DNA from: Squalus acanthias
Lineage: Eukaryota
Reading direction: 5' to 3'
Assembly: GCA_030390025.1 (NCBI GenBank)
Contig: JASTWF010000810.1
Span: 62,001-126,000, forward strand
Length of the DNA stretch: 64,000 nucleotides
Positions 1 through 64,000 of the stretch are shown one piece after another. A model generated the notes under the pieces. It saw only the letters and a program-made list of their open reading frames with translations, was not told the origin of the DNA and searched no databases. The translations under genes were made by a program, and so were the position numbers. Positions within the stretch are counted from its first letter, which is position 1; each line of letters begins with the position of its first letter.

Positions 1-686
1 GAGATCTCAGAAAGGCATATATACAGGCAGTTTCATTTTTTCTTTCAACCAACTGATTCCCTGTTCACTGAGATTAATTTTATTCCTTGAACCCAATCCA
101 ATCCCTATGGCCAGAATTCAATATAAAGGAAAATCGAGTGCAAACCTGTTGTCTATTCTCTAGCGCCCATTTTGCGCTATCGCTCAAGACGAATTTATAC
201 CCGATGAAGATTAAATGCACATTCCTATTAATTTTCAAATAACTCAAGTTACTGATACTTGAGCGATCACGGTGTTGTGATTAAGGATTTATCTATCAAT
301 CGTGAAAACGCTTTAAATCCAACATTTTCCAAAGCTGCATAGAATTCAAGCAGCACAAAACAGCAACTACGAAATAGAAGTCCGAACACGAATCGGTTGC
401 CTGGCCTTTGAACGGCTGGGACCTGTTAGAGCAAAGCTTGGGCGGCGTGTCAGTGGGTTTTTAGAATCTATTTCATCTGCAGCTTCAAAAATAAGGCGAA
501 TGGGGCAGACAGACAGGAGCCCGCTTCTAATTCATGCTGGACGTTAGTTGCTAACTATTTCTAAACTGGGGCTCCCCACCCTTCTTCTAAGAATAGTTGC
601 AATTATTTTCCCAGTTACTGATGTTAGGTTAATGAGCATCTAGTTAGTTAAACACAAATAAAACGGGTTCCGCATTGGCGCAAATA

Positions 687-854
687 TTACTTGGCTTTTC
701 CTTCCGTTAAAATAACGTCTGCTCTTTGATTTTTCATCTGTAGCTGAGCATACTCCGTGCTCTTATCCTTAAAATTAGGGTTTGCTGTTTTCTTCGAGCC
801 TGTCATGTCGAGAGCAGCGTAGGTCAACTTATTATCAGGCCCCCTTTGCTTGGT
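687..854 (-). CDS. Exon 7, terminal cytoplasmic exon [55 protein letters not shown]
   Basis: Acceptor tttcacag, ITIM LTYAAL and ITSM-like TEYAQL, stop TAA. Confidence 0.88.
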   Translation of the reverse strand, partial: TKQRGPDNKLTYAALDMTGSKKTANPNFKDKSTEYAQLQMKNQRADVILTEGKAK

Positions 855-3800
855 CTGTGAAATCAATATTTGGAAATATCATTACTTCGACATTGTACTT
901 GTTTATAGTCTAATATTTAGCAATTTCATTGGAATAGCTGGATCCTCGCAGAAATAGCGAGGATATAAATGATGAATTAAATATAAAAGATTACCATAGT
1001 ACTATTCAAGGTCTTTCTTACACTATCCTGCATGCCCATTAATTACAGTTAATCTTTGTCTCTTTGTTCTGCTCCCCAGCCCTACCTGGGCATACACTGT
1101 CCTCTCTTGATGCTTTGGTCTTGGACCTTTCCGGGACTTGGTCAGATCTAATGTGGCATAAGGCGTCATCACTTCGGCTGGTCCCTGCATGGGAGGAAGG
1201 GCAAAACTATATTTTGTTATGGTGTTAGGGCAGATACCGCGGTTCGGCGCTCCCTGCACAGAACGATGCGAGCAGGCCCTAAAACCGCAGATTCAGAGTC
1301 CATCCATTAAATGGATGGATGAAATATCAGTCACTGCTGCCAGAACCTTCTTGTCTGTGCTCCGTGTCCGCGCCGTCAGTGCCCAGCAGGCGGAATCAGT
1401 CGCATTATCACAAATATTCGAACAGTTTGGGGGAGGGTGAAAGAAGGTTTCTTCTTTACCGCCTGGACCTGAAGCATCGTCAGGGCTGCGCATGGATTGG
1501 AATATCTTGCGGAGCCGCTGCTGGCAACAGACCCCGCGCATTTTCCTAAAATTGAATCGAATGCAAAGAAATTCCCTCGGGACGAGCGATCCTCTCCACT
1601 AGATCTCCCTTTCTGCGCTCCGCCCATGCATTGCTTAACGCCCAGACGGTAAAGACGAAAATCTACCTCCAAAAATGCGCGGTGCTACAACCGGTCTCCT
1701 GATCTCACTTTGCTGGGTGACCACTAGAAGCCCCATAGAATCTGTGTAATAGGCTGAAAGTGCCCTTTAGGTTGTGTGTCTGGGAATTCCACGGGTGTCC
1801 CGCCGAAGTTACGGAAATCCCTAGAAATTTACATTTTAAGAAAGTAAAGAAATATAAGGGATCAAAGTTCATCCCTGAATTCCATTGATAGGAGTAATCT
1901 AGTTGAAATAACCTTCATCTGGCAAGGTTTTCATACTTGAAATTACACTTTCGTTGCAAAAAATATAGTAAAACCATTTAACTCCTTTAGAACATTGAGC
2001 TTTAGGCATAATGGTAAATGTGCATCGTAGTCATACAATGGATGGAATTGAATTAGCACAAGGAGACAGAAAGGGGTCTGGGGTTAATAGCAGTCAGGTC
2101 ACTTTCAATGTCCAGAAAAGTAAACAACGAATAGAATTCTGGAATCAAGGATAAGGACATGGAATACAAGAGATTATATTAAAGCTTGTCATTGAGCTTC
2201 TGGCCTACACATAGAATCTTTTGTTCAGCTTTTAATTCATCCACAATGTCACAATATCTATATATATATCTATATTTATATATTTCTATCTACATCAATG
2301 TCCAGCTGTCTTTCACTCTAAGGTAGACCCTGATGACTCAAGCACGGAGATGAATTAGAACTAGGGATACAAATGGAACACAAATATCGAACAGATATCA
2401 GGAAAAACATATACAATGAAAGAATCAGATTTGCTTGGAATAATTCTCTTGGTGTGCTCGAAATTTCGCGGACGCTTCCCGCGATCGGTAATCACATGCT
2501 GCAGGCGGTATATATTGGAACATCTCAATTAATGCCAACTCGTTTCTGTCCATTGATTTCAATACGTAGGAGATTGCGGGAAAATAACCCTCAATTTTCC
2601 GATAAGCATCTCCGTGCTTGCTTGGTCTCACGGCCTGTGCGGTGAAGCAGCAAATTCCGCCCAAGGAGGTGAAGGTTGGGCGTTGACATTGGAGGTTTTC
2701 CGATTTCAGTTGGATACTATGACGGGAGAATGAGGCGACTGAAGGGAATGCCGATTAATCGTCACCTATCTACTCGTCTTCTTAATATTTCGGCAAATTC
2801 ACCCAAAATTCCATCGCTGTGCTCTGGGCGCACGCGGACACAAGAAATAGCTAAACTGGCACCGTCAGCCTATGACATTGTGCCGGATTTTGTATTAATT
2901 CTCGAGATGTGGGCATCGCTGGCAAGGTCGGCGTTTATTGCCCATCCCTGGTTTCCCTCAGAAGTTGGTGGTGGTGGGATTCAGAGGAGACTGCAGGGGG
3001 AAGTTGAGAGTCAACCACCTTGGTGTGGACTGCAGTCACATACAGTGCAGACCGGGTAAGAATGGCAGGTTTCATTCCCTAACCGAAATCAGTGAACCAG
3101 TTGGGGTTTTAAGACAACCCCACAGCTTCAGATAACATCATTTATTTACAGATTTTGAAAACTGAATTCAAAATCTCAAATTACAATGATAGGATTTGAA
3201 CTCGCGTACTCTGGATTAAGTTCAGAGTTAGTTAATGGGCACAGTATTATGAACTACCGCCAACATACTGTCTGCTGTATCCAGGAGGCAAAAACAGTTT
3301 TAATTATTAATTACGGTTGATGGTAACTTTTAATCAATATGCTTATTCGCCATCAGCAGATGACATTTACAATTCAGCTGCTTTGAACTATTTACGAAGA
3401 TCGTTGCCATAAGTGCTGAATTCAATCTGCGCTATTTTTGTATGAATCTTTAGAGCAATAGATTTTAACGTGACAAATTATTGCTTTAAATAGATTAAAA
3501 CTGTTATGTATATGTTTATATCTGAGATATATTAGAATGAATCATGCACATATACCGGCTGTTCGCGATAGTCGGATCTTTCGCCATCGTTCTGTGCTCC
3601 TGGTAATGAATGAAGTTCAGGACTTTACAATGAGGCATTTACTCAGCCTGGAAATACACTTCGGGTAGATTCAATATAAAGTATAACATGATCTAGATAT
3701 CACATTTTAAGTATTTGTTGTTTTCCGATCTGTTTTTGACAATTGATTTTTCAGATGCGGCTGGGGCCTCGGAAGCTGCGCGATCCTGATTGGAAAATCG

Positions 3801-6800
3801 CGGGGACACTACCCACAATTCTACGTTCATTGACCCGAATGAGCGTAAACTGGCAATCAATGAAAAGTGATTGTCCAAAAAAGATCACGCTAGTCTCTGC
3901 AGATGGCTGGGGTAACTCGGAAAATTCCACCACATTTTAGAAATTCGAATCTACCGCTACACCGGTAGTGATTAAACCCATATTCAATACATCAGGTGCT
4001 GCAATTTGTGTAAATATAGCAGACTGGGGTGACTGTGAAGCGTCCGGTATAGTTTAAACCCCAGGATACAATGTTATGTTCAGCAACCGCCCCTGTTCCT
4101 GTGAGACAGAGTAAAAGCTCTTTGAAACGTTCAGTTGCAATCAACTAACTTTCTCTCTACATTTAAAATGAAGTTCTCGCTCACCCTCTCTTTGAAAACT
4201 GTTTTTACTTTAGTAAAGAATCTAAATTATGTCTTACCTTTATTTTTCTTTGAGACACATTGCTTCCCAATGATGACAGCCAGCACCAGGACTACCAACC
4301 CGCCCCCTGCACTTGCACGAATCAGCAAGTAATGGATGATCTCACCACCTTCAAGATTGAGATGAAATATATCAATATAAAGACCTACACTGTTCAATTC
4401 AATGAGACAATGACTTAAAAATCAGAAACATTAAAATATTTTAAATAATTTTTGCCATTTATTTTTTATATTAAGGTACAATTTTATGAAACAAAATAAA
4501 AATGTTGGTCTTTGTTTAATTTTGCATGCTTAAAGAATAGTTATTTTACTTTATCTTGGCTGAAACTCAACTGTGATTGTATCCTTGTTTCTTCTTGAAA
4601 TAAGACTGCGATATCAGCGGTTAATTCTGACATTGTGCATTACTGTAAAATGGGCGAGAACCAATCGGCAGATTGATTTACATTAATCCCCATTTTTATT
4701 CCCACTGAATTCAGTGCGATCATGTTTAGTTTATTGTTGTATATGACGGCTAAAGACGGCAGTTGCTAAATGTACATCTTGCTGAAGATTACAGATCGAT
4801 TTAAGCAAAGCTGGAGACAGCGGTCTAGCTCCGGCATGTTGCGACTTGGAACCACAGGGTGCGAGTTACTGCGGGATACTGCCCCACACGTCAGTTCCAC
4901 ACCTCGACCGTGACTTCCACTGGGGCAGAAGATGTCTAACAGCAGTTGCAGAGACCATGGAGCACAACACCTGGCAGAACGCCGCGGATAATGGTATCTG
5001 AGTAAAAGTAAACAAATGATGGGGGGATGGATCACAGCAAACCGTTTACTTGCACGATAATTGAGATAGATAAACCAGTTAACTGCAATCTAATGTTAGT
5101 AGTGAGAAAATTACTAGAGATTCTTGGTATTCTGTCTCGGAGAAGCATGATGAATAAGGGACAGCCAACATGTATTTGTTAAATGAAAATGATGTCTGAT
5201 TAACCTGATTGAGATCTTTAATGAACTAACAGAGGTTTGATGAAGGTCGTTGAGAAGATATATGGATTTTAAAAAGTCATTTAATAAAGTAGCTCATAAT
5301 AGACTTATTCGGCAAATAGAGGCGCATAGAATTTTAGGGATGGTGGTACCTTGGGTACTTCATTGGCTATGTGATAGGAGGTAGAGTGTGGTGGTGAAAG
5401 AATGCCTTTTCTGACTGGAGAGAATTATGCAGTGGGTTCTCCCATGGATAGGTCTTAAAACCAATGTTTTATATGATATGCCGAAAGGACCAGGACTTGA
5501 ATACAGGGAATAATATTTTGAAGTTTGCAGATGATGCAAATTTGGCAACGTAGTACATAGTGAAGAGGATAGTAGCAGATTTCAGCAGGACATAGATAGA
5601 GTGGTGAAACGGGCAGACACATGTCAGGATCAATTTAACGCGGGCATGTGAAGTGTGCACATTGGGTGGAACAACATGGAGAGGCAGTATAATCGAAATA
5701 GTTCTATTTTGAGGGGCTTACAGAGGCAGGGGAACTGGGGTGCATATTGACAAATCTTTGAAGGTGGAAGGGTAAGACGATAAGATGATTAATTAAGCAC
5801 ATTGGATGACTGAGTTTGTAAATAGAGGCCGTGAATACAAAAATAAGGAAGTCATGCTAAACTTTACAAATCACTGGCTAGCCCTCAGCTGGAGTACTGT
5901 GTCCAATTCTGTGCACCACAATTTAGGAAGGATGTCAAGTTCTTGAAGAGGGTACGGAGGAGGTATAGCAGGATGATAACAGTGATGAGCGCCAGCAGTT
6001 ATGTAGAGAGATTGGAGAAGCTAGGATTATTCTCACTATAGCATGGAGGATTAAGGGGATACCTAATAGAGAAATTCAAAATTATGAGAGGCTTTGATGG
6101 AGCAAGTAGGGAGAAATTGCTTCCACGGGAAAATGGGTCCGTAACCATCAGTCATAGATTTAAAATTATTGATTAAAAACTAGAGGCGGATTGAGGAGAA
6201 TTATTTTCTCACGAAGTATTGTTCTGATCCAGAACGCATTATCAGAAAGGTTGGTGGAACCAGTTTCCGTCGGAATTTTCAAAAGGCAATTGGACGTGTA
6301 CTGGAAGAGGACTACTTTGCAGAGTTATGGGGAAAAAGTTGGTGTGGGCATTAAATTGGACTGCTCTTTCAAAGAGCCCGCACAGGCACGCCGGGCCTAA
6401 TAATCTCTTTCTCTGCTGTAAGATTCTATGATTCGATCTGAAATATTACCTGTGTTCGTGTTTTGGACAATGTGAGTGGCCGTGGCTGAAATTTCGAGGG
6501 TACTGTGAGACACCAGGCAGGTATAAACGGTCCCGCTTTGGACAGCCTGCGTCTCTTCCAACCGGCTGGAAGCTTCATATAGTCCATCGGTGTTTGGTTG
6601 ATTAGTGTTATTTATCCTTGTTGTAATTTTGGTTCCATCCTTATACCAAGTGAAGCTGATATTCTGCGGGTAAAAGGGAGATGTTGTGCACAGTAGAGTC
6701 AGAGACGCAGCTGAATCCTTTTCGGGTTCCTGAGAGACAATTTTCAGTGGAGTTGGCGGAACTAGAAAAATGGAGGAAAAGAATGTTACATGGACATCAT

Positions 6801-8272
6801 TCAAGGTTACCAACCCATCGTCTTTTTTCCAGCCCATTCCTGACAGCACAATGTGGGCGGGGGGTTGGGGTAGTGGTGGGGGCCTTGTGTTCACTGTGCG
6901 CTATTGGTACCTACATCGTAAACGGCATCTTCATAAATGTCAACGTTATATCGGCGGTAATTTTAACTGCTTTCCCCCGGCGAAAACCGGATTGCAGCGA
7001 ATAGGCCGCCATTTTACTGCTCGACGATTTTCTTTTCTAATGTTAAAGAACATTGAGTGTGGTGTATATCGGGTTGCCGATTCACTGACGCTTGTTTTGC
7101 GGTACATCTGCGGACCAATTCCATCCCGTTGAGCATAACATCTGATGAGGAAGTATAATTTACCCAAGATAGAGGGGCTATGGCACGAAGGTCCGGTGCG
7201 AAACCTTATTTGCTGGAGGCTTCAATGTTGATTAAAATAAGGGGTACGAGGGTCAAGCTACAGAGTGCAGACATTGACCGTTAGCAATTTGGCGTTCAAA
7301 GGTCTTAACATACAGAACATTAAATTATGAATGTGAGAATCTGAGTACAATGTAAACAGTCTGCCCTCCGTAACTAGAGCAGAAAAAAACAGTAACTAGG
7401 GTAAGATCGGTGCTTACAGTGGCGGATACCCGCTCCTATCCATTATACAGACCCTTAACGGACACTGCAATTTTAAACTCAAACGCTTATTGTATACATG
7501 CTTACTGTGTAATTCGGATGAATCCGATAATGCTCGTCTTGATTAATATTGTTGAAATATTTCAATACATAGTAGCATGTAACGTGTAGCAGTCAACAGT
7601 GCAATTTGAATATATACACATAAAACGGCCGGAATTTAAGTTGTTTTTGAATCCTACAAAGCACAATCGTGAATTTCTTCGAAGTGGGAAATATTACAGT
7701 CACATGGATCTCATTTGCCGCTTCTTTTATACTTACCCCAGATAGCTAAATTGGATCCCGTTCCGTTTCCAACTATTTTGCCTCGATGGTCGACAGTGCA
7801 ATAATATACACCCGAGTCCTCGACACTCACATTGATGATCTGAAGGAAGCCGCTGAATTTAGTTTTGGATCCATTTACTTTTCTGTCATCAGGTCCTATG
7901 CTTAGATATTTATTATCACCCTGTTTCCACCAGTATAGGTTCACCCGTGGTCCATCTTGAAAGAAGGGAATCGAGCAATGAAAGGAAACGTTTGTACCCT
8001 TGATTCCGCTCGCGCTTTCAGGGAGCTGAGTCACTTTGAGCGAAGTTTCGCAGGAGCCTATCGGAAAAGAAAATCAAAACCGAATTAATGAGAATATTAC
8101 AGGAGAAGAAGCGCGATGGTAAGTAAGTCAGGCAATGTGTGCAAAGGACAATGAAACAAACAATGTTAAGCAGCTATGCGTTTTAGCGAGAAAGCAAGGT
8201 TTAGAAACAACAGGTACCTGTGAACATGAATCCCAGAACAGAGAGGCACTGAAGTACAGCACTCGCCAACAT
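687..8272 (-). CDS. Multi-exon IgSF immune receptor, leader-V-C1-TM-cytoplasmic ITIM/ITSM tail (NCR3/SIRP-like), 369 aa; exons 8272-8218, 8057-7737, 6761-6450, 4348-4238, 3599-3556, 1184-1086, 854-687
   Basis: All introns are GT..AG with consistent phases (1,1,1,1,0,0). Exon lengths 55+321+312+111+44+99+168=1110 nt give one open frame ending at TAA 689-687. V-set and C1-set motifs, hydrophobic TM and tyrosine motifs are all present. Confidence 0.88.
1086..1184 (-). CDS. Exon 6, cytoplasmic [33 protein letters not shown]
   Basis: Acceptor cccttcctcccatgcag, donor CAG|gtaggg, two Tyr motifs. Confidence 0.88.
2895..3260 (-). mobile_element. SINE-like element sharing its tail with the LINE fragment at 25247
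   Basis: tgggcatcgctggcaagg...tttattgcccatccct is shared with the end of the 25247-26030 element. Confidence 0.55.
3556..3599 (-). CDS. Exon 5, short cytoplasmic exon [15 protein letters not shown]
   Basis: Acceptor ttcattcattaccag, donor CCG|gtatat. Supplies the phase 1 to phase 0 change needed to join exon 4 to exon 6. Confidence 0.7.
4238..4348 (-). CDS. Exon 4, transmembrane exon [37 protein letters not shown]
   Basis: Acceptor cttgaag, donor AAG|gtaaga, phase 1/1. Hydrophobic span followed by basic stop-transfer residues. Confidence 0.88.
5160..6433 (+). mobile_element. Degenerate 5'-truncated CR1 LINE in intron 3 of the receptor
   Basis: KFADDA-like RT remnant, LEYCVQF-coding segment, ttctatgattc tail ending ~16 nt from the C1 exon donor. 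Confidence 0.85.
6450..6761 (-). CDS. Exon 3, C1-set Ig domain
   Basis: Acceptor tttttctag, donor G|gtaata. [21 protein letters not shown]...[10 protein letters not shown]...[10 protein letters not shown] are C1-set signatures (FYP, TW, YxCxVxH). Confidence 0.95.
7737..8057 (-). CDS. Exon 2, V-set Ig domain with germline-encoded J-like G strand
   Basis: Acceptor ttttccgatag, donor G|gtaagt. Translation LKVTQ.PES...VSFHC...LYWWKQ...[16 protein letters not shown]...[11 protein letters not shown] contains Cys, Trp, DSGxYYC and GxGT. Confidence 0.95.
8218..8272 (-). CDS. Exon 1, signal peptide [18 protein letters not shown]
   Basis: agaATG start, hydrophobic core, phase-1 donor ACAG|gtac. A homologous 55-nt leader exon exists in the paralogue at 36237-36291. 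Confidence 0.85.
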
Positions 8273-8357
8273 TCTGAACCTATTGATCACTCGGAAGGAC
8301 AGACCGTGAACTAGCTGATGGTTTGTCAGCACGTTGAAGAGCCGGAGAATGAAATAC

Positions 8358-8375
8358 GTCACGCTGAAGCGTGAC
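8358..8375. promoter_or_regulatory. Palindromic GTCACGC-TGAA-GCGTGAC, candidate Pax2/5/8 paired-domain site in the receptor proximal promoter
   Basis: Contains TGAAGCGTGAC, ~90 bp upstream of ATG 8272. Motif match only. Confidence 0.4.
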
Positions 8376-8992
8376 ATCCTGTCTATGTGTTCAGAACATG
8401 TATTTTTGTCCCTTTGGTGAGATTTGCTGAAACAGTTCTACATGCGCCAGAAGAGGCGCCAGTTCTCAATTTTAAGTTTCTACACACACAGATGGAGCGG
8501 CCTCGCCGCGGGCCCTCCAACTCTAAGGAAAGCTAGGAAGTAAAGGTCATGCACTCGTCCTGGAACATTCCATATTTCAGTGCTCTGCGCATAGAATTTC
8601 CACGGTGTTCCCTGACGGAAGATCGGCGGAATCTGCCGAGATTGGCGAATTCTGGCTGTTACTTCGTTTGTGCTGGGTTTCCCTTTATCGCCCGGCGAAG
8701 ATACGGCTGGAGATTGTGAGGATTGCGCCAAAGTTCTCCCTCAGTGTCCTCCGCCATTTCGGATCAGGCAATAGAGATGTTTCGGACAATGCTGTAGGAA
8801 ATTCTGAAAGATTTAAAGCACTACCACCCGTAAATTTATTGAGTTATCTCCAGATCTCCCGTGATGGATTGGCAGACTGATGCAAACAAATCAGAAACCA
8901 CGTGTCGCGTTGAATACGGCCGTTTATGCCGTTTTTACGTGCCACATTTTAATTTCTTGATTGGTAACAGTAGCTGCTAGACTAGGAACGAC

Positions 8993-11900
8993 TAGAACAT
9001 AGAAACATAGAAGTTAGGAGCAGCAGTAGTCCATTCGGCCCCTCGAGCCTGCTCCGCCATTCAATGCGATCATGGCTGATCATCCCAATTCAGTACCCTG
9101 TCCCTGCTTTCTCCCCATATCCCTTGATCCACTTATTCTTAAGATATATATTGAACTCCTTCTTTAATATATTTAATGAATTGGCCTCAACTAGCTTCTG
9201 TGGTGGAGAATTCCACAGGTTCATCAGTCTCTGGGTGAAGAAATTCCTCCTCATCTCAGTCCTAAATGGCTTGCCACTTATCCTTAGACTGTGACCCCTG
9301 GTTCCAGCTCCCCCGCCATCGGGAACAGACTTCCTGCATCTAGTCTGTCTAGTCCTGTTAGAATTTTATAAATTTCAATGAGATCCCCTCTCATTCTTCG
9401 AAACTCTAGCGAATATAAGCCTAATCGACCCAATCTCTCTTCATACATCATTCCTGCCATCCCAGGAATCAGTCTGGTGAATCTTCGCTGCACTCTCTCC
9501 ATGGCAAGAACATCCTTCCTCAGATAAGGCGACGAAAACTGCACACTATACTCAAGGTGTGGTCTCACCAAGGCCCTGTACAACTGCAGCAAGACATCCT
9601 TGCTCCTGTACTCGAATCATCTCGCTATGAAGTCCAACATGCCATTTGCCTTCTTAAACGCCTGCTTCACCTGCATGCTTACCTTCAGCGACTGGTGCAC
9701 AAGGACACCCAGGTCTCGTTGCACTTCCCTTTTCCCAATCGCTTGCCGTTCAGATAATAATCTGCCTTCCTGTTTTTGCCACCAAAATGGATAACCTCGC
9801 ATTTATCCACATTATACATAGGGTCTAATGAGAGGGAGGAATTGAATGAAATCAGTATTTCTAGGGAAATGGTGTTAAGGAAATTGACGGGATTGAAGGC
9901 CAATAAATCCCCAGGGCCTGATAATCGACATCCTAGGGTACTTAAGGAATTGGCCTTAGAAATAGTAGATGCATTGCTGGTCATCTTCCAAAATTCTATA
10001 GACCCTGGAACAGTTCCCTTGGATTGGAGGATAGCTAATGTAACCACACTATTTAAAGAAGTTGGTAGAGAGAAAACAGGGAATTATAGACCGGTAAGCC
10101 TGACATCGGTAGTGGGGAAAATGGTAGAGTCCATTATAAAAGATGTAATAGCAGAGCACTTGAAAATAGTGACAGGATCGGACAAAGTCAACATGGATTT
10201 ACAAAAGGTAAATCATGCTTGACTAATCTACTGGAATTTTTTGAGGATGTATCTGGTAGAATAGATAAGGGAGAAACAGTGGATGTGGTGTATTCGGACA
10301 TTCAGAAGGCATTCGATAAGGTCCTCATAAGAGATTAGCGTGCAAAGTTAAAGCATACGGGATTGGGGGTAAGGTACTGTCTTGGATAGAGAACTGGTTG
10401 GCAGACAGGAAGGAAAGAGTTGGAATAAACGAGTCTTTTTCCGAGTGGCAGGCAGTGACTAGTGGGGTACTGCAGGGATCGGTGTTAGAACCCCTGCTAT
10501 TCACAATATATATACATAATCTAGACGAGAGAACTAGATGTAATATCTCCAAGTTTGCAGACGACACAAAGCTTGGTGGGAGTGTGTCCTGAGAGGAGGA
10601 TGCAGAGAAACTCCAGTATGAGTTGGAAAGGGTGGGTGATTGGGCAGAAGCATGGCAAATGCAGTATAATGTGGATACCTGCGAGGTTATCCACTTCGGT
10701 GGCAAAAAAAGGAAGACAGATTATTATCTGAACGGCAATAGATTGGGAAAAGGGGAAATGCAACAAGACCTGGGGTTCCTTGTGCACCAGTCGCTGAAGG
10801 TAAGCATGCAGGTGCAGCAGGCGGTTAAGAAGGCAAATGGTGTGTTGACCTTCATAGTGAGTAGATTCGAGTACAGGAGCAAGGATGTCTTGCTGCAGTT
10901 GTACAGGGCCTTGGTGAGACCACACCTTGAGTATTGTGTGCAGTTTTGGTCCCCTTATCTGAGGACGGATGTTCTTGCCATGGAGAGAGTGCAGCGAAGA
11001 TTTACGAGACTGATACCTGGGATGGCAGGAATGGCATATGAGGAGAGATTGGGTCGATTAGGCTTATATTCGCTAGAGTTTCAAAGAATGAGAGGGGATC
11101 TCATTGAAACGTATAAAATTCTAACAGAGCTAGACAGACTAGATGCAGGAAGGATGTTCCAGATGGCGTGGGAGCAGAGAACCAGGGGTCACAGTCTAAG
11201 ATAAAGGGGTAATCCATTTAGGACTGAGATGAGGAGGAATTTCTTCACCCAGAGAGTGGTGAACCTGTGGGATTCTCTACCACACAAGGCAGTTCAGGCC
11301 AATTCTTTAGATATATTCAAGAAGGTGTTAGATATATTTCTTAAGGCTAAAGGGATCAAGGGATATGGGGAGAAAGCAGGGACAGGGTACTGAATTTGGA
11401 TGATCAGCAATGATCTCATTAAATGGCGGAACAGTCTCAAGGGGCCGAATGGCGTACTCCTGCTCCTATCTTCTATGTTTCTATGTTTCTATCTGCATTG
11501 CATCTGCCCAATCACCCAACCTGCACAAATCATACTTGAGTTTCTCTGCATCCTCCTCACAGCACCCACGCCCACCCAGCTTTGTGTCGTCTGCAAACTT
11601 GGTTATATTAAATCTAGTTCCCTCGTCTAGAACATTTATATATATTGTGAAAAGCTGGGGTCCTAGCACCGATCCCTGCGGTACCCAACTGGTCACTGCC
11701 TGCCACTCAGAAAAAGACCAGTTTATTCCAACACTTTGCTTCCTTTCTGCCAACCAGTGTTCTATCCAAGTCAGTACCTTACCCCCAATCCCATGGGCTT
11801 TATCTTTGCACGCTAATCTCTTATGCGGGCCCTTATCGAAAGCCTTCTGAAAGTCCAAATACACCAAATCCACTGTTTCTCCCTTAACTATTCGACCAGT

Positions 11901-13505
11901 TACATCCTAAAAAATTCCAGTTAATTAGTCAAGCATTATTTACCTTTTGTAAATCCAGGTTGAATTTGTCCGATCCTTTCACTGTTTTCCAAGTGCTCTG
12001 CTATTACATCTTTTATAATGGATCTAGCATTTTCCCCACTACCAATGTCAGGCTTACCGGTCTCAAATTCCCCATTTTCTGTCAACCACCTTTTTGAAAT
12101 AGTGGGGTTACATTAGTTACCCTCCAATCCATGGGAACTGTTCCAGAGTCTTTAGAATTTTGGAAGATGACCAGCAATGCGTCGACTATTTCTAGGGCCA
12201 CTTCCTTAAGTACCCTGGTATGTAGATTATCAGGCCCTGACGTTTTATCGGCCTTCAAGCCCACCAATTTCACTAACACCATTTCCCTACAAATACTGAT
12301 TTCATTCAGTTCCTCCCTCTCATTAGACCCTATGTTCCACGACATCTCTGGGAGTTTATTTGTGTCCTCCTTTTTGAAGACAGAACCAAAGCATGTATTT
12401 AATTGGACTGCCATTTCTTTGTTCCCCAATATAAATTCCCCTGATTCTGACTGCAAGGGACCTACGCTTGAGTTCACCAATCTTTTTCTCTTCACATATC
12501 TATGGAAGCTTTTACCGTCAGTTTTTATGTTCCCTGAAGCTTACTCTCATACTCTATTTTTTGCCTCTTAATTAATCCCTTTATCCTCCTTTGCTGAATC
12601 CTAAACTGCACTCAATCCTCAGGTTTGCTGCTTTTTCTGGCCAATTTATATGTGCTCTACTTGGATCTTATGCTATCCCTTATTTCCCTTGTTAGCCACG
12701 GTTGAGTCACCTTTTTTGTTTTATTTTTATGCCAAACAGGGATGAACAAATTCTGTAGTTCATCCATGCGACCTTTAAATGTTTGCCATTGCCTATCCAC
12801 CGTCAACCCTTCAAGTAACATTCCCCAATCCATCCTAGCCAACTCACGCCTCATACCAACATAATTTCCTTTATTTAAATTCTGTACCCTAGTCTCTGAG
12901 TCAACTACTACTTCACTCTCCATCTTAATGAAGAATTCTATCATATTATGATCGCTCCTCCCCAAGGGGCCTCACACAACAAGATTGCTAATTAATCCTT
13001 TCTCATTACATAATACCCAGTCTAAGATTGCCTGATCTTCAGTTGGTTCTTCGACATATTGGTCCAAGACACCATCCCGTATACACTCTAGGAATTCCTC
13101 TTCCACAGTATTGTCACTAATTTGGTTAGCCCAATCTATATGTAGATTAAAGTCACCCATGATAACTGCTGTGCCCTTATTGCACGCATCTGTAATTTCC
13201 CATTTAATGCCATCCCCAACCTCAGCATTACTGTTTGGGGTCTGTATATAACGCCCTCTAACGTTTTCTGCCCCTTGGTATTTCTCAGCTCTACCCATAC
13301 AGATTCCACATCATCAGAGCTAATATCCTTCCTTACTATTGTGTTAATCTCCTCTTTAATCAGCAATGCTACCCCACCTCCTTTTCCTTTTTTGCCTGTC
13401 CTTCCTGAATATTGAATACCCCTGGATTTTGAATTCCCAGCCTTGGTCACCCTGGAGCCATGTCACCGTAATCCTATATATATCATATCCGTTTACATCT
13501 ATTCG
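8993..13505 (-). mobile_element. 5'-truncated CR1 LINE (EN+RT remnants), split by an antisense CR1 insertion
   Basis: ORF-track fragments match the 1177-aa CR1 ORF in this window. (catagaaa)n tail at 8993. Sequence breaks at ~9816 and resumes collinearly at ~11493. Confidence 0.92.
9817..11492 (+). mobile_element. 5'-truncated CR1 LINE nested antisense in the previous copy
   Basis: KSPGPD, NYRPVSLTS, FADDTKL and LEYCVQFW motifs; (ttctatgt)n tail at 11470-11492. Confidence 0.92.
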
Positions 13506-14100
13506 ATCAATGGTCTGTGATTCTACTATCAAAATATCATCAGCAATGCCGATCTGTCCAATGTTTCATCCATACTGTGAAGCGTTGTCGCTGTTATTCA
13601 GTGACCAAGGTCGATAAAGCTTTGGGGTTCTGGGCGGGGTCGACTTTTGCGTAATTTAATGGCTTGCAGATGCTTCAAACGGCAGTGGCAAAGATACAAC
13701 ATAAACAGATACGTGTAAAGGCACAACGATTTGTAGAAAACTAATCTTTGGCACGTGTGCAGGAGGACAAAGAGACCCGAGGTTCCTTGATGCATTTGTT
13801 GATCATAGCCAGCGTGCGCCGGGGCTGGGGGCGGGGAGCTGGTGGTGAGGGAGAGAGTGCGTTTGGCAATGAACATCGCAGGGCACGAAAGTGAGAGGAA
13901 TATGTACAATTGAAGCTGGTCACCAGGGACGTCAATGCATAAAATATCTACCCATTACCAACAATAAAGTATAGAAAGACAATGTCACGGACATTGTGGT
14001 AAGGGGCGAAAGAAGGGAGCTCGCCATTCATTGCGGTTACATCTGTACAAAGACTTTTTATGTGGTTTTGAGCGGCATCTTAATGTTGCTTGAGTCCCTC

Positions 14101-14870
14101 TTCAGTGTGCTGCCCTCTACAGGGGATCTGTGGCGCGTGTGCGCTGGGAAAGCAACAACGTGTCTCTTCCTCCAATCAGACTGAAAAATCCTCACCGAGG
14201 CACGCAGAATCTGAAGCAGTAAGTCTGAATTGGAATATTTAATTCAATGCAAAAATCAGATACAAAAAGTGAAATAAAGAGAGGGAATGAACGATGGGCT
14301 TGTGACTGGAATAAACGAGACAGCAAGAAAATGTAAATAAGTAAATATTTTTAAATCTCCAAAAATAATTAAATCCTGCAGGAATGAGAGTCCACGCTTG
14401 TAAAAAAACATGTTTAGGGCCATAGAGGTTGTTTGGCAGTAACTAAGACTTATCACGCCATTAATAAAAAAATAATTTACAGCTGAATGCACCAGTCCTA
14501 ACTTTTTCTGGCGCATGTATTGGGAAACTAGTTATTAAGGACCGCAAGTTCATGCCTTCATGTATTTTAATATCGAATCTATCGGTGAGGTACTGGTGTA
14601 ACGAAGCGTGTGGAGGAACAGAGCAACTCAGACAGCAACTTTCGGAATTCAATGTTGAACTTTGCAAGTGTGGATGCCGGATGTTGCTGCCGATTTACTC
14701 CATAATAAAACTGAGTGCTGTTAGCCAAACCGTTATTCCTATCACAACATTAAGTTCCCATAGAAGGTCAGCTACGATAAGTATAGCCACCATAACCTAC
14801 AATAATCGACAGTATTAAGAACTTTTTTCCACTTACAGATACTTCCTCAGAATCTGCGTTATACGGTTTG
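14101..14870 (+). repeat. Interspersed repeat 'A', copy 1 (probably a non-autonomous DNA-transposon interior)
   Basis: Collinear similarity to 21309-21890. Confidence 0.7.
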
Positions 14871-15059
14871 TATTATTTTGGAAACTGCCAAACCAGGAGA
14901 GGGTGTTCCCGCTCAAAGTTGAACAATGATGGTTATGCGTTGGAGGAAGATGGTGTCGTCAAACATGTTAAATATTACAGAGAAGTAGAGAAGGATGAGG
15001 AGGGACAGTGGACAATCATCACCATCACATAGGATGTCCTTATAACTTTGACTAGGGTG

Positions 15060-15356
15060 ATTTCAGTGCTGTGGCAGTGAGGAATATCGATTGGAATGGT
15101 CAAAACATGATTTTGCGGGACTGATTGGCATTAATATGGGTGGCATCACTTGTTCAGGAGATTGGAGGGAAAAGAAAGGTTGTAAATGAAGCCTTATTGT
15201 GCAACTGCAGAGGGAGCAAGGTTGTATTCTTTGAAGAGGGGTGAATGCAGTTCTCAAAGTGAGGAGGGCAGTGCCTGAGGAGAGGGAACCGTTCACAATC
15301 TCAGCTAGCAACAGGGTCAGGATATGGAGTTGACTGTTCAGCAGATTTGTGGAAAT
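15060..15356 (-). mobile_element. Degenerate LINE fragment (L2-like)
   Basis: Minus-strand ORF with IVNGSLSSGT...AFTPL and FFSLQSPEQV resembles the region upstream of L2 RT. Confidence 0.5.
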
Positions 15357-16128
15357 TGTAAGATTTCGGATCACAGGTCACACACAGATTACCCAAAGGG
15401 TCTTAGGAGTCAATGGCCATTATATTAAGAGCGGCAGTTCAAATATAGTTAACTTAGGATAGACATAGTAGACATACAACCCGTAACAGATGAGAACGGT
15501 TTACAGGCCCGGGAACGGATGGAGGGACGGACCGACGGAGGTTGGCGCAGAATGTTAGTCCTGGATCCATGCTGCCTGCGGCAGAAGTCTCTTCCTCTTG
15601 TTTATCTTCCGAGCTCGTGGAGGTGTTCAGCCGAAGCTAGCATGGAATCTACTTTCAGAGTTTAAACTTGACCAGGGTGTTAAGCCGAAGCTAGCATGCA
15701 TCCACCTCGGGTATCCACACTTTTTTCCTGCCTTTCCCTCTCGGTTGCCCATTTATATATCTTATTTTAGGGACTGTTGAAAACCTCACGCCAATCACTT
15801 GTTTTAATCAACTTTACCCATTCAATTGTCCATTTACGGAGGAATGTGCACCTGTAGCACATCCCTCCCAATCTTACGAGATCATCCCTTTGCATATCTC
15901 TTGCACTTTCTCCTAGACAACTTGTTTATCTTACTGATCCCCTTATCAGCCCTAGTTCAGCCCAGTCGAAGGCCTGTTTTGTGTTATGACCTTGGAACGA
16001 CCTCAGCTCTTTCTACAATCGCTGTATCAGCAGCTTATCCTGGCTGCTCAGCTCGGATGAGCTTATTTGTTTTATAAAGCCATTATTTCTTATGATTCAC
16101 AATTTCTTCCAATTCACGATTTCTTACA
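15357..16128 (-). repeat. 3' LTR
   Basis: TGTAAG...CTTACA terminal inverted repeat, preceded on the minus strand by the purine tract aaagtggggaat (16129-16140). Confidence 0.9.
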
Positions 16129-16449
16129 ATTCCCCACTTTGCGAAGGAAATATACTTATTGACTTCTCACAGTCTTCTTTGACTAATCTAATTAGTTCTT
16201 ATTGCTCTCTCAATTTGCGAGTTCGTTCGTCGGCCGTCTCAGAAATGAAGATTTCCCCCATTCTTACAATCCATATTTTGAGGGGGAATAGCAACCTCTT
16301 ACCCTTCACACAGGTTCCATTCACGGTTCCAGTGTTCCAATTCTGCCCCACCTGGGGTATCCTTCCTGATTTTACCCCGCCTGGGGTCTCCCCTACATTG
16401 CTTCGGATCTTCTCTTTCGGTGTGCTCCATTAATTTGTTAGTGCTGGTT

Positions 16450-17500
16450 TGTCATAGGCATGAGTACACGACTGGCTTTTGCATCAAACTCTTGCTACAC
16501 GGGTTACATATATCAAGTAAACTGTCATTACAAGTTGGAGAACTAACAAAGTATCAGAAATAATACGAACCTTAAGGGTGTGCTGATATATTAAGCTCAA
16601 TATCCCACCAGTGTGAACTGTCCCCTATGCTGTCAATTTCAATATCTATTCTCGAGTTGTATTTCTCCAAAACATAAAAATGCTTTAGGGAGGAGTTCAG
16701 TCGCATCACGAGCTTACAAAAGCCCTCAGACAAAAGAGGAATGTCGTACCCAATTGTCCACATAATTGTACAGCTCCTACTTAATTATCTCATTTACTGT
16801 CAGTTTCACTTGAGCATAGGTTTGATACTGAGTAAAACGTGTTGGTTGATGTGGTGTGAAGTAGAAACTGGGACTATTAATGGGACAGGTCCTGTTAGAC
16901 AGGTAGCAGTGACACAGGAGGCACCACCAAACCCACCTGATTCTGGTCTCGTACTGGTTTTTCCCACGCTCTGTGTTACCTACAAACCACAATTATTACA
17001 GTTACAAGTTATGATTCATTCTTACAATCATTAGCACATCGACCAAGTAGATACATTTCAAGCGGCAATGATGCAGACATACTGAGCCCGAGTAAAATTT
17101 TATCAGTTCGAACTTATCCCAAGTCCAAATAGCATAATTGTTTGACTGACAGGTTTTGCCAATCTTCAATTTTATTTCCCCACAAACTTTCTTCATTGAT
17201 CACAGCAAATGGCAGGACCACCTAGACTGCTCTCAACCAGTTTATTTTAATGAAAATTTAATTACCCCCTTCAACTTCAGGTAGATTTCCTCTTCTTGTG
17301 CCTTACCTTATCAGCTCCAATTTCAGAAACAAGTGATTCCCAGGCTAGGTGGTTTACATGGTATTTTAACATTAGAGACAGAAGTGCTGCTATTTGTTTA
17401 CAAGGTAACTTCCATATAACAAAATAAAGCAGAGAATCCATTGTGGAACTGCTTAAGAGCTCAAGGGGTTAATTCGTCAAATCATAATAGTCCTTTTGTC
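16450..17500 (-). pseudogene. env: env remnant (Cys-rich ectodomain, heptad region, WW membrane-proximal region, TM)
   Basis: Frameshifted pieces WCLLCHCYLSNRTCPINSPSFYFTP, KLVMRLNSSLKHFYVLEKYNSRIDIEIDSIG, HWWDIELNISAHP, VRIISDTLLVLQLVMTVYLIYVTR, lying just upstream of the PPT. Confidence 0.65.
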
Positions 17501-18239
17501 ACTGCGGGGAAATATTCAATTACAATTAAGAAACTTAAATTTAATAAGGTCCAATATCTTAAAATTTCATTCAGCCATACAAAAGTTGCTGTGTGGTAAA
17601 AAAAAAACAGTTGTTAGCAGAAATGGTTAACTCCTTGGCAGGTTTGTCAGAAGATGGAGCACATATTGTCAGACGCACACAATTGCGTCACTTCACCTAA
17701 ATTTAAAAAAAAAAAATCCCGGTCGAAAAAGACAGTTGGGTTTTGACAATTTAATAGGTTCGTTTACTTCAATAATTCCAATTTAATTCAGTCCAATATT
17801 TTATCAACTAAACACGATACAACACATAAAACAGAACAAAAAAGCACCTGCTTGCAGAAAGCAGTAAATTACATCATATTTCTTATTGTCCTTTTTTCAG
17901 ATGACTTTCTAAGTGACTGTAAAAATACTAAATATAACTGGAGAAAAAATAGTTGTTTCACATTTAAGCAAACGTTATACATTCTACACAAAAGGAAAAA
18001 GAGGCGGAGCTTTCCTCAGCTTGTAGCTTCGAAACATTCATAGTCAGGGAAACTTCTGCACTGTAACACAGACTTTCACACAATCTGAAATTCCAGCATT
18101 TCTTTTAAGGTTCCTATCACTCAGCAATTTTGAGTTTTATTTTTCTCGGCACAGAAGCTGAACGTTTCAGTGTCCGTTTCAACTTTAAGTTTTCTTTTCG
18201 CCTTTGAAATTGTCTCAGCAACTTATTCCCTACTCCACT

Positions 18240-18810
18240 GGTGGCTCGAATATAGGGCATACTCTCGGTTGGGTAAGAGTACTGCTTTACGGGAGCATGT
18301 ACTGGTTCGTTAATTTCTTCAGGTTCAGTCATGTTGCCACAATCATGCTTATGGGTTGCGAATACACCCGGCGCTGACACTAGGATACCCTGTACCTCGG
18401 GGTCATTAATTGCGAATACTGAGTGCACGCTAGACACCGGAGTAGGGGGTCCGTTTTTAAGATTCCACCAGATACAATTGTTGACATAATCAATTACTGC
18501 TCGATAACTTTTGAGCACATCACTTCCCAGTAGTCCCTGCTCATTATGCATGGCCATATAAATGGGAGACTGGACCGTGACTCAAAACCTGTCCAAGTTT
18601 AGCTCTAAGGGAACGCATGCTTGAATAGTTGCCTGGGTTCAATTGTCAGAGCCCGATAAAACTTGGGGCACTCCTTTCATAGGGGCGGGGTGGGGATCCT
18701 GAATGATGCTGGCTGAGGAACCAGAGTCAACTAACGTTAATTGCTGACGGCCTCCAGGATCAACAGTGCGGACTAACGGTCTCTGTACACTAGCGTATCG
18801 GAGAGGGGAA
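18240..18810 (-). pseudogene. pol: Retroviral aspartic protease and start of RT, remainder of pol deleted
   Basis: RPLVRTV...LTLVDSGSSASII...GLLGSDVL, then VFATHKHDCG...PVKQYSYP. In-frame stops; no RT core or integrase seen. Confidence 0.8.
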
Positions 18811-18811
18811 A

Positions 18812-20558
18812 TCATCTCTCCCTCAGAACCCTGCAGGAGTCACAGGGGAGGTGAACGATCTGCCACTTGCTCGGTTGTTGATGCACCGCGGCAACCGGTC
18901 GAGCCCCTTGACTAATCTGCATGGCCACTATCGCTGCTTCCATTCTCGCCAAACTCTGCTCCATCGAGTCGGAACCAGTGTGTTTCAGAGGAATGCGGCA
19001 GTAATGGGCACATTGGCCTCGGTGATTGCAAAGATAGCAGCGTACCGGAGCTCCCTTCTCTGGTGCAGGGTTTTTTAGACGGCCCTGATTTCTGGCCGAG
19101 TATTGGGCCTTCGACGGCTGCCATTTTAACTTTGGTGTGTACTCTGGGAATATTGGCACCTGTCTGCTGCTAAGCAGTCCCGAAATGGGTGCACAGCTCT
19201 TCCCGGGCTATGGACTAAAGGGTGGAGGCCGTTGAAAAAGAGGGTTTTGAGGCCCGGGTAGTTAAAGGAGTCACCTCTGCCATCCCTATTGCACTGAAAA
19301 ATGTCTTTCGGGAGGGACCTGCTTGGTACTAGCTAAGAGTTGGTGGAAGTCGATTCACTCCTCCCCTAATGTTCTACATAAGTCCATCTCAATATCATGT
19401 ATCGCACCCGCCTCCAGAACATCCTGATCCATCTGTTGCTTTAATTCTGAGGAACACACAGCCAGGAGGACCTGTTTATGGTCGCCCCCTTTTAGTTCTG
19501 GATGAGTGTCCTGAAAAATCCTCCACCGCTGCCTGAGGTCAAGGGGTCTGGTGTTCATGTCTATCGTCCCTAGGTCATCCTTTAGAGCCCTAACCTCAAC
19601 AGCGGTAAGGAGCTTATGCGTGGTTGTGGTGACCATTGCCCCCTCGTCGTTAGTGGAATAGGATGGTTGGACACCTCCCACCTCCTCGTAATTCTGGTGC
19701 TGAGGTTGACGGGCAGCATTGCCCAGGTGACGACACACACTGGTATTGCCTTGTTTGCTTTGTTTGCCTCGCCATCCTTGTACGGTGCAGGAGGAGCAAA
19801 GGGGGTGGGGTCCTCAGCTACGTTGTCCCAACAAGGGACTGGATGTCTTGGTGTGATTTTGGAGACAGCTACCACGACTGCCCGCTGTTGTCCGATATGT
19901 GCCTGAAGCTGTTGGATTTTTGCTAAACACGGTGCGTGATCTGCTTTGGGGGAGGCGATGGGTTGGCACTAGTCTAACTCCCTCAGAGCCCCCCTTGCAT
20001 CTTCTAACTCCTCACCTAGCCGGGTATTCTCTGCCTGTAACTCGATATTTCGTTCTAATATTTGTTCCAGCTTTTTCCGTTTATAATGCGCCTCGTCATG
20101 TCCTTTCTGTTCCCACTGCAACTGATTGTGTAGGACGGCAATGCTTTCCTGCCAACCTTCGCTTTCTTTCTGCAGCGTATCTGCCTGTTCTTTTAACTCT
20201 TTTTTTCTTTTTTTAACTGCAAGGCGCACAAGTGTGCTCCGTAGGCTAACTTATCTCGGCCTTTTTTCAGCTTAAGCTTGGGTTTCTGGACGTCCTCAGA
20301 AAGTCTTTCAAGAATGCAATCATAGTTCCCAGCAGACTTCTCTAGAATTCTTAGAATGTTCGTCGCCCCAGGCGCGCTGTTATTCTCTGTCAGGCTATCT
20401 ATCAAGTGTTCCCGGTGATATGCCAGCGCCATTGTATATCTGGTTTCAATTATTTGACACTTTCCCTCTAACTCTCTCAGAGAGTTCCATACCCAGTCTA
20501 AGCGTCGATCATGCACGGTCGACCAAGACTTCCCGGCTCTCACAATGCCGAGGTCCAT
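18812..20558 (-). pseudogene. gag: Disrupted gag: coiled-coil N-terminal region, capsid-like region, degenerate CCHC knuckle
   Basis: Consecutive ORF fragments 20558-20193, 20229-19969 (heptad-rich), 19738-19355 and 19159-18812 (RCYLCNHRGQCAHYC). Confidence 0.75.
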
Positions 20559-20575
20559 ATGACTCCCGCTATGTT

Positions 20576-20593
20576 ATCCCACTTCTGACACCA
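20576..20593 (-). other. Primer-binding site complementary to the tRNA-Leu 3' end
   Basis: TGGTGTCAGAAGTGGGAT, 1 nt inside the 5' LTR; complementary to ATCCCACTTCTGACACCA of vertebrate tRNA-Leu. Confidence 0.9.
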
Positions 20594-20594
20594 C

Positions 20595-21308
20595 TGTAAG
20601 AATTCGGATTGCAGGCACTCACAGATTACCCAAAGGGTCTTCGGAGTCTTAGGGCATTTTATTAAGGAGCGGTAGTTTAAATATAGTTAAATCAGGATAG
20701 ACATCGTAGACATACAACCCGTAACAGGTGAGAACTGTTTACCGGCCCGTAATGGACGGATGGACGGAGGTTAAGGCAGAATGGCAGTCTAGGATCCCTG
20801 CAGCCTGCGGCAGCGGTCTGTTCTTCTTTGGTCATCTTGCGAGCTGGCAGAGTTGTTAAGCCAAAGCTAGCATGCATACATCCCGGGGAAGCTATACCCC
20901 CTTTCTGCCTGCCTTTCCCTCTCGGCTGCTCGTTTGTGTACCTTATTTGAGGGGCTGGTGGATACCTCACGCCAACAATTGCTTTAATCACCTTTACCCA
21001 TTCAATTGTCCATTTACGGAGGAATATGCACCTGTAGCACAACCCTCCCAGTCTATCGAGACCATCCCTTTGCTTATCTCTTGCACTTTCTCCTAGATAG
21101 CTTGTTTATTTTAATCAACCCCTTATCAGCCCGAGATATGCCCACTCGAAGGCCTGTTAGGTGTTATGACCTTGCAACGACCTCAGCTCTTTGTACAACA
21201 GCTTTATCAGCAGCTTATCCTGGCCGCTGATCTCGGATGAGCTTATTCATTTTATACAGCCATTATTGCTTATAATTCACAATTTCTTCCAATTCACGAC
21301 TGCTTACT
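20595..21308 (-). repeat. 5' LTR
   Basis: Diverged direct repeat of 15357-16128, adjacent to the PBS. Confidence 0.9.
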
Positions 21309-21890
21309 TTTCAATGTGCTGCCCTCTGCAGGGGATTTATGGCGTGTGTGCGTAGGGAAAGCAAAACTGTGTCTCTTCCACCAATCAGTTTGAAAAAATT
21401 CACATCGAGGTGCGCAGAATCTAAAGCAGAAAGCATGAATTGGAATATTTCATTTAATGTAAAATCATAAACAAAAAGTGAAATAAAGGGACAAAATGAA
21501 AGCTGGGTTTGAGAGAGAGATAAAAAAGACAGCAAGAAAAAGTAAAAAAGTCGCTATTTTTAAAATCTCCAAAAATAATTATATTCTGAAAGAATGAAAG
21601 TCCACACTTCTAAAATAACATTTTTAGGGCCAGAGGGGTTGTTTGGCAGTAAGACTGATCATGCCATTAAAACTAAAATCACTTACACCTGAATGCACCA
21701 GCCCTAACATTTTCTGGCGTGTATAGTGGGTAATTGAGTGCTGTTAACGACACCGTTATTCCTATCACAAAATTAAGTTCCCTTAGAAGATCAACTACGA
21801 TAAGCAGAGCCAGTTAAAACCCACAATAACCAACTGTGGTAAGAACGTCTGCAACTTACAGTGACTTCCCCAGACTCTGCGTTATATGTA
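21309..21890 (+). repeat. Interspersed repeat 'A', copy 2, abutting the 5' LTR
   Basis: Collinear with 14101-14870. Confidence 0.7.
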
Positions 21891-21899
21891 TTGTCACCT

Positions 21900-24800
21900 G
21901 TTGTCTCACAGATCAAAAGTGAGCAAGAGCAGATGGTGGAGACAGGGAAAGCAGTGGAGAGTCCTCGTCGGAGGGCGCAGGACGCTCCAAGCTCTGCTCA
22001 GCTGGATGCAAATACAGAACATTGGGCGTTGTCTACAAAGAGGATGATTCTGGAGGAGCAGCAAAAATTGCGGGAGGCACAGTCCGGTTTTCCAGGCGCG
22101 ATGTGCAGGATTGTAGGGAGAATGGAGGAGTCCATCTCCAACATGAGCAGCACCATGTCGCAAGTGATGGCGATGATTTGCTCTTCCATGGAAAGGGTGG
22201 CCACCTGCATGGTGTTTCAAATGTGCCAGTCACACGAATGCAATCTTGCTGTGAACGAGAGCTTTCAGATTCTGATTGCAGTCATATCTGGGAGGGATAC
22301 AAATTTAGATTTGGATGTTCATCATCCCACTGATCTGCAGCAAGGTGCTCCACAGCTACTTGCTCACAAGGAAGTGCAGGTGGGCCATGAGTGTGATGGT
22401 GAGAGGGGACATGGAAATGGGAGCTCTGCTGTAAGCAGCTCCATTTCACTCCCATGCCTTCCCGTCAGACAGAGCCACACATGCTGCCGCGGATCCCGAT
22501 GGCCAAGTCTGCCCCTGCCCATTTGCAGGTGGAGCAGTCATTAGCGTGGACCTCACAGGCTCCAAAACCCAGAGGACATCAGCGAAAAGTGTTTAAGCAG
22601 TCAGAGCAGGGAAGTGAGCAGCCTAACTCTACATTTGCTGATGCCACAGGAGGTCCACCTCGTAGAGGCACGTTGAGTACAAAAATGACAAAATGGGAGC
22701 TATACAAAGGTATGCACATGGGTGTGTTACAAAATATTTGTTCTATTTATGATGCATAAAATTGTATTTCTTTGCAGCACTTTCTCACCTTCTGCCTTTT
22801 TGCCTTCTACCTGGGAAATGGCCTTGTCGTTTCGAGTGAATGGTAAGACATTGGGACAGAAATTCGGGTCGGAGGCTTCCCGCGGGTACAAGCCCCCAAC
22901 CTGCACTTACCTAGTGCGGCTGCCGTTGTGCTGTGGGCCCGCGTGGGATTCCAATCTGGGCCTCCTCCAGCTGCCGGTGTGCAGTACTCACGTATCCCAG
23001 GGGCGCAGTTAATTTGAAGCGTCCCCTGGGATCACATTGGCCATGGACAGCTAATCAGAGCAGGGAATCTCCAGTCATAGATTTGACAGGAAGACCTGTC
23101 AAATCTATGAATAGAGATAGGCCTCAAAACCTAACTAAAACTTCAAATAAATTAAAAAAAACATCACATTTTTAAAATAACTATAAATTACAGAAATTAA
23201 CTATTTTAAACAAAATTATAATTTTTTGAAAAAATTAATTACAGTTTTTAACGGAGCTAAAGATAAACTTACATTTCTTTAAAGTATTTAAAAAAGATAA
23301 ACCTGTGGAAAAATTGTTTAAATATTACTTAATTCAACAATTACCTTGTTAAAAGCAAGCCTTGGGCCTGCCTTTACCCCTCGCAGCTGCCAGGGACTTA
23401 CCCTCACAGAGAAACCTGAAAAAAAAGGAAAGTTCGATGCGTGGGCATTGCCTCTCCAGCGCACGCATTTGACCTCCGAACCCCTTCCTTCAAGGGAACG
23501 GAAGTTCCTGTTTCCAGCGCATGTCCAGTGCATGCGTGAAACCGGCATTTTCGTTGGGTCGAGGGGTGAGTACACAGCGCGTACTCACCCGTGGAGACCC
23601 GAATTTCTGGCCCAGTAATTAACCTCGAGCAATGGGTGTGTGTGACAGCAATAGTTTGGCAATTTTAGGACTGCTTTGTGGTGTTGGTGGGGTGAGGGGA
23701 AGTTGGATCAGCATCTGGGTGTGATACCGGTGCACTGATGCAACATAACTAAATCGTGCCATTATGAGGCCATCCGTGCCTCCCAGGCAGCAATGTTTGC
23801 CGCTGCTGGTGCCATCTCTACCACAGGTTCCTCCTCCTCCACGTGTTCCGTCTTCTTCTCCTTCTCATCCTGCTCCAAAGAGGCTCTGCGCTCTGCACCT
23901 TGCTCCTCCTGCAGCTCCAATCCTCGCTGCTGCGGTATGTTGTGCAGCACGCAGCATACGATGATAATTCTGGAGTCCCTGCCTCGTCCGTATTGATGGG
24001 CATCTTCAGCGTCGTGATTGCTTAGTCTATTACACATCTGATAGTCATATCGTTTTGATTATACTGCTGTTTGTCCTCATTGCTTGGCCTCCTCAAGAAT
24101 GTCATCAGCTCGCCATCAGTGCATAGACCTTGTCTCTAAGCAGCTAGCCAGTAAGTCTGGTCATAGATGTGAAGAGATGAGCGTGGGTGGACTGGCACAG
24201 GATGAAAGAGCAATGACAGCTCCCTGGGAATCTGGTACACACATGCATGGTGATCGTTTTGTGGTTGCAGACGAGCTGCACCTTTAGGGAGTGGAATCCC
24301 TTCTGGTTCAGGAACACTCCTGCGTGATCTGGGGGTGCCTTGATAGGCACATGCGTGCAGTTGATGGCGCCCTGCACATGTGGGAATCCAGCCATTGTCA
24401 CAAAGCCGAGTGCTTGCTCAGTCTGACTGGCTTAATTAGTGGCAAAGTGAACATAAGTGAAACTGATTGTGAAACATGGCATCAGTCACCTGGGTGATGT
24501 ATCAAATGTGCGTCCGACTGCAAGATCCTGCAAATGTCTGTTGCAGATCCCTGGAAGGAGCCTGAGGTGAAGAAGTTGAGGGCAGTGATGACTTTGGACA
24601 GCCACTGGTAACGTGTGTCCATCAGGTCCAATTAGCAGCAGGTCTTCCTCCATCAAGCTACACATGTCTGCCATGACATGACGCAATAACCTTAGCCTCC
24701 TGAAGGACTGCTGTTCAGTCATGTCCAAGAAGCTAATCTTCTGCCTCAATACCTGGTGTCGGGGGTATCGCCTCTGGCGAGGTGCACCCCATGTACATCC

Positions 24801-25240
24801 CCTTCCTCCTGTGGAGCTGCAGATCGTTGAGGAGAAGGCTGCTGCGGTGGGTGTGGTTGGTGTTGTTGCTGCTGAAGCTCATCTTGGCCCGATTCTGAGA
24901 TACAAGGTGAAACAGCATAAGCGGCACCCATGCTGATCTGATAAATGCCAGATAAAGTGGAGATCAGAGGCACAATCCTCAATGTAGTGAGAGTGACTTC
25001 CGTGTTTGTAGAAATCATTTGCAAACTCCTAAAAGCAATTTCGGAGTAGAACTGGTGTCACGGGAGCAGGTGTGATTATTTACGTGATTTTTTTCTACTG
25101 CCAATTGATCATCTCCCACAATGTCCGCTCAGCTCTGACCTTTCTTTCACAGGCAAGGTTCAGGAAGCCCGTGAATCCCGTGCACAGTGAAAAATGTTAC
25201 ATCAGTTTAAAAACCTGTTAATAGCTCGTTAAAGACTTAC
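21900..25240. mobile_element. Degenerate PIF/Harbinger transposon: accessory (Myb/SANT-type) gene remnant on + (21900-22700) and transposase remnant on - (23760-24950)
   Basis: GFPHVQGAINCTHVPIKAP...NQKGFHSLKVQLVC and CCVLHN plus an acidic tail are HARBI1-like DDE motifs. Convergent two-gene layout. Confidence 0.8.
22853..23613. mobile_element. Harbinger-type MITE with 15-bp TIRs
   Basis: gggacagaaattcgg ... ccgaatttctggccc (1 mismatch), with an AT-rich core. Confidence 0.8.
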
Positions 25241-25246
25241 ATTATT

Positions 25247-26030
25247 TTTATTCGTTCATGGGATCTGGGCGTCGCTGGCAAGGCCTGCATTTATTGCCCA
25301 TCCCTAGTTGTCCTTGAGAACGTGGTGGTGAGTCGCCTTCTTGAACCGCTGCAGTCTGTGTGGTGAAGGTAGTCCCACAGTGCTGTTAGGTAGGGAGTTC
25401 CAGGATTTTGACACAGCGATGATGAAGGATTGCCGATATAATTCTAAGTCAGAATGGTGTGTCACTTGGAGGGGAACTTGGAGGTGGTGGTGTTACCATG
25501 CGACTGCTTCCCTTGTCCATCTCGGTGGAAGTGGTCGCGGGTTTGGGAGGTGCTGTGAAGAAGCCTTGGCATGTTGCTGCAGAGTATCTTTTAGAGGGTA
25601 CACATTGCAGCAACGGTACGCTGGTGCTGGAGGGAATGAATGTCTAATGTAGTGGATGGTGTGCCAATAAAGCGGGCTGCTTTGTCCTGGAAGTTGTCGA
25701 GCTTCTTTAGTGTTGCTGCAGCTGCACTCATCCAGGCAAGTGGAGAGTATTCCATCATACTCCTAATTTTTGCCTTGTAGATGATGGAAAGGCTTTGGGG
25801 TTTCAGGAGGTGAGACACTGGCTGCAGAATATCCAGCCTCTGACCTGCTCTTGTTGCCACAGTATTTATATGGCTGGTCCAGTTAAATTTGTGGATAATG
25901 GTGACCCCCAGGATTTTGATGGTGGGGATTCGGCTATGGTAATGCCGTTGAATGTCATGGGGAGGTGGTTGGCATCTCGCTTGTTGGAGAAATCATTGCC
26001 TGGCACTTCTGTGGCGCGAATGTTACCTGC
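25247..26030 (-). mobile_element. 3' fragment of a non-LTR retrotransposon (RTE-X-like)
   Basis: YKAKIRSMMEYSPLAW...LDNFQDKAARFIG is an RT thumb-region motif. Confidence 0.7.
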
Positions 26031-26229
26031 CTGCCTCTCCCGAGCGTGTCTCTGGCGCGCTGAGAAACGCACCAGAGCTAAAAGCGAAAATTAGCGTCTT
26101 GAAGGCAGCTTCCCGAAACGCTGTAAATTTCGGTACTATTAACTGCCCACCCACTCGCAAGCCCGCACCCTCATCAATTGAAAAACTCAGGCCAAAGAGT
26201 TACCACTGGCAGGATGTTCGGAGCAACAA

Positions 26230-26512
26230 GGCACAGATTTAACATAATTGCAAAAAATCCAGGTTGCAGATGGGCAGAAATATTGTTGCACCCGAGTTGT
26301 TATGATCTGGAGGACACTGCCTGAAAGACTGGTATAAGCAGATTCAATAGTAAATTTCAAAAGGGAAACAAATCTCTACTTAAAATGAAACATTTGCAGG
26401 ACTATGGTGCAAGACCATGGGAGTGGTAATAATTGGATAGCGCGTTCAAATAGATGTCACAGACACGATGGGCAGAATGTCCTCCTTCTGTAATGTATGA
26501 TCGCATGATTCT
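26230..26512 (+). mobile_element. Short CR1 3' fragment
   Basis: VVMIW.LP-type coding remnant, 3' stem-loop and atgattctatg tail. Confidence 0.7.
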
Positions 26513-29500
26513 ATGCCGGAATTTTGAAGTTTCTTCCCGCCAGGTGTTTTAACTCCACAGCATGGTTTCCAGGCGGTCGGGAACGCTGTACAGGCGGCCG
26601 CAGTACAAGGGAGGTGTGCGCCCCGATCTTGGTTGGGGGCCTAATCCCGTGGAATCCAATCCACGACCCGAGGTTGGGAGTCGGAACACGGGTGGTTCTG
26701 ATCCCCGACCGCAGGGGGAGCCAATCCGTGGTGTCCCAGATAATAGAGGGGGAACTGATGAGTGGGGGAGGGGCGAACCTTGTGGTCAAGGAGGAAGTAC
26801 TTCTGCTACTTGCAGCCCACAAGGATTTCAGCCCGAGGCTGTCCTCACCTCGCTGCAGCTGCCGGGAATCCCGAGGCCCGGAATCCCCGGCGGGCCACAG
26901 TTCAAGCTGCACAGCAGATTACATCAAAAACTTCAGTCTCCTTATAATTTAAAGTCCCCCGTCCCGCCTCCGTTAAATCCGGAAATGGGCGTGTTGGAGG
27001 CGGGTTGCGGTCGGGATTCACATTTTTCATACTTTAACTTTCCACCAACCCCCACCCAAACCGTTTTTTGGATTTACAATTCCCCGTATGATTCTATCGG
27101 TTCTCAGCTGTAGAGTGTGCTGTCTCCTCCTCTCAGTTCTCAGCGAGAAATCCACCTGATCCCTCATCCTAACCTACTATTACTTTCAGCTCTGACGTTG
27201 CCCACAAAATTGGCCCCATAGCTTTGGCCGCGGGATCCATACTAGAATATAAAGGGAAGCATTTGGGCATAAATCCTCGGTACTGAAAATTTATGGAAGG
27301 AAATCTCTCATCTAACGTTTTGTCAAAACTGAAAATTGTTGCTTGCAGCCAACACAAATTAACATACAAAAAATCGGTTATACTGATGGAAACACGCATT
27401 GTATACTGATAGTCGCACAAAGAACATATTTTGCTGCTTGGCAGTGTTGATCAATTAACTCATTAAAATTTATCAAACAGATGTGTTAGTCGGCACGGAC
27501 ACATTCACAAACAGTCTTTTACCTTGCAACGTTATGCACACAGTTCTCACGCACCATTGTATACAATAAAGAGATGTTAGTAATTAGAACATTTACCATT
27601 CAAGCGCACATATGCAGCGTTTCCTATTTGTATAAGTGGTTACACTGAAGCTGATCTGTAATTACAGATGTGAATAGTTTGAAAAGTCAGAGCTGTTGAT
27701 AAGTTTGAAACTGCACCAGATATATAAACATAGACCAGGGTTTCTTAATTATGAAATTGTAGTTATTGAGCAATAGTCCTTCATGAACGTCTTATCCACA
27801 CTCATCGTGTTAACAAGGAGCCCTGTTGCAATGACGTTGTCCCGTTGTTTGCCATTTAAGACAGCAAATTGCAATCAAACAGTGCCTTTAACGTAGAATA
27901 AACGCCCCAATGGTCTCCACAGAGAGGTATTCAAAAATGGCCGCTGGATAGAACGAAGTAATAGGGAGTGTAACCAAAAGCTTGGTCAAAGAGCAAGATT
28001 TTAATTAGGGTATTAAAGAAGGAGAGAGAGGTGAACAGGCAGTCGCTTTAAGGAGGGAACTTGGGGCCAAGGTGGATAAAGGGACTGCCAATAATGCAAT
28101 GGTAAAAGGAGGTGGGATTACCAAAAGCTGGAGTGAGGGAGCGGAGACTCGGATTCCTGCATAGAAATTCAAAAACGCTCTTATTTTCTGTTAACCTAAG
28201 AACAGTCGATTCCTGCTCATTTCAGAAGTGATCCGATGTGGGAAGAAGATGGAGGAGGAAATCTCCCAGCGAATTTAGAAAGATGAAAAAGCAATAGAGC
28301 AGTGATAATGGGAGAATTCAGTTATTCTAAAATGGACTGAGCAAAAAACGGAGTAATATGCAATGAGGGGATGAATTCCTGAAATGTGTACAGGATAACT
28401 TTCTTGATCAGTGTGTTTCAAACCCAAATATGAAGGAAGCAGTGCTGGATCTCGTTCTGGGTGTTGAAATTGGGCAAGTGCAGTAAGTTTCAGGGGGAGA
28501 TCATTTGGGAAACTGTGCTGACCATATTGTTAGGTGTAGAGTAGTTAGGGAAAGGAAAAAGGTACAATGTAAAGTCAAGATATTCAACTGGAAGAGTACT
28601 AATTTTCGTGAGCTGAAAAGGAATCTGTCCCAGATGGATTGGAAACTAAGCTTAGCAGGTGAAACGGTAAATCAGAAATTCGAGGCCTTCAAAGAGGAGA
28701 TAGTTTGTGTACTTGAGGGGGAGACGATTGGCATTCAAAGCTAGATATCCCTAGATGAATAAAAAGATAGAGATTACAATTAAACAGGAAAAGGACGCTT
28801 TTGGTAAATGTCAAATATATTATACAGTAGAGAATCCAGCAGAATTCAGAAGTTGCAAATGAGAACTGAGAAAGCAAACACGAGTGGCAAAGAGATACTG
28901 TGAGAAAAGATTAGCAGGCAACATAAAAACGAAAACTAAAGTCGTTTATAAACATATAAATATTAAAAAGATAGTCAAAGGAAGGGTGGGGCCGATTAGG
29001 AACAGAACAAGGGAACTTTTTATGGAGGCCGAGGGCGTGGCTAATGTACTAAATGAATAGTTTGCATCTGGCTGCACAAAAGAAGTGGATCCTCCCAATG
29101 TCACAATAAATGTGGATGGGTACAGAAAGTAGGTAGCATAAAAATAGCTAAAGAGTAGTCAATTAAATGATTGGCACCGCTCAAAGTAAAAACTTCATCC
29201 GATTCAGATGGGATGCATACAACGTTGCTGGGGGAAGTAAGTGCGGAAATAGCCACAATCTTTCAATCCGCCTTGCGTATGGGATTGATGGCAGAGGACT
29301 GGAAGGGTACAAATGTTACACCCATTTCAAAAAGGGGAGTGTGATAAAGACAGTAACTACAGGCCAGTCAAACTAACGTCAGTGTTGAGGAAACATTTAG
29401 AGAAAACAATCTTGGCCAAAACTAATTCTCACTTAGAAACATAGAAACATAGAAGATAGGAGTAGGAGTAGTTCATTCGGCCCCTCGAGCCTGCTCCGCC

Positions 29501-29534
29501 ATTCGATGAGATCATGGCTGATCATCTAAACTCA

Positions 29535-32500
29535 TTACCCTGTACCGGCCTTCTCCCCATATCCCTTGATACCTGTAGCTTTAAGAAATATATCTAACTC
29601 ATCCTTGAATATATTTAATGACTTTGCCTCAACTACCTTCCGTGGTAGCGTATTCCACAGGTTCACCACTCTCTGGGTGAAGAAATTCTTCCTCATTTCT
29701 GTCCTAAATGGTTTACCCGTTATCCGTAGATTATGACCCCTGGTTCTGGACTCTCCGACCATCGGGAACATTCTTCCTGCATCTAGTTTGTCCAGACCTG
29801 TCAGAATTGTATATGTTTCGATGAGATCCCCTCTCATTCTTCTATACTCCAGTGAGTATAAGCCCAATCGACCCAATCTCTCCTCATATGTCATTCCTGC
29901 CATCCCAGGTATCAGCCTTGTGAATCTTCGCTGAACTCCTTCCATGGCAAGAACATCCTTCCTCAGATAAGGCGACCAAAATTGCACACAGTGCTCAAGG
30001 TGTGGTCTCACCAAGGCCCTGTACAACTGCAGCAGGACATCCCTGTTCCTATACTCAAACCCTTTCGCTATGAAGGCCAACATACCATTTGCCTTCTTCA
30101 CTGCCTGCTGCACCTGCATGCTTACTTTCAGCGACTGGTGCACAAGGACACCCAGGTCTCGTTGCACTTCCCCTTCTCCCAATCTATTGCCATTCAGATA
30201 ATAGTCTGCCTTTCTGTTTTTGACACCAAAGTGGATAACCTCGCACTTATCCACGTTATATTGCATCTGCCACGCTTCTGCCCACTCACCCAACCTGTCC
30301 AGATCATCCTGGAGTTTCTCACTATCCTCCTCGCTGCACACACTCCCACCCAGCTTTGTGTCATCTGCAAACTTGGAGATATTACATTTAATTCCCTTAT
30401 CTAGATCATTAATGTATATTTTGAATAGCTGGGGTCCAAGGACCGATCCCTGCGGTACCCCACTAGTCACTGCTTGCCACTCGGAAAAAGACCCATTAAT
30501 TCCTACTCTCTGCTTTCTGTCCGCCAACCAGTTCTCTATCCAAGTCAATACCTTGCCCCCAATCCCATGTGCCTTAACTTTACCCGCTAATCTCTTATGT
30601 GGGACCTTATCGAAAGCCTTTTGAAAGTCCAAATACACCACATCTACTGGTTCTCCCTTATCTATTTTCCCAGTTACATCCTCAAAAAATTCCAGTAGAT
30701 TAGTCAAGCACGATTTACCTTTTGTAAATCCATGTTGACTTTGTCCGATCCTGTCACTGTTTTTCAAATGCTCAGCTATTACATCTTTTATAATGGACTC
30801 TAGCATTTTCCCCAATACCGATGTCAGGCTTACCGGTCTGTAATTCCCCGCTTTCTCTCTACCACCCTTTTTGAATAGTGGGGTAACATTAGCTACCCTC
30901 CAATCCATGGGTACAGTTCCAGATTCCATCGAATGTTGGAAGATGATCAGCAATGCATCTACTATTTCTAGGGCCACTTCCTTAAGTACCCTAGGATGTA
31001 GATTATCAGGCCCTGGGGATTTATCGGCCTTCAATACCGTCAATTTCCCTAACACCATTTCCCTGCAAATACTGATTTCTTTCAGTTCCTCCCTTTCATC
31101 AGACCGTATGTTCTCCAACATCTCTGGGAGGTTATTTGTGTCCTCCTTTGTGAAGACAGAACCAAAATATGCATTTAATTGGGCTGCCATTTCTTTGTTC
31201 CCCATTATAACTTCCCCCGCTTCTGACTGCAAGGGACCTACACTTGATTTCACTAATCTTTTTCTCTTCACATATCTATAAAAGCTCTTACAGTCAGTTT
31301 TTATGTTCCCAGCAAGCTTACTTTCATATTCTATTTTCCCCTTCTTAATTAATCCCTTTGTCCTCCTTTGTTGAATCCTAAACTGCTCCCAATCCTCAGG
31401 GCTACTGCTTTTTCTGGCCAATTTATATGCCCTCTCCTTGGATCTTATGCTATCCCTAATTTCCCTTGTTAGCCACGGTTGAGTCACCCTTTTTATTTTA
31501 TTCTTATGCCACACTGGGATGTACAAATTCTGTAGTTCATCCATGCAGTCTTTGAATGTTTGCCATTGCCTATCCACCGTCAACCCCTTGAGTGACATAC
31601 CCCAATCAATCCTACCCAATTCGCGCCTCATACCATCGTAGTTTCCTTTATTTAAATTCAGGACCCTAGTCTCTGATTCAACTACTTCACTCTCCATCCT
31701 AATGAAGAATTCTATCATATTATGGTCACTCTGACCCAAGGGGCCTCGTACAACAAGATTGCTAATTAATCCTTTCTCGTTGCATAATACCCAGTCTAAG
31801 ATGGCCTGATCTCTGGTTGGTTCCTCGACATATTGTTCCAGAAAACCTTCTCGTAAACATTCTAGGAATTCCTCCTCCACAGTATTTTTACTAATTTGGT
31901 TAGCCCAAGCTATATGTAAATTAAAGTCACCCATGATGACTGATGTGCCCTTACTGCGTGCTTCTCTAATTTCCCTTTTAATGCCATCCCCAACCTCCGT
32001 ATTACTGTTTGGAGGTCTATATACTACTCCCACTAACGTTTTCTGCCCCTTGTTATTTCTCAGTTCTACCCATACAGATTCCGCATCATCAGAGCTAATA
32101 TCCTTCCTTTCAATTGTGTTAATCCCCTCTTTAACCAGCAATGCTACCCCACCTCCCTTTCTTTTTTGCCTATCTTTCCTAAATATTGAATAACCCTGGA
32201 TGTTGAGTTCCCAGCCTTGGCCACCCTGGAGCCATGTTTCTGTAATCCCAATCAAATCGTATTCATTTACCTCTATTTGCGCATCTAATTCATCCACCTT
32301 GTTCCGAATGCTCCTTGCATTAAGACACAAAGCCTTCAGGCTTGTTTTTTTAACGCTCTCAAACCTATATGAATTATTATTTACTGTGACCATGTTTGAT
32401 TTAAACCGTTGAGTTCTTTGCCTTCTACTTTTGTTTTTCTCCTTCCTGTCTTTAGCTTTTATCCTTATTTCCCTTTCCTCTGTCTCCCTGCTCAGGTTCC

Positions 32501-33068
32501 CAACCCCCTGCCACTTTAGTTTAAACCCTCCCCAAACAGCACTAGCAAACACTCCCCCTAGGACATCGGTCCCGGCCCTGCCCAGGTGCAGACCGTCCCG
32601 TTTGTACTGGTCCCACCTCCCCCAGAACCGGTTCCAATGTCCAAGGAATTTGAATCCCTCCCCCTTGCACCATTCTTCTAGCCACGTATTCATTTGAAAT
32701 ATCCTCCTATTTCTACTCTGACTAGCACGTGGCACTGGTAGCAATCCTGAGATTACTACCTTTGAGGTCCTCTTTTTTAATTTACCTCCTAACTCCCTAT
32801 ATTCTGCTTTTAGGACCTCATCCCGTTTTTTCCCTATATCGTTGATGCCTATGTGCACCACGACAACTGGCTGTTCGCCCTCCCCCTCGAAAGTGTTCGG
32901 TAGCCGCTCCGAGACGTCCTTGACCCTTGCACCAGGGAGGCAACACACCATCCTGGAGTCTCGATTGCGGCCGCAGAAATGCCTATCTATTCCCCTTACA
33001 ATTGAATCCCCTATCACTATAGCTCTTCCACACTTTTTCCTCCCAGCCTGTGCAGCAGAGCCACCCAT
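29535..33068 (-). CDS. CR1 ORF1 SGNH esterase fused to ORF2 (AP endonuclease + reverse transcriptase), 1177 aa
   Basis: VIGDS/HIGIND/DGLH (esterase); NARS, ITETW, GDFN, SDH (APE); GVPQGS, FADD (RT). Confidence 0.95.
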   Translation of the reverse strand: MGGSAAQAGRKKCGRAIVIGDSIVRGIDRHFCGRNRDSRMVCCLPGARVKDVSERLPNTFEGEGEQPVVVVHIGINDIGKKRDEVLKAEYRELGGKLKKRTSKVVISGLLPVPRASQSRNRRIFQMNTWLEEWCKGEGFKFLGHWNRFWGRWDQYKRDGLHLGRAGTDVLGGVFASAVWGGFKLKWQGVGNLSRETEEREIRIKAKDRKEKNKSRRQRTQRFKSNMVTVNNNSYRFESVKKTSLKALCLNARSIRNKVDELDAQIEVNEYDLIGITETWLQGGQGWELNIQGYSIFRKDRQKRKGGGVALLVKEGINTIERKDISSDDAESVWVELRNNKGQKTLVGVVYRPPNSNTEVGDGIKREIREARSKGTSVIMGDFNLHIAWANQISKNTVEEEFLECLREGFLEQYVEEPTRDQAILDWVLCNEKGLISNLVVRGPLGQSDHNMIEFFIRMESEVVESETRVLNLNKGNYDGMRRELGRIDWGMSLKGLTVDRQWQTFKDCMDELQNLYIPVWHKNKIKRVTQPWLTREIRDSIRSKERAYKLARKSSSPEDWEQFRIQQRRTKGLIKKGKIEYESKLAGNIKTDCKSFYRYVKRKRLVKSSVGPLQSEAGEVIMGNKEMAAQLNAYFGSVFTKEDTNNLPEMLENIRSDEREELKEISICREMVLGKLTVLKADKSPGPDNLHPRVLKEVALEIVDALLIIFQHSMESGTVPMDWRVANVTPLFKKGGREKAGNYRPVSLTSVLGKMLESIIKDVIAEHLKNSDRIGQSQHGFTKGKSCLTNLLEFFEDVTGKIDKGEPVDVVYLDFQKAFDKVPHKRLAGKVKAHGIGGKVLTWIENWLADRKQRVGINGSFSEWQAVTSGVPQGSVLGPQLFKIYINDLDKGIKCNISKFADDTKLGGSVCSEEDSEKLQDDLDRLGEWAEAWQMQYNVDKCEVIHFGVKNRKADYYLNGNRLGEGEVQRDLGVLVHQSLKVSMQVQQAVKKANGMLAFIAKGFEYRNRDVLLQLYRALVRPHLEHCVQFWSPYLRKDVLAMEGVQRRFTRLIPGMAGMTYEERLGRLGLYSLEYRRMRGDLIETYTILTGLDKLDAGRMFPMVGESRTRGHNLRITGKPFRTEMRKNFFTQRVVNLWNTLPRKVVEAKSLNIFKDELDIFLKATGIKGYGEKAGTG

Positions 33069-33104
33069 GGTGCCAGGAAGTTGGCTGCTGCCGCCTTCCC
33101 CTGA

Positions 33105-33467
33105 TCAGTCATCCCCCCCAACAGCATCCAAAGTGGTATATCTGTTTGAGAGGGGGATGGCCACAGGGAACCCCTGCACTACCTGCCTGCACCTCTTACT
33201 CTGCCTGGTGGTCACCCATTCACTTCCTGCCTGTACAACCTTTACCTGCGGTGTGACCAACTCGCTAAATGTGTTATTCACGACGTTCTCAGCGTCGCGA
33301 ATGCTCCAATATGCATCCATCTGCAGCTCCAGCGCCACAATGCGGTCCGTCAGTAGCTGCAGCTGGATACATTTCCCACACACATGGTCGTCAGGGACAC
33401 AGGAAGTGTCCCTGATTTCCCACATACTGCAGGAGGAGCATATCACGGCGCCGAGCTCTGCTGCCAT
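33105..33467 (-). CDS. CR1 ORF1 N-terminal part (zinc finger/leucine zipper), ending at a premature in-frame TGA
   Basis: CSSC...CGKC followed by a leucine heptad, and LSNRY motif. Same frame as the downstream ORF (offset 399 nt). Confidence 0.85.
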   Translation of the reverse strand: MAAELGAVICSSCSMWEIRDTSCVPDDHVCGKCIQLQLLTDRIVALELQMDAYWSIRDAENVVNNTFSELVTPQVKVVQAGSEWVTTRQSKRCRQVVQGFPVAIPLSNRYTTLDAVGGDD

Positions 33468-34314
33468 GACTTACCCTTTAATTAATTAATTAAAATTAAA
33501 CTAATTGAATCCCACCAATTTCACTTCAATTAAATGATATACTCAAGGGCCCTTGCTTAGCAGCAGTCCCCGCTACACCACAGAGACTCTAGAAACTATA
33601 AACCACAGAATTTAAGTATGGTAAAAAGGAGAAAAAGAGAAATACTCAACAACCAATCACTTACCTGCTTTCTGGTGACGTCACACTTTGATTATTTTCT
33701 ACTTCTCTCTCTCCCGCTCTCGGGGCTCAGATTAGTAAGCCTATCTGGTCGCCGCTGCCTCTTTTACAGCCGCCGCCTCGCCGCAGCCGCTCCACCCAGG
33801 TCCGCCGCCTCTGTTCACTTCGAAAAATATGTTTCATTCATGACAGCCAACACGGATTAGTTAAATGAAAATCGAATGTGTCAAACTTGATTGAGTTCTT
33901 TGATTAAATAAAGGGAAGGGTTGATGAGGGTAGTGTGGTTTATGTTGTGTATATTGCCTTTCAGACTGGAGGGGTATGTATATACAGTAATACCCGCTAG
34001 GAGGTCGTTATTCGGACCACTGCTTATTTTGATATATATTAATGACCTAGTGTTGGGTAGACAGAATTATTTCCAAGTTTGCAGTAGACACGACGCTCGG
34101 AAATGTACTAAACAGTGGGGAGCATAGTAGCAGAATTCAGGAGGACATAGACAGACTGGTGAAATGGGCAGGTCCATGGCAGATTAATGTTAAATGCAGA
34201 GAAGTGTGAAGTGATCCGTTTTGGAAGGACGAATGAGGACAGGCAATATAAACAAAATGAGAATAATTTAAATGGGCTGCAGGAGGAGAGACACCTACGT
34301 TTTTCGTACACAAG

Positions 34315-34735
34315 TGTCAGGCGTGGCTCAGCTGGTAGCACCTTCGCCGGGGAGTCCGAAGGTTGTGGGTTCAAGTTCCACTCCAGAGATTTGAGCACAA
34401 AAATCTCACTCCAGTAAAATACTGAGGGATTGCTGCACTGTCAGAGGTGCGGTCTTTCAGAGGCCCTGTCTGCTCTCTCAGGTGGACGTAAAAGATCCGA
34501 TGGCACTATTTCGAAGAAGAGCAGGGGAGTTATTCCTGGTGTCCTGGCCAATATTTGTCCCTCAGTCAGCAGATTATCACATTGCTGTTTGTCGGAGCTA
34601 GGTGTGTGTAAATTTGCTGACGCGTTTTAAACATTACAACAGTGACTACACTTCAAAAAGTACTTCATTGGCTGTAAAACGCTTTGGGACGTTGGGTGGT
34701 CGTGAACGGCGCTATATTAATGCAAGTCTTTGCTT
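34315..34735 (+). mobile_element. tRNA-derived Deu-domain SINE (SacSINE1-like)
   Basis: A box TGGCTCAGCTGG, B box GGTTCAAGTTCC, Deu core (taaaagatcc..tggcactatt..gaagaagagcagggg..gtcctggccaat) and L2-like tail. Confidence 0.85.
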
Positions 34736-35699
34736 TTTCTTCATACAAATCTTTGCAGGTGGCAGGAAGAGTTGAGGCTTTTCAGAAAATCATACGGGAT
34801 CCTTGGCTTTACAATAGAGGCATAGAATGCAAAAACAAGGACGTTTTGCTAAACCTATATGAATCACGTTTTAGGCCTTAGCTGGAGTACTGTGTGCTAT
34901 TCTGGTCAGCACACTTTAGGTAAGAGCCTAGGCCAGGATGCAGAGGAGATTTACTAGAATAGTACGAGGGATGAGGGATTTCAGTTATGCGGAGATGCTA
35001 GAAATCCTAGGATTGTTCTTCTTAGAGCAGAGAAGGTTAAGGGTAGATTTAATGGAGGTGTTCAAATTTACATTAGGATTTGATAGACTAAGGTCGGAGA
35101 AACTGTTTCCACTGAGAGGAGGGTCGGTAACCAGAAGAAACAGATTTAAGGTAATTGGCAAAAGAACAAAAGGGTAGATCAGGGGATTTTTATCCAACGC
35201 AGCTGGTTGTTATTATCTGCAATGCACTGCCTGAAAGGACGGTGGCAGTAGATTCAATAATAACATTCAAAAGGTAATTGGATAAATTCTTGAAGGGGAA
35301 TAAGTCATCGTGGCTATAAGAACGTGACATTAGATTGGGACTAATTGGATAACTATAAAAGAACCGGCACATGCATGATGGGCCTAATGGCCTCTACCGT
35401 TCCTGTACGAGTCTATGATTCTATGATTCTATCTTGTACTGATATATAATTTTGACTGTGGGCGCTAGTATTAAACGGGTGATATGGGACCAACCGCACT
35501 TTATAAACCTCTAAGGATGGCAATGAAAATCGAGAGATCACAAGATGACAAACGGGTGACAGAGTATCAGCCCCCCTTTTTAAACCTTGCCGGAATTTCC
35601 TTTCCATTGAACTCAATATTAACATCACTACCGCCATTAAAACTTTATTCCAGGACATTACAGCTCTGACAATGTATTCTGTTTCACTGGTGCGATTTC

Positions 35700-35860
35700 A
35701 TTTTCACCTTTTTCCCTTTGTTCTGATGCTATTTAAATCTTGCTCTTTTTTCCAGTTCTGACGAAGTGTTACGCCCAGAACGGTAACTCGTGTGATTTCT
35801 CCTCAGATGCTGAGCGACCTGCTGAAATGTTCCAGTATTTTCTGGGTTGTTGTTTCTGAG
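35700..35860 (+). mobile_element. Degenerate Penelope-type 3' end
   Basis: ttctgacgaag...cagatgctg..gacctgctga...ccag.atttt motif; hammerhead core is decayed. Confidence 0.5.
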
Positions 35861-36236
35861 ATATTTGCGAACGACGCTGCAGGGATAGGCCGTAGAGATG
35901 TCACTGCATCTGAAATAAATCTTCATCTCACGTAATAGACAATTTGTATATATTGATGAACTAACATCAAGTAAAGATTCTAACACCAAGCTTCCTATTT
36001 CCAGAAGGATATTTTCTACAACTTTTATCCCGCACCCAGTTTCCCGCTGTGGTTTGGATTTTGACGAACACTATTAACATTGTGACCATTGAGCGTTCAG
36101 CTACCCCCACGCAATTCACACATTAAAACCAACTCATTCGTTGGCTCTGCCATTTCAGGCGGATGTCATCTGCTCGCAGTTTATCGCCAGAGCTTTGTGC
36201 TTCCTCGCAGAAAAAGGAAAATGCATTTTGTTAAAC

Positions 36237-36667
36237 ATGTTTATAGCTGGGGTACTTCAGTCCATATGAGTCTTCGGGATTATGTGCACAGGTATTTTCT
36301 GTTGTTCTATTTCTCTCCCTCCCTCTCCTCTCTTTTTCTCTGTCCATAATTTGCCCGTGCATTCCATTATCATGTTGTATTTATAATTATCGTTGTGTTT
36401 CCTGACAGTTGCTATTGATGCTCAGTTCCGAGTCTCCCAAGCTCCTGAAAGCACGATAGTGCTCGTGGGTTCAAACATTACATTCTATTGCACATTCCCC
36501 ATTTTTCAAGATAACTCAGATGTTAGTGTTTATTGGTGGAAACTTGGCGCAACTTTCTGTATACAGCAGGAAAATATTTCTGCATTTTAAACAAGGAGGA
36601 GCCGCCTTTCATCTCCTGAACATCAGTGCGCCGGACTCTGGGGTCAATTACTGCGGAGTGAGAACAC
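36237..36667 (+). pseudogene. Pseudogene paralogue of the V-C1 receptor (leader exon 36237-36291, V exon from 36409)
   Basis: Leader MFIAGVLQSI*VFGIMCT aligns with the gene-1 leader but carries a TGA. V exon FRVSQAPES...NITFYCTFPIFQD...VYWWK is frameshifted to LLNISAPDSGVNYC and cut by a CR1 tail. Confidence 0.9.
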
Positions 36668-38110
36668 ATAGAAACATAGAAACATAGAATCTAGGAGCAG
36701 GAGTAGGCCATTCGGCCCGTCGAGCCTGCACCACCATTCAATACGATCATGGCTGATCATTCAAATCCAGTACCCTGTCCCTGCTTTAATCCCCACAGTA
36801 CACATACCCCACCCGACCCCCGTAACACCACGTATTTAATTCCCCCTAACATATCCCATCCTATCCCCATAACCCCACATATTTAATCCCCCCCTAACAC
36901 TAAGGGTCAATTTATCATAGCCAAATCAACCTAACCCACACATTTTTGGACACTCGATCCCAAAACCCCTTAATTCCCCATCAGTCTAAAAATAGATCTC
37001 TCCCTTAAATATACTCAACGGGCAGAATTTTCATTGAGCCGTGGAGGCGTGTTTGGAGGCGGGACTGGATTGAAAATAGCTGAATCGGGGGTCCCGACCC
37101 CATCCCGCCCCCAACCCGCCTCCATGCCAGTTTCGCTGGAGGCGGGTACCCGACCTGTGCTGCGACCCGCCTCCCCGAGGCGGGAAGGGGCTTAGTGGCA
37201 ATAAACTTCCTGTTAACAGATAGTTAACAGGCAGTTTTTTGCCTAATCCCTATTTTAATGCCTGAAATGTGGGCTCTCCGACAGGTCCCAACCACGCCGC
37301 TTCAGCGAGGCGGACCGTGGGTCTGCAGGTGTTGGAGCGGTCGATATGTCCGGTGGGCAGGTGAGTGATGGGTGCATGTGTGCAGAGGTAAGTGTGTAAG
37401 ATTAGTGTAAAGTGTGGAAAAAAGTTTTACTTACCTTAACTTCCTCCTGCAGGTGTCAGCCCTTCAGGTCTGGGAGTCAGAAATCTCACCGGCACAGAAA
37501 GCAGAATGGCCGTTGAGCTGTCAAAAGCTGCAGCCTCTGCTTTTTGTTCTGCAGAGATCTCTAAATCAGCCTGAGATGAAGGAATTAACTTAGAGTGCAG
37601 ATTGTCAGTGTTTGACAGCTTCAAAGAGCTGTCAAACGCTGATAATTCATCTGTCAAAAGCTGAAATGTCAATCTGTGACATCACCTGTTGCCGGGTGGC
37701 CCTTAATTGGCCTGCTGAGCTCACTGGGCGGGCTCAACAAGGTCAATCAAGTGAAAATACAGTGGGTTGGCCACAAGTCGATGGAGGCGGGACTACAACC
37801 CAAAAAGTGGGAGACCCGCCTCCATCATGTCCCCAGTTTCAAAATCCAGCCTATGCACTCAGCTTCCACAGTCCTTTGGGGTAGAGAATTCTAAAGATTC
37901 ACAACCCTGTGAGTGAAGAAATTGCCCTTCATCTGAGTCTTAAATGGCCGACCCCTTATCCTGAGACTATGCCCCCTAGTTCTAGGCTCTCCAACCAGGG
38001 GAAACAACCTCTCAACATCTACCCTGTCAATCCACCTCAGAATCTTATATGTTTCAATGAGAGCACCTCTCATTCTTCTGAACTCGAGAGTATAGGCCCA
38101 ATCTACTCAA
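36668..38110 (-). mobile_element. CR1 3' fragment with nested SINE tail (~36800-36950) and Harbinger-type MITE (~37020-37851)
   Basis: (catagaaa)n tail; RGALIETYKIL...FFTHRVVNL remnant; MITE ends gggcagaatttt / aaaatccagcct interrupt collinear CR1 sequence. Confidence 0.8.
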
Positions 38111-38689
38111 TCGAGCACTGCAAATGACCTCAGTGTCATTGCGAACCAGTATGTGTTGTTTTCTCTTAGAGGAGAAAAGTTGGACTAAGATTCCTGCTTC
38201 CGATCACTGTCCAGTGACCCCTGTTAGAAGTGTACTGTGTATCCCCACAGTCGAACAGCCGTTTAGAATCACTTTCCCAGCCACATGAAGAATGGCCACA
38301 TGAACAAAGTACCGAAAGACTGGCAGCACCTGTGGTACTAAACTTCAACATGCGGCAGTGCCTTTAGGTGAGGAAGGGGACAGAGGAAGGACTGCAGGGG
38401 CAAATTAGGGCAAAAATAAAACATTTCTCAGTCAAGGACATTTTTCTCAGATGCTGGATTATCAGTTCAACTCATTTGCTGTTGGCCTTTATAAAGTTTG
38501 TTCAGTTCTTAGTTAAAATATACGAGATCTGTGTTGTATAGTGGAGGTTTCTGGACTGAGTTGACAGGGACTATTCTTTCAGTTCTCAGGTATGACATAG
38601 CCAAGCTTTCTTTTTTAAAATAAAATCAGTCATTTGGAGCTAATAAAGCTCTTTACGAAAGGTTACTAATTAAACGGATAGCTGTGAGG

Positions 38690-39845
38690 ATTCCAGGCAA
38701 AACTTAGGTATGAAAAGGAAATTGCTTAAAGGGTAGAAACAACACAGACTGGTTGGAGGTGTAATGTTGGAAGGAAGTGGGGTGAGTACTGAGTTGGGGG
38801 CCCCAGTGCTCAGTTTTGGACCACTGCTGTCTCTCTTTTACATCAATGACTTGGGTTCAGAAACTCAATGAAAATTGGTCAGATTTGCAGATGATACCAA
38901 ACTAAGAAAGGAATCGAAAAACGTGTGACATGAATGATGTTGAAATAGCTAAAGGTGACATCCTCCATGAATGGTGTTGAAGTAGCTTAGCATGAGGTCC
39001 TCCATGAATGGTGTTGAAATGGCTGAGGATAAGGTTGAATCCGACTGGACTCAATGTTTAATAAATCCAACTAATGAAGAGTAGCGATCGACAGAGCCAA
39101 TAGAATGTTGAACTACATCGTCAAAACAGCAGAATACAGGTCAGAGAAAGTTGTGATCAAACTGTGCAGTGCTTTAGTCAGGACACATCTTGAGCACTAT
39201 GTCCAGTTCTAGTAGCTGAGAAGTAAGGGAGACATACAAGCACTGGAATCATAGATTCACAGAATGGTTACAGCACAGAAGGAGGCCTTTCGGCCGGTCG
39301 AGCTCGTGCCAGCTCTCTGCAAGAGCACTTCAGCTAGTCCCACTCCCCCGCCCTTTCCCCATAGCCCTGCAAATGTTTTTACCTTCAGGTACTTATCCGA
39401 TTCCCTTTTGAAAGCCATGATTGAGTCTGCCTCCACCACACTTTCAGGCAGTGCATTCCAGATTTTAACCACTCGCTGCGTAAAAATGTTTTTCCTCATG
39501 TCGCCTTTGGTTCTTCTGCCAATCACCTTAAATCTCTGTCCTCTGGTTCTTGACCCTTCCAAATATGGGAACAGTTTTTTTCTATTTTCTCTGTCCAGAC
39601 CCCTCATGATTTTGAACAACTCAATCAAATCTCCTCTCAACCTTCTCTGCTCTTAGGAAAACAACCCCAGCTTCTGTAGTCTATCCACATAACTGAAGTC
39701 CCTCATCCCTAGAATCATTCTCGTGAATCTTTTCTGCACCCTCTGTAAGGCCTTCACATGGAAGTAGTGCAGAGAAGCGCCACAAGGCTAAACCCCAGTG
39801 TCAGGGTCTGAATTATATGGAAAAACCGGAGAGACTCGGGCTGCA
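38690..39845. mobile_element. Old CR1 (+) with a nested CR1 3' fragment (-, 39248-39760)
   Basis: FADDTKL remnant on +; RGDLIELFKIM...FTQRVVKIWNALP on -. Confidence 0.8.
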
Positions 39846-39850
39846 CACTT

Positions 39851-42780
39851 GGGTAGAAATTGGTGGGCAGTTTGCCTGGTTTTTGGGCCTTGAGCGGATG
39901 CAACATTGCTGGACACGAGGTCCTGCATCCATGCCACCATATTGGTCCTCATTGTTTTTAGGCGTCCCTGACAGCTACCGTAAATAAGCGTTGGATCAAT
40001 TGAAATATGCAAAGAAGGGTCCTGGTTCAGGGTCCCGACCCGCTATGAAAAAAAAATACTTTCCCACCCGACCTGTGTTCAGTTGGCGTCTGAGAAATGA
40101 AAAGGGGAGAAACTCGTGTTAGCCAGTAATGTTAATGGCCGCTGAAAAAGACAAAAGGCAATGGGACAAAATCCATCAAGGGGACGGAGATTGTTGGCAC
40201 AGCGTTTACCTTCCCAGTGGCGTTGCTGGAGGCATCCGACCCGCAGTTCCTGTGCAGGTGCGGAGTTCAAGCTTCGCACAGCCTCTGGAAGCGAGGCTGT
40301 GGAGCTCACAATGAATTGTGGGCAAAGAAAAGACCCGTGAATTAAAGGGGCCATGCTTTCTGAAGTAATGCAAATTAAAATCCAGTGAAACAATGCAGTC
40401 TTCACCCCTTTCTGCCTTTCAAAAAAAGGAACATTAAAAAGTCCCAAATGTGAATACTCAGCTATTAAAGTGAATTCCCTTCCAACCTCAAAAAATGGGT
40501 AAAGTGCTTCAGCACGAACACAAATGGCTCAGCAAGCCAGGGAAGGGGCACCCAGGGTCTCTCACGCAGCACTCCAGCTTTGTGCAGGTGGTCAACACTG
40601 CAAGAGAGGCCCTCTACCCACAGGGGCCAAGAGGCCCTCCAGAAAGAACGATGTGGAAGTACATCACCGAGGCCGTCACTACCAGCAGTGTTGCCCCACC
40701 ACCTGGCTCCAGTGCCCAAAGAAGCTTCATGACCTCAGACCACTGGTCAAGGTCAGTAAATGCATCTTCAAAAGCTGTCTCCTACCAACTGCACCACCAG
40801 CCTCACACACTGCTCAATGCATGACCTCCAATCACTCACCTACCAACAATCTGCGCCAATCATGAGGCACATCTCCCAATCCTAGCCTCACCTCAATCCC
40901 TTGGAGGAGATGGTGAAGCCTATTCCTGGCAGGGGCATGGTTGAGCCCTTGGCCAACAGCAGGGCTGAAAAGATACAAGATGCTGGTATCCTCATACGTT
41001 ATCCTCCCTCAGGCATGCACCTCATGCTTTCCCGCCCTCCAGTCACCACAACGCCACCCATGTGCCTTCCTCATTTCACACACCCAAGAAATGCAGCCTG
41101 CCCAGCCAGTGGGTGCCCAAGAAGAGGGAGTGGAGAGTGAAGAAGAACAAGAAGAGGAAGATTGATTTGACACTCCCAGCCAGTAAGGCCATTTGCGGTG
41201 TCCCCGACTGAAAGTCAGCAGCCTTCCACCAGCCATGCTGCAGCCACTGGGGTAGCGCTGCGTGACATCAGTAGGACAGGCAAAGGCACACACAAGACAG
41301 TCACTAAGAGAATGCATATGGGTGATGAGTTGCTTTCTTGATGTCACATTGGATGGATAGATGGATATAGTTGGATTGGAAAGTTTGCTTTGTGGTGGCT
41401 TTTATTTCAGTATCGTGGCCAAGAGGACATTGTGATGGTCAGTAACAGATGGAAGCATGATGAGGTGAGAATTCCAGTAGATTAGTCAAGCATGATTTAC
41501 CTTTTGTAAATCCATGTTGACTTTGTCCAATCCTGTCACTGTTTTCCAAGTGCTCTGCCATTACATCTTTTATAATGGACTCTAGCATTTCCCCATTACC
41601 GATGTCAGGCTTACCGGTCTATAATTCCCCGTTTTGTCTCCACTACCTTTTTTAAATAGTGGGGTTACATTAGCTACCCTCCAATCCATGGGAACTGTTC
41701 CAGAGTCTATAGAATTTTGGAAGATGACCAGCAATCACAGAATCACAGAATCACAGAATCCCCACAGTGCAGATAGAGGCCATTTCGGCCCATCGAGCCT
41801 GCACCGACACATATCCCACCCTATCCCCGTAACCCCACGTATTTAATACCCCCTAACACTAAGGGTCAATTTATCATAGCCAAATCAACGTAACCCGCAC
41901 ATCTTTGGACTGTGGGAGGAAACCGGAGCACCCGGAGGAAACCCACGCAGACACGGGGAGAATGTGCAAACTCCACACAGACAGTCACCCGAGGCCGGAT
42001 TCGAACCAGGGTAATGCATCTACTATTTCTAGGGCCACTTCCTTAAGTACCCTAGGATGTAGATTATCAGGCCCTGGGGATTTATCGGCCTTCAATTCCA
42101 TCAATTTCCCTAACACCATTTCCCTACAAATACCGATTTCATTCAGTTCCTCCCTCTCATTAGACCCTATGTTCCCCGACATCTCTGGGAGGTTATTTGT
42201 GTCCTCCTTTGTGAAGACAGAACCAAAGTATGTATTTAAGTGGTCTGCCATTTCTTTGTTCCCCATTATAATTTCCCCTAATTCTGACTGATGAGGTGTT
42301 CAATAAGGTGGAGAAGCACAGCACTTACTCTTTTTAGGTGAAGCCCTCAGAGAATTTCCAGAATGAATGTTGCTCGAGTGTTGCTGAAATCTTGACAAAG
42401 TGTTCCAGAAAGTCTGCTGATGCGTTTCAGAGGTCCTCTTCACAACTCCAGCAGCAGGTGAACATGAAATGGTGAGAATGCCTTTAGGTAGTGAGCATCC
42501 CTTTAAGCAGCGTTTGAAATCGACATCAACGCCATGCTTAATCCCAAACAGCTAGTCGCTGTTAAGAGAGGGTGTTAGTTGAAGTACGAGCCATCAAACT
42601 GCTGTGCAGCCTCTTTAATGAGCGCTAGCAGGCATTTTAAGTGCAATCAGCAGTTTAATAAGCGACCGTTCCTAGTGCTGGTTTCAACTCCTTTACCAAG
42701 ATGGCGTTTCAGCTCAAGACCCCATTTTGGCCACCACGTTACCTCTTTAGCGCCTAAAGTATTTGGGGAAAATTGCCTCC
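39851..42780. mobile_element. Degenerate Harbinger element with nested CR1 fragment (-, 41470-42290)
   Basis: gggtagaaatt-type end, Myb/SANT-like remnant (LYPQG..RPP..MWKYITEAV..CPKKLHDL) and acidic stretch. The CR1 piece matches the intact copy. Confidence 0.65.
41734..42011 (-). mobile_element. 5'-truncated V-SINE (HE1-like) inserted in a CR1 fragment
   Basis: V-domain ggaggaaaccggagcacccggaggaaacccacgcagacacggggagaa, B box and (cacagaat)n tail. Confidence 0.85.
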
Positions 42781-43580
42781 ACGGTATCCAGTTTGCATGT
42801 CAAGGAGTATGGATTGTTGCATCCCCTGGGTTATACTAATGTATAGAGAGATATTGGACAGTTTGAGTCAGCGTAAGCAATTATGGGACTGACTGACATT
42901 ACTAAACACAAGAACATATCTGCAGCAGGCCTGAAATTGTAACAACCACATAAGATAGAAAATTGCAGAACCTGCAACAGATGCACACAGGAAAATGAAA
43001 AAGGAACCATACTGCAGGTAAACAGATGAAATGGACAACTAGCTTGGAAGAAGGAAAAAGAAGTGATCAGAACTGATTGTTTAGGCAAATCTATAGAATT
43101 AAAAGTCTTGGCCTAGAAATTCGATCAACAGCCCAGTATCAAAAAAAGGGTCCTTGTATGTTCTGTATGTGGAGTAGTGTGGCAGAATTAACCATCACCC
43201 AATTATGGCTCATAGTTAATTGGAGATCACTTCAGATGCCCACCATATTTTTATGCCTTTTTTGAAAGTAATTTAAGGAACAATTAGATGCCATGATAGG
43301 GGAGACTGCAGAATTGTTCTGGAAAAATGAACTAAGATGGGCCCATTGTCCTTTCTTTTATGTATTTATCGTGTAATCTTCAGAATCTGAGGAATTTTAC
43401 TCGTTCATTCCATCGTCAGCTAATCTGCATATTCTTACATTTTAAGTTGTTTTTGATGCCTGATGGTAATTGAAACCACAATCCTGTTTTGCGGGTTGAA
43501 ATGCAAGCTCTTCATGACCTTGCAAAGACCCTATAATTTGATTATATGTTGATTCCATTTGTGATCTGCAAAATATATAA

Positions 43581-45450
43581 AGGGCGATAAATTCGGTTGC
43601 ATAGCGCCCGTTGTTTGGGCGCTACGGGTGCTGATTTGGCTCGAAAATGGTGTCCGAGCAGCGTGCGTGCACTTCTGGTGCGGGCCACATCGGACACCAT
43701 TTTACTGAGAGCGTTAGCGTCGGCGTGCGCTGGAAGTAGACAGAGTACGCAAATTGGGACGTCAATCAGTGTGTAACGCTGATTTGATGCCAGCGCTACC
43801 ATTTTCGACGGCAATGGCAGAGCTAAAGCCCTCTCTTCACCTCGCACAGCTGGACATGCGCTCAGCACCAGGAAGGAAACCCACCAACGATATTTAAAGG
43901 GATTATTACCTACTTACAGGTTAGTTGCTGATTGATTTCTACTAGCTGTTGCTGAGTTTGTCGGAGTACTTGATGCTTTCCAGACTTCTTTAAAGTTGCC
44001 AAACTCTACAAGGCATGGTGTGGCCTGTGCTCAAGGACTTGGTCTGACTTGCAAAGGAGTCTGCTCAGACAGTCGCTCCCAGAAACGGGTGCAATGTTTA
44101 ATATCCCCCTTGGCCTGCAGCATGACAGGGAGAATGAACAGAGGCAACACAGAGCAGGACAAGCTGCTAGAAGAGGCAGGAGGAGGAGGGGGAGAAGAGC
44201 AGGCCGCCATATCCACCCAGGGCCTTCAGGGAACAATTCTCCTCCCTCAGTCTCAGCGAGGAACAGTTTGTGCGACGTTTCCTTTTTACTGAGGAGGTGC
44301 TCAGAGAAATCTGCCACTAGCTGCAGGCAGACCTGCGGCCTCAGTCCAGGGCGAGGACAGCATTGCCAGTGGCTGTAAAGGGGTCCGTGGCCTTGAAATT
44401 CTTCATGTCGGGATCCTTCCAGGCTGGAACAGGCGACATCTGTAACATCTCCCAGTTCACCGTCCAGTTCTGTATAAGAGAGATGAGTGAGGCTCTGTAT
44501 TCAAAGAGAGCTGAATACATTTCATTCTCTCTTGCCAGAGAAAAGCAGGCTTAGCCAGGATAGCAGGCTTCCCCATGGTGCAGGGCGCCATTGACTGCAC
44601 ACACATCGCTTTGCGAGAGCCGCATCTCAACTCGGAGATGTTCCACAACCGGAAGGGATTCCACTCCCTCAATGTCCAGCTGGTGTGCGACATACTCAGC
44701 GCATCATGCAAGCCAATGCTCGGTATCCTGGCAGCAGCCATGATGCCTTCATTCTGCGGCAGTCCGCTGTACTGTCAGCATTTGAGTCACCACGACAAAC
44801 CAGAGGGTGACTACTGGGTGACAAGGGCTATCCACTGACCATCTGGCTCATGACTCTGCCACGCAGCCCACGCACATGTGGGCAGCATGCATGTAACAAA
44901 AGCCATGCTGCCACACGGAATGTGATAGAGCAGACCACTGGCACCCTTAAACAACGTTTCCACTGCCTGGACCACTCTGGAGGATCCCTGCAGTGCTCTC
45001 TAGAGCACATCAAGATTCGTCGTGCTCTGCTGCATGCTCCACAACCTTGCCATCATGAGGGCAGAGCCCTTGCCACCAGGCAGACGCCGACCAGCTGAGG
45101 AAGAGCAGGAAGAGGAAGAGGAGGAATGCTGCAATATAAGCCACCACAAAACAAACATTCCAAACACATTTTATGAATAAAACCATGACAATATTTCATT
45201 CAAAAGTCAACTAATCACTCTTGTGCATTCCCTTAAGTGCCTGTCTTCAGTGTGTCTTTGCCTGTCCTAGTGCTCCTACGCAGTGCTACCCCAGTAACTG
45301 CAGCGTGGCTGGTGGAAGGCTGCTGACTTTCAGTGGAGGAGACTGCAGATGGCGTTACAGGATGACCTCAAGCAGCTCTGGGCCTAGTAGCGTGAAACGG
45401 TGATAGCGAATCGGCAGCCCGTTTTGCACTGCGATCGATTTGCTTTTCAA
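43581..45450 (+). mobile_element. Degenerate Harbinger transposon with transposase remnant (~44120-45130)
   Basis: VALKFFMSGSFQ, VQGAIDCTHIAL...NRKGFHSLNVQLVCD and HAATRNVIEQTTGTLKQRFHCLD. Confidence 0.88.
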
Positions 45451-46009
45451 TGGACTTCTATTTCACGTCCCCTGCCTCTAGCAACACTGGTTACTGACTT
45501 TCTAAGATTGAATTTGGCATTTTCTGATTTGTTGCTGAATCTGTGGGGGGTAATTTTAACCCCCAAAAAAGGGTTTTTGTGTCGGATGGGAAGTAAAAAT
45601 TTTAAAATCTGAAACACGAACCCAACCCGCCTCGAATCCACTCACTACCGGTTTTAACAGAGGCAGGATGAGGGGCAGGTGACCAATCCGCTCTCAGGAG
45701 ACAGGTCGGTCGTTGAAACCTTTTAAGGAAGCTACGAGCTTCCATTTTAACAGGATTTCTATTTTGAACCACAATCAGCCGGGTTTCCTGTGAGCGTCGC
45801 AGCGGCCCTCAGGTAAGTGAGGACTGGCTAAGGGTGATCGGTGCCATGGGTGGGGGTTGGGGAGGTGGAGAAATCAGAGTGCGCGATGGAGGGAGATCAG
45901 AGACCGGGGTGGTGGATAGATCATGGGCTGGGGGGATATAAGGAAAGAGATCGCGGGTCAGGCTATAAAGATTGGGCTGAGGGCGCTAAAGATCAGGTCG
46001 GGAGTAGCG

Positions 46010-46735
46010 ATCAGACTGGGGGTAGAGATCAGGCTGGGGGTAGAGGTCAGACTGGGGGTAGAGATCAGGCTGGGGGTAGAGGTCAGACTGGGGGTAGAGA
46101 TCAGGCTGGGGGTAGAGATCAGGCTGGGGGTAGAGATCAGGCTGGGAGTAGAGGTCAGGCTGGGGGTAGAGATCAGGCTGGGTGTAGAGGTCAGGCTGGG
46201 GGTAGAGATCAGGCTGGGGGTAGAGGTCAGGCTGGGGGTAGTGGTCAGGCTGGGGGTAGAGATCAGACTCGGGGTAGAGATCAGACTGGGGGTAGAGATC
46301 AGACTCGGGGTAGAGGTCAGACTGGGGGTAGAGGTCAGGCTGGGGGTAGAGGTCAGGCTGGGGGTAGAGATCAGGATGGGGGTAGAGGTCAGGCTGGGAG
46401 TAGAGATCAGGCTTGGGGTCGAGGTCAGGCTGGGGGTAGAGATCAGACTGGGGGTAGAGGTCAGGCTGGGGGTAGAGATCAGGCTGGGGGTAGAGATCAG
46501 ACTGGGGTAGAAGTCAGGCTGGGGGTAGAGATCAGGCTGGGGTAGAGATCATGCTGGGGGTAGAGATCAGGTTGGGGGTAGAGATCAGACTGGGGGTAGA
46601 GGTCAGGCTGGGGGTAGAGGTCAGGCTGGGGGTAGAGGTCAGGCTGGGGGTAGAGATCAGGCTGGGGGTAGAGGTCAGGCTGGGGGTAGAGGTCAGGCTG
46701 GGGGTAGAGTTCAGGCTGGGTGCAGAGATCTGTCT
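46010..46735. repeat. 18-bp minisatellite (GGCTGGGGGTAGAGRTCA)n, ~40 copies
   Basis: Directly visible tandem array. Confidence 0.97.
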
Positions 46736-47529
46736 GGGGGCGGTGATTGCATTGGCAAAGCAAGTTACTTACATCAGATTTACAGCCACAGTGTATGTTT
46801 TTCACTACTTGGTTTTATTTTGTAAGTTCCTGACTGCAGAATAGCATGCACGGTACACAGAAATTAACTTCTAATCTTCTTCCTCAATGCAATAGAAACC
46901 AATTTACCTGCAAGTGAGGAAGAATGTTCTTGTTATTTTCTGCTTCTACTGCCTGTTGTTGTTGTTGTTGTGCTATTCTTTAACTATCTGTGAAAGAGAA
47001 AGCTGTGTGCTTTGTCCAGCCATACCTCAAAAAGCAAAAAAATACACAATACAATTAGTCTGTGTCAATTACGTTAGCTCAGCTAAATTCTGCATAAATG
47101 GACTTGGCACACTGCATTGGTGAATAAGATATAAAGAGGTGAAATTTCCTCGTCATTTTTAGTGCATTAGCGGTGTTTAAACGGTATAGGGAATTTTTTT
47201 AGCGAGGAAATTGGGGTGGGAGACGTTGCTGCCACTTTTGCGCCTTTAAAATGCGACCGCCTGAATTTCCTTTTGGTTTTTGCGTCTTCCTGCGACTTGC
47301 CTGCCGAGTCCCGAGTAGCTTTATTTTCATTTGTCAGTGTAAGGGCCGTGGAGTAGCAGCTGCGAGCTTCCTGGGTTTGCACTAGGAATGCACTCTGGGT
47401 AACTTAGACTGAGATTGATGAGGCAGCGCTGCTCCCAGGATCACCTGATGTCGGGAGAAGTGAGGAGAGCCTGACAAAGGAAAGAGTGGAGATTTCGGGT
47501 AGTAAGAGGCGGGGTGGCGCCGATTAGGG

Positions 47530-48620
47530 GCCAATCTTCTCTAGATGTGGGGGAGGTGCCTGAGGATTGGAAAATGGCAAATGTGACACCATTGTTCAAG
47601 AAAGGGTGTAAGGACAATCCTAGTAACTACAGGCCGGTCAGTTTAACATCAGTGGTGGGTAAAGTTTTAAAAACAATAATCAAGGAAAAAATTATAAGGC
47701 ACATGGAGAAGGTTAAGCTAATTAAGGAGAGACAACACGGATTTGTAAAAGGCAGATCATGTTTGACTAATCTAATTGAATTTTTTGATGAAGTAACAGG
47801 GAGGATTGATGAAGGGAATGCAATGGATGTTGTCTACATGGATTTTAGGAAGGCGTTTGACAAAGTACCACATAGAAGGCAGGTTAACAAAATTGAGGCT
47901 CGTGGAATAGGTGGTTCAGTGGCAGCTTGGATAAGGAATTGGCTTAAGGACAGAAAACAGCAATTTGTGGTAAATGGCTGTTTTTCAGACTGAAGGATGG
48001 TAGACAGTGGTGTTCGACAGAAGTTATGCTGAAACTTTATAAAGCACTGGCTAGGTCACAACTGGAGAATTGCGTCCAGTTCTGGTCACCACACTTTAGG
48101 AAGGATGTGAAGGCCCTTGAGAGGGTGCAGAGGAGATTTACCAGAATGGTTCTGGGAATGGGGGATCTCAGTTACAAGGACAGGTTGGAGAAGCTGGATT
48201 CGTTTTCATTAGAGCAAAGGAGGTTGAGGGGTGATTTGATAGAGGTGTACAAGGTTATGACGGGTTTGGATAGGCTAGACGGGGAAAGGCTGTTCCCACT
48301 AGTTGATGGTACAAGGACTAGGGGACACAGATTTAAGGTTTTGGGCAAGAGATACAGGGGGGATGTGAGGAAAAACTTTTTTTACGCAGCGAGTTGTGCG
48401 GACCTGGAACTCGCTGCCAACAGAAGTGGTGGAAGCGGAGAAACTCCAATGTTTTCAAGGGGAGACTGGATAAGCACTTGAAGGAAATAAACTTGCAGGG
48501 CTATGGGGATAGAGCGGGGGAATGGGACTGACTGGATTGCTCTACAGAGAGCCGGCACGGACTCGATGGGCCGAATGGCCTCCTTCTGTGCCGTTATGAC
48601 TCTATGCCGTTATGACTCTA
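47530..48620 (+). mobile_element. Internally deleted CR1 fragment
   Basis: NYRPVSLTS, DFRKAFDKVPH and LENCVQFW motifs. Confidence 0.88.
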
Positions 48621-49259
48621 TGCTTTTTAGCGCATATTTTGCATATTTTGCCATCTGCCTACAAACACCTGGACTAGCTTCTCACAGGGACAGACCACTG
48701 GCAGATGTCCGGACCTTCTTCCACCCACTACTTTTTAATAAATGGACATTCCTTCAAACCACGACCCAACATACCACATGACAACACATCAGCCCTCTTT
48801 GCCCCTACATGATCCTGCCAATCATCATCATCATCTGACTGAAGTCTTCAGCACCACATAATTGCAGCCTTTGCTATATGTCTCGAACCTCCATCAATAA
48901 CAAAGAGTCATGTCAGTGCACATTCTCTTTCATTACAGTGAATTGCAAAGTGCACAGAATCAACCTACTTAACATTGTGCTTCTCCAGGGTGCTGACATG
49001 TGCCTTTGAAACTTTGATCCTGCACTCCTTCTAGGTGCCACCTGAAGGCCGGGATTGCAGAGGGTTATTGCCTCTTCATTACGAAAACAACATGGGATTG
49101 AGGTGTCCCTTGTCTCATGGCAACTTGTTCCCGGCAGGGAAGCATTGTTGACGGCATTTCTGGTGAAAGCGCCTGATCAACCTGTTCCCGAATGTCTCCC
49201 ATGTTCAACTGGCCCAAATAAACACCCTTAATGAGCAGAGTAATTAAACCTCACTCAGA

Positions 49260-49687
49260 GTTGGGTGGGTGGTGTGATCTCCAGCCCGCACTCACTGTGT
49301 TGGGTGGGTAGTGTAATCTCCAGCCCACACTCACTGTGTTGGGTGGGTAGTGTAATCTCCAGCCCACACTCACTGTGTTGGGCAGGTAGTGTAAACTCCA
49401 GCCCGCACTCACTGTGTTGGGTGGGTAGTGTAAACTCCAGTCCGCACTCACTGTATTGGGTGGGTAGTGTAATCTCTAGCCCGCACTCACTGTGTTGGGT
49501 GGGTAGTGTAAACTCCAGTCCGCACTCACTGTATTGGGTGGGTAGTGTAATCTCTAGCCCGCACTCACTGTGTTGGGTGGGTAGTGTAATCTCCAGCCTG
49601 CACTAACTCACGGTGTTGGGTGGGTAGTGTAATCTCCAACCCGCATTCACTGTGTTCGGTGGGAAGTGTAATCTCCAGCCCGCACTC
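49260..49687. repeat. 39-bp minisatellite (TGTGTTGGGTGGGTAGTGTAATCTCCAGCCCGCACTCAC)n, ~11 copies
   Basis: Directly visible tandem array. Confidence 0.95.
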
Positions 49688-49689
49688 CT

Positions 49690-50522
49690 TCATGGCAAAT
49701 GGAATATAATGTGAAGAAAAGTGAAGTTATCCACTTTGGTCGGAAAAATTGAAAATCAGAGTATTTTTTAAATGGTGAGAGATTGGGAAATGTTGGTGTT
49801 CAGAGGGACCTGGGTGTCCTTGTACACGAATCACTGAAAGTTAATATGCAGGTACAGCAAGCAATTAGGAAAACAAATGGTATGTTAGCTTTTATTATAA
49901 GAGGATTTGAGTATTAGAGTAAAGACATCTTACTGCAATTATATAGGGATCAGATGAGACCACACCTGGAGTATTGTGTACAGTTTTGGTCTCCTTACCA
50001 AAGGAAGATTTCCTTGCCATGGAGGAAGTGCAATGAAGGTTCACCAGACTGATTCCTGGGATGGGGGGATTGTCCTCTGAGGACAGATTGAGTAGACTCG
50101 GCCTATATTATCCAGAGTTTAGAAGAATGAGAGGTGATCTCACTGAAACATACAAAATTCTTACAGGGCTTGACAGGGTAGATGCAGGGAGGATGTTTCC
50201 CCTGTCTGGGGAATCTAGAACCGAGGTGACAGTCTTAGAATAATGGGTCGGCCATTTAGGACTGAGATGAGTAGAAATTTCTTCACTCATAGAGTAGTGA
50301 GACTTTGGAATTCTCTACTCCAGGGGGCTGTGGAGGCTCAGTCATTGAGTAATTCAAGACAGTGATTGATAGATTTTTGAATATTAAGGAAATCAAGGGA
50401 TATGGGGATAGTGCAGGAAAGTGGAGATGAGGTAGAAGATCAGCCATGATCTTATTGAATGGCGGAGCAGGCTCGAAGGGCCAAATGGCCCACTCCTGCT
50501 CCTATTTCTTATGTTCTTATGT
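49690..50522 (+). mobile_element. CR1 3' fragment
   Basis: RRMRGDLTETYKIL, 3' stem-loop and (ttcttatg)n tail. Confidence 0.9.
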
Positions 50523-51119
50523 ACTTCTGGGTTTTGCGCACGCAATCACCCTGTTCCCACTCAGAACCCATCTTTACATTAATATCGGGGCCAGAGTGTC
50601 AGTTCACCACCAGTGATCTGTTGTAGACTTTAGGGCCATCGAACCTGTAAAATCTCACCTCCCCAGTGCCCTGAATTTTCATTAAAATCTTTCCTTCCAA
50701 TTTCTTCCCTAATTCCTATTTTCTTCACTCTCATTTAAAAAATAATCCCACTTTATTTTACTTTTCTTTAAGTGGCACAGTTTTTCTTTCTTTCGAAATG
50801 AAGGGTCTTGGACTGGGATCCCCTTTCTCAGTACTTTGCCCTTTTTGTGCCATCTTTATTGATGAGCGTATTTGATGGCCTCGATCTCGGTGCCTGGAGA
50901 AAGTTGGGGAATGTGTGGAAGAAAGGCCGAAATGCCCAGGCTCAAATTGAAGCTTTTGGCACCTCCTAGTGGCCCGAGTCTTTCTGTGCAGCTCTTTTCT
51001 CGGAGTTGTTCTCCAATGTTTGTCTTTCTGGTGTGTCTGTGGACCCATTCTGCCCACTGCGTTTGTCCATTGAATGTACTGTAATATTATTTAAAACGGA
51101 TCTTTGTCCTTCTCTCTCT

Positions 51120-51422
51120 AAATGCAAGCATTGGTTGTCTGGCCTCTTGTGTATCCCCCTCTCCTTGCTCCACTATTGACGGCCGTGCCTTCAGCTGCCT
51201 TGGTCCGAAGATCTGAAATTCCCTCCCTAAATCTCGCCGCCTCTCTACCTCTCCTTTATGACCCCTCTAAAACCCCATCTCTTTGACCAAGCTTTTGGTG
51301 GCCCCTCCTGATAACTCCTTGTTTGTCTCGCTGTCCAATTATGTCTGATTACGCTCCTGTGAAGCGTCTTGAGATGTTTTTCTATGTTAAAGGCGCTATA
51401 TAAATGCAAGTTTTTGTTGTTG
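51120..51422 (+). mobile_element. L2-type LINE 3' end
   Basis: gccttcagc...ctctttgaccaagctttt...aaaggcgctatataaatgcaag followed by (gtt)n. Confidence 0.7.
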
Positions 51423-51869
51423 AAAATGCAAGGGTGTTGCAGAGAAGAAGTGTGCAGAGCCCTCATCCCAATAATGCTGTCAGTTTAACCCCACATCATT
51501 CGTTCTGCACGCTGCACACAAACCCAAAGTTAAGCTTCCACATTTTCAAAGTGTTTTGTGGTTGTGGTTTAGTAATTCAGACAAGCCTAGTCTTCACACT
51601 GAAGAACTAAAATGTACTCAGTCTAACTGAGTGGATGTTCGAGTTCCGTGCACCATTTAGATTTGCCTTTCACCCCATTATTAAGCCTGCTGACAGATTT
51701 CAGGAAAGGACATGTTTGCTTTCCGGTGGGAATGACATCTTTCCCAATACATGTGGGAGAGTTTCCGCTTTGGGACAATCAGGAAATTGCGGCCAAAATG
51801 CACTGTTCCTGTTAATCTTCAAGTTTCCACTAAAATGAATTTGCACAATCGCAAACGTAAAATCTTCCA

Positions 51870-53480
51870 TGATCCAGCGTAATCGGCAGCGCAATAGAAC
51901 CGAATTGTTTCTCTTTTTCCCCTTTCCATTAAAAAGAAAGGGGGAAAAATGTGGTTGATTAACGCCTCCAGGGGGCGCTAACGGGGCGCTTGCAACATAG
52001 CGCCCGAGCGCGGTGATTTCAGTGTCACTCGTGAAATTGACCTGTCATTTTGCGGTGGCGCTAAACACTACCGCCATGATCTCCTGCGCCCGCAGATCGT
52101 GACGTCATGCAAGAGTGCAACGCCCTGGTAGCGCCCCGGACCGGAAATTGATTCTCACATGTGACGTTGCGGGCACCTCATGAAAATGCAGAGGTGTTCC
52201 GAAACCGCAAGCGCTTCCATTCTCTGAATGTCCAGTTGGTGTGTGACCACAGACAGCGCATCCTCGCCGTCAATGCCCGCTATCCTGGCAGCAGCCACGA
52301 TGCTTTTATCCTGCGCCAGACTGGTGTCACAGACCTCTTCCAACCACCACATCAACCTCGTGGCTGGCTCCTCGGGGACAAGGGTTATCCACTCTACACC
52401 TGGCTGATGTCACCGCTCCGTAACCCCAAAACTCCTGCAGAGCTGCAATACAATGAAAGCCATAGCGCCACCAAGAACCTCATTGAGCAAACGATCGGCG
52501 TCTTGAAACAACGGTTCCGGTGTCCTGACCACTCTGAAGGAGCCCTGCAGTACTCTCCTGAGCGAGTCTTGCTTTTCGTGTTGTGTGCTGCATGCTTCAC
52601 AACCTTGCAATTATGAGGACCCAGCCATTGCCACCAGGGATTGGTGCACCAGCTCAGGAGGAGGAGGAGGAGGAAGAGTGAGAGGAGGAGGAGGAGGCAG
52701 AGGAAGAGGATGAAGAGGAGGATCAGTAGCACCAATGTGGGAGGGAGGCGCACAATGTTGCCTCTGCAAGGGCCATCCGTGAACGCCTGATAAGAGACCG
52801 CTTCTAACGAATGACAGAGAAGATGGCATCTGGGATGAAGAAGCACATCATCGCAAGCATCCCGCACCCCCTATTGCCGGGCAAAGCTCCAATGAGTCTA
52901 ATCAGCAAAATTGTAAAGTTACAATAAAATGTTTTATTTATATTACAGACTGTGTCTTATTTATTCAGGACAAACAATTAGAACAGACACAACAATTCAT
53001 AAACTAACAAAACTAATTTTACAACATCGAGATAAGCATCACAACAGTAAACAAATATATTAAGATGAATATCAAACATTCCCACAAACATTCCCCCCAT
53101 TTATTAATAAATTCTACTTTTCGGCCTTCAAGGGTGACCTCCATCCCCTGCGCACTTCCCCCCTTCCCACCCTAATGCTCCTCCGTAATGTGGCCCCAGT
53201 GACTGCAGCAAGGCTGGCGGAAGGCTGCTGAATGCTGGATCCAGAGACTGCAGATGTCCTTGAAGATTGCCCTCAACCAGCTCTGGGCTTGGAGGGCCTG
53301 GCTGCAGACTGCACCAACTCTGCATGGGCGGCAGCAGTCTGGGCTGGCTGTGTTACAGGCCGTGGCAAGTGGCAAGTGCAATGGGGAAGTGGCAGTGGTG
53401 GGAGCAGGAATGTTGTCATCCTGAGAGAGGACAGCACCTTCCCGCTCGACCGACACACTGCCACTCCCACAATAGTCAGA
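51870..53480. mobile_element. Harbinger remnant: transposase 52155-52810 (+) and convergent accessory-gene tail (-)
   Basis: NRKRFHSLNVQLVCD...YPGSSHDAFIL...LLGDKGYP...IEQTIGVLKQRFRC. Confidence 0.88.
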
Positions 53481-54748
53481 GGGAGATAGAAGAGCAAATA
53501 TGTAGGCAAATTTCTGAGAAGTACAAAAATAATAGGGCAGTAATAGTAGGGGATTTCAACTACCCTAATATTAACTGGGATAGAATCAGTGTCAAAGAGG
53601 GTGCAGAATTCTTCAAATGCATTCAGGAGAACTTTTTAGCCAGTACGTAGCAAGCCCAACAAGAGAGGCGGCAGTTCTGGACTTGGTTTGAGGGAATGAA
53701 GCTGGGCAGGTGGGAGGGGTATCAGTGAGAGACCATTTTGGTGGCAGTGATCATAATTCAGTTAAATTTAGCATAGTTATTGAAAAAAACAAAGACAGAC
53801 TAGGAGTAAAAGTTCTCAATTGGGGAAAGGCCAATTTTACTAACCTGAGATGCGATTTAGCAAAGGTGGACTGGAAACAGCTACTTGAAGGTAAATCAGT
53901 GTCAGAGCAGTGGGGGGCATTCAAGCAGGAGATAGTGAGAGTTCAGAGCAAATATGTTCCCACAAAGAAAAAGGGTAGGCTTCCAAATCTAGAGCCCCCT
54001 GGATGTCAAGCGGTATACAGGGTAGGAGGAGGAAAAAAGGGAAGCTTCTGTCAGATACCAAGAGCTAAATATTACAGAAAGCCGAGAGGAGTTTAGAAAA
54101 TGCAGGGGTGAAATTAAAAAGGAAATTAGGAAAGCAACAAGGGGGCATGAAAAAATATTGGCCAGAAAAATCAAGGAGAACCCAAAGATGTTTTATAAAT
54201 ACATAAAGAGCAAGGGGATAACTAAAGAAAGAATAGGGCCTATTAGAGACCAAAAAGGTAACCTGTGTGTGGAGGCGGAAGACGTGGGTATGGCTCTTAA
54301 TGAATACTTTGCGTCTGTCTCCACAAAAGAGAGGGATGGTGCAGACATTGTAGTTAAGGATGAGTGTGAAATATTAGATGAAATCAACTTAGTGAGAGTG
54401 GAATTATTCAGGGGTTTAGCATCTTTGAAAGTCGATCAATTGCCAGGCCCGAATGAAATCGATCCCAGGCTGTTAAGAGAAGCAAGGGAGGAAATAGCGG
54501 AGGCTCTGACCATCATTTTCCAATCCTCTCTGGCCACAGGTGTGGTGCTGGAGGACTGGAGGACTGCTAATGTTGTACCGTTGTTTAAAAAGGGAGAAAG
54601 GTATAGATCGAGTAATGACAGGCCAATCAGCCTAACCTCGGTGGTGGGCAAGTTATTGGAAAAAGTTCTGAGGGACAGTATTAATTGTCATTTAGAAATG
54701 TGAGAAGTCACACAACACCAGGTTATAGTCCAACAGTTTTATTTGAAA

Positions 54749-54786
54749 TCACAAGCTTTCGGAGCGCTGCTCCTTCGTCAGGTGAA
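54749..54786 (-). ncRNA. Minimal type I hammerhead ribozyme motif (inverted copy)
   Basis: Minus strand reads TTCAC-CTGACGA-AGGAGC-AGC-GCTCC-GAAA-GCTT-GTGA. Confidence 0.7.
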
Positions 54787-55162
54787 GTGAAGAGATGTAT
54801 ATCGGCACAGCATATATAGTCAGAGAACACTGCCAGACGATTACAGTTAATCTTTCTAACTGCCCTTTATCACACCTCGGCAGAGAGACAATCACGGCAA
54901 TCAAAGGTGTGAATGGTGTCCAAACAGGTCAGTCAGGAAAACATTACATCAAAGACAATGAGGTGGGGTCACAGATGCTGGTGTCTGTATGGAAAACAAA
55001 AAACTTTTTTTGCTGACTGACCTGTTTGGACACCATTCACACCTTTGATTGGCGTGATTGTCTCTCTGCCGAGGTGTGATAAAGGGCAGTTAGAAAGATT
55101 AACTGTAATCGTCTGGCAGTGCTCTCTGAGTATATATGCTGTGCCTATATGCATCTCTTCAC

Positions 55163-55202
55163 TTCACCTGACGAAGGAGCAGCCGCTCCGAAAGCTTGTG
55201 AT
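55163..55202 (+). ncRNA. Minimal type I hammerhead ribozyme motif
   Basis: TCAC-CTGACGA-AGGAGC-AGCC-GCTCC-GAAA-GCTT-GTGA: catalytic core, stem I, stem II and palindromic AAGCTT stem III. Confidence 0.7.
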
Positions 55203-57581
55203 TTCAAATAAAACTGTTGGACTATAACCTGGTGTTGTGCGACTTCTCACATTTGTCCACCCCAGTCCAACACCAGCATCTCCACATCACGTCATTTAGA
55301 ATTAATCAAGGACTGTCAACATGGATTTGTTAAGAGAAGGTCGTGTCTGACTAACTTGATTGAATTTTTTGAGGAGGTAACAAGGAGGGTTGATGTAGTC
55401 TACATGGATTATAGCAAGGTTTTTGACAAGGTTCCACATGGCTAACTGGTCAGAAAAGTAAAAGTCCACAGGATCCAAGGGAAAGTGACAAGTTGGATCC
55501 AAAATTGGCTCAGCGGCAGGAAGCAAAGGGTAATGGTCGACAGGCGTGTTTCCAGTGGGGTTCTGTAGGGCTCAGGGCTCCCTTTCTTTTTGTGGTATAT
55601 ATCAATGATTTAGACTACAATGTAGGGGGCGTGATTAAGAAGTTTGCAGATGATACAAAAATTGTCTGTGTGGCTGATAGTGAGGAAGAAAGCTGTAGAC
55701 TGCAGGAAGATATCAATGAAGGTGTTTGGGGAGGGCTAACAAGGCAAGGGAATACACAATAAATGGTAGGATACTGAGAAGTGTAGAGGAACAGAGGGAC
55801 CTTGAAATGCATGTCCACAGATCCCTGAAGGTAACAGGGCAGGTAGATAAGGTGGTTAAGAAGGCATACGGGATACTTTCCTTTATTAGATGAAGCTTTG
55901 AATATAAGAGCAGGGAGGTTATACTTGGACTGTATAAAATGCTAGTTAGGCCACAGCTAGAGTACTGTGTACAGTTCTGGTCACCACACTACAGGAAGGA
56001 TGTCATTGCACTAGAAAGGGTACAGAGGAGATTTACCAGGATGTTGCCAGGACTGTTGAATTTTAGCTATGAGGAAAGATTGGATAGTCAGGGGTTGCTT
56101 TCTTTGGAACAGAGGAGGCTGAGGGGAGACTTAATTGAAGTGTATAAAATTCTGAGGGGCCGAGATAGGGTGGATAAGAAGTATCTATTTCCCTTAGTGT
56201 GGAGGTCAATAACCAAGGGGCATAGACTTAAAGTAATTGGTAGAAGGATTAGAGGGGTGTTGAGGAGACTGTTTTCACCCAGAATGTGGTGGGGGTCTGG
56301 AACTCACTGCCAGAAAGGGTGGTAGAGGCAGAAGCCCTCAACACATTTAAAAGGTACTTGGATATGCACTTGAAGTGCCGTAACCTACAGGGCTACGGAC
56401 CAAGAGCTGGAAAGTGGGATTAGGCTGGGTAGCTCTTTTTCGTCCGGCACAGATATGATGGGCCGAATAGCCTCCTTCTTTGCCATAAGTTTCTATGATT
56501 CTATGAGACTGGGCTTGTATTCCCTTGAGTATGAAAGTTTAAGGGGTGAACTGTGCTGGCGTGGATTTGTAGTCTAAAGGTGAAGCAATTATGGGTAAGG
56601 AGAGTGGACCATCTATGGGGGAGTCAGATTCATCTGCCAGAATCTCTCTGTTAGGAACAGACTCAAGCATTTGACGAGTACGTCTGGTGCACAGAGCTGG
56701 ATTTGAGCTCAGGCTCATGTATCTAGGGCTCGGTTGTCTTCCAGGACTGGGCTGTGGGAGGAGCAGCCTCAAATTCTGCACATCCACCTTCGAATGGAAT
56801 ATGGTGCGTCTCCACGCAGCGGGCAATGATGGAGGCAGGGATTTTATGGCAGTTAAACTGCTCATCATGCTGCCTGGGGGGAGAGCCTGGTATCTGCTGA
56901 CCCTCTAATGTATGCTGCATGAGTATAAGAGGGAGGAGGACGTGAAGCAACCTGTTCTCCCAGCTGCACATCTCACATTGCCTCTGTCATTTGCCTGCCC
57001 AGAATTGTGACGGCTTCTTTCTCAGAAGCACTTAGAGAATTCCCCAGCCTTTCAATAAAAGTGACTTTCTGGTACAAGAAAGTAAACTAGTATGGTATGT
57101 AGCTGGCTGCCATGACATTTTCTCACACGTAGCTGGCAGCAAGCAAGCTATTAATGGGCTGAGATTAATGGTACAAATCATGGGAGACTTGCAGTGCATT
57201 CAGTTATGGAAGGTTACGAGGGAAGGTGATGTTGGAAGTGAAGGAAAGGGGTGTGAATGGTCTGGCAGCACCTCCTGTGCATTACTGGTTGACTCAATGG
57301 TAATTAATTACCTGTCATGAAGCTTATTCCCATCCATTGCATCTACAAGGACCCTTTTTCAATTTTGGGGCCGACCCTTTTACGTTGCTGCAGCTCTTTA
57401 AATGCAGCAGCAGATTACAATTTCTTACTTCCCCTCCTTCAACACCTCCTAATGGGAGCCCGGCCACAATAAACAAATGAGAATGAATACAACGGTAGCT
57501 GAAGCAGGAGGTCCTGCCCGGTCACACGTCTAGCATTGAATCCGTCCACTGGGATCTCCATTGGTCAGAACAGGATTGCTA

Positions 57582-57587
57582 TTTATT
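57582..57587 (-). terminator. Polyadenylation signal of the MROH1-like gene
   Basis: AATAAA ~75 nt downstream of the stop codon in AT-rich sequence. Confidence 0.6.
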
Positions 57588-57662
57588 TCATAATAAATGA
57601 GGTAAAATTAAGAATAAACTTATTTACAAATTAAGAATAAACATATTTACAACAAGAATCTC

Positions 57663-60600
57663 TCAGCACAATCGGAAACACGTGGAGAAGGATCGGTGAG
57701 TCTGTCGAGTTGAGTTGGATCGTCCACGCTGGATCCTTAAACAGCAGAGTTTCTCTATCCATGTCCTCCTCCGGGCAGGCTCCGGTGGAATCTGAGAAAG
57801 GACGACTGATAAGAAGACCGCATCCCCTCGGAGACGAGGCCCCATGTGTAGGAAGGGCCTGCAGCACTTTTTATACGAGTTGATCCTCCTGGGGAAATCT
57901 TTGATGAGCTGTAAGGAAAGGACGTTCAAAAATTCCTCATACATCAGGCTGCCTTCCCGTGAATGCTCCTGAATTATTGCAGAAACCCTCTGTGAGCCGA
58001 TATATGGGGCGACCGAGCACAGTGTTAAAAGACAGGCCCTCTGGACCTCCTCACTCTCTTCGTCCAGGTGTAGCAACAAACTGACCAGGATCAGGTGGAT
58101 CTCTTCCAGAAAGGAAGCCCTTGAATCTTCATGTCCACATTTGGCCAAAGTGCCAAACACAGTAAATGCGGCAGCACGAACCTGAGCGGATTTGAACTCA
58201 AAGCAACATCGAATTCCTTTTGCTATATCAATGCAAAAGGGTGTGATAGCATTGACACTCAGCTGGTCCAAGAGCTTTGAGAGAGTTGATGTCACTTCAA
58301 TCATGAATTCCTCTTCTTGATACTCCTTGCTCTGCAGTATGTTACTCATTGCAGCCAACAGGTCTGAAGCATGTCTCTCCATCACTCCAGCTACTCCAGT
58401 TGGAATATTCCCCAGGCCTCGAACACACAGCAACCTGACAGCCAGAGTTGAATCAAGTAGACCCGTGAGCAAACTATTCACCAGGATGTTAGTGAGCCGT
58501 GCGTGGGAGGTCAATGAATGTTTCAAAAGTTCAGCAAAGAAGGCAGCCACAGTGGCTTTCTGACTCTCCTGTTTAGTTGACAGGACAGGGGCAAGATCCA
58601 CCACAATCCCAATCAGCTGGTGCTCATTGAATAAGTTCATCGCTCGAGCGAGCAGAGCAATCCCCTTGTGGTAGGTGTGTGGGTCCAACATCAAATCCCA
58701 GCCTCCCTTCTCCTGGACGAAATCTACAACCACTTCATTGTGCGCTCGATTCAGCATGGCCCTGAGAGTCTTCACTGACGACAGGCAAAGCTCTGGGCTT
58801 TTGCACACTGGTGTTGCTGATCGATTTTCTGACAGCTCTAATTCACAGCAAGGAATAAAGTCAAAAGGCAAATTCACATGGATACAGGAACTGAGATGAT
58901 TTAATAGAGCACCGAATAACTCCGAATACAAGGAGTTAACAGCCTCTGCAGACTCTGGCTCTGAGACCATCTCGTACAGAGCGCTTATAACAGCCAGAGG
59001 ATCAGGGCTCTCATCCTCTGTCACTGAATGGCTCCTTTCATTCAATGGCACTGATCTGTTCATGTATGGCATCAGTTGTTTGAATGATGAAAAAGCCAGT
59101 TGGGTCTTCTTTGCTACTGAGCGCCAGATGGCGATGGTGCGCTCGTCCACGGGGAACCTGAGGAGACAACGCACAACAGCTGGCAGGTGCTGGGAAGTGA
59201 GGAGAGTGAAGGTTTCTAGCACAGTCAGTGTCACTTCCTTTTGTCTGATTGCCGGCATTTGAAGGTGCAGCGCCTCGAGGGTCTCTGAGAGCTGATCCTC
59301 CAGCTCAGGGCCACGTCTCGCAACAACAGCTTTCATTATAATAGCAGCTGTATTGGCACAGCTGGGGTGGTGGTCAACCAGCCCTTTGAAGAGCATAAAG
59401 AGCAGGTTGGCCAGCTGGTCCCGGGGCAAGTGCTTGGAAATGAGATCTGCGAGCTCGGAGCATCCTTGAAAGAGGACTGTGGTGTCTGTGCTCGCCAATC
59501 GTTGGCCAATTCTTTTCACAATCTCTTCCTGCTCATTTTGCTCATCTAGATTCACACCTTCATAACACGCTTGGATCTTTAGGAGGATGTGCAAACTGTC
59601 CATTGCCCTCTGCCGTATGGGGAGCAAGGGGTCAACACATCGTGGCAGCAGCTGACCAACTACAGCCCCCAAGTCAATCGGTGCCATTATATTTTCAACA
59701 TCAAGCTCCTGCCAGTAGAATGTCAGCAGCTTAGAGGTCACGTCTACTGCTCGCTCTCTTTCATAACCCCTCGGTGATATCATCCACTTCTCCAAATATT
59801 TGTGTATGGTCTGGAGACCCTCAGGGGACAGGTTCTGCAGCAAAACTTGTTTGAGGAGACTGTATAGAGCAGCCATACTTTCCATGTAAAGAGTCTCTCC
59901 TCCTCCTGGGTTAACAGGTGTCCCGTCCTGGTCCTGGTTGGGGTCCACAGGAACCAAACTGAAAATACTCCTCAAGCAGCTTTGAATGAACTGGCAGTTA
60001 TCAGCTTCATTTAACCGTGGGTTAAGTTGGACAAGATGAAGGCAGGCATTCATTGCCAACTGCCGAATAGGAGTCTGCAGCAGCTCTGTTGGCTCAGCCT
60101 CGATAAGTTGTTGCATGTACGTCAGTAGCTCACTTTTCCTGCTGAAATTCAAGGGGAATGTCCGACTGCTGGACTGCACTGCTCTGGCTATCAGAGTCAC
60201 GGTCTTTATCAGGCTCAATGTCAGAGTCAAGTCCTTTACCTCCTGTCCAAGCTGGCTGAGTTGGTCACTTAACACTGGCAGAATGTGGTCCTCTATTCGG
60301 GATAAACAATGGTCTGGTGGAGCATTGATTGCCAGATACCCATAGCTAAGAACCAATGTGCTCTTAGCATCATCCACCTCAAGATCAGACTCATCCTTAC
60401 GAACACGGAGGAAACTCGTAGACTTCTTCAGGAGGTTTAAGTTATTATAATCCACTAGGCTGCTGAAGGTGGCTTCAAAGTTAGTGATAGAACAGAAACC
60501 AATTCCAACAGCCACACCCTCTCTCTCAACGGTCTCCCTGTGCTGAGCATTCTGTAACATTTGCTGAATCTCTTTCTTTATGTCCGTGCTGTCGGAGTGA

Positions 60601-62579
60601 TGTAGCGCCATCCCAAGACATTTATATAGAAACCCCTTCTGTTGTGGATAACTGTGGGAGATTGTGATCTGTTGCTTTATTTGATCGATCAACTGGCATG
60701 TCCACTGCTCGTCCTCAATTATATTCAGTGTTTCGGACAAAAGCAGGATCAGTTTCTCCTCCCATTCTTGCTGGGGCAGGGTCTTCTCTGAACTCTCCAC
60801 CAAGTTATTAAGTAACAATGGGATCTCCTCCTCCCACATCTTCACTATTGCTGCGTGAATATTCAGGCTCACGGCCTGTAGTAGCCTCAGTGCAGCAGCA
60901 CCACGGCCTTCTCCCTCATAGGGACAACAAGCTAGAATCAGAAGCCGTGTCAGCAGTGCCTGAGGTTTCGGGAGATTTGCAATTTGTTTATAAAGGAGGA
61001 AATACTTCTCATCTCCTGCTTGCAGCTTCTTCGTTGCAAGTCTTGTTAAACATTGAGAAACCATTGTTAGCCCTTTGGTGTATTGAGGTAAAGTCATGAT
61101 GTGTAAAAGGAATGGCCAGAGTACATCCTCCATACTCTCCAGAGCTGTCAGAGTCAACATCATGACTTCACACATTGGACTCAAGTCTTCATGGGTAACC
61201 TGATCTCCATCATTAGCCAATGGGATTTGGTTCCCTGAGTCTGTGGAGAGAACATACTGTTTCAGGATAAACTCCACCATTATTCTTCCTCCCTCGAGAT
61301 CTAGGTAACCTTCGTGGGCCATGGCACCAATTGTCTCCACAATCAGCTTCTTGACATTGTTGTTGTTGTCTCGAAGCGTTAGTTTTAAACCAGCCACAAT
61401 TTGGGCCTTCTTCCTTTCCAGCTGTGAAGGGACAGCCCTGATAAGGTGCTTGAGGACACTTAGTGTTCCCAGTCTAGATTGTGGATTGTTGGTTTCCAGC
61501 TGGGGGAGAAGGAATTCCATCAGTGAGTCAGCATGATCTTGGGCCAGAAGAGTGTAGCAGCCAAGGATCCGATTGCGATTCTCTGCAGCGAGCCGGTTAT
61601 CGCAATCCACTGGAATACAAAACTGTTCCTGCAAGTTGCTAAGCAGACCCTCCATCTGTGTTCTAAGACTTTTGCTTCCCATATTGACAGCAGTAGCTAC
61701 AATCTGACACAGACTACGGGTGATAGCAAGGTGTTGGGATTGAAATTTATACAGAACCAGGATTCCAGCAATTAACCTTGGCAATTCTACCTCTAGGCTG
61801 TCTTTGGGCATCAAGGAGGTGGAGTAGCCCAGAGCTTCCACTATTATGATATTTAATGGAGACTCCTCCTTCTCAAGCCACTTATTGAAAAGGAAATCAT
61901 AAGAAATGTTCATCTCATTGGCGAAGGATTCTTTAGTCACTGTTGTCTGTGGGTGCTTCTCTACATCATCCACGTAGAGTAGAATGTTCTTGCTAAAAGC
62001 GCCCAGTGCTGCGGCAAACACTGATTTATGGTAGTCTAGCCTGACCTTCATCAGTACTGGAATCATAATCTCCAGGATGGGCTTTATTAAAGGTACCATC
62101 TCATGGACATGGGCTGATGACAGCCTTATCAATGTTTTGACCTTAAAAACATGGGTTAGATATCCTTTCTTCATATCTTCCAGTGTAAAAGCCAGCACTT
62201 TTTCTAAAAATCCTAAGCCGATGGCAACCAGGAGGTTACATGCAGCTTCCTGGCTTTGCTTATGCGCCTCGATCAACGTGGTCGCTCTGAGGGAAGCCAT
62301 AACGATGAGAGAGTCAGCCACATGGTGTTGAATGAAGCTGACTTTGTCTTGGACGATCATCTCCATGGTGTTCAGAATGACTGTGCTCTGTTCATCCGGG
62401 AGCCAGACACGTTGCCAGAGGTAGCGACGGCAAGTGAGGAGGACAAATTCTGGCCACTGCTGACCCAGTCTATATATAGTCTGGGATATTTCTCGTCGAG
62501 TGTTGTCATCATCATCGACCAGTCTCTTTAACAGAGCCATCAAGAAAGCGCCAATTTTTCTCCCTGGTTCTTGCGCCAT
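57663..62579 (-). CDS. Maestro HEAT-like repeat protein (MROH1-like), single coding exon, ~1638 aa
   Basis: Uninterrupted ~4.9-kb ORF with strong Kozak ccaagaATGG. All-helical HEAT-type sequence with MROH1-like motifs (HEGYLDLEGG, DVLWPFLL, LPKPQALLTRLL, KGFLYKCLG, PRCVDP, VRLLCVRGLGN, SLLLHLDE). AATAAA at 57587-57582. Confidence 0.9.
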   Translation of the reverse strand: MAQEPGRKIGAFLMALLKRLVDDDDNTRREISQTIYRLGQQWPEFVLLTCRRYLWQRVWLPDEQSTVILNTMEMIVQDKVSFIQHHVADSLIVMASLRATTLIEAHKQSQEAACNLLVAIGLGFLEKVLAFTLEDMKKGYLTHVFKVKTLIRLSSAHVHEMVPLIKPILEIMIPVLMKVRLDYHKSVFAAALGAFSKNILLYVDDVEKHPQTTVTKESFANEMNISYDFLFNKWLEKEESPLNIIIVEALGYSTSLMPKDSLEVELPRLIAGILVLYKFQSQHLAITRSLCQIVATAVNMGSKSLRTQMEGLLSNLQEQFCIPVDCDNRLAAENRNRILGCYTLLAQDHADSLMEFLLPQLETNNPQSRLGTLSVLKHLIRAVPSQLERKKAQIVAGLKLTLRDNNNNVKKLIVETIGAMAHEGYLDLEGGRIMVEFILKQYVLSTDSGNQIPLANDGDQVTHEDLSPMCEVMMLTLTALESMEDVLWPFLLHIMTLPQYTKGLTMVSQCLTRLATKKLQAGDEKYFLLYKQIANLPKPQALLTRLLILACCPYEGEGRGAAALRLLQAVSLNIHAAIVKMWEEEIPLLLNNLVESSEKTLPQQEWEEKLILLLSETLNIIEDEQWTCQLIDQIKQQITISHSYPQQKGFLYKCLGMALHHSDSTDIKKEIQQMLQNAQHRETVEREGVAVGIGFCSITNFEATFSSLVDYNNLNLLKKSTSFLRVRKDESDLEVDDAKSTLVLSYGYLAINAPPDHCLSRIEDHILPVLSDQLSQLGQEVKDLTLTLSLIKTVTLIARAVQSSSRTFPLNFSRKSELLTYMQQLIEAEPTELLQTPIRQLAMNACLHLVQLNPRLNEADNCQFIQSCLRSIFSLVPVDPNQDQDGTPVNPGGGETLYMESMAALYSLLKQVLLQNLSPEGLQTIHKYLEKWMISPRGYERERAVDVTSKLLTFYWQELDVENIMAPIDLGAVVGQLLPRCVDPLLPIRQRAMDSLHILLKIQACYEGVNLDEQNEQEEIVKRIGQRLASTDTTVLFQGCSELADLISKHLPRDQLANLLFMLFKGLVDHHPSCANTAAIIMKAVVARRGPELEDQLSETLEALHLQMPAIRQKEVTLTVLETFTLLTSQHLPAVVRCLLRFPVDERTIAIWRSVAKKTQLAFSSFKQLMPYMNRSVPLNERSHSVTEDESPDPLAVISALYEMVSEPESAEAVNSLYSELFGALLNHLSSCIHVNLPFDFIPCCELELSENRSATPVCKSPELCLSSVKTLRAMLNRAHNEVVVDFVQEKGGWDLMLDPHTYHKGIALLARAMNLFNEHQLIGIVVDLAPVLSTKQESQKATVAAFFAELLKHSLTSHARLTNILVNSLLTGLLDSTLAVRLLCVRGLGNIPTGVAGVMERHASDLLAAMSNILQSKEYQEEEFMIEVTSTLSKLLDQLSVNAITPFCIDIAKGIRCCFEFKSAQVRAAAFTVFGTLAKCGHEDSRASFLEEIHLILVSLLLHLDEESEEVQRACLLTLCSVAPYIGSQRVSAIIQEHSREGSLMYEEFLNVLSLQLIKDFPRRINSYKKCCRPFLHMGPRLRGDAVFLSVVLSQIPPEPARRRTWIEKLCCLRIQRGRSNSTRQTHRSFSTCFRLC

Positions 62580-63114
62580 TCTTGGGGTCTCGGTAGATTT
62601 GTCTGCAATGTGTAATATCACTACAGCAGGGGTATAAGGACAGAAGAAAAGACCATTTGACGCATTGACTTCAGCTCTAGAAAACCAGCACCCCCCAGCC
62701 AAGGCACCGCCTGTATGGTGAACTCCTCCAATATCTGGAATTCATCCCATTACCTGGTGGATCATTCCAAATGTTGGTCACCCTTTGAGTTAGAAATGCA
62801 CTTTTCATTCATTTTAATGAGGTCTCTTTTTCTTCACTTGGCATGACAGGACTCAGTGAAATATTCTGGGTTCACCTTCTCTGTGTCAATGATTGGCTTT
62901 CTTTTCTATCAATGTTTTGCATCAATTACAAAGTGAGGAGTGTGGGGTGTGACAGACGTGTGCTAGACCCAAGGTTTCTTTCTGTGTAGTGGTGGACCTC
63001 TCATGAGATGACATGTTGGGTGAGGTGGGGTAATGGTGGAGGTGAGGTGCTGTGATTGAAGGTGTTGATGTCGTACAGCAAGTAGTTTCTGAATGAAGTG
63101 AGAGATTGAATTTG

Positions 63115-64000
63115 TGTGGGTGTGAGATTGCAGATGGTGAGTGATGGGGAGTGTGGTGTGTCTGAGAGTACGGGAGTGGTGTGTGAGATCGAGATGGTGA
63201 GTGATGGGGAGTGTGGTGTGTCTGAGAGTACGGGAGTGGTATGTGAGATCGAGATGGTGATTGATGGGGTAGGTGGTGTGTCTGAGAGTATGGGAGTGGT
63301 GTGTGAGATCGAGATGGTGAGTGATGGGGTAGGTGGTGTGTCTGAGAGTACGGGTGTGGTGTGTGAGATCGAGATGGTGAGTGATCGGGTAGGTGGTGTG
63401 TCTGAGAGTATGGGAGTGGTGTGTGAGATCGAGATGGTGAGTGATGGGTAGGTGGTGTGTCTGAGAGTACGGGAGTGGTGTGTGAGATCGAGATGGTGAG
63501 TGATGGGGAGTGTGGTGTGTCTGAGAGTACGGGAGTGGTGTATGAGATCGAGATGGTCAGTGATGGGGAGTGTGGTGTGTCTGAGAGTACGGGAGTGGTG
63601 TGTGAGATCGAGATGGTGAGTGATGGGGAGTGTCATGTGTCTGAGAATACGGGAGTGGTGTGTGAGCTCGAGATGGTGAGTGATGGGGAGTGTGGTGTGG
63701 TGTGTCTGAGAGTACAGGAGTGGTGTGTGTGATCGAGGTGGTGAGTGATGGGGAGTGTGGTGTGTCTGAGAGTACAGGTGTGGTGTGTGAGATTGGAGAT
63801 GAGGAGTGATGGGGAGTGTGGTGTGTCTGAGAGTACGGGTGTGGTGTGTGTGATCGAGATGGTCAGTGATGGGGAGTGTGGTGTGTCTGAGAGTACGGGT
63901 GTGGTGTGTGTGATCGAGATGGTGAGTGATGGGGAGTGTGGTGTGTCTGAGAGTACGGGTGTGGTGTGTGTGATCGAGATGGTGAGTGATGGGGAGTGTG
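63115..64000. repeat. 60-bp GT-rich minisatellite, ~14-15 copies, running off the window end
   Basis: Unit GGTGTGTGAGATCGAGATGGTGAGTGATGGGGAGTGTGGTGTGTCTGAGAGTACGGGAGT is directly visible. Confidence 0.97.

What the first reader, a model, noticed from the sequence alone, without database searches (positions are those of the whole stretch)
687..4348. Activating TM arginine and four inhibitory-type tyrosine motifs in one receptor
Seen: the TM starts [11 protein letters not shown], with Arg near the outer face, and also contains small-xxx-small/Gly motifs. The tail carries TPYATL, TVYAQ(T), LTYAAL and TEYAQL. Established: NKp30 has LLLRAG, whose Arg recruits CD3zeta/FcRgamma; SIRP-alpha has two TYADL/EYAS(I/V) pairs that recruit SHP-1/2. 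Paired receptors usually carry one feature or the other, with KIR2DL4 and NKp44 among the few exceptions. Inference: this is a dual-signalling switch receptor.
Basis: partly seen in the sequence, partly recalled or inferred. Interest (0 to 1): 0.8.

Follow-up and report, generated by a model that had tools for sequence, protein, structure and literature searches.

The report
Shark inhibitory receptor with stray arginine
This shark gene encodes a likely immune 'brake' receptor from a large cluster of on/off receptor pairs, and its odd membrane arginine is a one-locus variant sitting one residue away from where the family's predicted 'on' receptors carry theirs, so it is probably not a built-in two-way switch.

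Summary
Observation confirmed: an intact 7-exon, 369-aa V-C1 receptor gene on the minus strand (8272-687) has Arg240 in the outer part of its predicted membrane helix and four tail tyrosines, only one a strict ITIM. The switch reading is weakly supported. The gene belongs to a cluster of over 100 paired receptors on contig C6. In 110 membrane exons surveyed, Arg sits at one column in 43, mostly short-tailed or with decayed tyrosine exons; the window's Arg is one column further out and unique (1 of 110; 0 of 74 proteins from a cross-species search). The collinear 98-99% copy on C6 has Cys there, other close paralogues Ser. One low-depth contig under another species label also carries the Arg codon, so it is probably real. 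Best reading: an inhibitory receptor (likely SHP-recruiting) with an Arg/Cys variant. A working dual allele remains possible (about 0.2). More notable is the cluster: repeated Gly-to-Arg gains at the fixed column with ITIM decay, as in KIR, Ly49 and CHIR. The scan noted this family before on other DNA (e1-9129839, e1-9889589).

The parts
8218..8272 (-). exon 1, signal peptide
   Evidence: 79-83% identity to leaders of annotated homologues; GT donor, phase 1
7737..8057 (-). exon 2, V domain with J-like G strand in one exon
   Evidence: Pfam V-set 1.2e-9; 129 matches in own genome, 124 on C6
6450..6761 (-). exon 3, C1 domain (only one in the gene)
   Evidence: Pfam C1-set 1.8e-16
4238..4348 (-). 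exon 4, membrane segment (predicted residues 236/238-256/257)
4317..4319 (-). Arg240 codon CGT; TGT (Cys) in the collinear C6 copy, TCT (Ser) in close paralogues
   Evidence: tblastn with homologues; found in all six other inhibitory-type paralogues examined
1086..1184 (-). exon 6, first tyrosine unit (Tyr290, Tyr312)
687..854 (-). exon 7, second tyrosine unit (Tyr326 strict ITIM, Tyr349) and stop
   Evidence: identical in protein to the C6 copy, 84-87% to five paralogues

Best explanation
The gene encodes a V-C1 receptor with a four-tyrosine tail that likely works as the inhibitory member of a shark paired-receptor family, and its Arg240 is a single-locus Arg/Cys variant that probably does not recruit an activating adaptor efficiently. 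Inferred mechanism: ligand binding by the V domain clusters the receptor, Src-family kinases phosphorylate the tail tyrosines (Tyr326 and Tyr349 best conserved), and SHP-1/SHP-2 dock through tandem SH2 domains and damp activation. Activation in this family is likely done by separate genes that carry Arg one residue deeper, have lost the tail tyrosines, and would pair with the FcRgamma- or CD3zeta-like adaptors. Shown: gene structure, motif positions, distribution of Arg. Inferred: expression, ligand, phosphorylation, phosphatase and adaptor use.
For: Membrane exon and tail group with Arg-less inhibitory paralogues. Column of Arg240: Arg in 1 of 110 membrane exons of this genome, versus 43 of 110 one column inward; 0 versus 8 of 74 family-type proteins in the cross-species set. 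Nearest long-tailed homologues in Heptranchias, Heterodontus and Mustelus have Ser. The contig is collinear with C6:68.055-68.133 Mb over 76 kb at 97.5-99.1%, and that copy has Cys; contigs of runs X1 and X3 (one sample) that cover base 4319 all lack the Arg base. Close paralogues with V domains 78-89% identical carry the inward Arg, and a tail-exon homologue without its Tyr was seen in four of the five. Among inward-Arg genes with recognisable tyrosine exons 0 of 9 kept an intact first unit, versus 17 of 27 Arg-less genes (rough automatic rule). Order 'charge first, ITIM loss later' is proposed for rat Ly49 (PMC2213150, passages).
Against: Arg240 is inside the predicted helix and is followed by Gly four residues on, as in the short-tailed class. 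One contig of run X6 (another species label, depth 2) matches the Arg codon, so the variant may be old. A shifted Arg marks one bifunctional CHIR lineage (PMC1458963, passage), so an offset of one need not abolish adaptor use. One other gene (L171, C6:73.21 Mb) has Arg at yet another column with an intact tyrosine unit, and L117 and L148 keep an intact last tyrosine exon. Columns come from ungapped anchoring; tails were searched only about 10 kb past C1, so 30 of 39 inward-Arg and 26 of 53 Arg-less regions showed no unit. Window versus C6 copy shows pN 0.012 and pS 0.011, no sign of purifying selection on small numbers.
Confidence: 0.66

Rival explanations
1. Arg240 is a working adaptor-docking residue: this allele is a bifunctional receptor (as KIR2DL4 or CHIR-AB), or the first step of an inhibitory-to-activating conversion, and the Arg/Cys variant toggles signalling.
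For: Arg in the outer helix; adaptors present; Arg codon also in a contig under another species label; CGT to TGT is a common CpG change (established), so Cys could be the derived state; the family converts often: 7 parsimony steps for the inward Arg, four from Gly codons in 88-97% identical sister exons.
Against: All those gains hit the neighbouring column, none this one; no NxxR or C-terminal acidic residue (PMC6557307); not in any of 74 proteins of the cross-species set; the X6 contig is single, shallow and looks mosaic between two paralogues.
Confidence: 0.2
2. Arg240 weakens membrane insertion, making this a low-expression or null allele of an inhibitory receptor.
For: Summed insertion score of the best 19-mer goes from -1.98 (Cys) or -1.01 (Ser) to +0.73 (Arg) on a recalled position-independent scale; many cluster genes are decaying.
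Against: Such a scale overstates the cost near a helix end, where Arg can reach the headgroups (established); frame and splice sites are intact.
Confidence: 0.08
3. The Arg codon is a consensus error in an unplaced duplicate contig.
For: Unplaced 186-kb contig; base 4319 is unsupported in X1 and X3.
Against: X6 matches the codon; several other window-versus-C6 differences match other paralogues, so the contig's variants are largely real; contigs drop rare variants and the runs may be other individuals.
Confidence: 0.06

Closest known systems
SIRPalpha (PTPNS1) and the SIRP paired family
   Same: V then C1 ectodomain, V with J-like strand, tail of two tandem two-tyrosine units (SIRPalpha tail layout recalled); SIRPalpha 2WNG is third of the PDB hits of the family profile, E 3.9e-23; many homologues are auto-named PTPNS1-like or SIRPbeta-like.
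   Different: One C1, not two; activating partners use Arg near the outer face, not a central Lys with DAP12 (recalled for SIRPbeta1); NSFL1C-like and PDYN-like genes, recalled as SIRP neighbours, lie on C11, not C6 (gene identities judged from recall).
Chicken CHIR cluster (CHIR-A, -B, -AB)
   Same: About 100 loci, inhibitory, activating and dual types, block duplication, repeated inhibitory-to-activating change, shifted Arg in one lineage (PMC1458963, passages).
   Different: C2-type LRC domains; bifunctional CHIR are whole lineages (15 loci), whereas Arg240 is confined to one locus.
NKp30 (NCR3) and shark NCR3 family
   Same: Single-exon VJ-type V domain; membrane Arg that pairs with CD3zeta or FcRgamma in NKp30 (PMC6514059, passages).
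   Different: NKp30 has one V, no C1 and no signalling tail; no MHC class I match on C6 among 50. The shark NCR3 paper was not held, so overlap with its subtypes is unchecked.
KIR2DL4, NKp44-1, rat bifunctional Ly49
   Same: Charged membrane residue plus ITIM in one chain (PMC6514059, PMC3210942, PMC2213150, passages).
   Different: Unrelated ectodomains; their charge is a stable lineage feature.
UrIg2 and other non-rearranging VJ-C1 genes (PRARP)
   Same: Best PDB hit of the family profile, E 6.5e-29; unsplit VJ exon followed by C1 (PMC12227049, passages).
   Different: UrIg2 has nine C1 domains; this family has one C1 and over 100 copies with paired signalling ends.

Membership tests
Paired immune receptors, inhibitory member | Close relatives with similar ectodomain and opposite signalling end | tested here: met
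   V domains 78-89% identical in genes with inward Arg and Tyr-less tail exon
Paired immune receptors, inhibitory member | Long tail with conserved ITIM-type motifs | tested here: met
   Tyr326 and Tyr349 motifs kept in paralogues and in other sharks and chimaera
Paired immune receptors, inhibitory member | Recruits SHP-1/SHP-2 and inhibits | not testable with these tools
   needs cell assays
Arg-type FcRgamma/CD3zeta-coupled activating receptors | Arg in the outer part of the membrane helix | tested here: met
   residue 3-5 of the best window
Arg-type FcRgamma/CD3zeta-coupled activating receptors | Arg conserved and in the family's register | tested here: not met
   1 of 110 at this column, 43 of 110 at the next; 0 of 74 in the cross-species set
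Arg-type FcRgamma/CD3zeta-coupled activating receptors | NxxR context and acidic residue at the cytoplasmic end (PMC6557307) | tested here: not met
   window exon has neither; the short-tailed class of this cluster mostly has the acidic residue, some also NxxR
Arg-type FcRgamma/CD3zeta-coupled activating receptors | Physical association with the adaptor | not testable with these tools
   needs co-precipitation
SIRP family | V-C1-C1 ectodomain (recalled) | tested here: not met
   one C1 exon between V and membrane exon
SIRP family | Locus beside NSFL1C and PDYN (recalled) | tested here: not met
   SEP and opioid families match C8, C9 and C11, none on C6
SIRP family | Binds CD47 | not testable with these tools
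   not attempted
NCR3 / NKp30 | Single V domain | tested here: not met
   V plus C1
NCR3 / NKp30 | MHC linkage | tested here: inconclusive
   0 of 50 MHC class I matches on C6, but the best ones are on unplaced contigs
NCR3 / NKp30 | Groups with described shark NCR3 subtypes | not tested
   paper not held
Bifunctional receptors (KIR2DL4, CHIR-AB type) | Charged membrane residue and ITIM in one chain | tested here: met
Bifunctional receptors (KIR2DL4, CHIR-AB type) | Combination stable in a gene lineage | tested here: not met
   collinear copy has Cys, paralogues Ser

The most novel reading that the evidence does not exclude
Arg240/Cys240 is an old, possibly cross-species, one-base polymorphism that switches a shark inhibitory receptor between brake-only and dual signalling: a living first step of the inhibitory-to-activating conversion that this cluster has completed several times at the neighbouring residue.
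Probability: 0.18. Interest if true: 0.68.

Novelty: new member of a known kind. Interest (0 to 1): 0.36.

Why it matters
The single gene is most likely an ordinary inhibitory receptor. The cluster matters more: a cartilaginous-fish family of over 100 non-rearranging V-C1 paired receptors, present from chimaera to rays, in which Arg was gained repeatedly at one membrane position while tyrosine exons decay to different degrees. For KIR the order of these two steps could not be resolved (PMC2213150); here sister genes 88-97% alike make it testable, and the window allele is a natural one-residue-off control for how strict FcRgamma docking geometry is. Nine paper searches found no description of the family, but four key shark papers were not held.

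Tried and rejected
Complex prediction of the window membrane exon with two FcRgamma-like exons: no answer, score 0.06; no evidence either way. RNA: no RNA holder listed, so splicing rests on splice signals and homologues. A second read-laying on other species gave no result, leaving the spread of the Arg codon open. AlphaFold model of homologue P0005 (pLDDT 61, helix 233-265) does not fix membrane borders; its fold search gave antibody and TCR chains only in the rows shown. PDB sequence search with the membrane exon: 0 hits. A candidate exon at 4099 was rejected as the linker: homologues match 3599-3556 instead. Automatic linker-exon search worked for few distant genes. Paper search for charge-relocation experiments in FcalphaRI: 0 papers; a recalled result was not used. 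Papers not held. Look-up of earlier findings by sequence: nothing. No supplements were opened.
Full report
Observation. Annotated homologues from Heptranchias and Mobula have the same junctions. All 16 hits of the V-domain search are from cartilaginous fishes, so the source is inferred to be a shark or relative. Arg240 is residue 3-5 of the best hydrophobic window. By recalled consensus one motif is a strict ITIM, two are TxYxxL, and one ends in Thr; the Thr of the first motif is private (Val in the C6 copy, Ala in most paralogues).

Setting. The window lies on unplaced contig C3675. Its V exon has 129 matches in the genome, 124 on C6 between 57 and 77 Mb (a lower bound). C3675 is collinear with C6:68.055-68.133 Mb over 76 kb at 97.5-99.1% identity, then departs: an uncollapsed allele or a very young duplicate, which I cannot tell apart. 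The two coding sequences differ at 13 of 1110 bases, 9 changed and 3 silent codons.

Is the Arg conserved? No. The C6 copy has TGT (Cys) and the other close paralogues have Ser; none of the 12 other exons found by the membrane-exon search has Arg there. For a wider count I fetched 10 kb behind 114 C1 matches on C6, dropped 16 regions without a credible membrane exon, one duplicate and one incomplete exon, and added 13 close paralogues and the window: 110 exons. Anchored without gaps on positions that exclude the Arg columns, Arg stands 26 codons before the exon's donor in 43, at 25 in 4 (one subfamily) and at 27 in 1, the window. Other scattered Arg or Lys occur at columns 20, 23, 24 (one each), 29 (nine) and 30 (two). 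Among 116 proteins of at most 520 residues passed the membrane filter: Arg at column 27 in 0, at 26 in 8, at 25 in 2 (the filter missed P0001, P0007 and P0016, read by eye as Ser at 27, the last two with Arg at 26; most hits are unnamed, and the seven family-type ones looked up were cartilaginous fishes).

Is it real? Contigs of runs X1 and X3 (one sample) that cover base 4319 all lack the Arg base (7 and 3 contigs); X5 does not cover it; one contig of X6, a different species label, depth 2, matches the Arg codon. That contig carries the ten variants of paralogue C6:75.50 on one side and matches the window on the other, so it may be a chimera of two paralogues; either way the codon occurs outside this assembly. 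I judge the Arg probably real and variable.

What the column-26 Arg goes with. About 18 of the 43 stop inside the membrane exon, most with an acidic residue at the cytoplasmic edge (by eye), a feature described for FcRgamma-coupled receptors (PMC6557307, passages). Five close paralogues have it, and four of them show a homologue of the first tyrosine exon without its Tyr. On a tree of membrane exons built without columns 25-27 it takes 7 steps, and four gains are one-base changes from Gly codons in sisters 88-97% alike (short alignment, midpoint root). In the 96 C1-anchored regions, 0 of 9 column-26 genes with recognisable tyrosine exons had an intact first unit, versus 17 of 27 Arg-less genes; no unit was seen in 30 and 26 further regions (the rule is rough and undercounts intact units, and genes are not independent). 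By eye the lesions are stops, lost acceptors, deletions and charged residues at the -2 position. Against a clean rule: L117 and L148 keep an intact last tyrosine exon, L106 may keep one motif, and L171 has Arg at column 25 with intact units.

Mechanism. The membrane exon, linker and tail of the window gene are those of the inhibitory lineage, conserved from chimaera to sharks with Ser, Ala or similar at residue 240. I infer SHP-1/SHP-2 recruitment on phosphorylation, as established for ITIM receptors. Activation is likely the job of the column-26 genes, through the CD3zeta-like (C5) or FcRgamma-like (C1222) chains whose acidic membrane exons are in this genome. One residue shifts a side chain about 100 degrees round a helix and slightly outward (geometry); that every repeated gain chose column 26 suggests the position matters (inference). 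A shifted Arg in bifunctional CHIR2C (PMC1458963) keeps the dual reading alive at about 0.2.

Comparison with known systems. It works like SIRPalpha in layout and like KIR, Ly49 and CHIR in evolution (PMC2213150, PMC1458963, PMC3210942; passages seen). It fails SIRP membership on domain number and locus and NKp30 membership on domain number; MHC linkage is unresolved. The family profile's best PDB hits are UrIg2, an IgA model and SIRPalpha. Papers seen: PMC12227049 (abstract, outline, passages), PMC10751288, PMC2213150, PMC1458963, PMC6514059, PMC6557307, PMC3210942 (passages), PMC10450919 (one reference). Searches listed no paper describing this family; the shark NCR3 paper and three related ones were not held, so novelty of the family is not established. 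Earlier scan notes describe activating and inhibitory members on other DNA.

Verdict. Observation confirmed; switch-receptor reading partly supported at best. New member of a known kind, interest 0.36, carried mostly by the cluster and by the testable Arg/Cys pair.

Noticed in passing
window 62741-57666 (-): Intronless 1692-codon MROH/maestro HEAT-repeat open frame with four full-length 99-100% copies at C6 67.1-68.3 Mb, one on C169, and many 85-96% pieces on other contigs: a recently amplified retrocopy inside the receptor cluster.
   Followed up: partly
window 36240-36700 (+): Leader and frameshifted V exon of another family member, head to head with the studied gene; no C1 or membrane exon found behind it in the window. 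On C6 this class, the studied class and a third class recur as a three-gene block.
   Followed up: partly
L171, G000:C6:73.206-73.216 Mb: Gene with Arg at column 25 and two tyrosine exons with in-frame acceptors; sisters have Cys there. A second dual-type candidate with an Arg/Cys contrast.
   Followed up: partly
L117, L139, L148, G000:C6:72.79-72.90 Mb: Three sisters with Gly-to-Arg at column 26 share a stop at the second tyrosine; two keep an intact last tyrosine exon that skipping could restore to the message.
   Followed up: partly
L098, L101, L104, L106, L108, L114, L121, G000:C6:62.0-62.7 Mb: Membrane exons with both Arg at column 26 and Asp at column 22.
   Followed up: no
window 4099 and 1085-855 (-): A strong phase-compatible acceptor 138 bases behind the membrane exon would give a short tail without ITIMs; retention of the last intron would end the second motif in Val and stop 20 codons later. 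No RNA evidence.
   Followed up: partly
window 33104-29538 (-): Long open frame (1189 codons) of a LINE-type endonuclease and reverse transcriptase, with many fragments elsewhere in the window (family judged from recall).
   Followed up: no
window 17425 onward: Collinearity with C6:68.055 Mb ends here; 49.7-64 kb matches C6:68.27-68.29 and 67.36-67.38 Mb at 97-98%: structural variation or misjoin.
   Followed up: partly

Follow-up and report, generated by a model that had tools for sequence, protein, structure and literature searches.

We analysed a 64-kb stretch of Squalus acanthias DNA (the window, from whose first letter all positions are counted) and identified a V–C1 receptor gene on its minus strand, spanning 8272..687. 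The gene comprises seven open exons with matching phases and GT–AG borders (gt at the start and ag at the end of each of the six introns), in the order split leader, VJ, C1-set, TM (transmembrane) and three tail exons, all of them on the minus strand. The leader exon (8272..8218, 55 nt) begins with the ATG at 8272-8270 and carries 18 codons and the first base of a Gly codon before a gt donor; 14 of its 18 residues (77.8%) were identical with those of the Heterodontus relative P0153 in a tblastn comparison. It forms the first half of the split leader, and an intron of 160 nt separates it from the VJ exon (8057..7737, 321 nt, phase 1 to 1). Downstream lie the C1-set exon (6761..6450, 312 nt, phase 1 to 1), which begins with VPPTPLKI and contains VYTCLVSH, and the exon for the stalk, transmembrane and juxtamembrane segments (4348..4238, 111 nt, phase 1 to 1), matched in tblastn by P0153 and P0017. 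The tail is encoded by the cytoplasmic exons cytA (3599..3556, 44 nt, phase 1 to 0), cytB (1184..1086, 99 nt, phase 0 to 0) and cytC (854..687), the last with its coding part at 854..690 and the TAA stop codon at 689-687. The match that revealed cytA by tblastn, between GVRNDGERSNSPKQ of P0153 and the 14-residue cytA, was weak when taken alone (E 4.3), and we accepted this exon because its borders (ccag|GA and CCG|gtatat) and phase fit the gap between the TM and cytB exons. The exon lengths add up arithmetically to 1110 nt, equal to 369 codons plus the stop, and an AATAAA is present at about 84, 602 nt past the TAA.

Identity to annotated shark proteins was 66-82% and covered every exon; a chance origin is excluded because of this identity together with the Pfam domain matches and family HMM scores given below. 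The structure of the gene is thus established, and the original prediction of a complete, phase-consistent seven-exon gene at 687-8272 held, with all elements found in place on the minus strand. Outside this gene, nothing but repeats, an open frame of the Maestro-HEAT type and a V remnant was seen in the window, which includes a decayed family member at 36.2-36.7 kb. LINE debris was observed within the introns of the receptor gene. None of the transcript runs listed contains the stretch, and three runs compared with it returned only repeats and one 466-nt contig, which is 93% alike over 6466-6729 and represents the product of a paralogue.

The types of both extracellular domains were established by profile analysis. 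The VJ exon matched the Pfam V-set (1.2e-9) and scored 148.7 bits with the family V HMM, and the C1 exon matched the Pfam C1-set (1.8e-16) and scored 154.9 bits with the family C1 HMM. In Pfam the second domain was clearly C1-set rather than I-set (60.7 vs 14.1 bits), and it contains the C1 hallmarks FYP...W and YTCLVSH; no further C1 exon was detected in the 64-kb window, leaving 6761..6450 as the sole one. The VJ exon carries the expected Cys (FHC) and Trp (YWWKQG), a DSGVYYC motif, a J-like G strand and four N-x-S/T sequons, one of which (GNGT) falls within the J-like strand. The YYC motif (7806-7798) shares this exon with the J-like strand, whose 11 residues (7770-7738) end at the G|gtaagt donor of the VJ exon. 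Written as N-GTGSNLAI, the strand matches G-x-G-(T/S)-x-L-x-(V/I) and follows the family consensus GNGTGS.L.V, with Asn at the position of the Phe/Trp in rearranging J segments; the J consensus given in PMC2442602 is FGXGTXLXV. We scanned positions 1-9000 on both strands for RSS-like sites, defined by a heptamer with CAC fixed and at most one mismatch, a spacer of 12 or 23 nt (±1) and a nonamer with at most two mismatches, and found none; a single isolated CACTGTG occurs at 6892, inside the V–C1 intron. In other family members, the V-only public models continue past the J-like strand into 'GK(Y/C)' because they read through this same G|GTAAGT donor, and VJ is therefore one genomic frame in other species too. 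These results bear out the earlier reading of a VJ unit in one exon, with neither an RSS nor a separate J segment, and support its description as a non-rearranging, antigen-receptor-like VJ–C1 membrane protein.

Analysis of the remaining exons revealed a stalk without Cys and a hydrophobic segment with an Arg codon (CGT, 4319..4317) in its outer part. The nearest relatives have Ser at this position in the alignment (YLLISASAGG in P0153, P0160 and P0158). The tail contains four tyrosine motifs: TPYATL (1166-1149) and TVYAQ (1100-1086, with Thr at Y+3 once spliced, TVYAQ|T) in cytB, and LTYAAL (827-810) and the ITSM-like TEYAQL (758-741) in cytC. Only LTYAAL, one of the four, fits the strict, canonical ITIM pattern. 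The tyrosines form two repeated units of two tyrosines each, spaced by 22 and 23 residues; cytB and cytC match each other as diverged duplicates, and the family consensus shows the four-tyrosine pattern as well. Of the 78 TM-bearing family members, 35 have one or more [ILVST]xYxx[ILV] motifs, and 24, mainly short-tailed ones, have a charged residue within the core of the TM segment. In other receptor families a charged TM residue marks the activating members. The four tyrosine motifs of its tail lead us to predict that the receptor is inhibitory, but given the Arg in its TM segment, an inhibitory rather than an activating signal cannot be taken as certain.

To place the gene among known proteins, we searched with its V exon using HMMER in an exhaustive search, which gave 470 proteins at E<=1e-3. 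Both V and C1 were present in 98 of the 222 retained proteins, and the 90 named ones among these 98 were all chondrichthyan, from 20 species including Callorhinchus. A profile search, which sees only proteins sharing exact words with the query, returned 70 chondrichthyan matches at E<=1.7e-49, followed by Mdga1 (2e-4) and an NCAM1-like protein (4.6e-4). The automatic NCBI/RefSeq names of the relatives conflict, ranging over SIRP-alpha-like, Ig lambda-1 light chain-like, tapasin-related-like and NCR3LG1-like. The closest relative by blastp was the Heterodontus protein P0160 (82% identical in V and 80% in C1), and the tail exons were similarly conserved, cytB being 81% identical to Heptranchias P0166 and cytC 76-78% identical to P0166, P0168 and P0158. 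In the C1 tree the gene fell into a clade of 21 rows (SH-aLRT 99) and in the V tree into one of 17 rows (support 98), each with sharks and batoids inside. The gene possesses all of the family motifs (YWWK.G, DSGVYYC and GNGTGS.L.V in V, VYTCLVSH in C1), as well as the exon order and the tail units, and both YWWK and the Asn in the J-like strand run through the entire family, as far as Callorhinchus. Membership, taxonomic range and conservation are established by these data. As judged from the searches and trees, the gene is one member of an old and large multigene family restricted to sharks, rays and chimaeras, as the original prediction of a cartilaginous-fish multigene family had it, and it sits in a subfamily common to sharks and rays. 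Our searches of open-access papers returned no description of this VJ–C1–TM family, which seems to have gone without a formal description so far.

The affinity of the family to better known receptors was assessed with its profiles. Over the V–C envelope, the family profile scored 68.4 bits with a human Ig lambda chain, 63.3 with kappa, 62.8 with SIRP-alpha d1-d2 and 59.1 with the V–C1 part of UrIg2; since these scores are nearly equal, the gene was assigned to none of them. The best full-length V matches of the V-only profile were TCR, shark V-NAR, Ig lambda and CD79b (47-56 bits). Neither UrIg2 V nor SIRP d1 appeared among the best 60 matches of this profile, which end at 46.4 bits, and NKp30 was outside both these and the best 60 PDB matches of the V exon, which end at E 1.9e-6. 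The NCR3-like component of the original prediction was thus not borne out, and RNA gave no backing to its NK/myeloid assignment. SIRP-like features of the family were supported, in the form of a V plus C1 ectodomain, four tail tyrosines in two units and, for many members, NCBI names of the 'SIRP-alpha-like' type. NKp30 is not known to possess a C1 domain or an ITIM tail, and we rejected NKp30/NCR3 membership on the presence of the C1-set exon. PRARP has a C1-type domain and a TM segment; reportedly described by Fu et al. in 2019 as a non-rearranging VJ plus a C domain, it is set beside the shark gene by description only. NKp30/NCR3 and PRARP, given as non-rearranging VJ genes in PMC11599192 and PMC10751288, share with the shark gene a V domain of the joined VJ type. 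The NITRs are likewise a diversified germline family of V(J) type I receptors, similar to the shark family in layout. According to PMC2442602, most NITRs have ITIM tails and a minority a charged TM residue, they have been proposed as equivalents of NK receptors, and they occur in bony fish only, with a second domain of I-type that bears six conserved cysteines. Membership of the NITRs was rejected on the C1-set character of the second domain and the cartilaginous-fish host.

Taken together, our results make it likely that the gene encodes a germline VJ–C1 type I glycoprotein, a tyrosine-motif inhibitory receptor of an old chondrichthyan-only family. A different origin is conceivable, though on the doubtful side, in which an Ig light-chain gene, either rearranging or germline-joined like shark lambda, fused V and J and later gained TM and ITIM exons, so that the gene would be no pre-RAG relic; it concerns origin only, and the present-day function could be the same. 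Because the data are also compatible with an old light-chain gene, secondarily joined in the germline, that acquired its TM and tail exons later, the pre-RAG state suggested by the original prediction is not singled out. Ig and TCR typically have the motif W-Y/F-(Q/R)-Q, and where Ig has W-Y-Q-Q and F-GxG, the shark gene has YWWK and N-GxG. The layout of V, J and C1, the phase-1 introns and the split leader are those of an Ig light chain, but the gene departs from such a secreted, paired chain by a TM and three tail exons, kept in its relatives, and has no C-terminal Cys. Ig lambda was the top match of the V–C envelope, the V-only profile favours TCR, V-NAR, Ig lambda and CD79b, several members are auto-named 'immunoglobulin lambda-1 light chain-like' by NCBI, and the Ig lambda of cartilaginous fish has its V and J wholly joined in the germline (PMC12227049). 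However, the margin over kappa, SIRP-alpha and UrIg2 is small, the 64-kb window holds no Ig light-chain exon, and the 528 nt that precede the ATG lack an Ig octamer. Furthermore, as YWWK and the Asn at the J Phe/Trp position are family-wide, Callorhinchus included, a derivation from an Ig light chain must predate the holocephalan–elasmobranch split.

It is rather unlikely that the genes are chondrichthyan orthologues or co-orthologues of SIRP, descended from a SIRP-alpha-type gene that lost one C1 domain and expanded. The SIRP-alpha tail has four tyrosines in two pairs and recruits SHP phosphatases, a layout that the two units of the shark tail would resemble, and in both proteins an N-terminal V domain, its G strand J-like, precedes C1-set sequence and a single-pass TM segment; the short-tailed family members with a charged TM residue are reminiscent of SIRP-beta. 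In addition to the d1-d2 score, SIRP-alpha d3 scored 45.6 bits with the family profile and 52.3 bits with the C1 profile, the automatic names often read 'SIRP-alpha-like', and SIRP-alpha clusters are among the nearest in the ESM Atlas (0.95-0.96, a lead only). On the other hand, SIRP has two C1 domains and the gene and nearly all relatives, including those aligned, have one; SIRP scores do not exceed those of Ig light chains, d1 is missing from the best 60 V-only matches, and no tetrapod or teleost SIRP was returned at E<=10 in the profile search among proteins with exact-word matches. The shark family is expanded and Chondrichthyes-restricted, and its sequence is no nearer to SIRP than to Ig light chains; the single C1 together with 62.8 bits against 68.4 for lambda and 59.1 for UrIg2 argues against nesting within bona fide SIRP. 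Membership of the UrIg/UrIg2 family is highly improbable. These are also cartilaginous-fish genes with a non-rearranging VJ followed by C1-type exons, and the single VJ exon and split leader of UrIg2 (PMC12227049) are present in the shark gene; UrIg2 (9dmx) ranked first in the PDB for both the C1 exon (3.6e-24) and the C1 profile (2e-25), with totals that sum over three UrIg2 C domains, of which the best single one gave 33.0 bits. Its V–C1 score, however, lies under those of lambda and SIRP, and its V is outside the best 60 V-only matches. According to that paper (Flajnik et al.; PMC12227049), UrIg, made up of VJ and three C domains, is secreted as a disulfide-linked dimer, and UrIg2 consists of VJ, 9-11 C domains and a TM segment. 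The shark gene, by contrast, encodes a single C1 domain, a Cys-free stalk and a tail of the ITIM/ITSM type; the text of the paper contains no occurrence of ITIM, SIRP or 'inhibitory'. UrIg genes are reported there in elasmobranchs, and the VJ–C1 family is also found in Callorhinchus. Finally, we regard it as distinctly unlikely that the gene, though intact, is silent because it arose by recent duplication in a cluster with fast turnover and is not expressed. The three transcript runs gave no RNA support, and the decayed member at 36.2-36.7 kb and the LINE debris would suit such a history; against it, all seven exons are open, the invariant family residues (both Cys pairs, both Trp and YxCxVxH) are kept, and the tail is as conserved as the Ig domains relative to its relatives, the pattern expected under purifying selection.

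For the germline inhibitory receptor that we favour, the product would have approximately 369 residues, with a signal peptide, a VJ domain, a C1-set domain, a short Cys-free stalk, a TM segment and a tail of approximately 112 residues. Displayed on the surface of whichever cell type carries it, the receptor would bind a ligand through its V domain, and engagement may lead Src-family kinases to phosphorylate the tail tyrosines, which could then recruit the tandem-SH2 phosphatases SHP-1/SHP-2. By analogy with SIRP-alpha, KIR-L and the inhibitory NITRs, nearby activating receptors would be damped. The V exon would never rearrange, and diversity would come from the count of germline paralogues. 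The gene thus resembles half of an antigen receptor, with one V and one C, but fixed in the germline and with a tail whose motifs suggest an inhibitory type. A wider and speculative reading, which we think unlikely, is that the family is a surviving membrane-bound signalling form of the VJ–C1 lineage ancestral to Ig/TCR, sister to or older than UrIg/UrIg2, present in all chondrichthyans including holocephalans and expanded into a paired (inhibitory and activating), germline-diversified recognition system. If this were true, the family would offer many more candidates for the type of exon that was split by the RAG transposon, and cartilaginous fish would have in it their first large family of NK-type receptors, the shark counterpart in role to the NITRs of bony fish and the KIRs of primates.

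The minus-strand V-C1 receptor gene (8272..687) was resolved by translating the open frames of positions 1–9000 and then setting the exon borders by script. On this strand it consists of a leader exon (8272..8218), a VJ exon (8057..7737), a C1 exon (6761..6450), a transmembrane (TM) exon (4348..4238) and three cytoplasmic-tail exons, cytA (3599..3556), cytB (1184..1086) and cytC (854..690, with the TAA stop codon at 689–687). The open frames alone revealed six of these exons, and the 44-nt cytA came from a tblastn search with the Heterodontus relative P0153, at an E-value of 4.3 that is weak alone; it has ag/gt borders and leads from phase 1 to phase 0, exactly the change needed to connect the TM exon with cytB. 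The gt...ag rule holds for all six introns (160, 975, 2101, 638, 2371 and 231 nt), and their phases (1, 1, 1, 1, 0 and 0) are consistent across all exons. The coding sequence amounts to 369 codons plus the stop, a total obtained by adding up the lengths of exons that were searched singly. The key claim of the original prediction, that V and J are encoded in a single exon, was borne out: DSGVYYC and the 11-residue J-like strand lie together in the VJ exon, which ends with G|gtaagt. The RSS (recombination signal sequence) had also been said to be absent, and a heptamer-spacer-nonamer scan of positions 1–9000 found none on either strand. The gene is confirmed as real, and it is intact. Neither an Ig-type octamer nor a TATA box was present in the 528 nt upstream of the ATG, which is a weak negative, and there was no Ig light-chain exon within the window.

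Pfam analysis assigned the V exon to V-set (1.2e-9) and the C1 exon to C1-set (1.8e-16), the latter with the C1 hallmarks SPFYP...FTWY and VYTCLVSH. The G strand reads N-GTGSNLAI and matches G-x-G-(T/S)-x-L-x-(V/I), given as the J consensus in a passage of PMC2442602, with Asn replacing the Phe of that consensus. The stalk is approximately 10 residues long and contains no Cys, and thus no site for an inter-chain disulfide bond is visible. TCR chains are linked by such a bond. An inter-chain disulfide is also described for UrIg in a section of PMC12227049. The tail of approximately 112 residues carries the motifs TPYATL, TVYAQ (the spliced next residue being Thr), LTYAAL and TEYAQL, and is built in part from cytB and cytC as diverged duplicates of one unit, which cross-match and have two tyrosines each, 22–23 residues apart. 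A search of the tail exon against the PDB gave two chance matches only (E 0.17).

An exhaustive HMMER search with the V exon against 1.84 billion representative proteins gave 470 matches at E≤1e-3, of which 112 reached E≤1e-10. Names were checked for 30 representatives, of which 27 were chondrichthyan and three were multi-V proteins of reptiles, matched only weakly (E 2e-12 to 1e-10). In two word-indexed searches, which require exact 5-residue words shared with the query and which distant relatives in other groups could therefore escape, P0153 alone retrieved 51 proteins, all chondrichthyan, at E≤1e-3 from 1889 candidates, and the 30-member family profile A1 matched 72 of 4991 at E≤10. The A1 matches comprised 70 chondrichthyan proteins at E≤1.7e-49, followed by bird Mdga1 (2e-4) and a teleost NCAM1-like protein (4.6e-4); the gap in E-value after the 70 proteins sets them apart as a discrete family. 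Residues 125–229 of P0153 yielded 22 candidates and eight matches, all family members, a set too small to inform.

When the family HMMs were applied to 222 stored proteins, both V and C1 were present in 98. Names were available for 90 of these, and all 90 came from 20 species comprising sharks, batoids and Callorhinchus milii; the rows without a name clustered with named chondrichthyan rows in the C1 tree. The automatic NCBI names conflict with one another, ranging from SIRP-alpha-like, SIRP-beta-1-like, Ig lambda-1 light chain-like and tapasin-related to NCR3 ligand 1-like, CD276, PD-L1-like, MHC class II alpha-/beta-like and TCR beta-like. Within each well-assembled species all members are on a sequence of the same size (99,651,266 bp in Heterodontus and 18,121,395 bp in Callorhinchus), and so they lie on one chromosome per species. 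Over 4835 protein pairs, identity was 38.2% for V compared with 41.7% for C1, with C1 higher in 72% of the pairs. Six public V-only models (P0018, P0027, P0078, P0088, P0104 and P0134) continue with G-K-(Y/C)... after the J-like strand. This extension is an annotation artefact produced by reading through the G|GTAAGT donor, and it shows that VJ and the donor share one genomic frame in other species too.

By blastp, the gene was nearest to Heterodontus P0160 (82% identical in V, 80% in C1 and 67% in cytB), followed by Heptranchias P0166 (77% in C1, 81% in cytB and 76% in cytC), and no protein at least 90% identical to it was found, so the species of the window is not one of those with annotated proteins. 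In the C1 tree (113 rows, none omitted) the gene fell in a 21-row clade with an SH-aLRT of 99, and in the V tree (157 rows) in a 17-row clade with an SH-aLRT of 98; both trees were built from approximately 105 columns by a quick method and left many forks unresolved. Sharks and batoids occur together in both clades, so the subfamily is an old one within elasmobranchs, with duplications specific to particular lineages. The gene is a real, intact and ordinary-looking member of a large family.

The window also contains, at 36238-36684 on the plus strand, the degenerate remains of another gene of the family, from a different subfamily, the N-terminal V half of which is 64% identical to Heptranchias P0017. 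The leader-like exon of this remnant is interrupted by an in-frame TGA at codon 11, its V exon is spread over two frames, and a repeat from approximately 36670 cuts off the G strand, with no C1 exon after it. Elsewhere, an unbroken 1189-residue frame at 29538-33104 (minus strand) contains a GDSL-lipase-like domain, an AP endonuclease and a reverse transcriptase by Pfam; it is a LINE copy in which both reading frames have become fused. Shorter pieces of reverse transcriptase are numerous throughout the window, and some lie in the intron between the C1 and TM exons of the gene. An intronless 1692-residue open frame at 57666-62741 (minus strand) encodes Maestro-type HEAT repeats (PF23210, 2.8e-184; PF21047, 3.5e-58), and long tandem repeats with repetitive open frames on both strands occupy 45838-46841, 49244-49603 and 62925-63999. 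The region 15357-21308 has minus-strand open frames at 18120-20573, of which 18120-18581 was scanned against Pfam and matched nothing at E≤0.001.

Three sequencing runs were matched by species label only, with a word share of 0.00 each, and over 2300-8290 their depth was confined to intronic repeats. Two of them also gave C1-exon contigs, one of 466 nt in X2 covering 6466-6729 with 19 of 264 positions different (93% alike) and one of 190 nt in X1 covering 6466-6535 with three of 70 different. At 93–96% likeness, these contigs come from paralogous C1 exons. No exon–exon joint was seen in the three runs, whose RNA or DNA nature is only guessed, and they have no bearing on expression.

For the comparison with known families, profile scores against the PDB stand in for a tree with NCR3, SIRP, TCR, IgL, tapasin and B7H6 references. 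Over the V-C envelope, A1 scored 68.4 bits with human lambda, 63.3 with mouse kappa and 62.8 with SIRP-alpha d1-d2, followed by 59.1 with UrIg2 V-C1, 45.6 with SIRP-alpha d3 alone and 40–46 with Fab heavy chains. The V-only profile A4 was made from the window V exon and 13 public V-only models, the six read-through models included; its best full-length V matches, with multi-domain I-set proteins set aside because their scores are summed, were a TCR scFv (56.1 bits), shark V-NAR (53.1), Ig lambda (approximately 46–50) and CD79b (47.0). SIRP, NKp30 and UrIg2 were absent from the best 60 A4 matches (cut-off 46.4 bits). With the C1 profile A5, UrIg2 scored 92.8 bits (summed over three domains), the lambda constant domain 67.6, C-mu 61.7, SIRP-alpha d3 52.3 and ordinary light chains 42–49. 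By these scores the V domain belongs with those of antigen receptors, and the C1 domain is about equidistant from IgL, SIRP, UrIg2 and IgH constant domains. In the ESM Atlas, used as a lead only, the nearest named clusters were 'kappa light chain-like' and SIRP-alpha, in agreement with the profiles. None of the known families stands out as clearly closest to that of the gene. The original prediction had placed it in a cartilaginous-fish receptor family mixing NCR3-like and SIRP-like features; this interpretation is supported in part. The cartilaginous-fish family stands, with V and C1 together in its proteins, and so do its SIRP-like features, but the NCR3-like part finds no support among the best 60 A4 matches.

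The domain layout departs from the definitions of several known groups. A single C1 domain goes against the definitions of SIRP and of UrIg, the TM and tail exons against that of an Ig light chain, and the presence of a C1 domain against those of both NKp30 and NITR.

The outer TM segment of the gene contains an Arg (codon CGT, 4319-4317, minus strand), combined with the long tyrosine-motif tail, which makes this copy unusual. An 'activating' sense of this Arg was set aside as the main reading, because the closest relatives have Ser in its place in the A1 alignment and the gene keeps the conserved long tail with its tyrosines. Arg at a similar TM depth is frequent among short-tailed family members. 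A TM segment was found in 78 of the 98 V-C1 proteins, and 24 of these 78 have a charged TM-core residue, mostly Arg. At least one [ILVST]xYxx[ILV] tail motif occurs in 35 of the 78 and at least two in 24, and the remaining 43, mostly short-tailed, have none, a class that incomplete gene models may inflate. Such a distribution of tails and TM residues is typical of receptor families that pair inhibitory with activating members. The gene product is most likely a surface receptor with a V domain that would bind a ligand, and its phosphorylated tail may recruit SHP-type phosphatases and so dampen activation.

How the joined VJ arose can be read in two ways. The VJ of the family may never have been split by RAG, and the data are equally compatible with an ancient re-joining of V and J in the germline. 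The latter has a parallel in the Ig lambda of cartilaginous fish, stated in part of PMC12227049 to be wholly germline-joined; a recent derivation of this kind, however, is argued against by the family-wide YWWK and N-GxG motifs, which are common to Callorhinchus. In PMC12227049, UrIg and UrIg2, which are non-rearranging and retained in elasmobranchs, are proposed as the best surviving relatives of the exon split by the RAG transposon.

No description of a chondrichthyan VJ-C1-ITIM family was found in the open-access literature, which was the scope of the search, subscription journals being outside it; the supplements of PMC12227049 (including table S1) and PMC10751288 may list such genes under automatic names. 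The terms SIRP, ITIM and 'inhibitory' have no occurrences in the text of PMC12227049. The family thus appears to be undescribed. If it has already been described in a subscription journal, the gene is simply a well-annotated member of it.

Non-rearranging VJ-C1 genes matter for the question of how Ig and TCR began, and the family of this gene is a much larger germline VJ-C1 set, present in sharks, rays and chimaeras, with signalling tails and a dozen contradictory automatic names. If truly undescribed, it would show that labels such as SIRP-alpha-like, tapasin-like, MHC class II-like and TCR-beta-like call for caution in shark immunogenomics, would provide more candidate relatives of the antigen-receptor precursor, and would be a candidate for a diversified system of inhibitory and activating receptors in cartilaginous fish, akin to NITR, KIR and SIRP.
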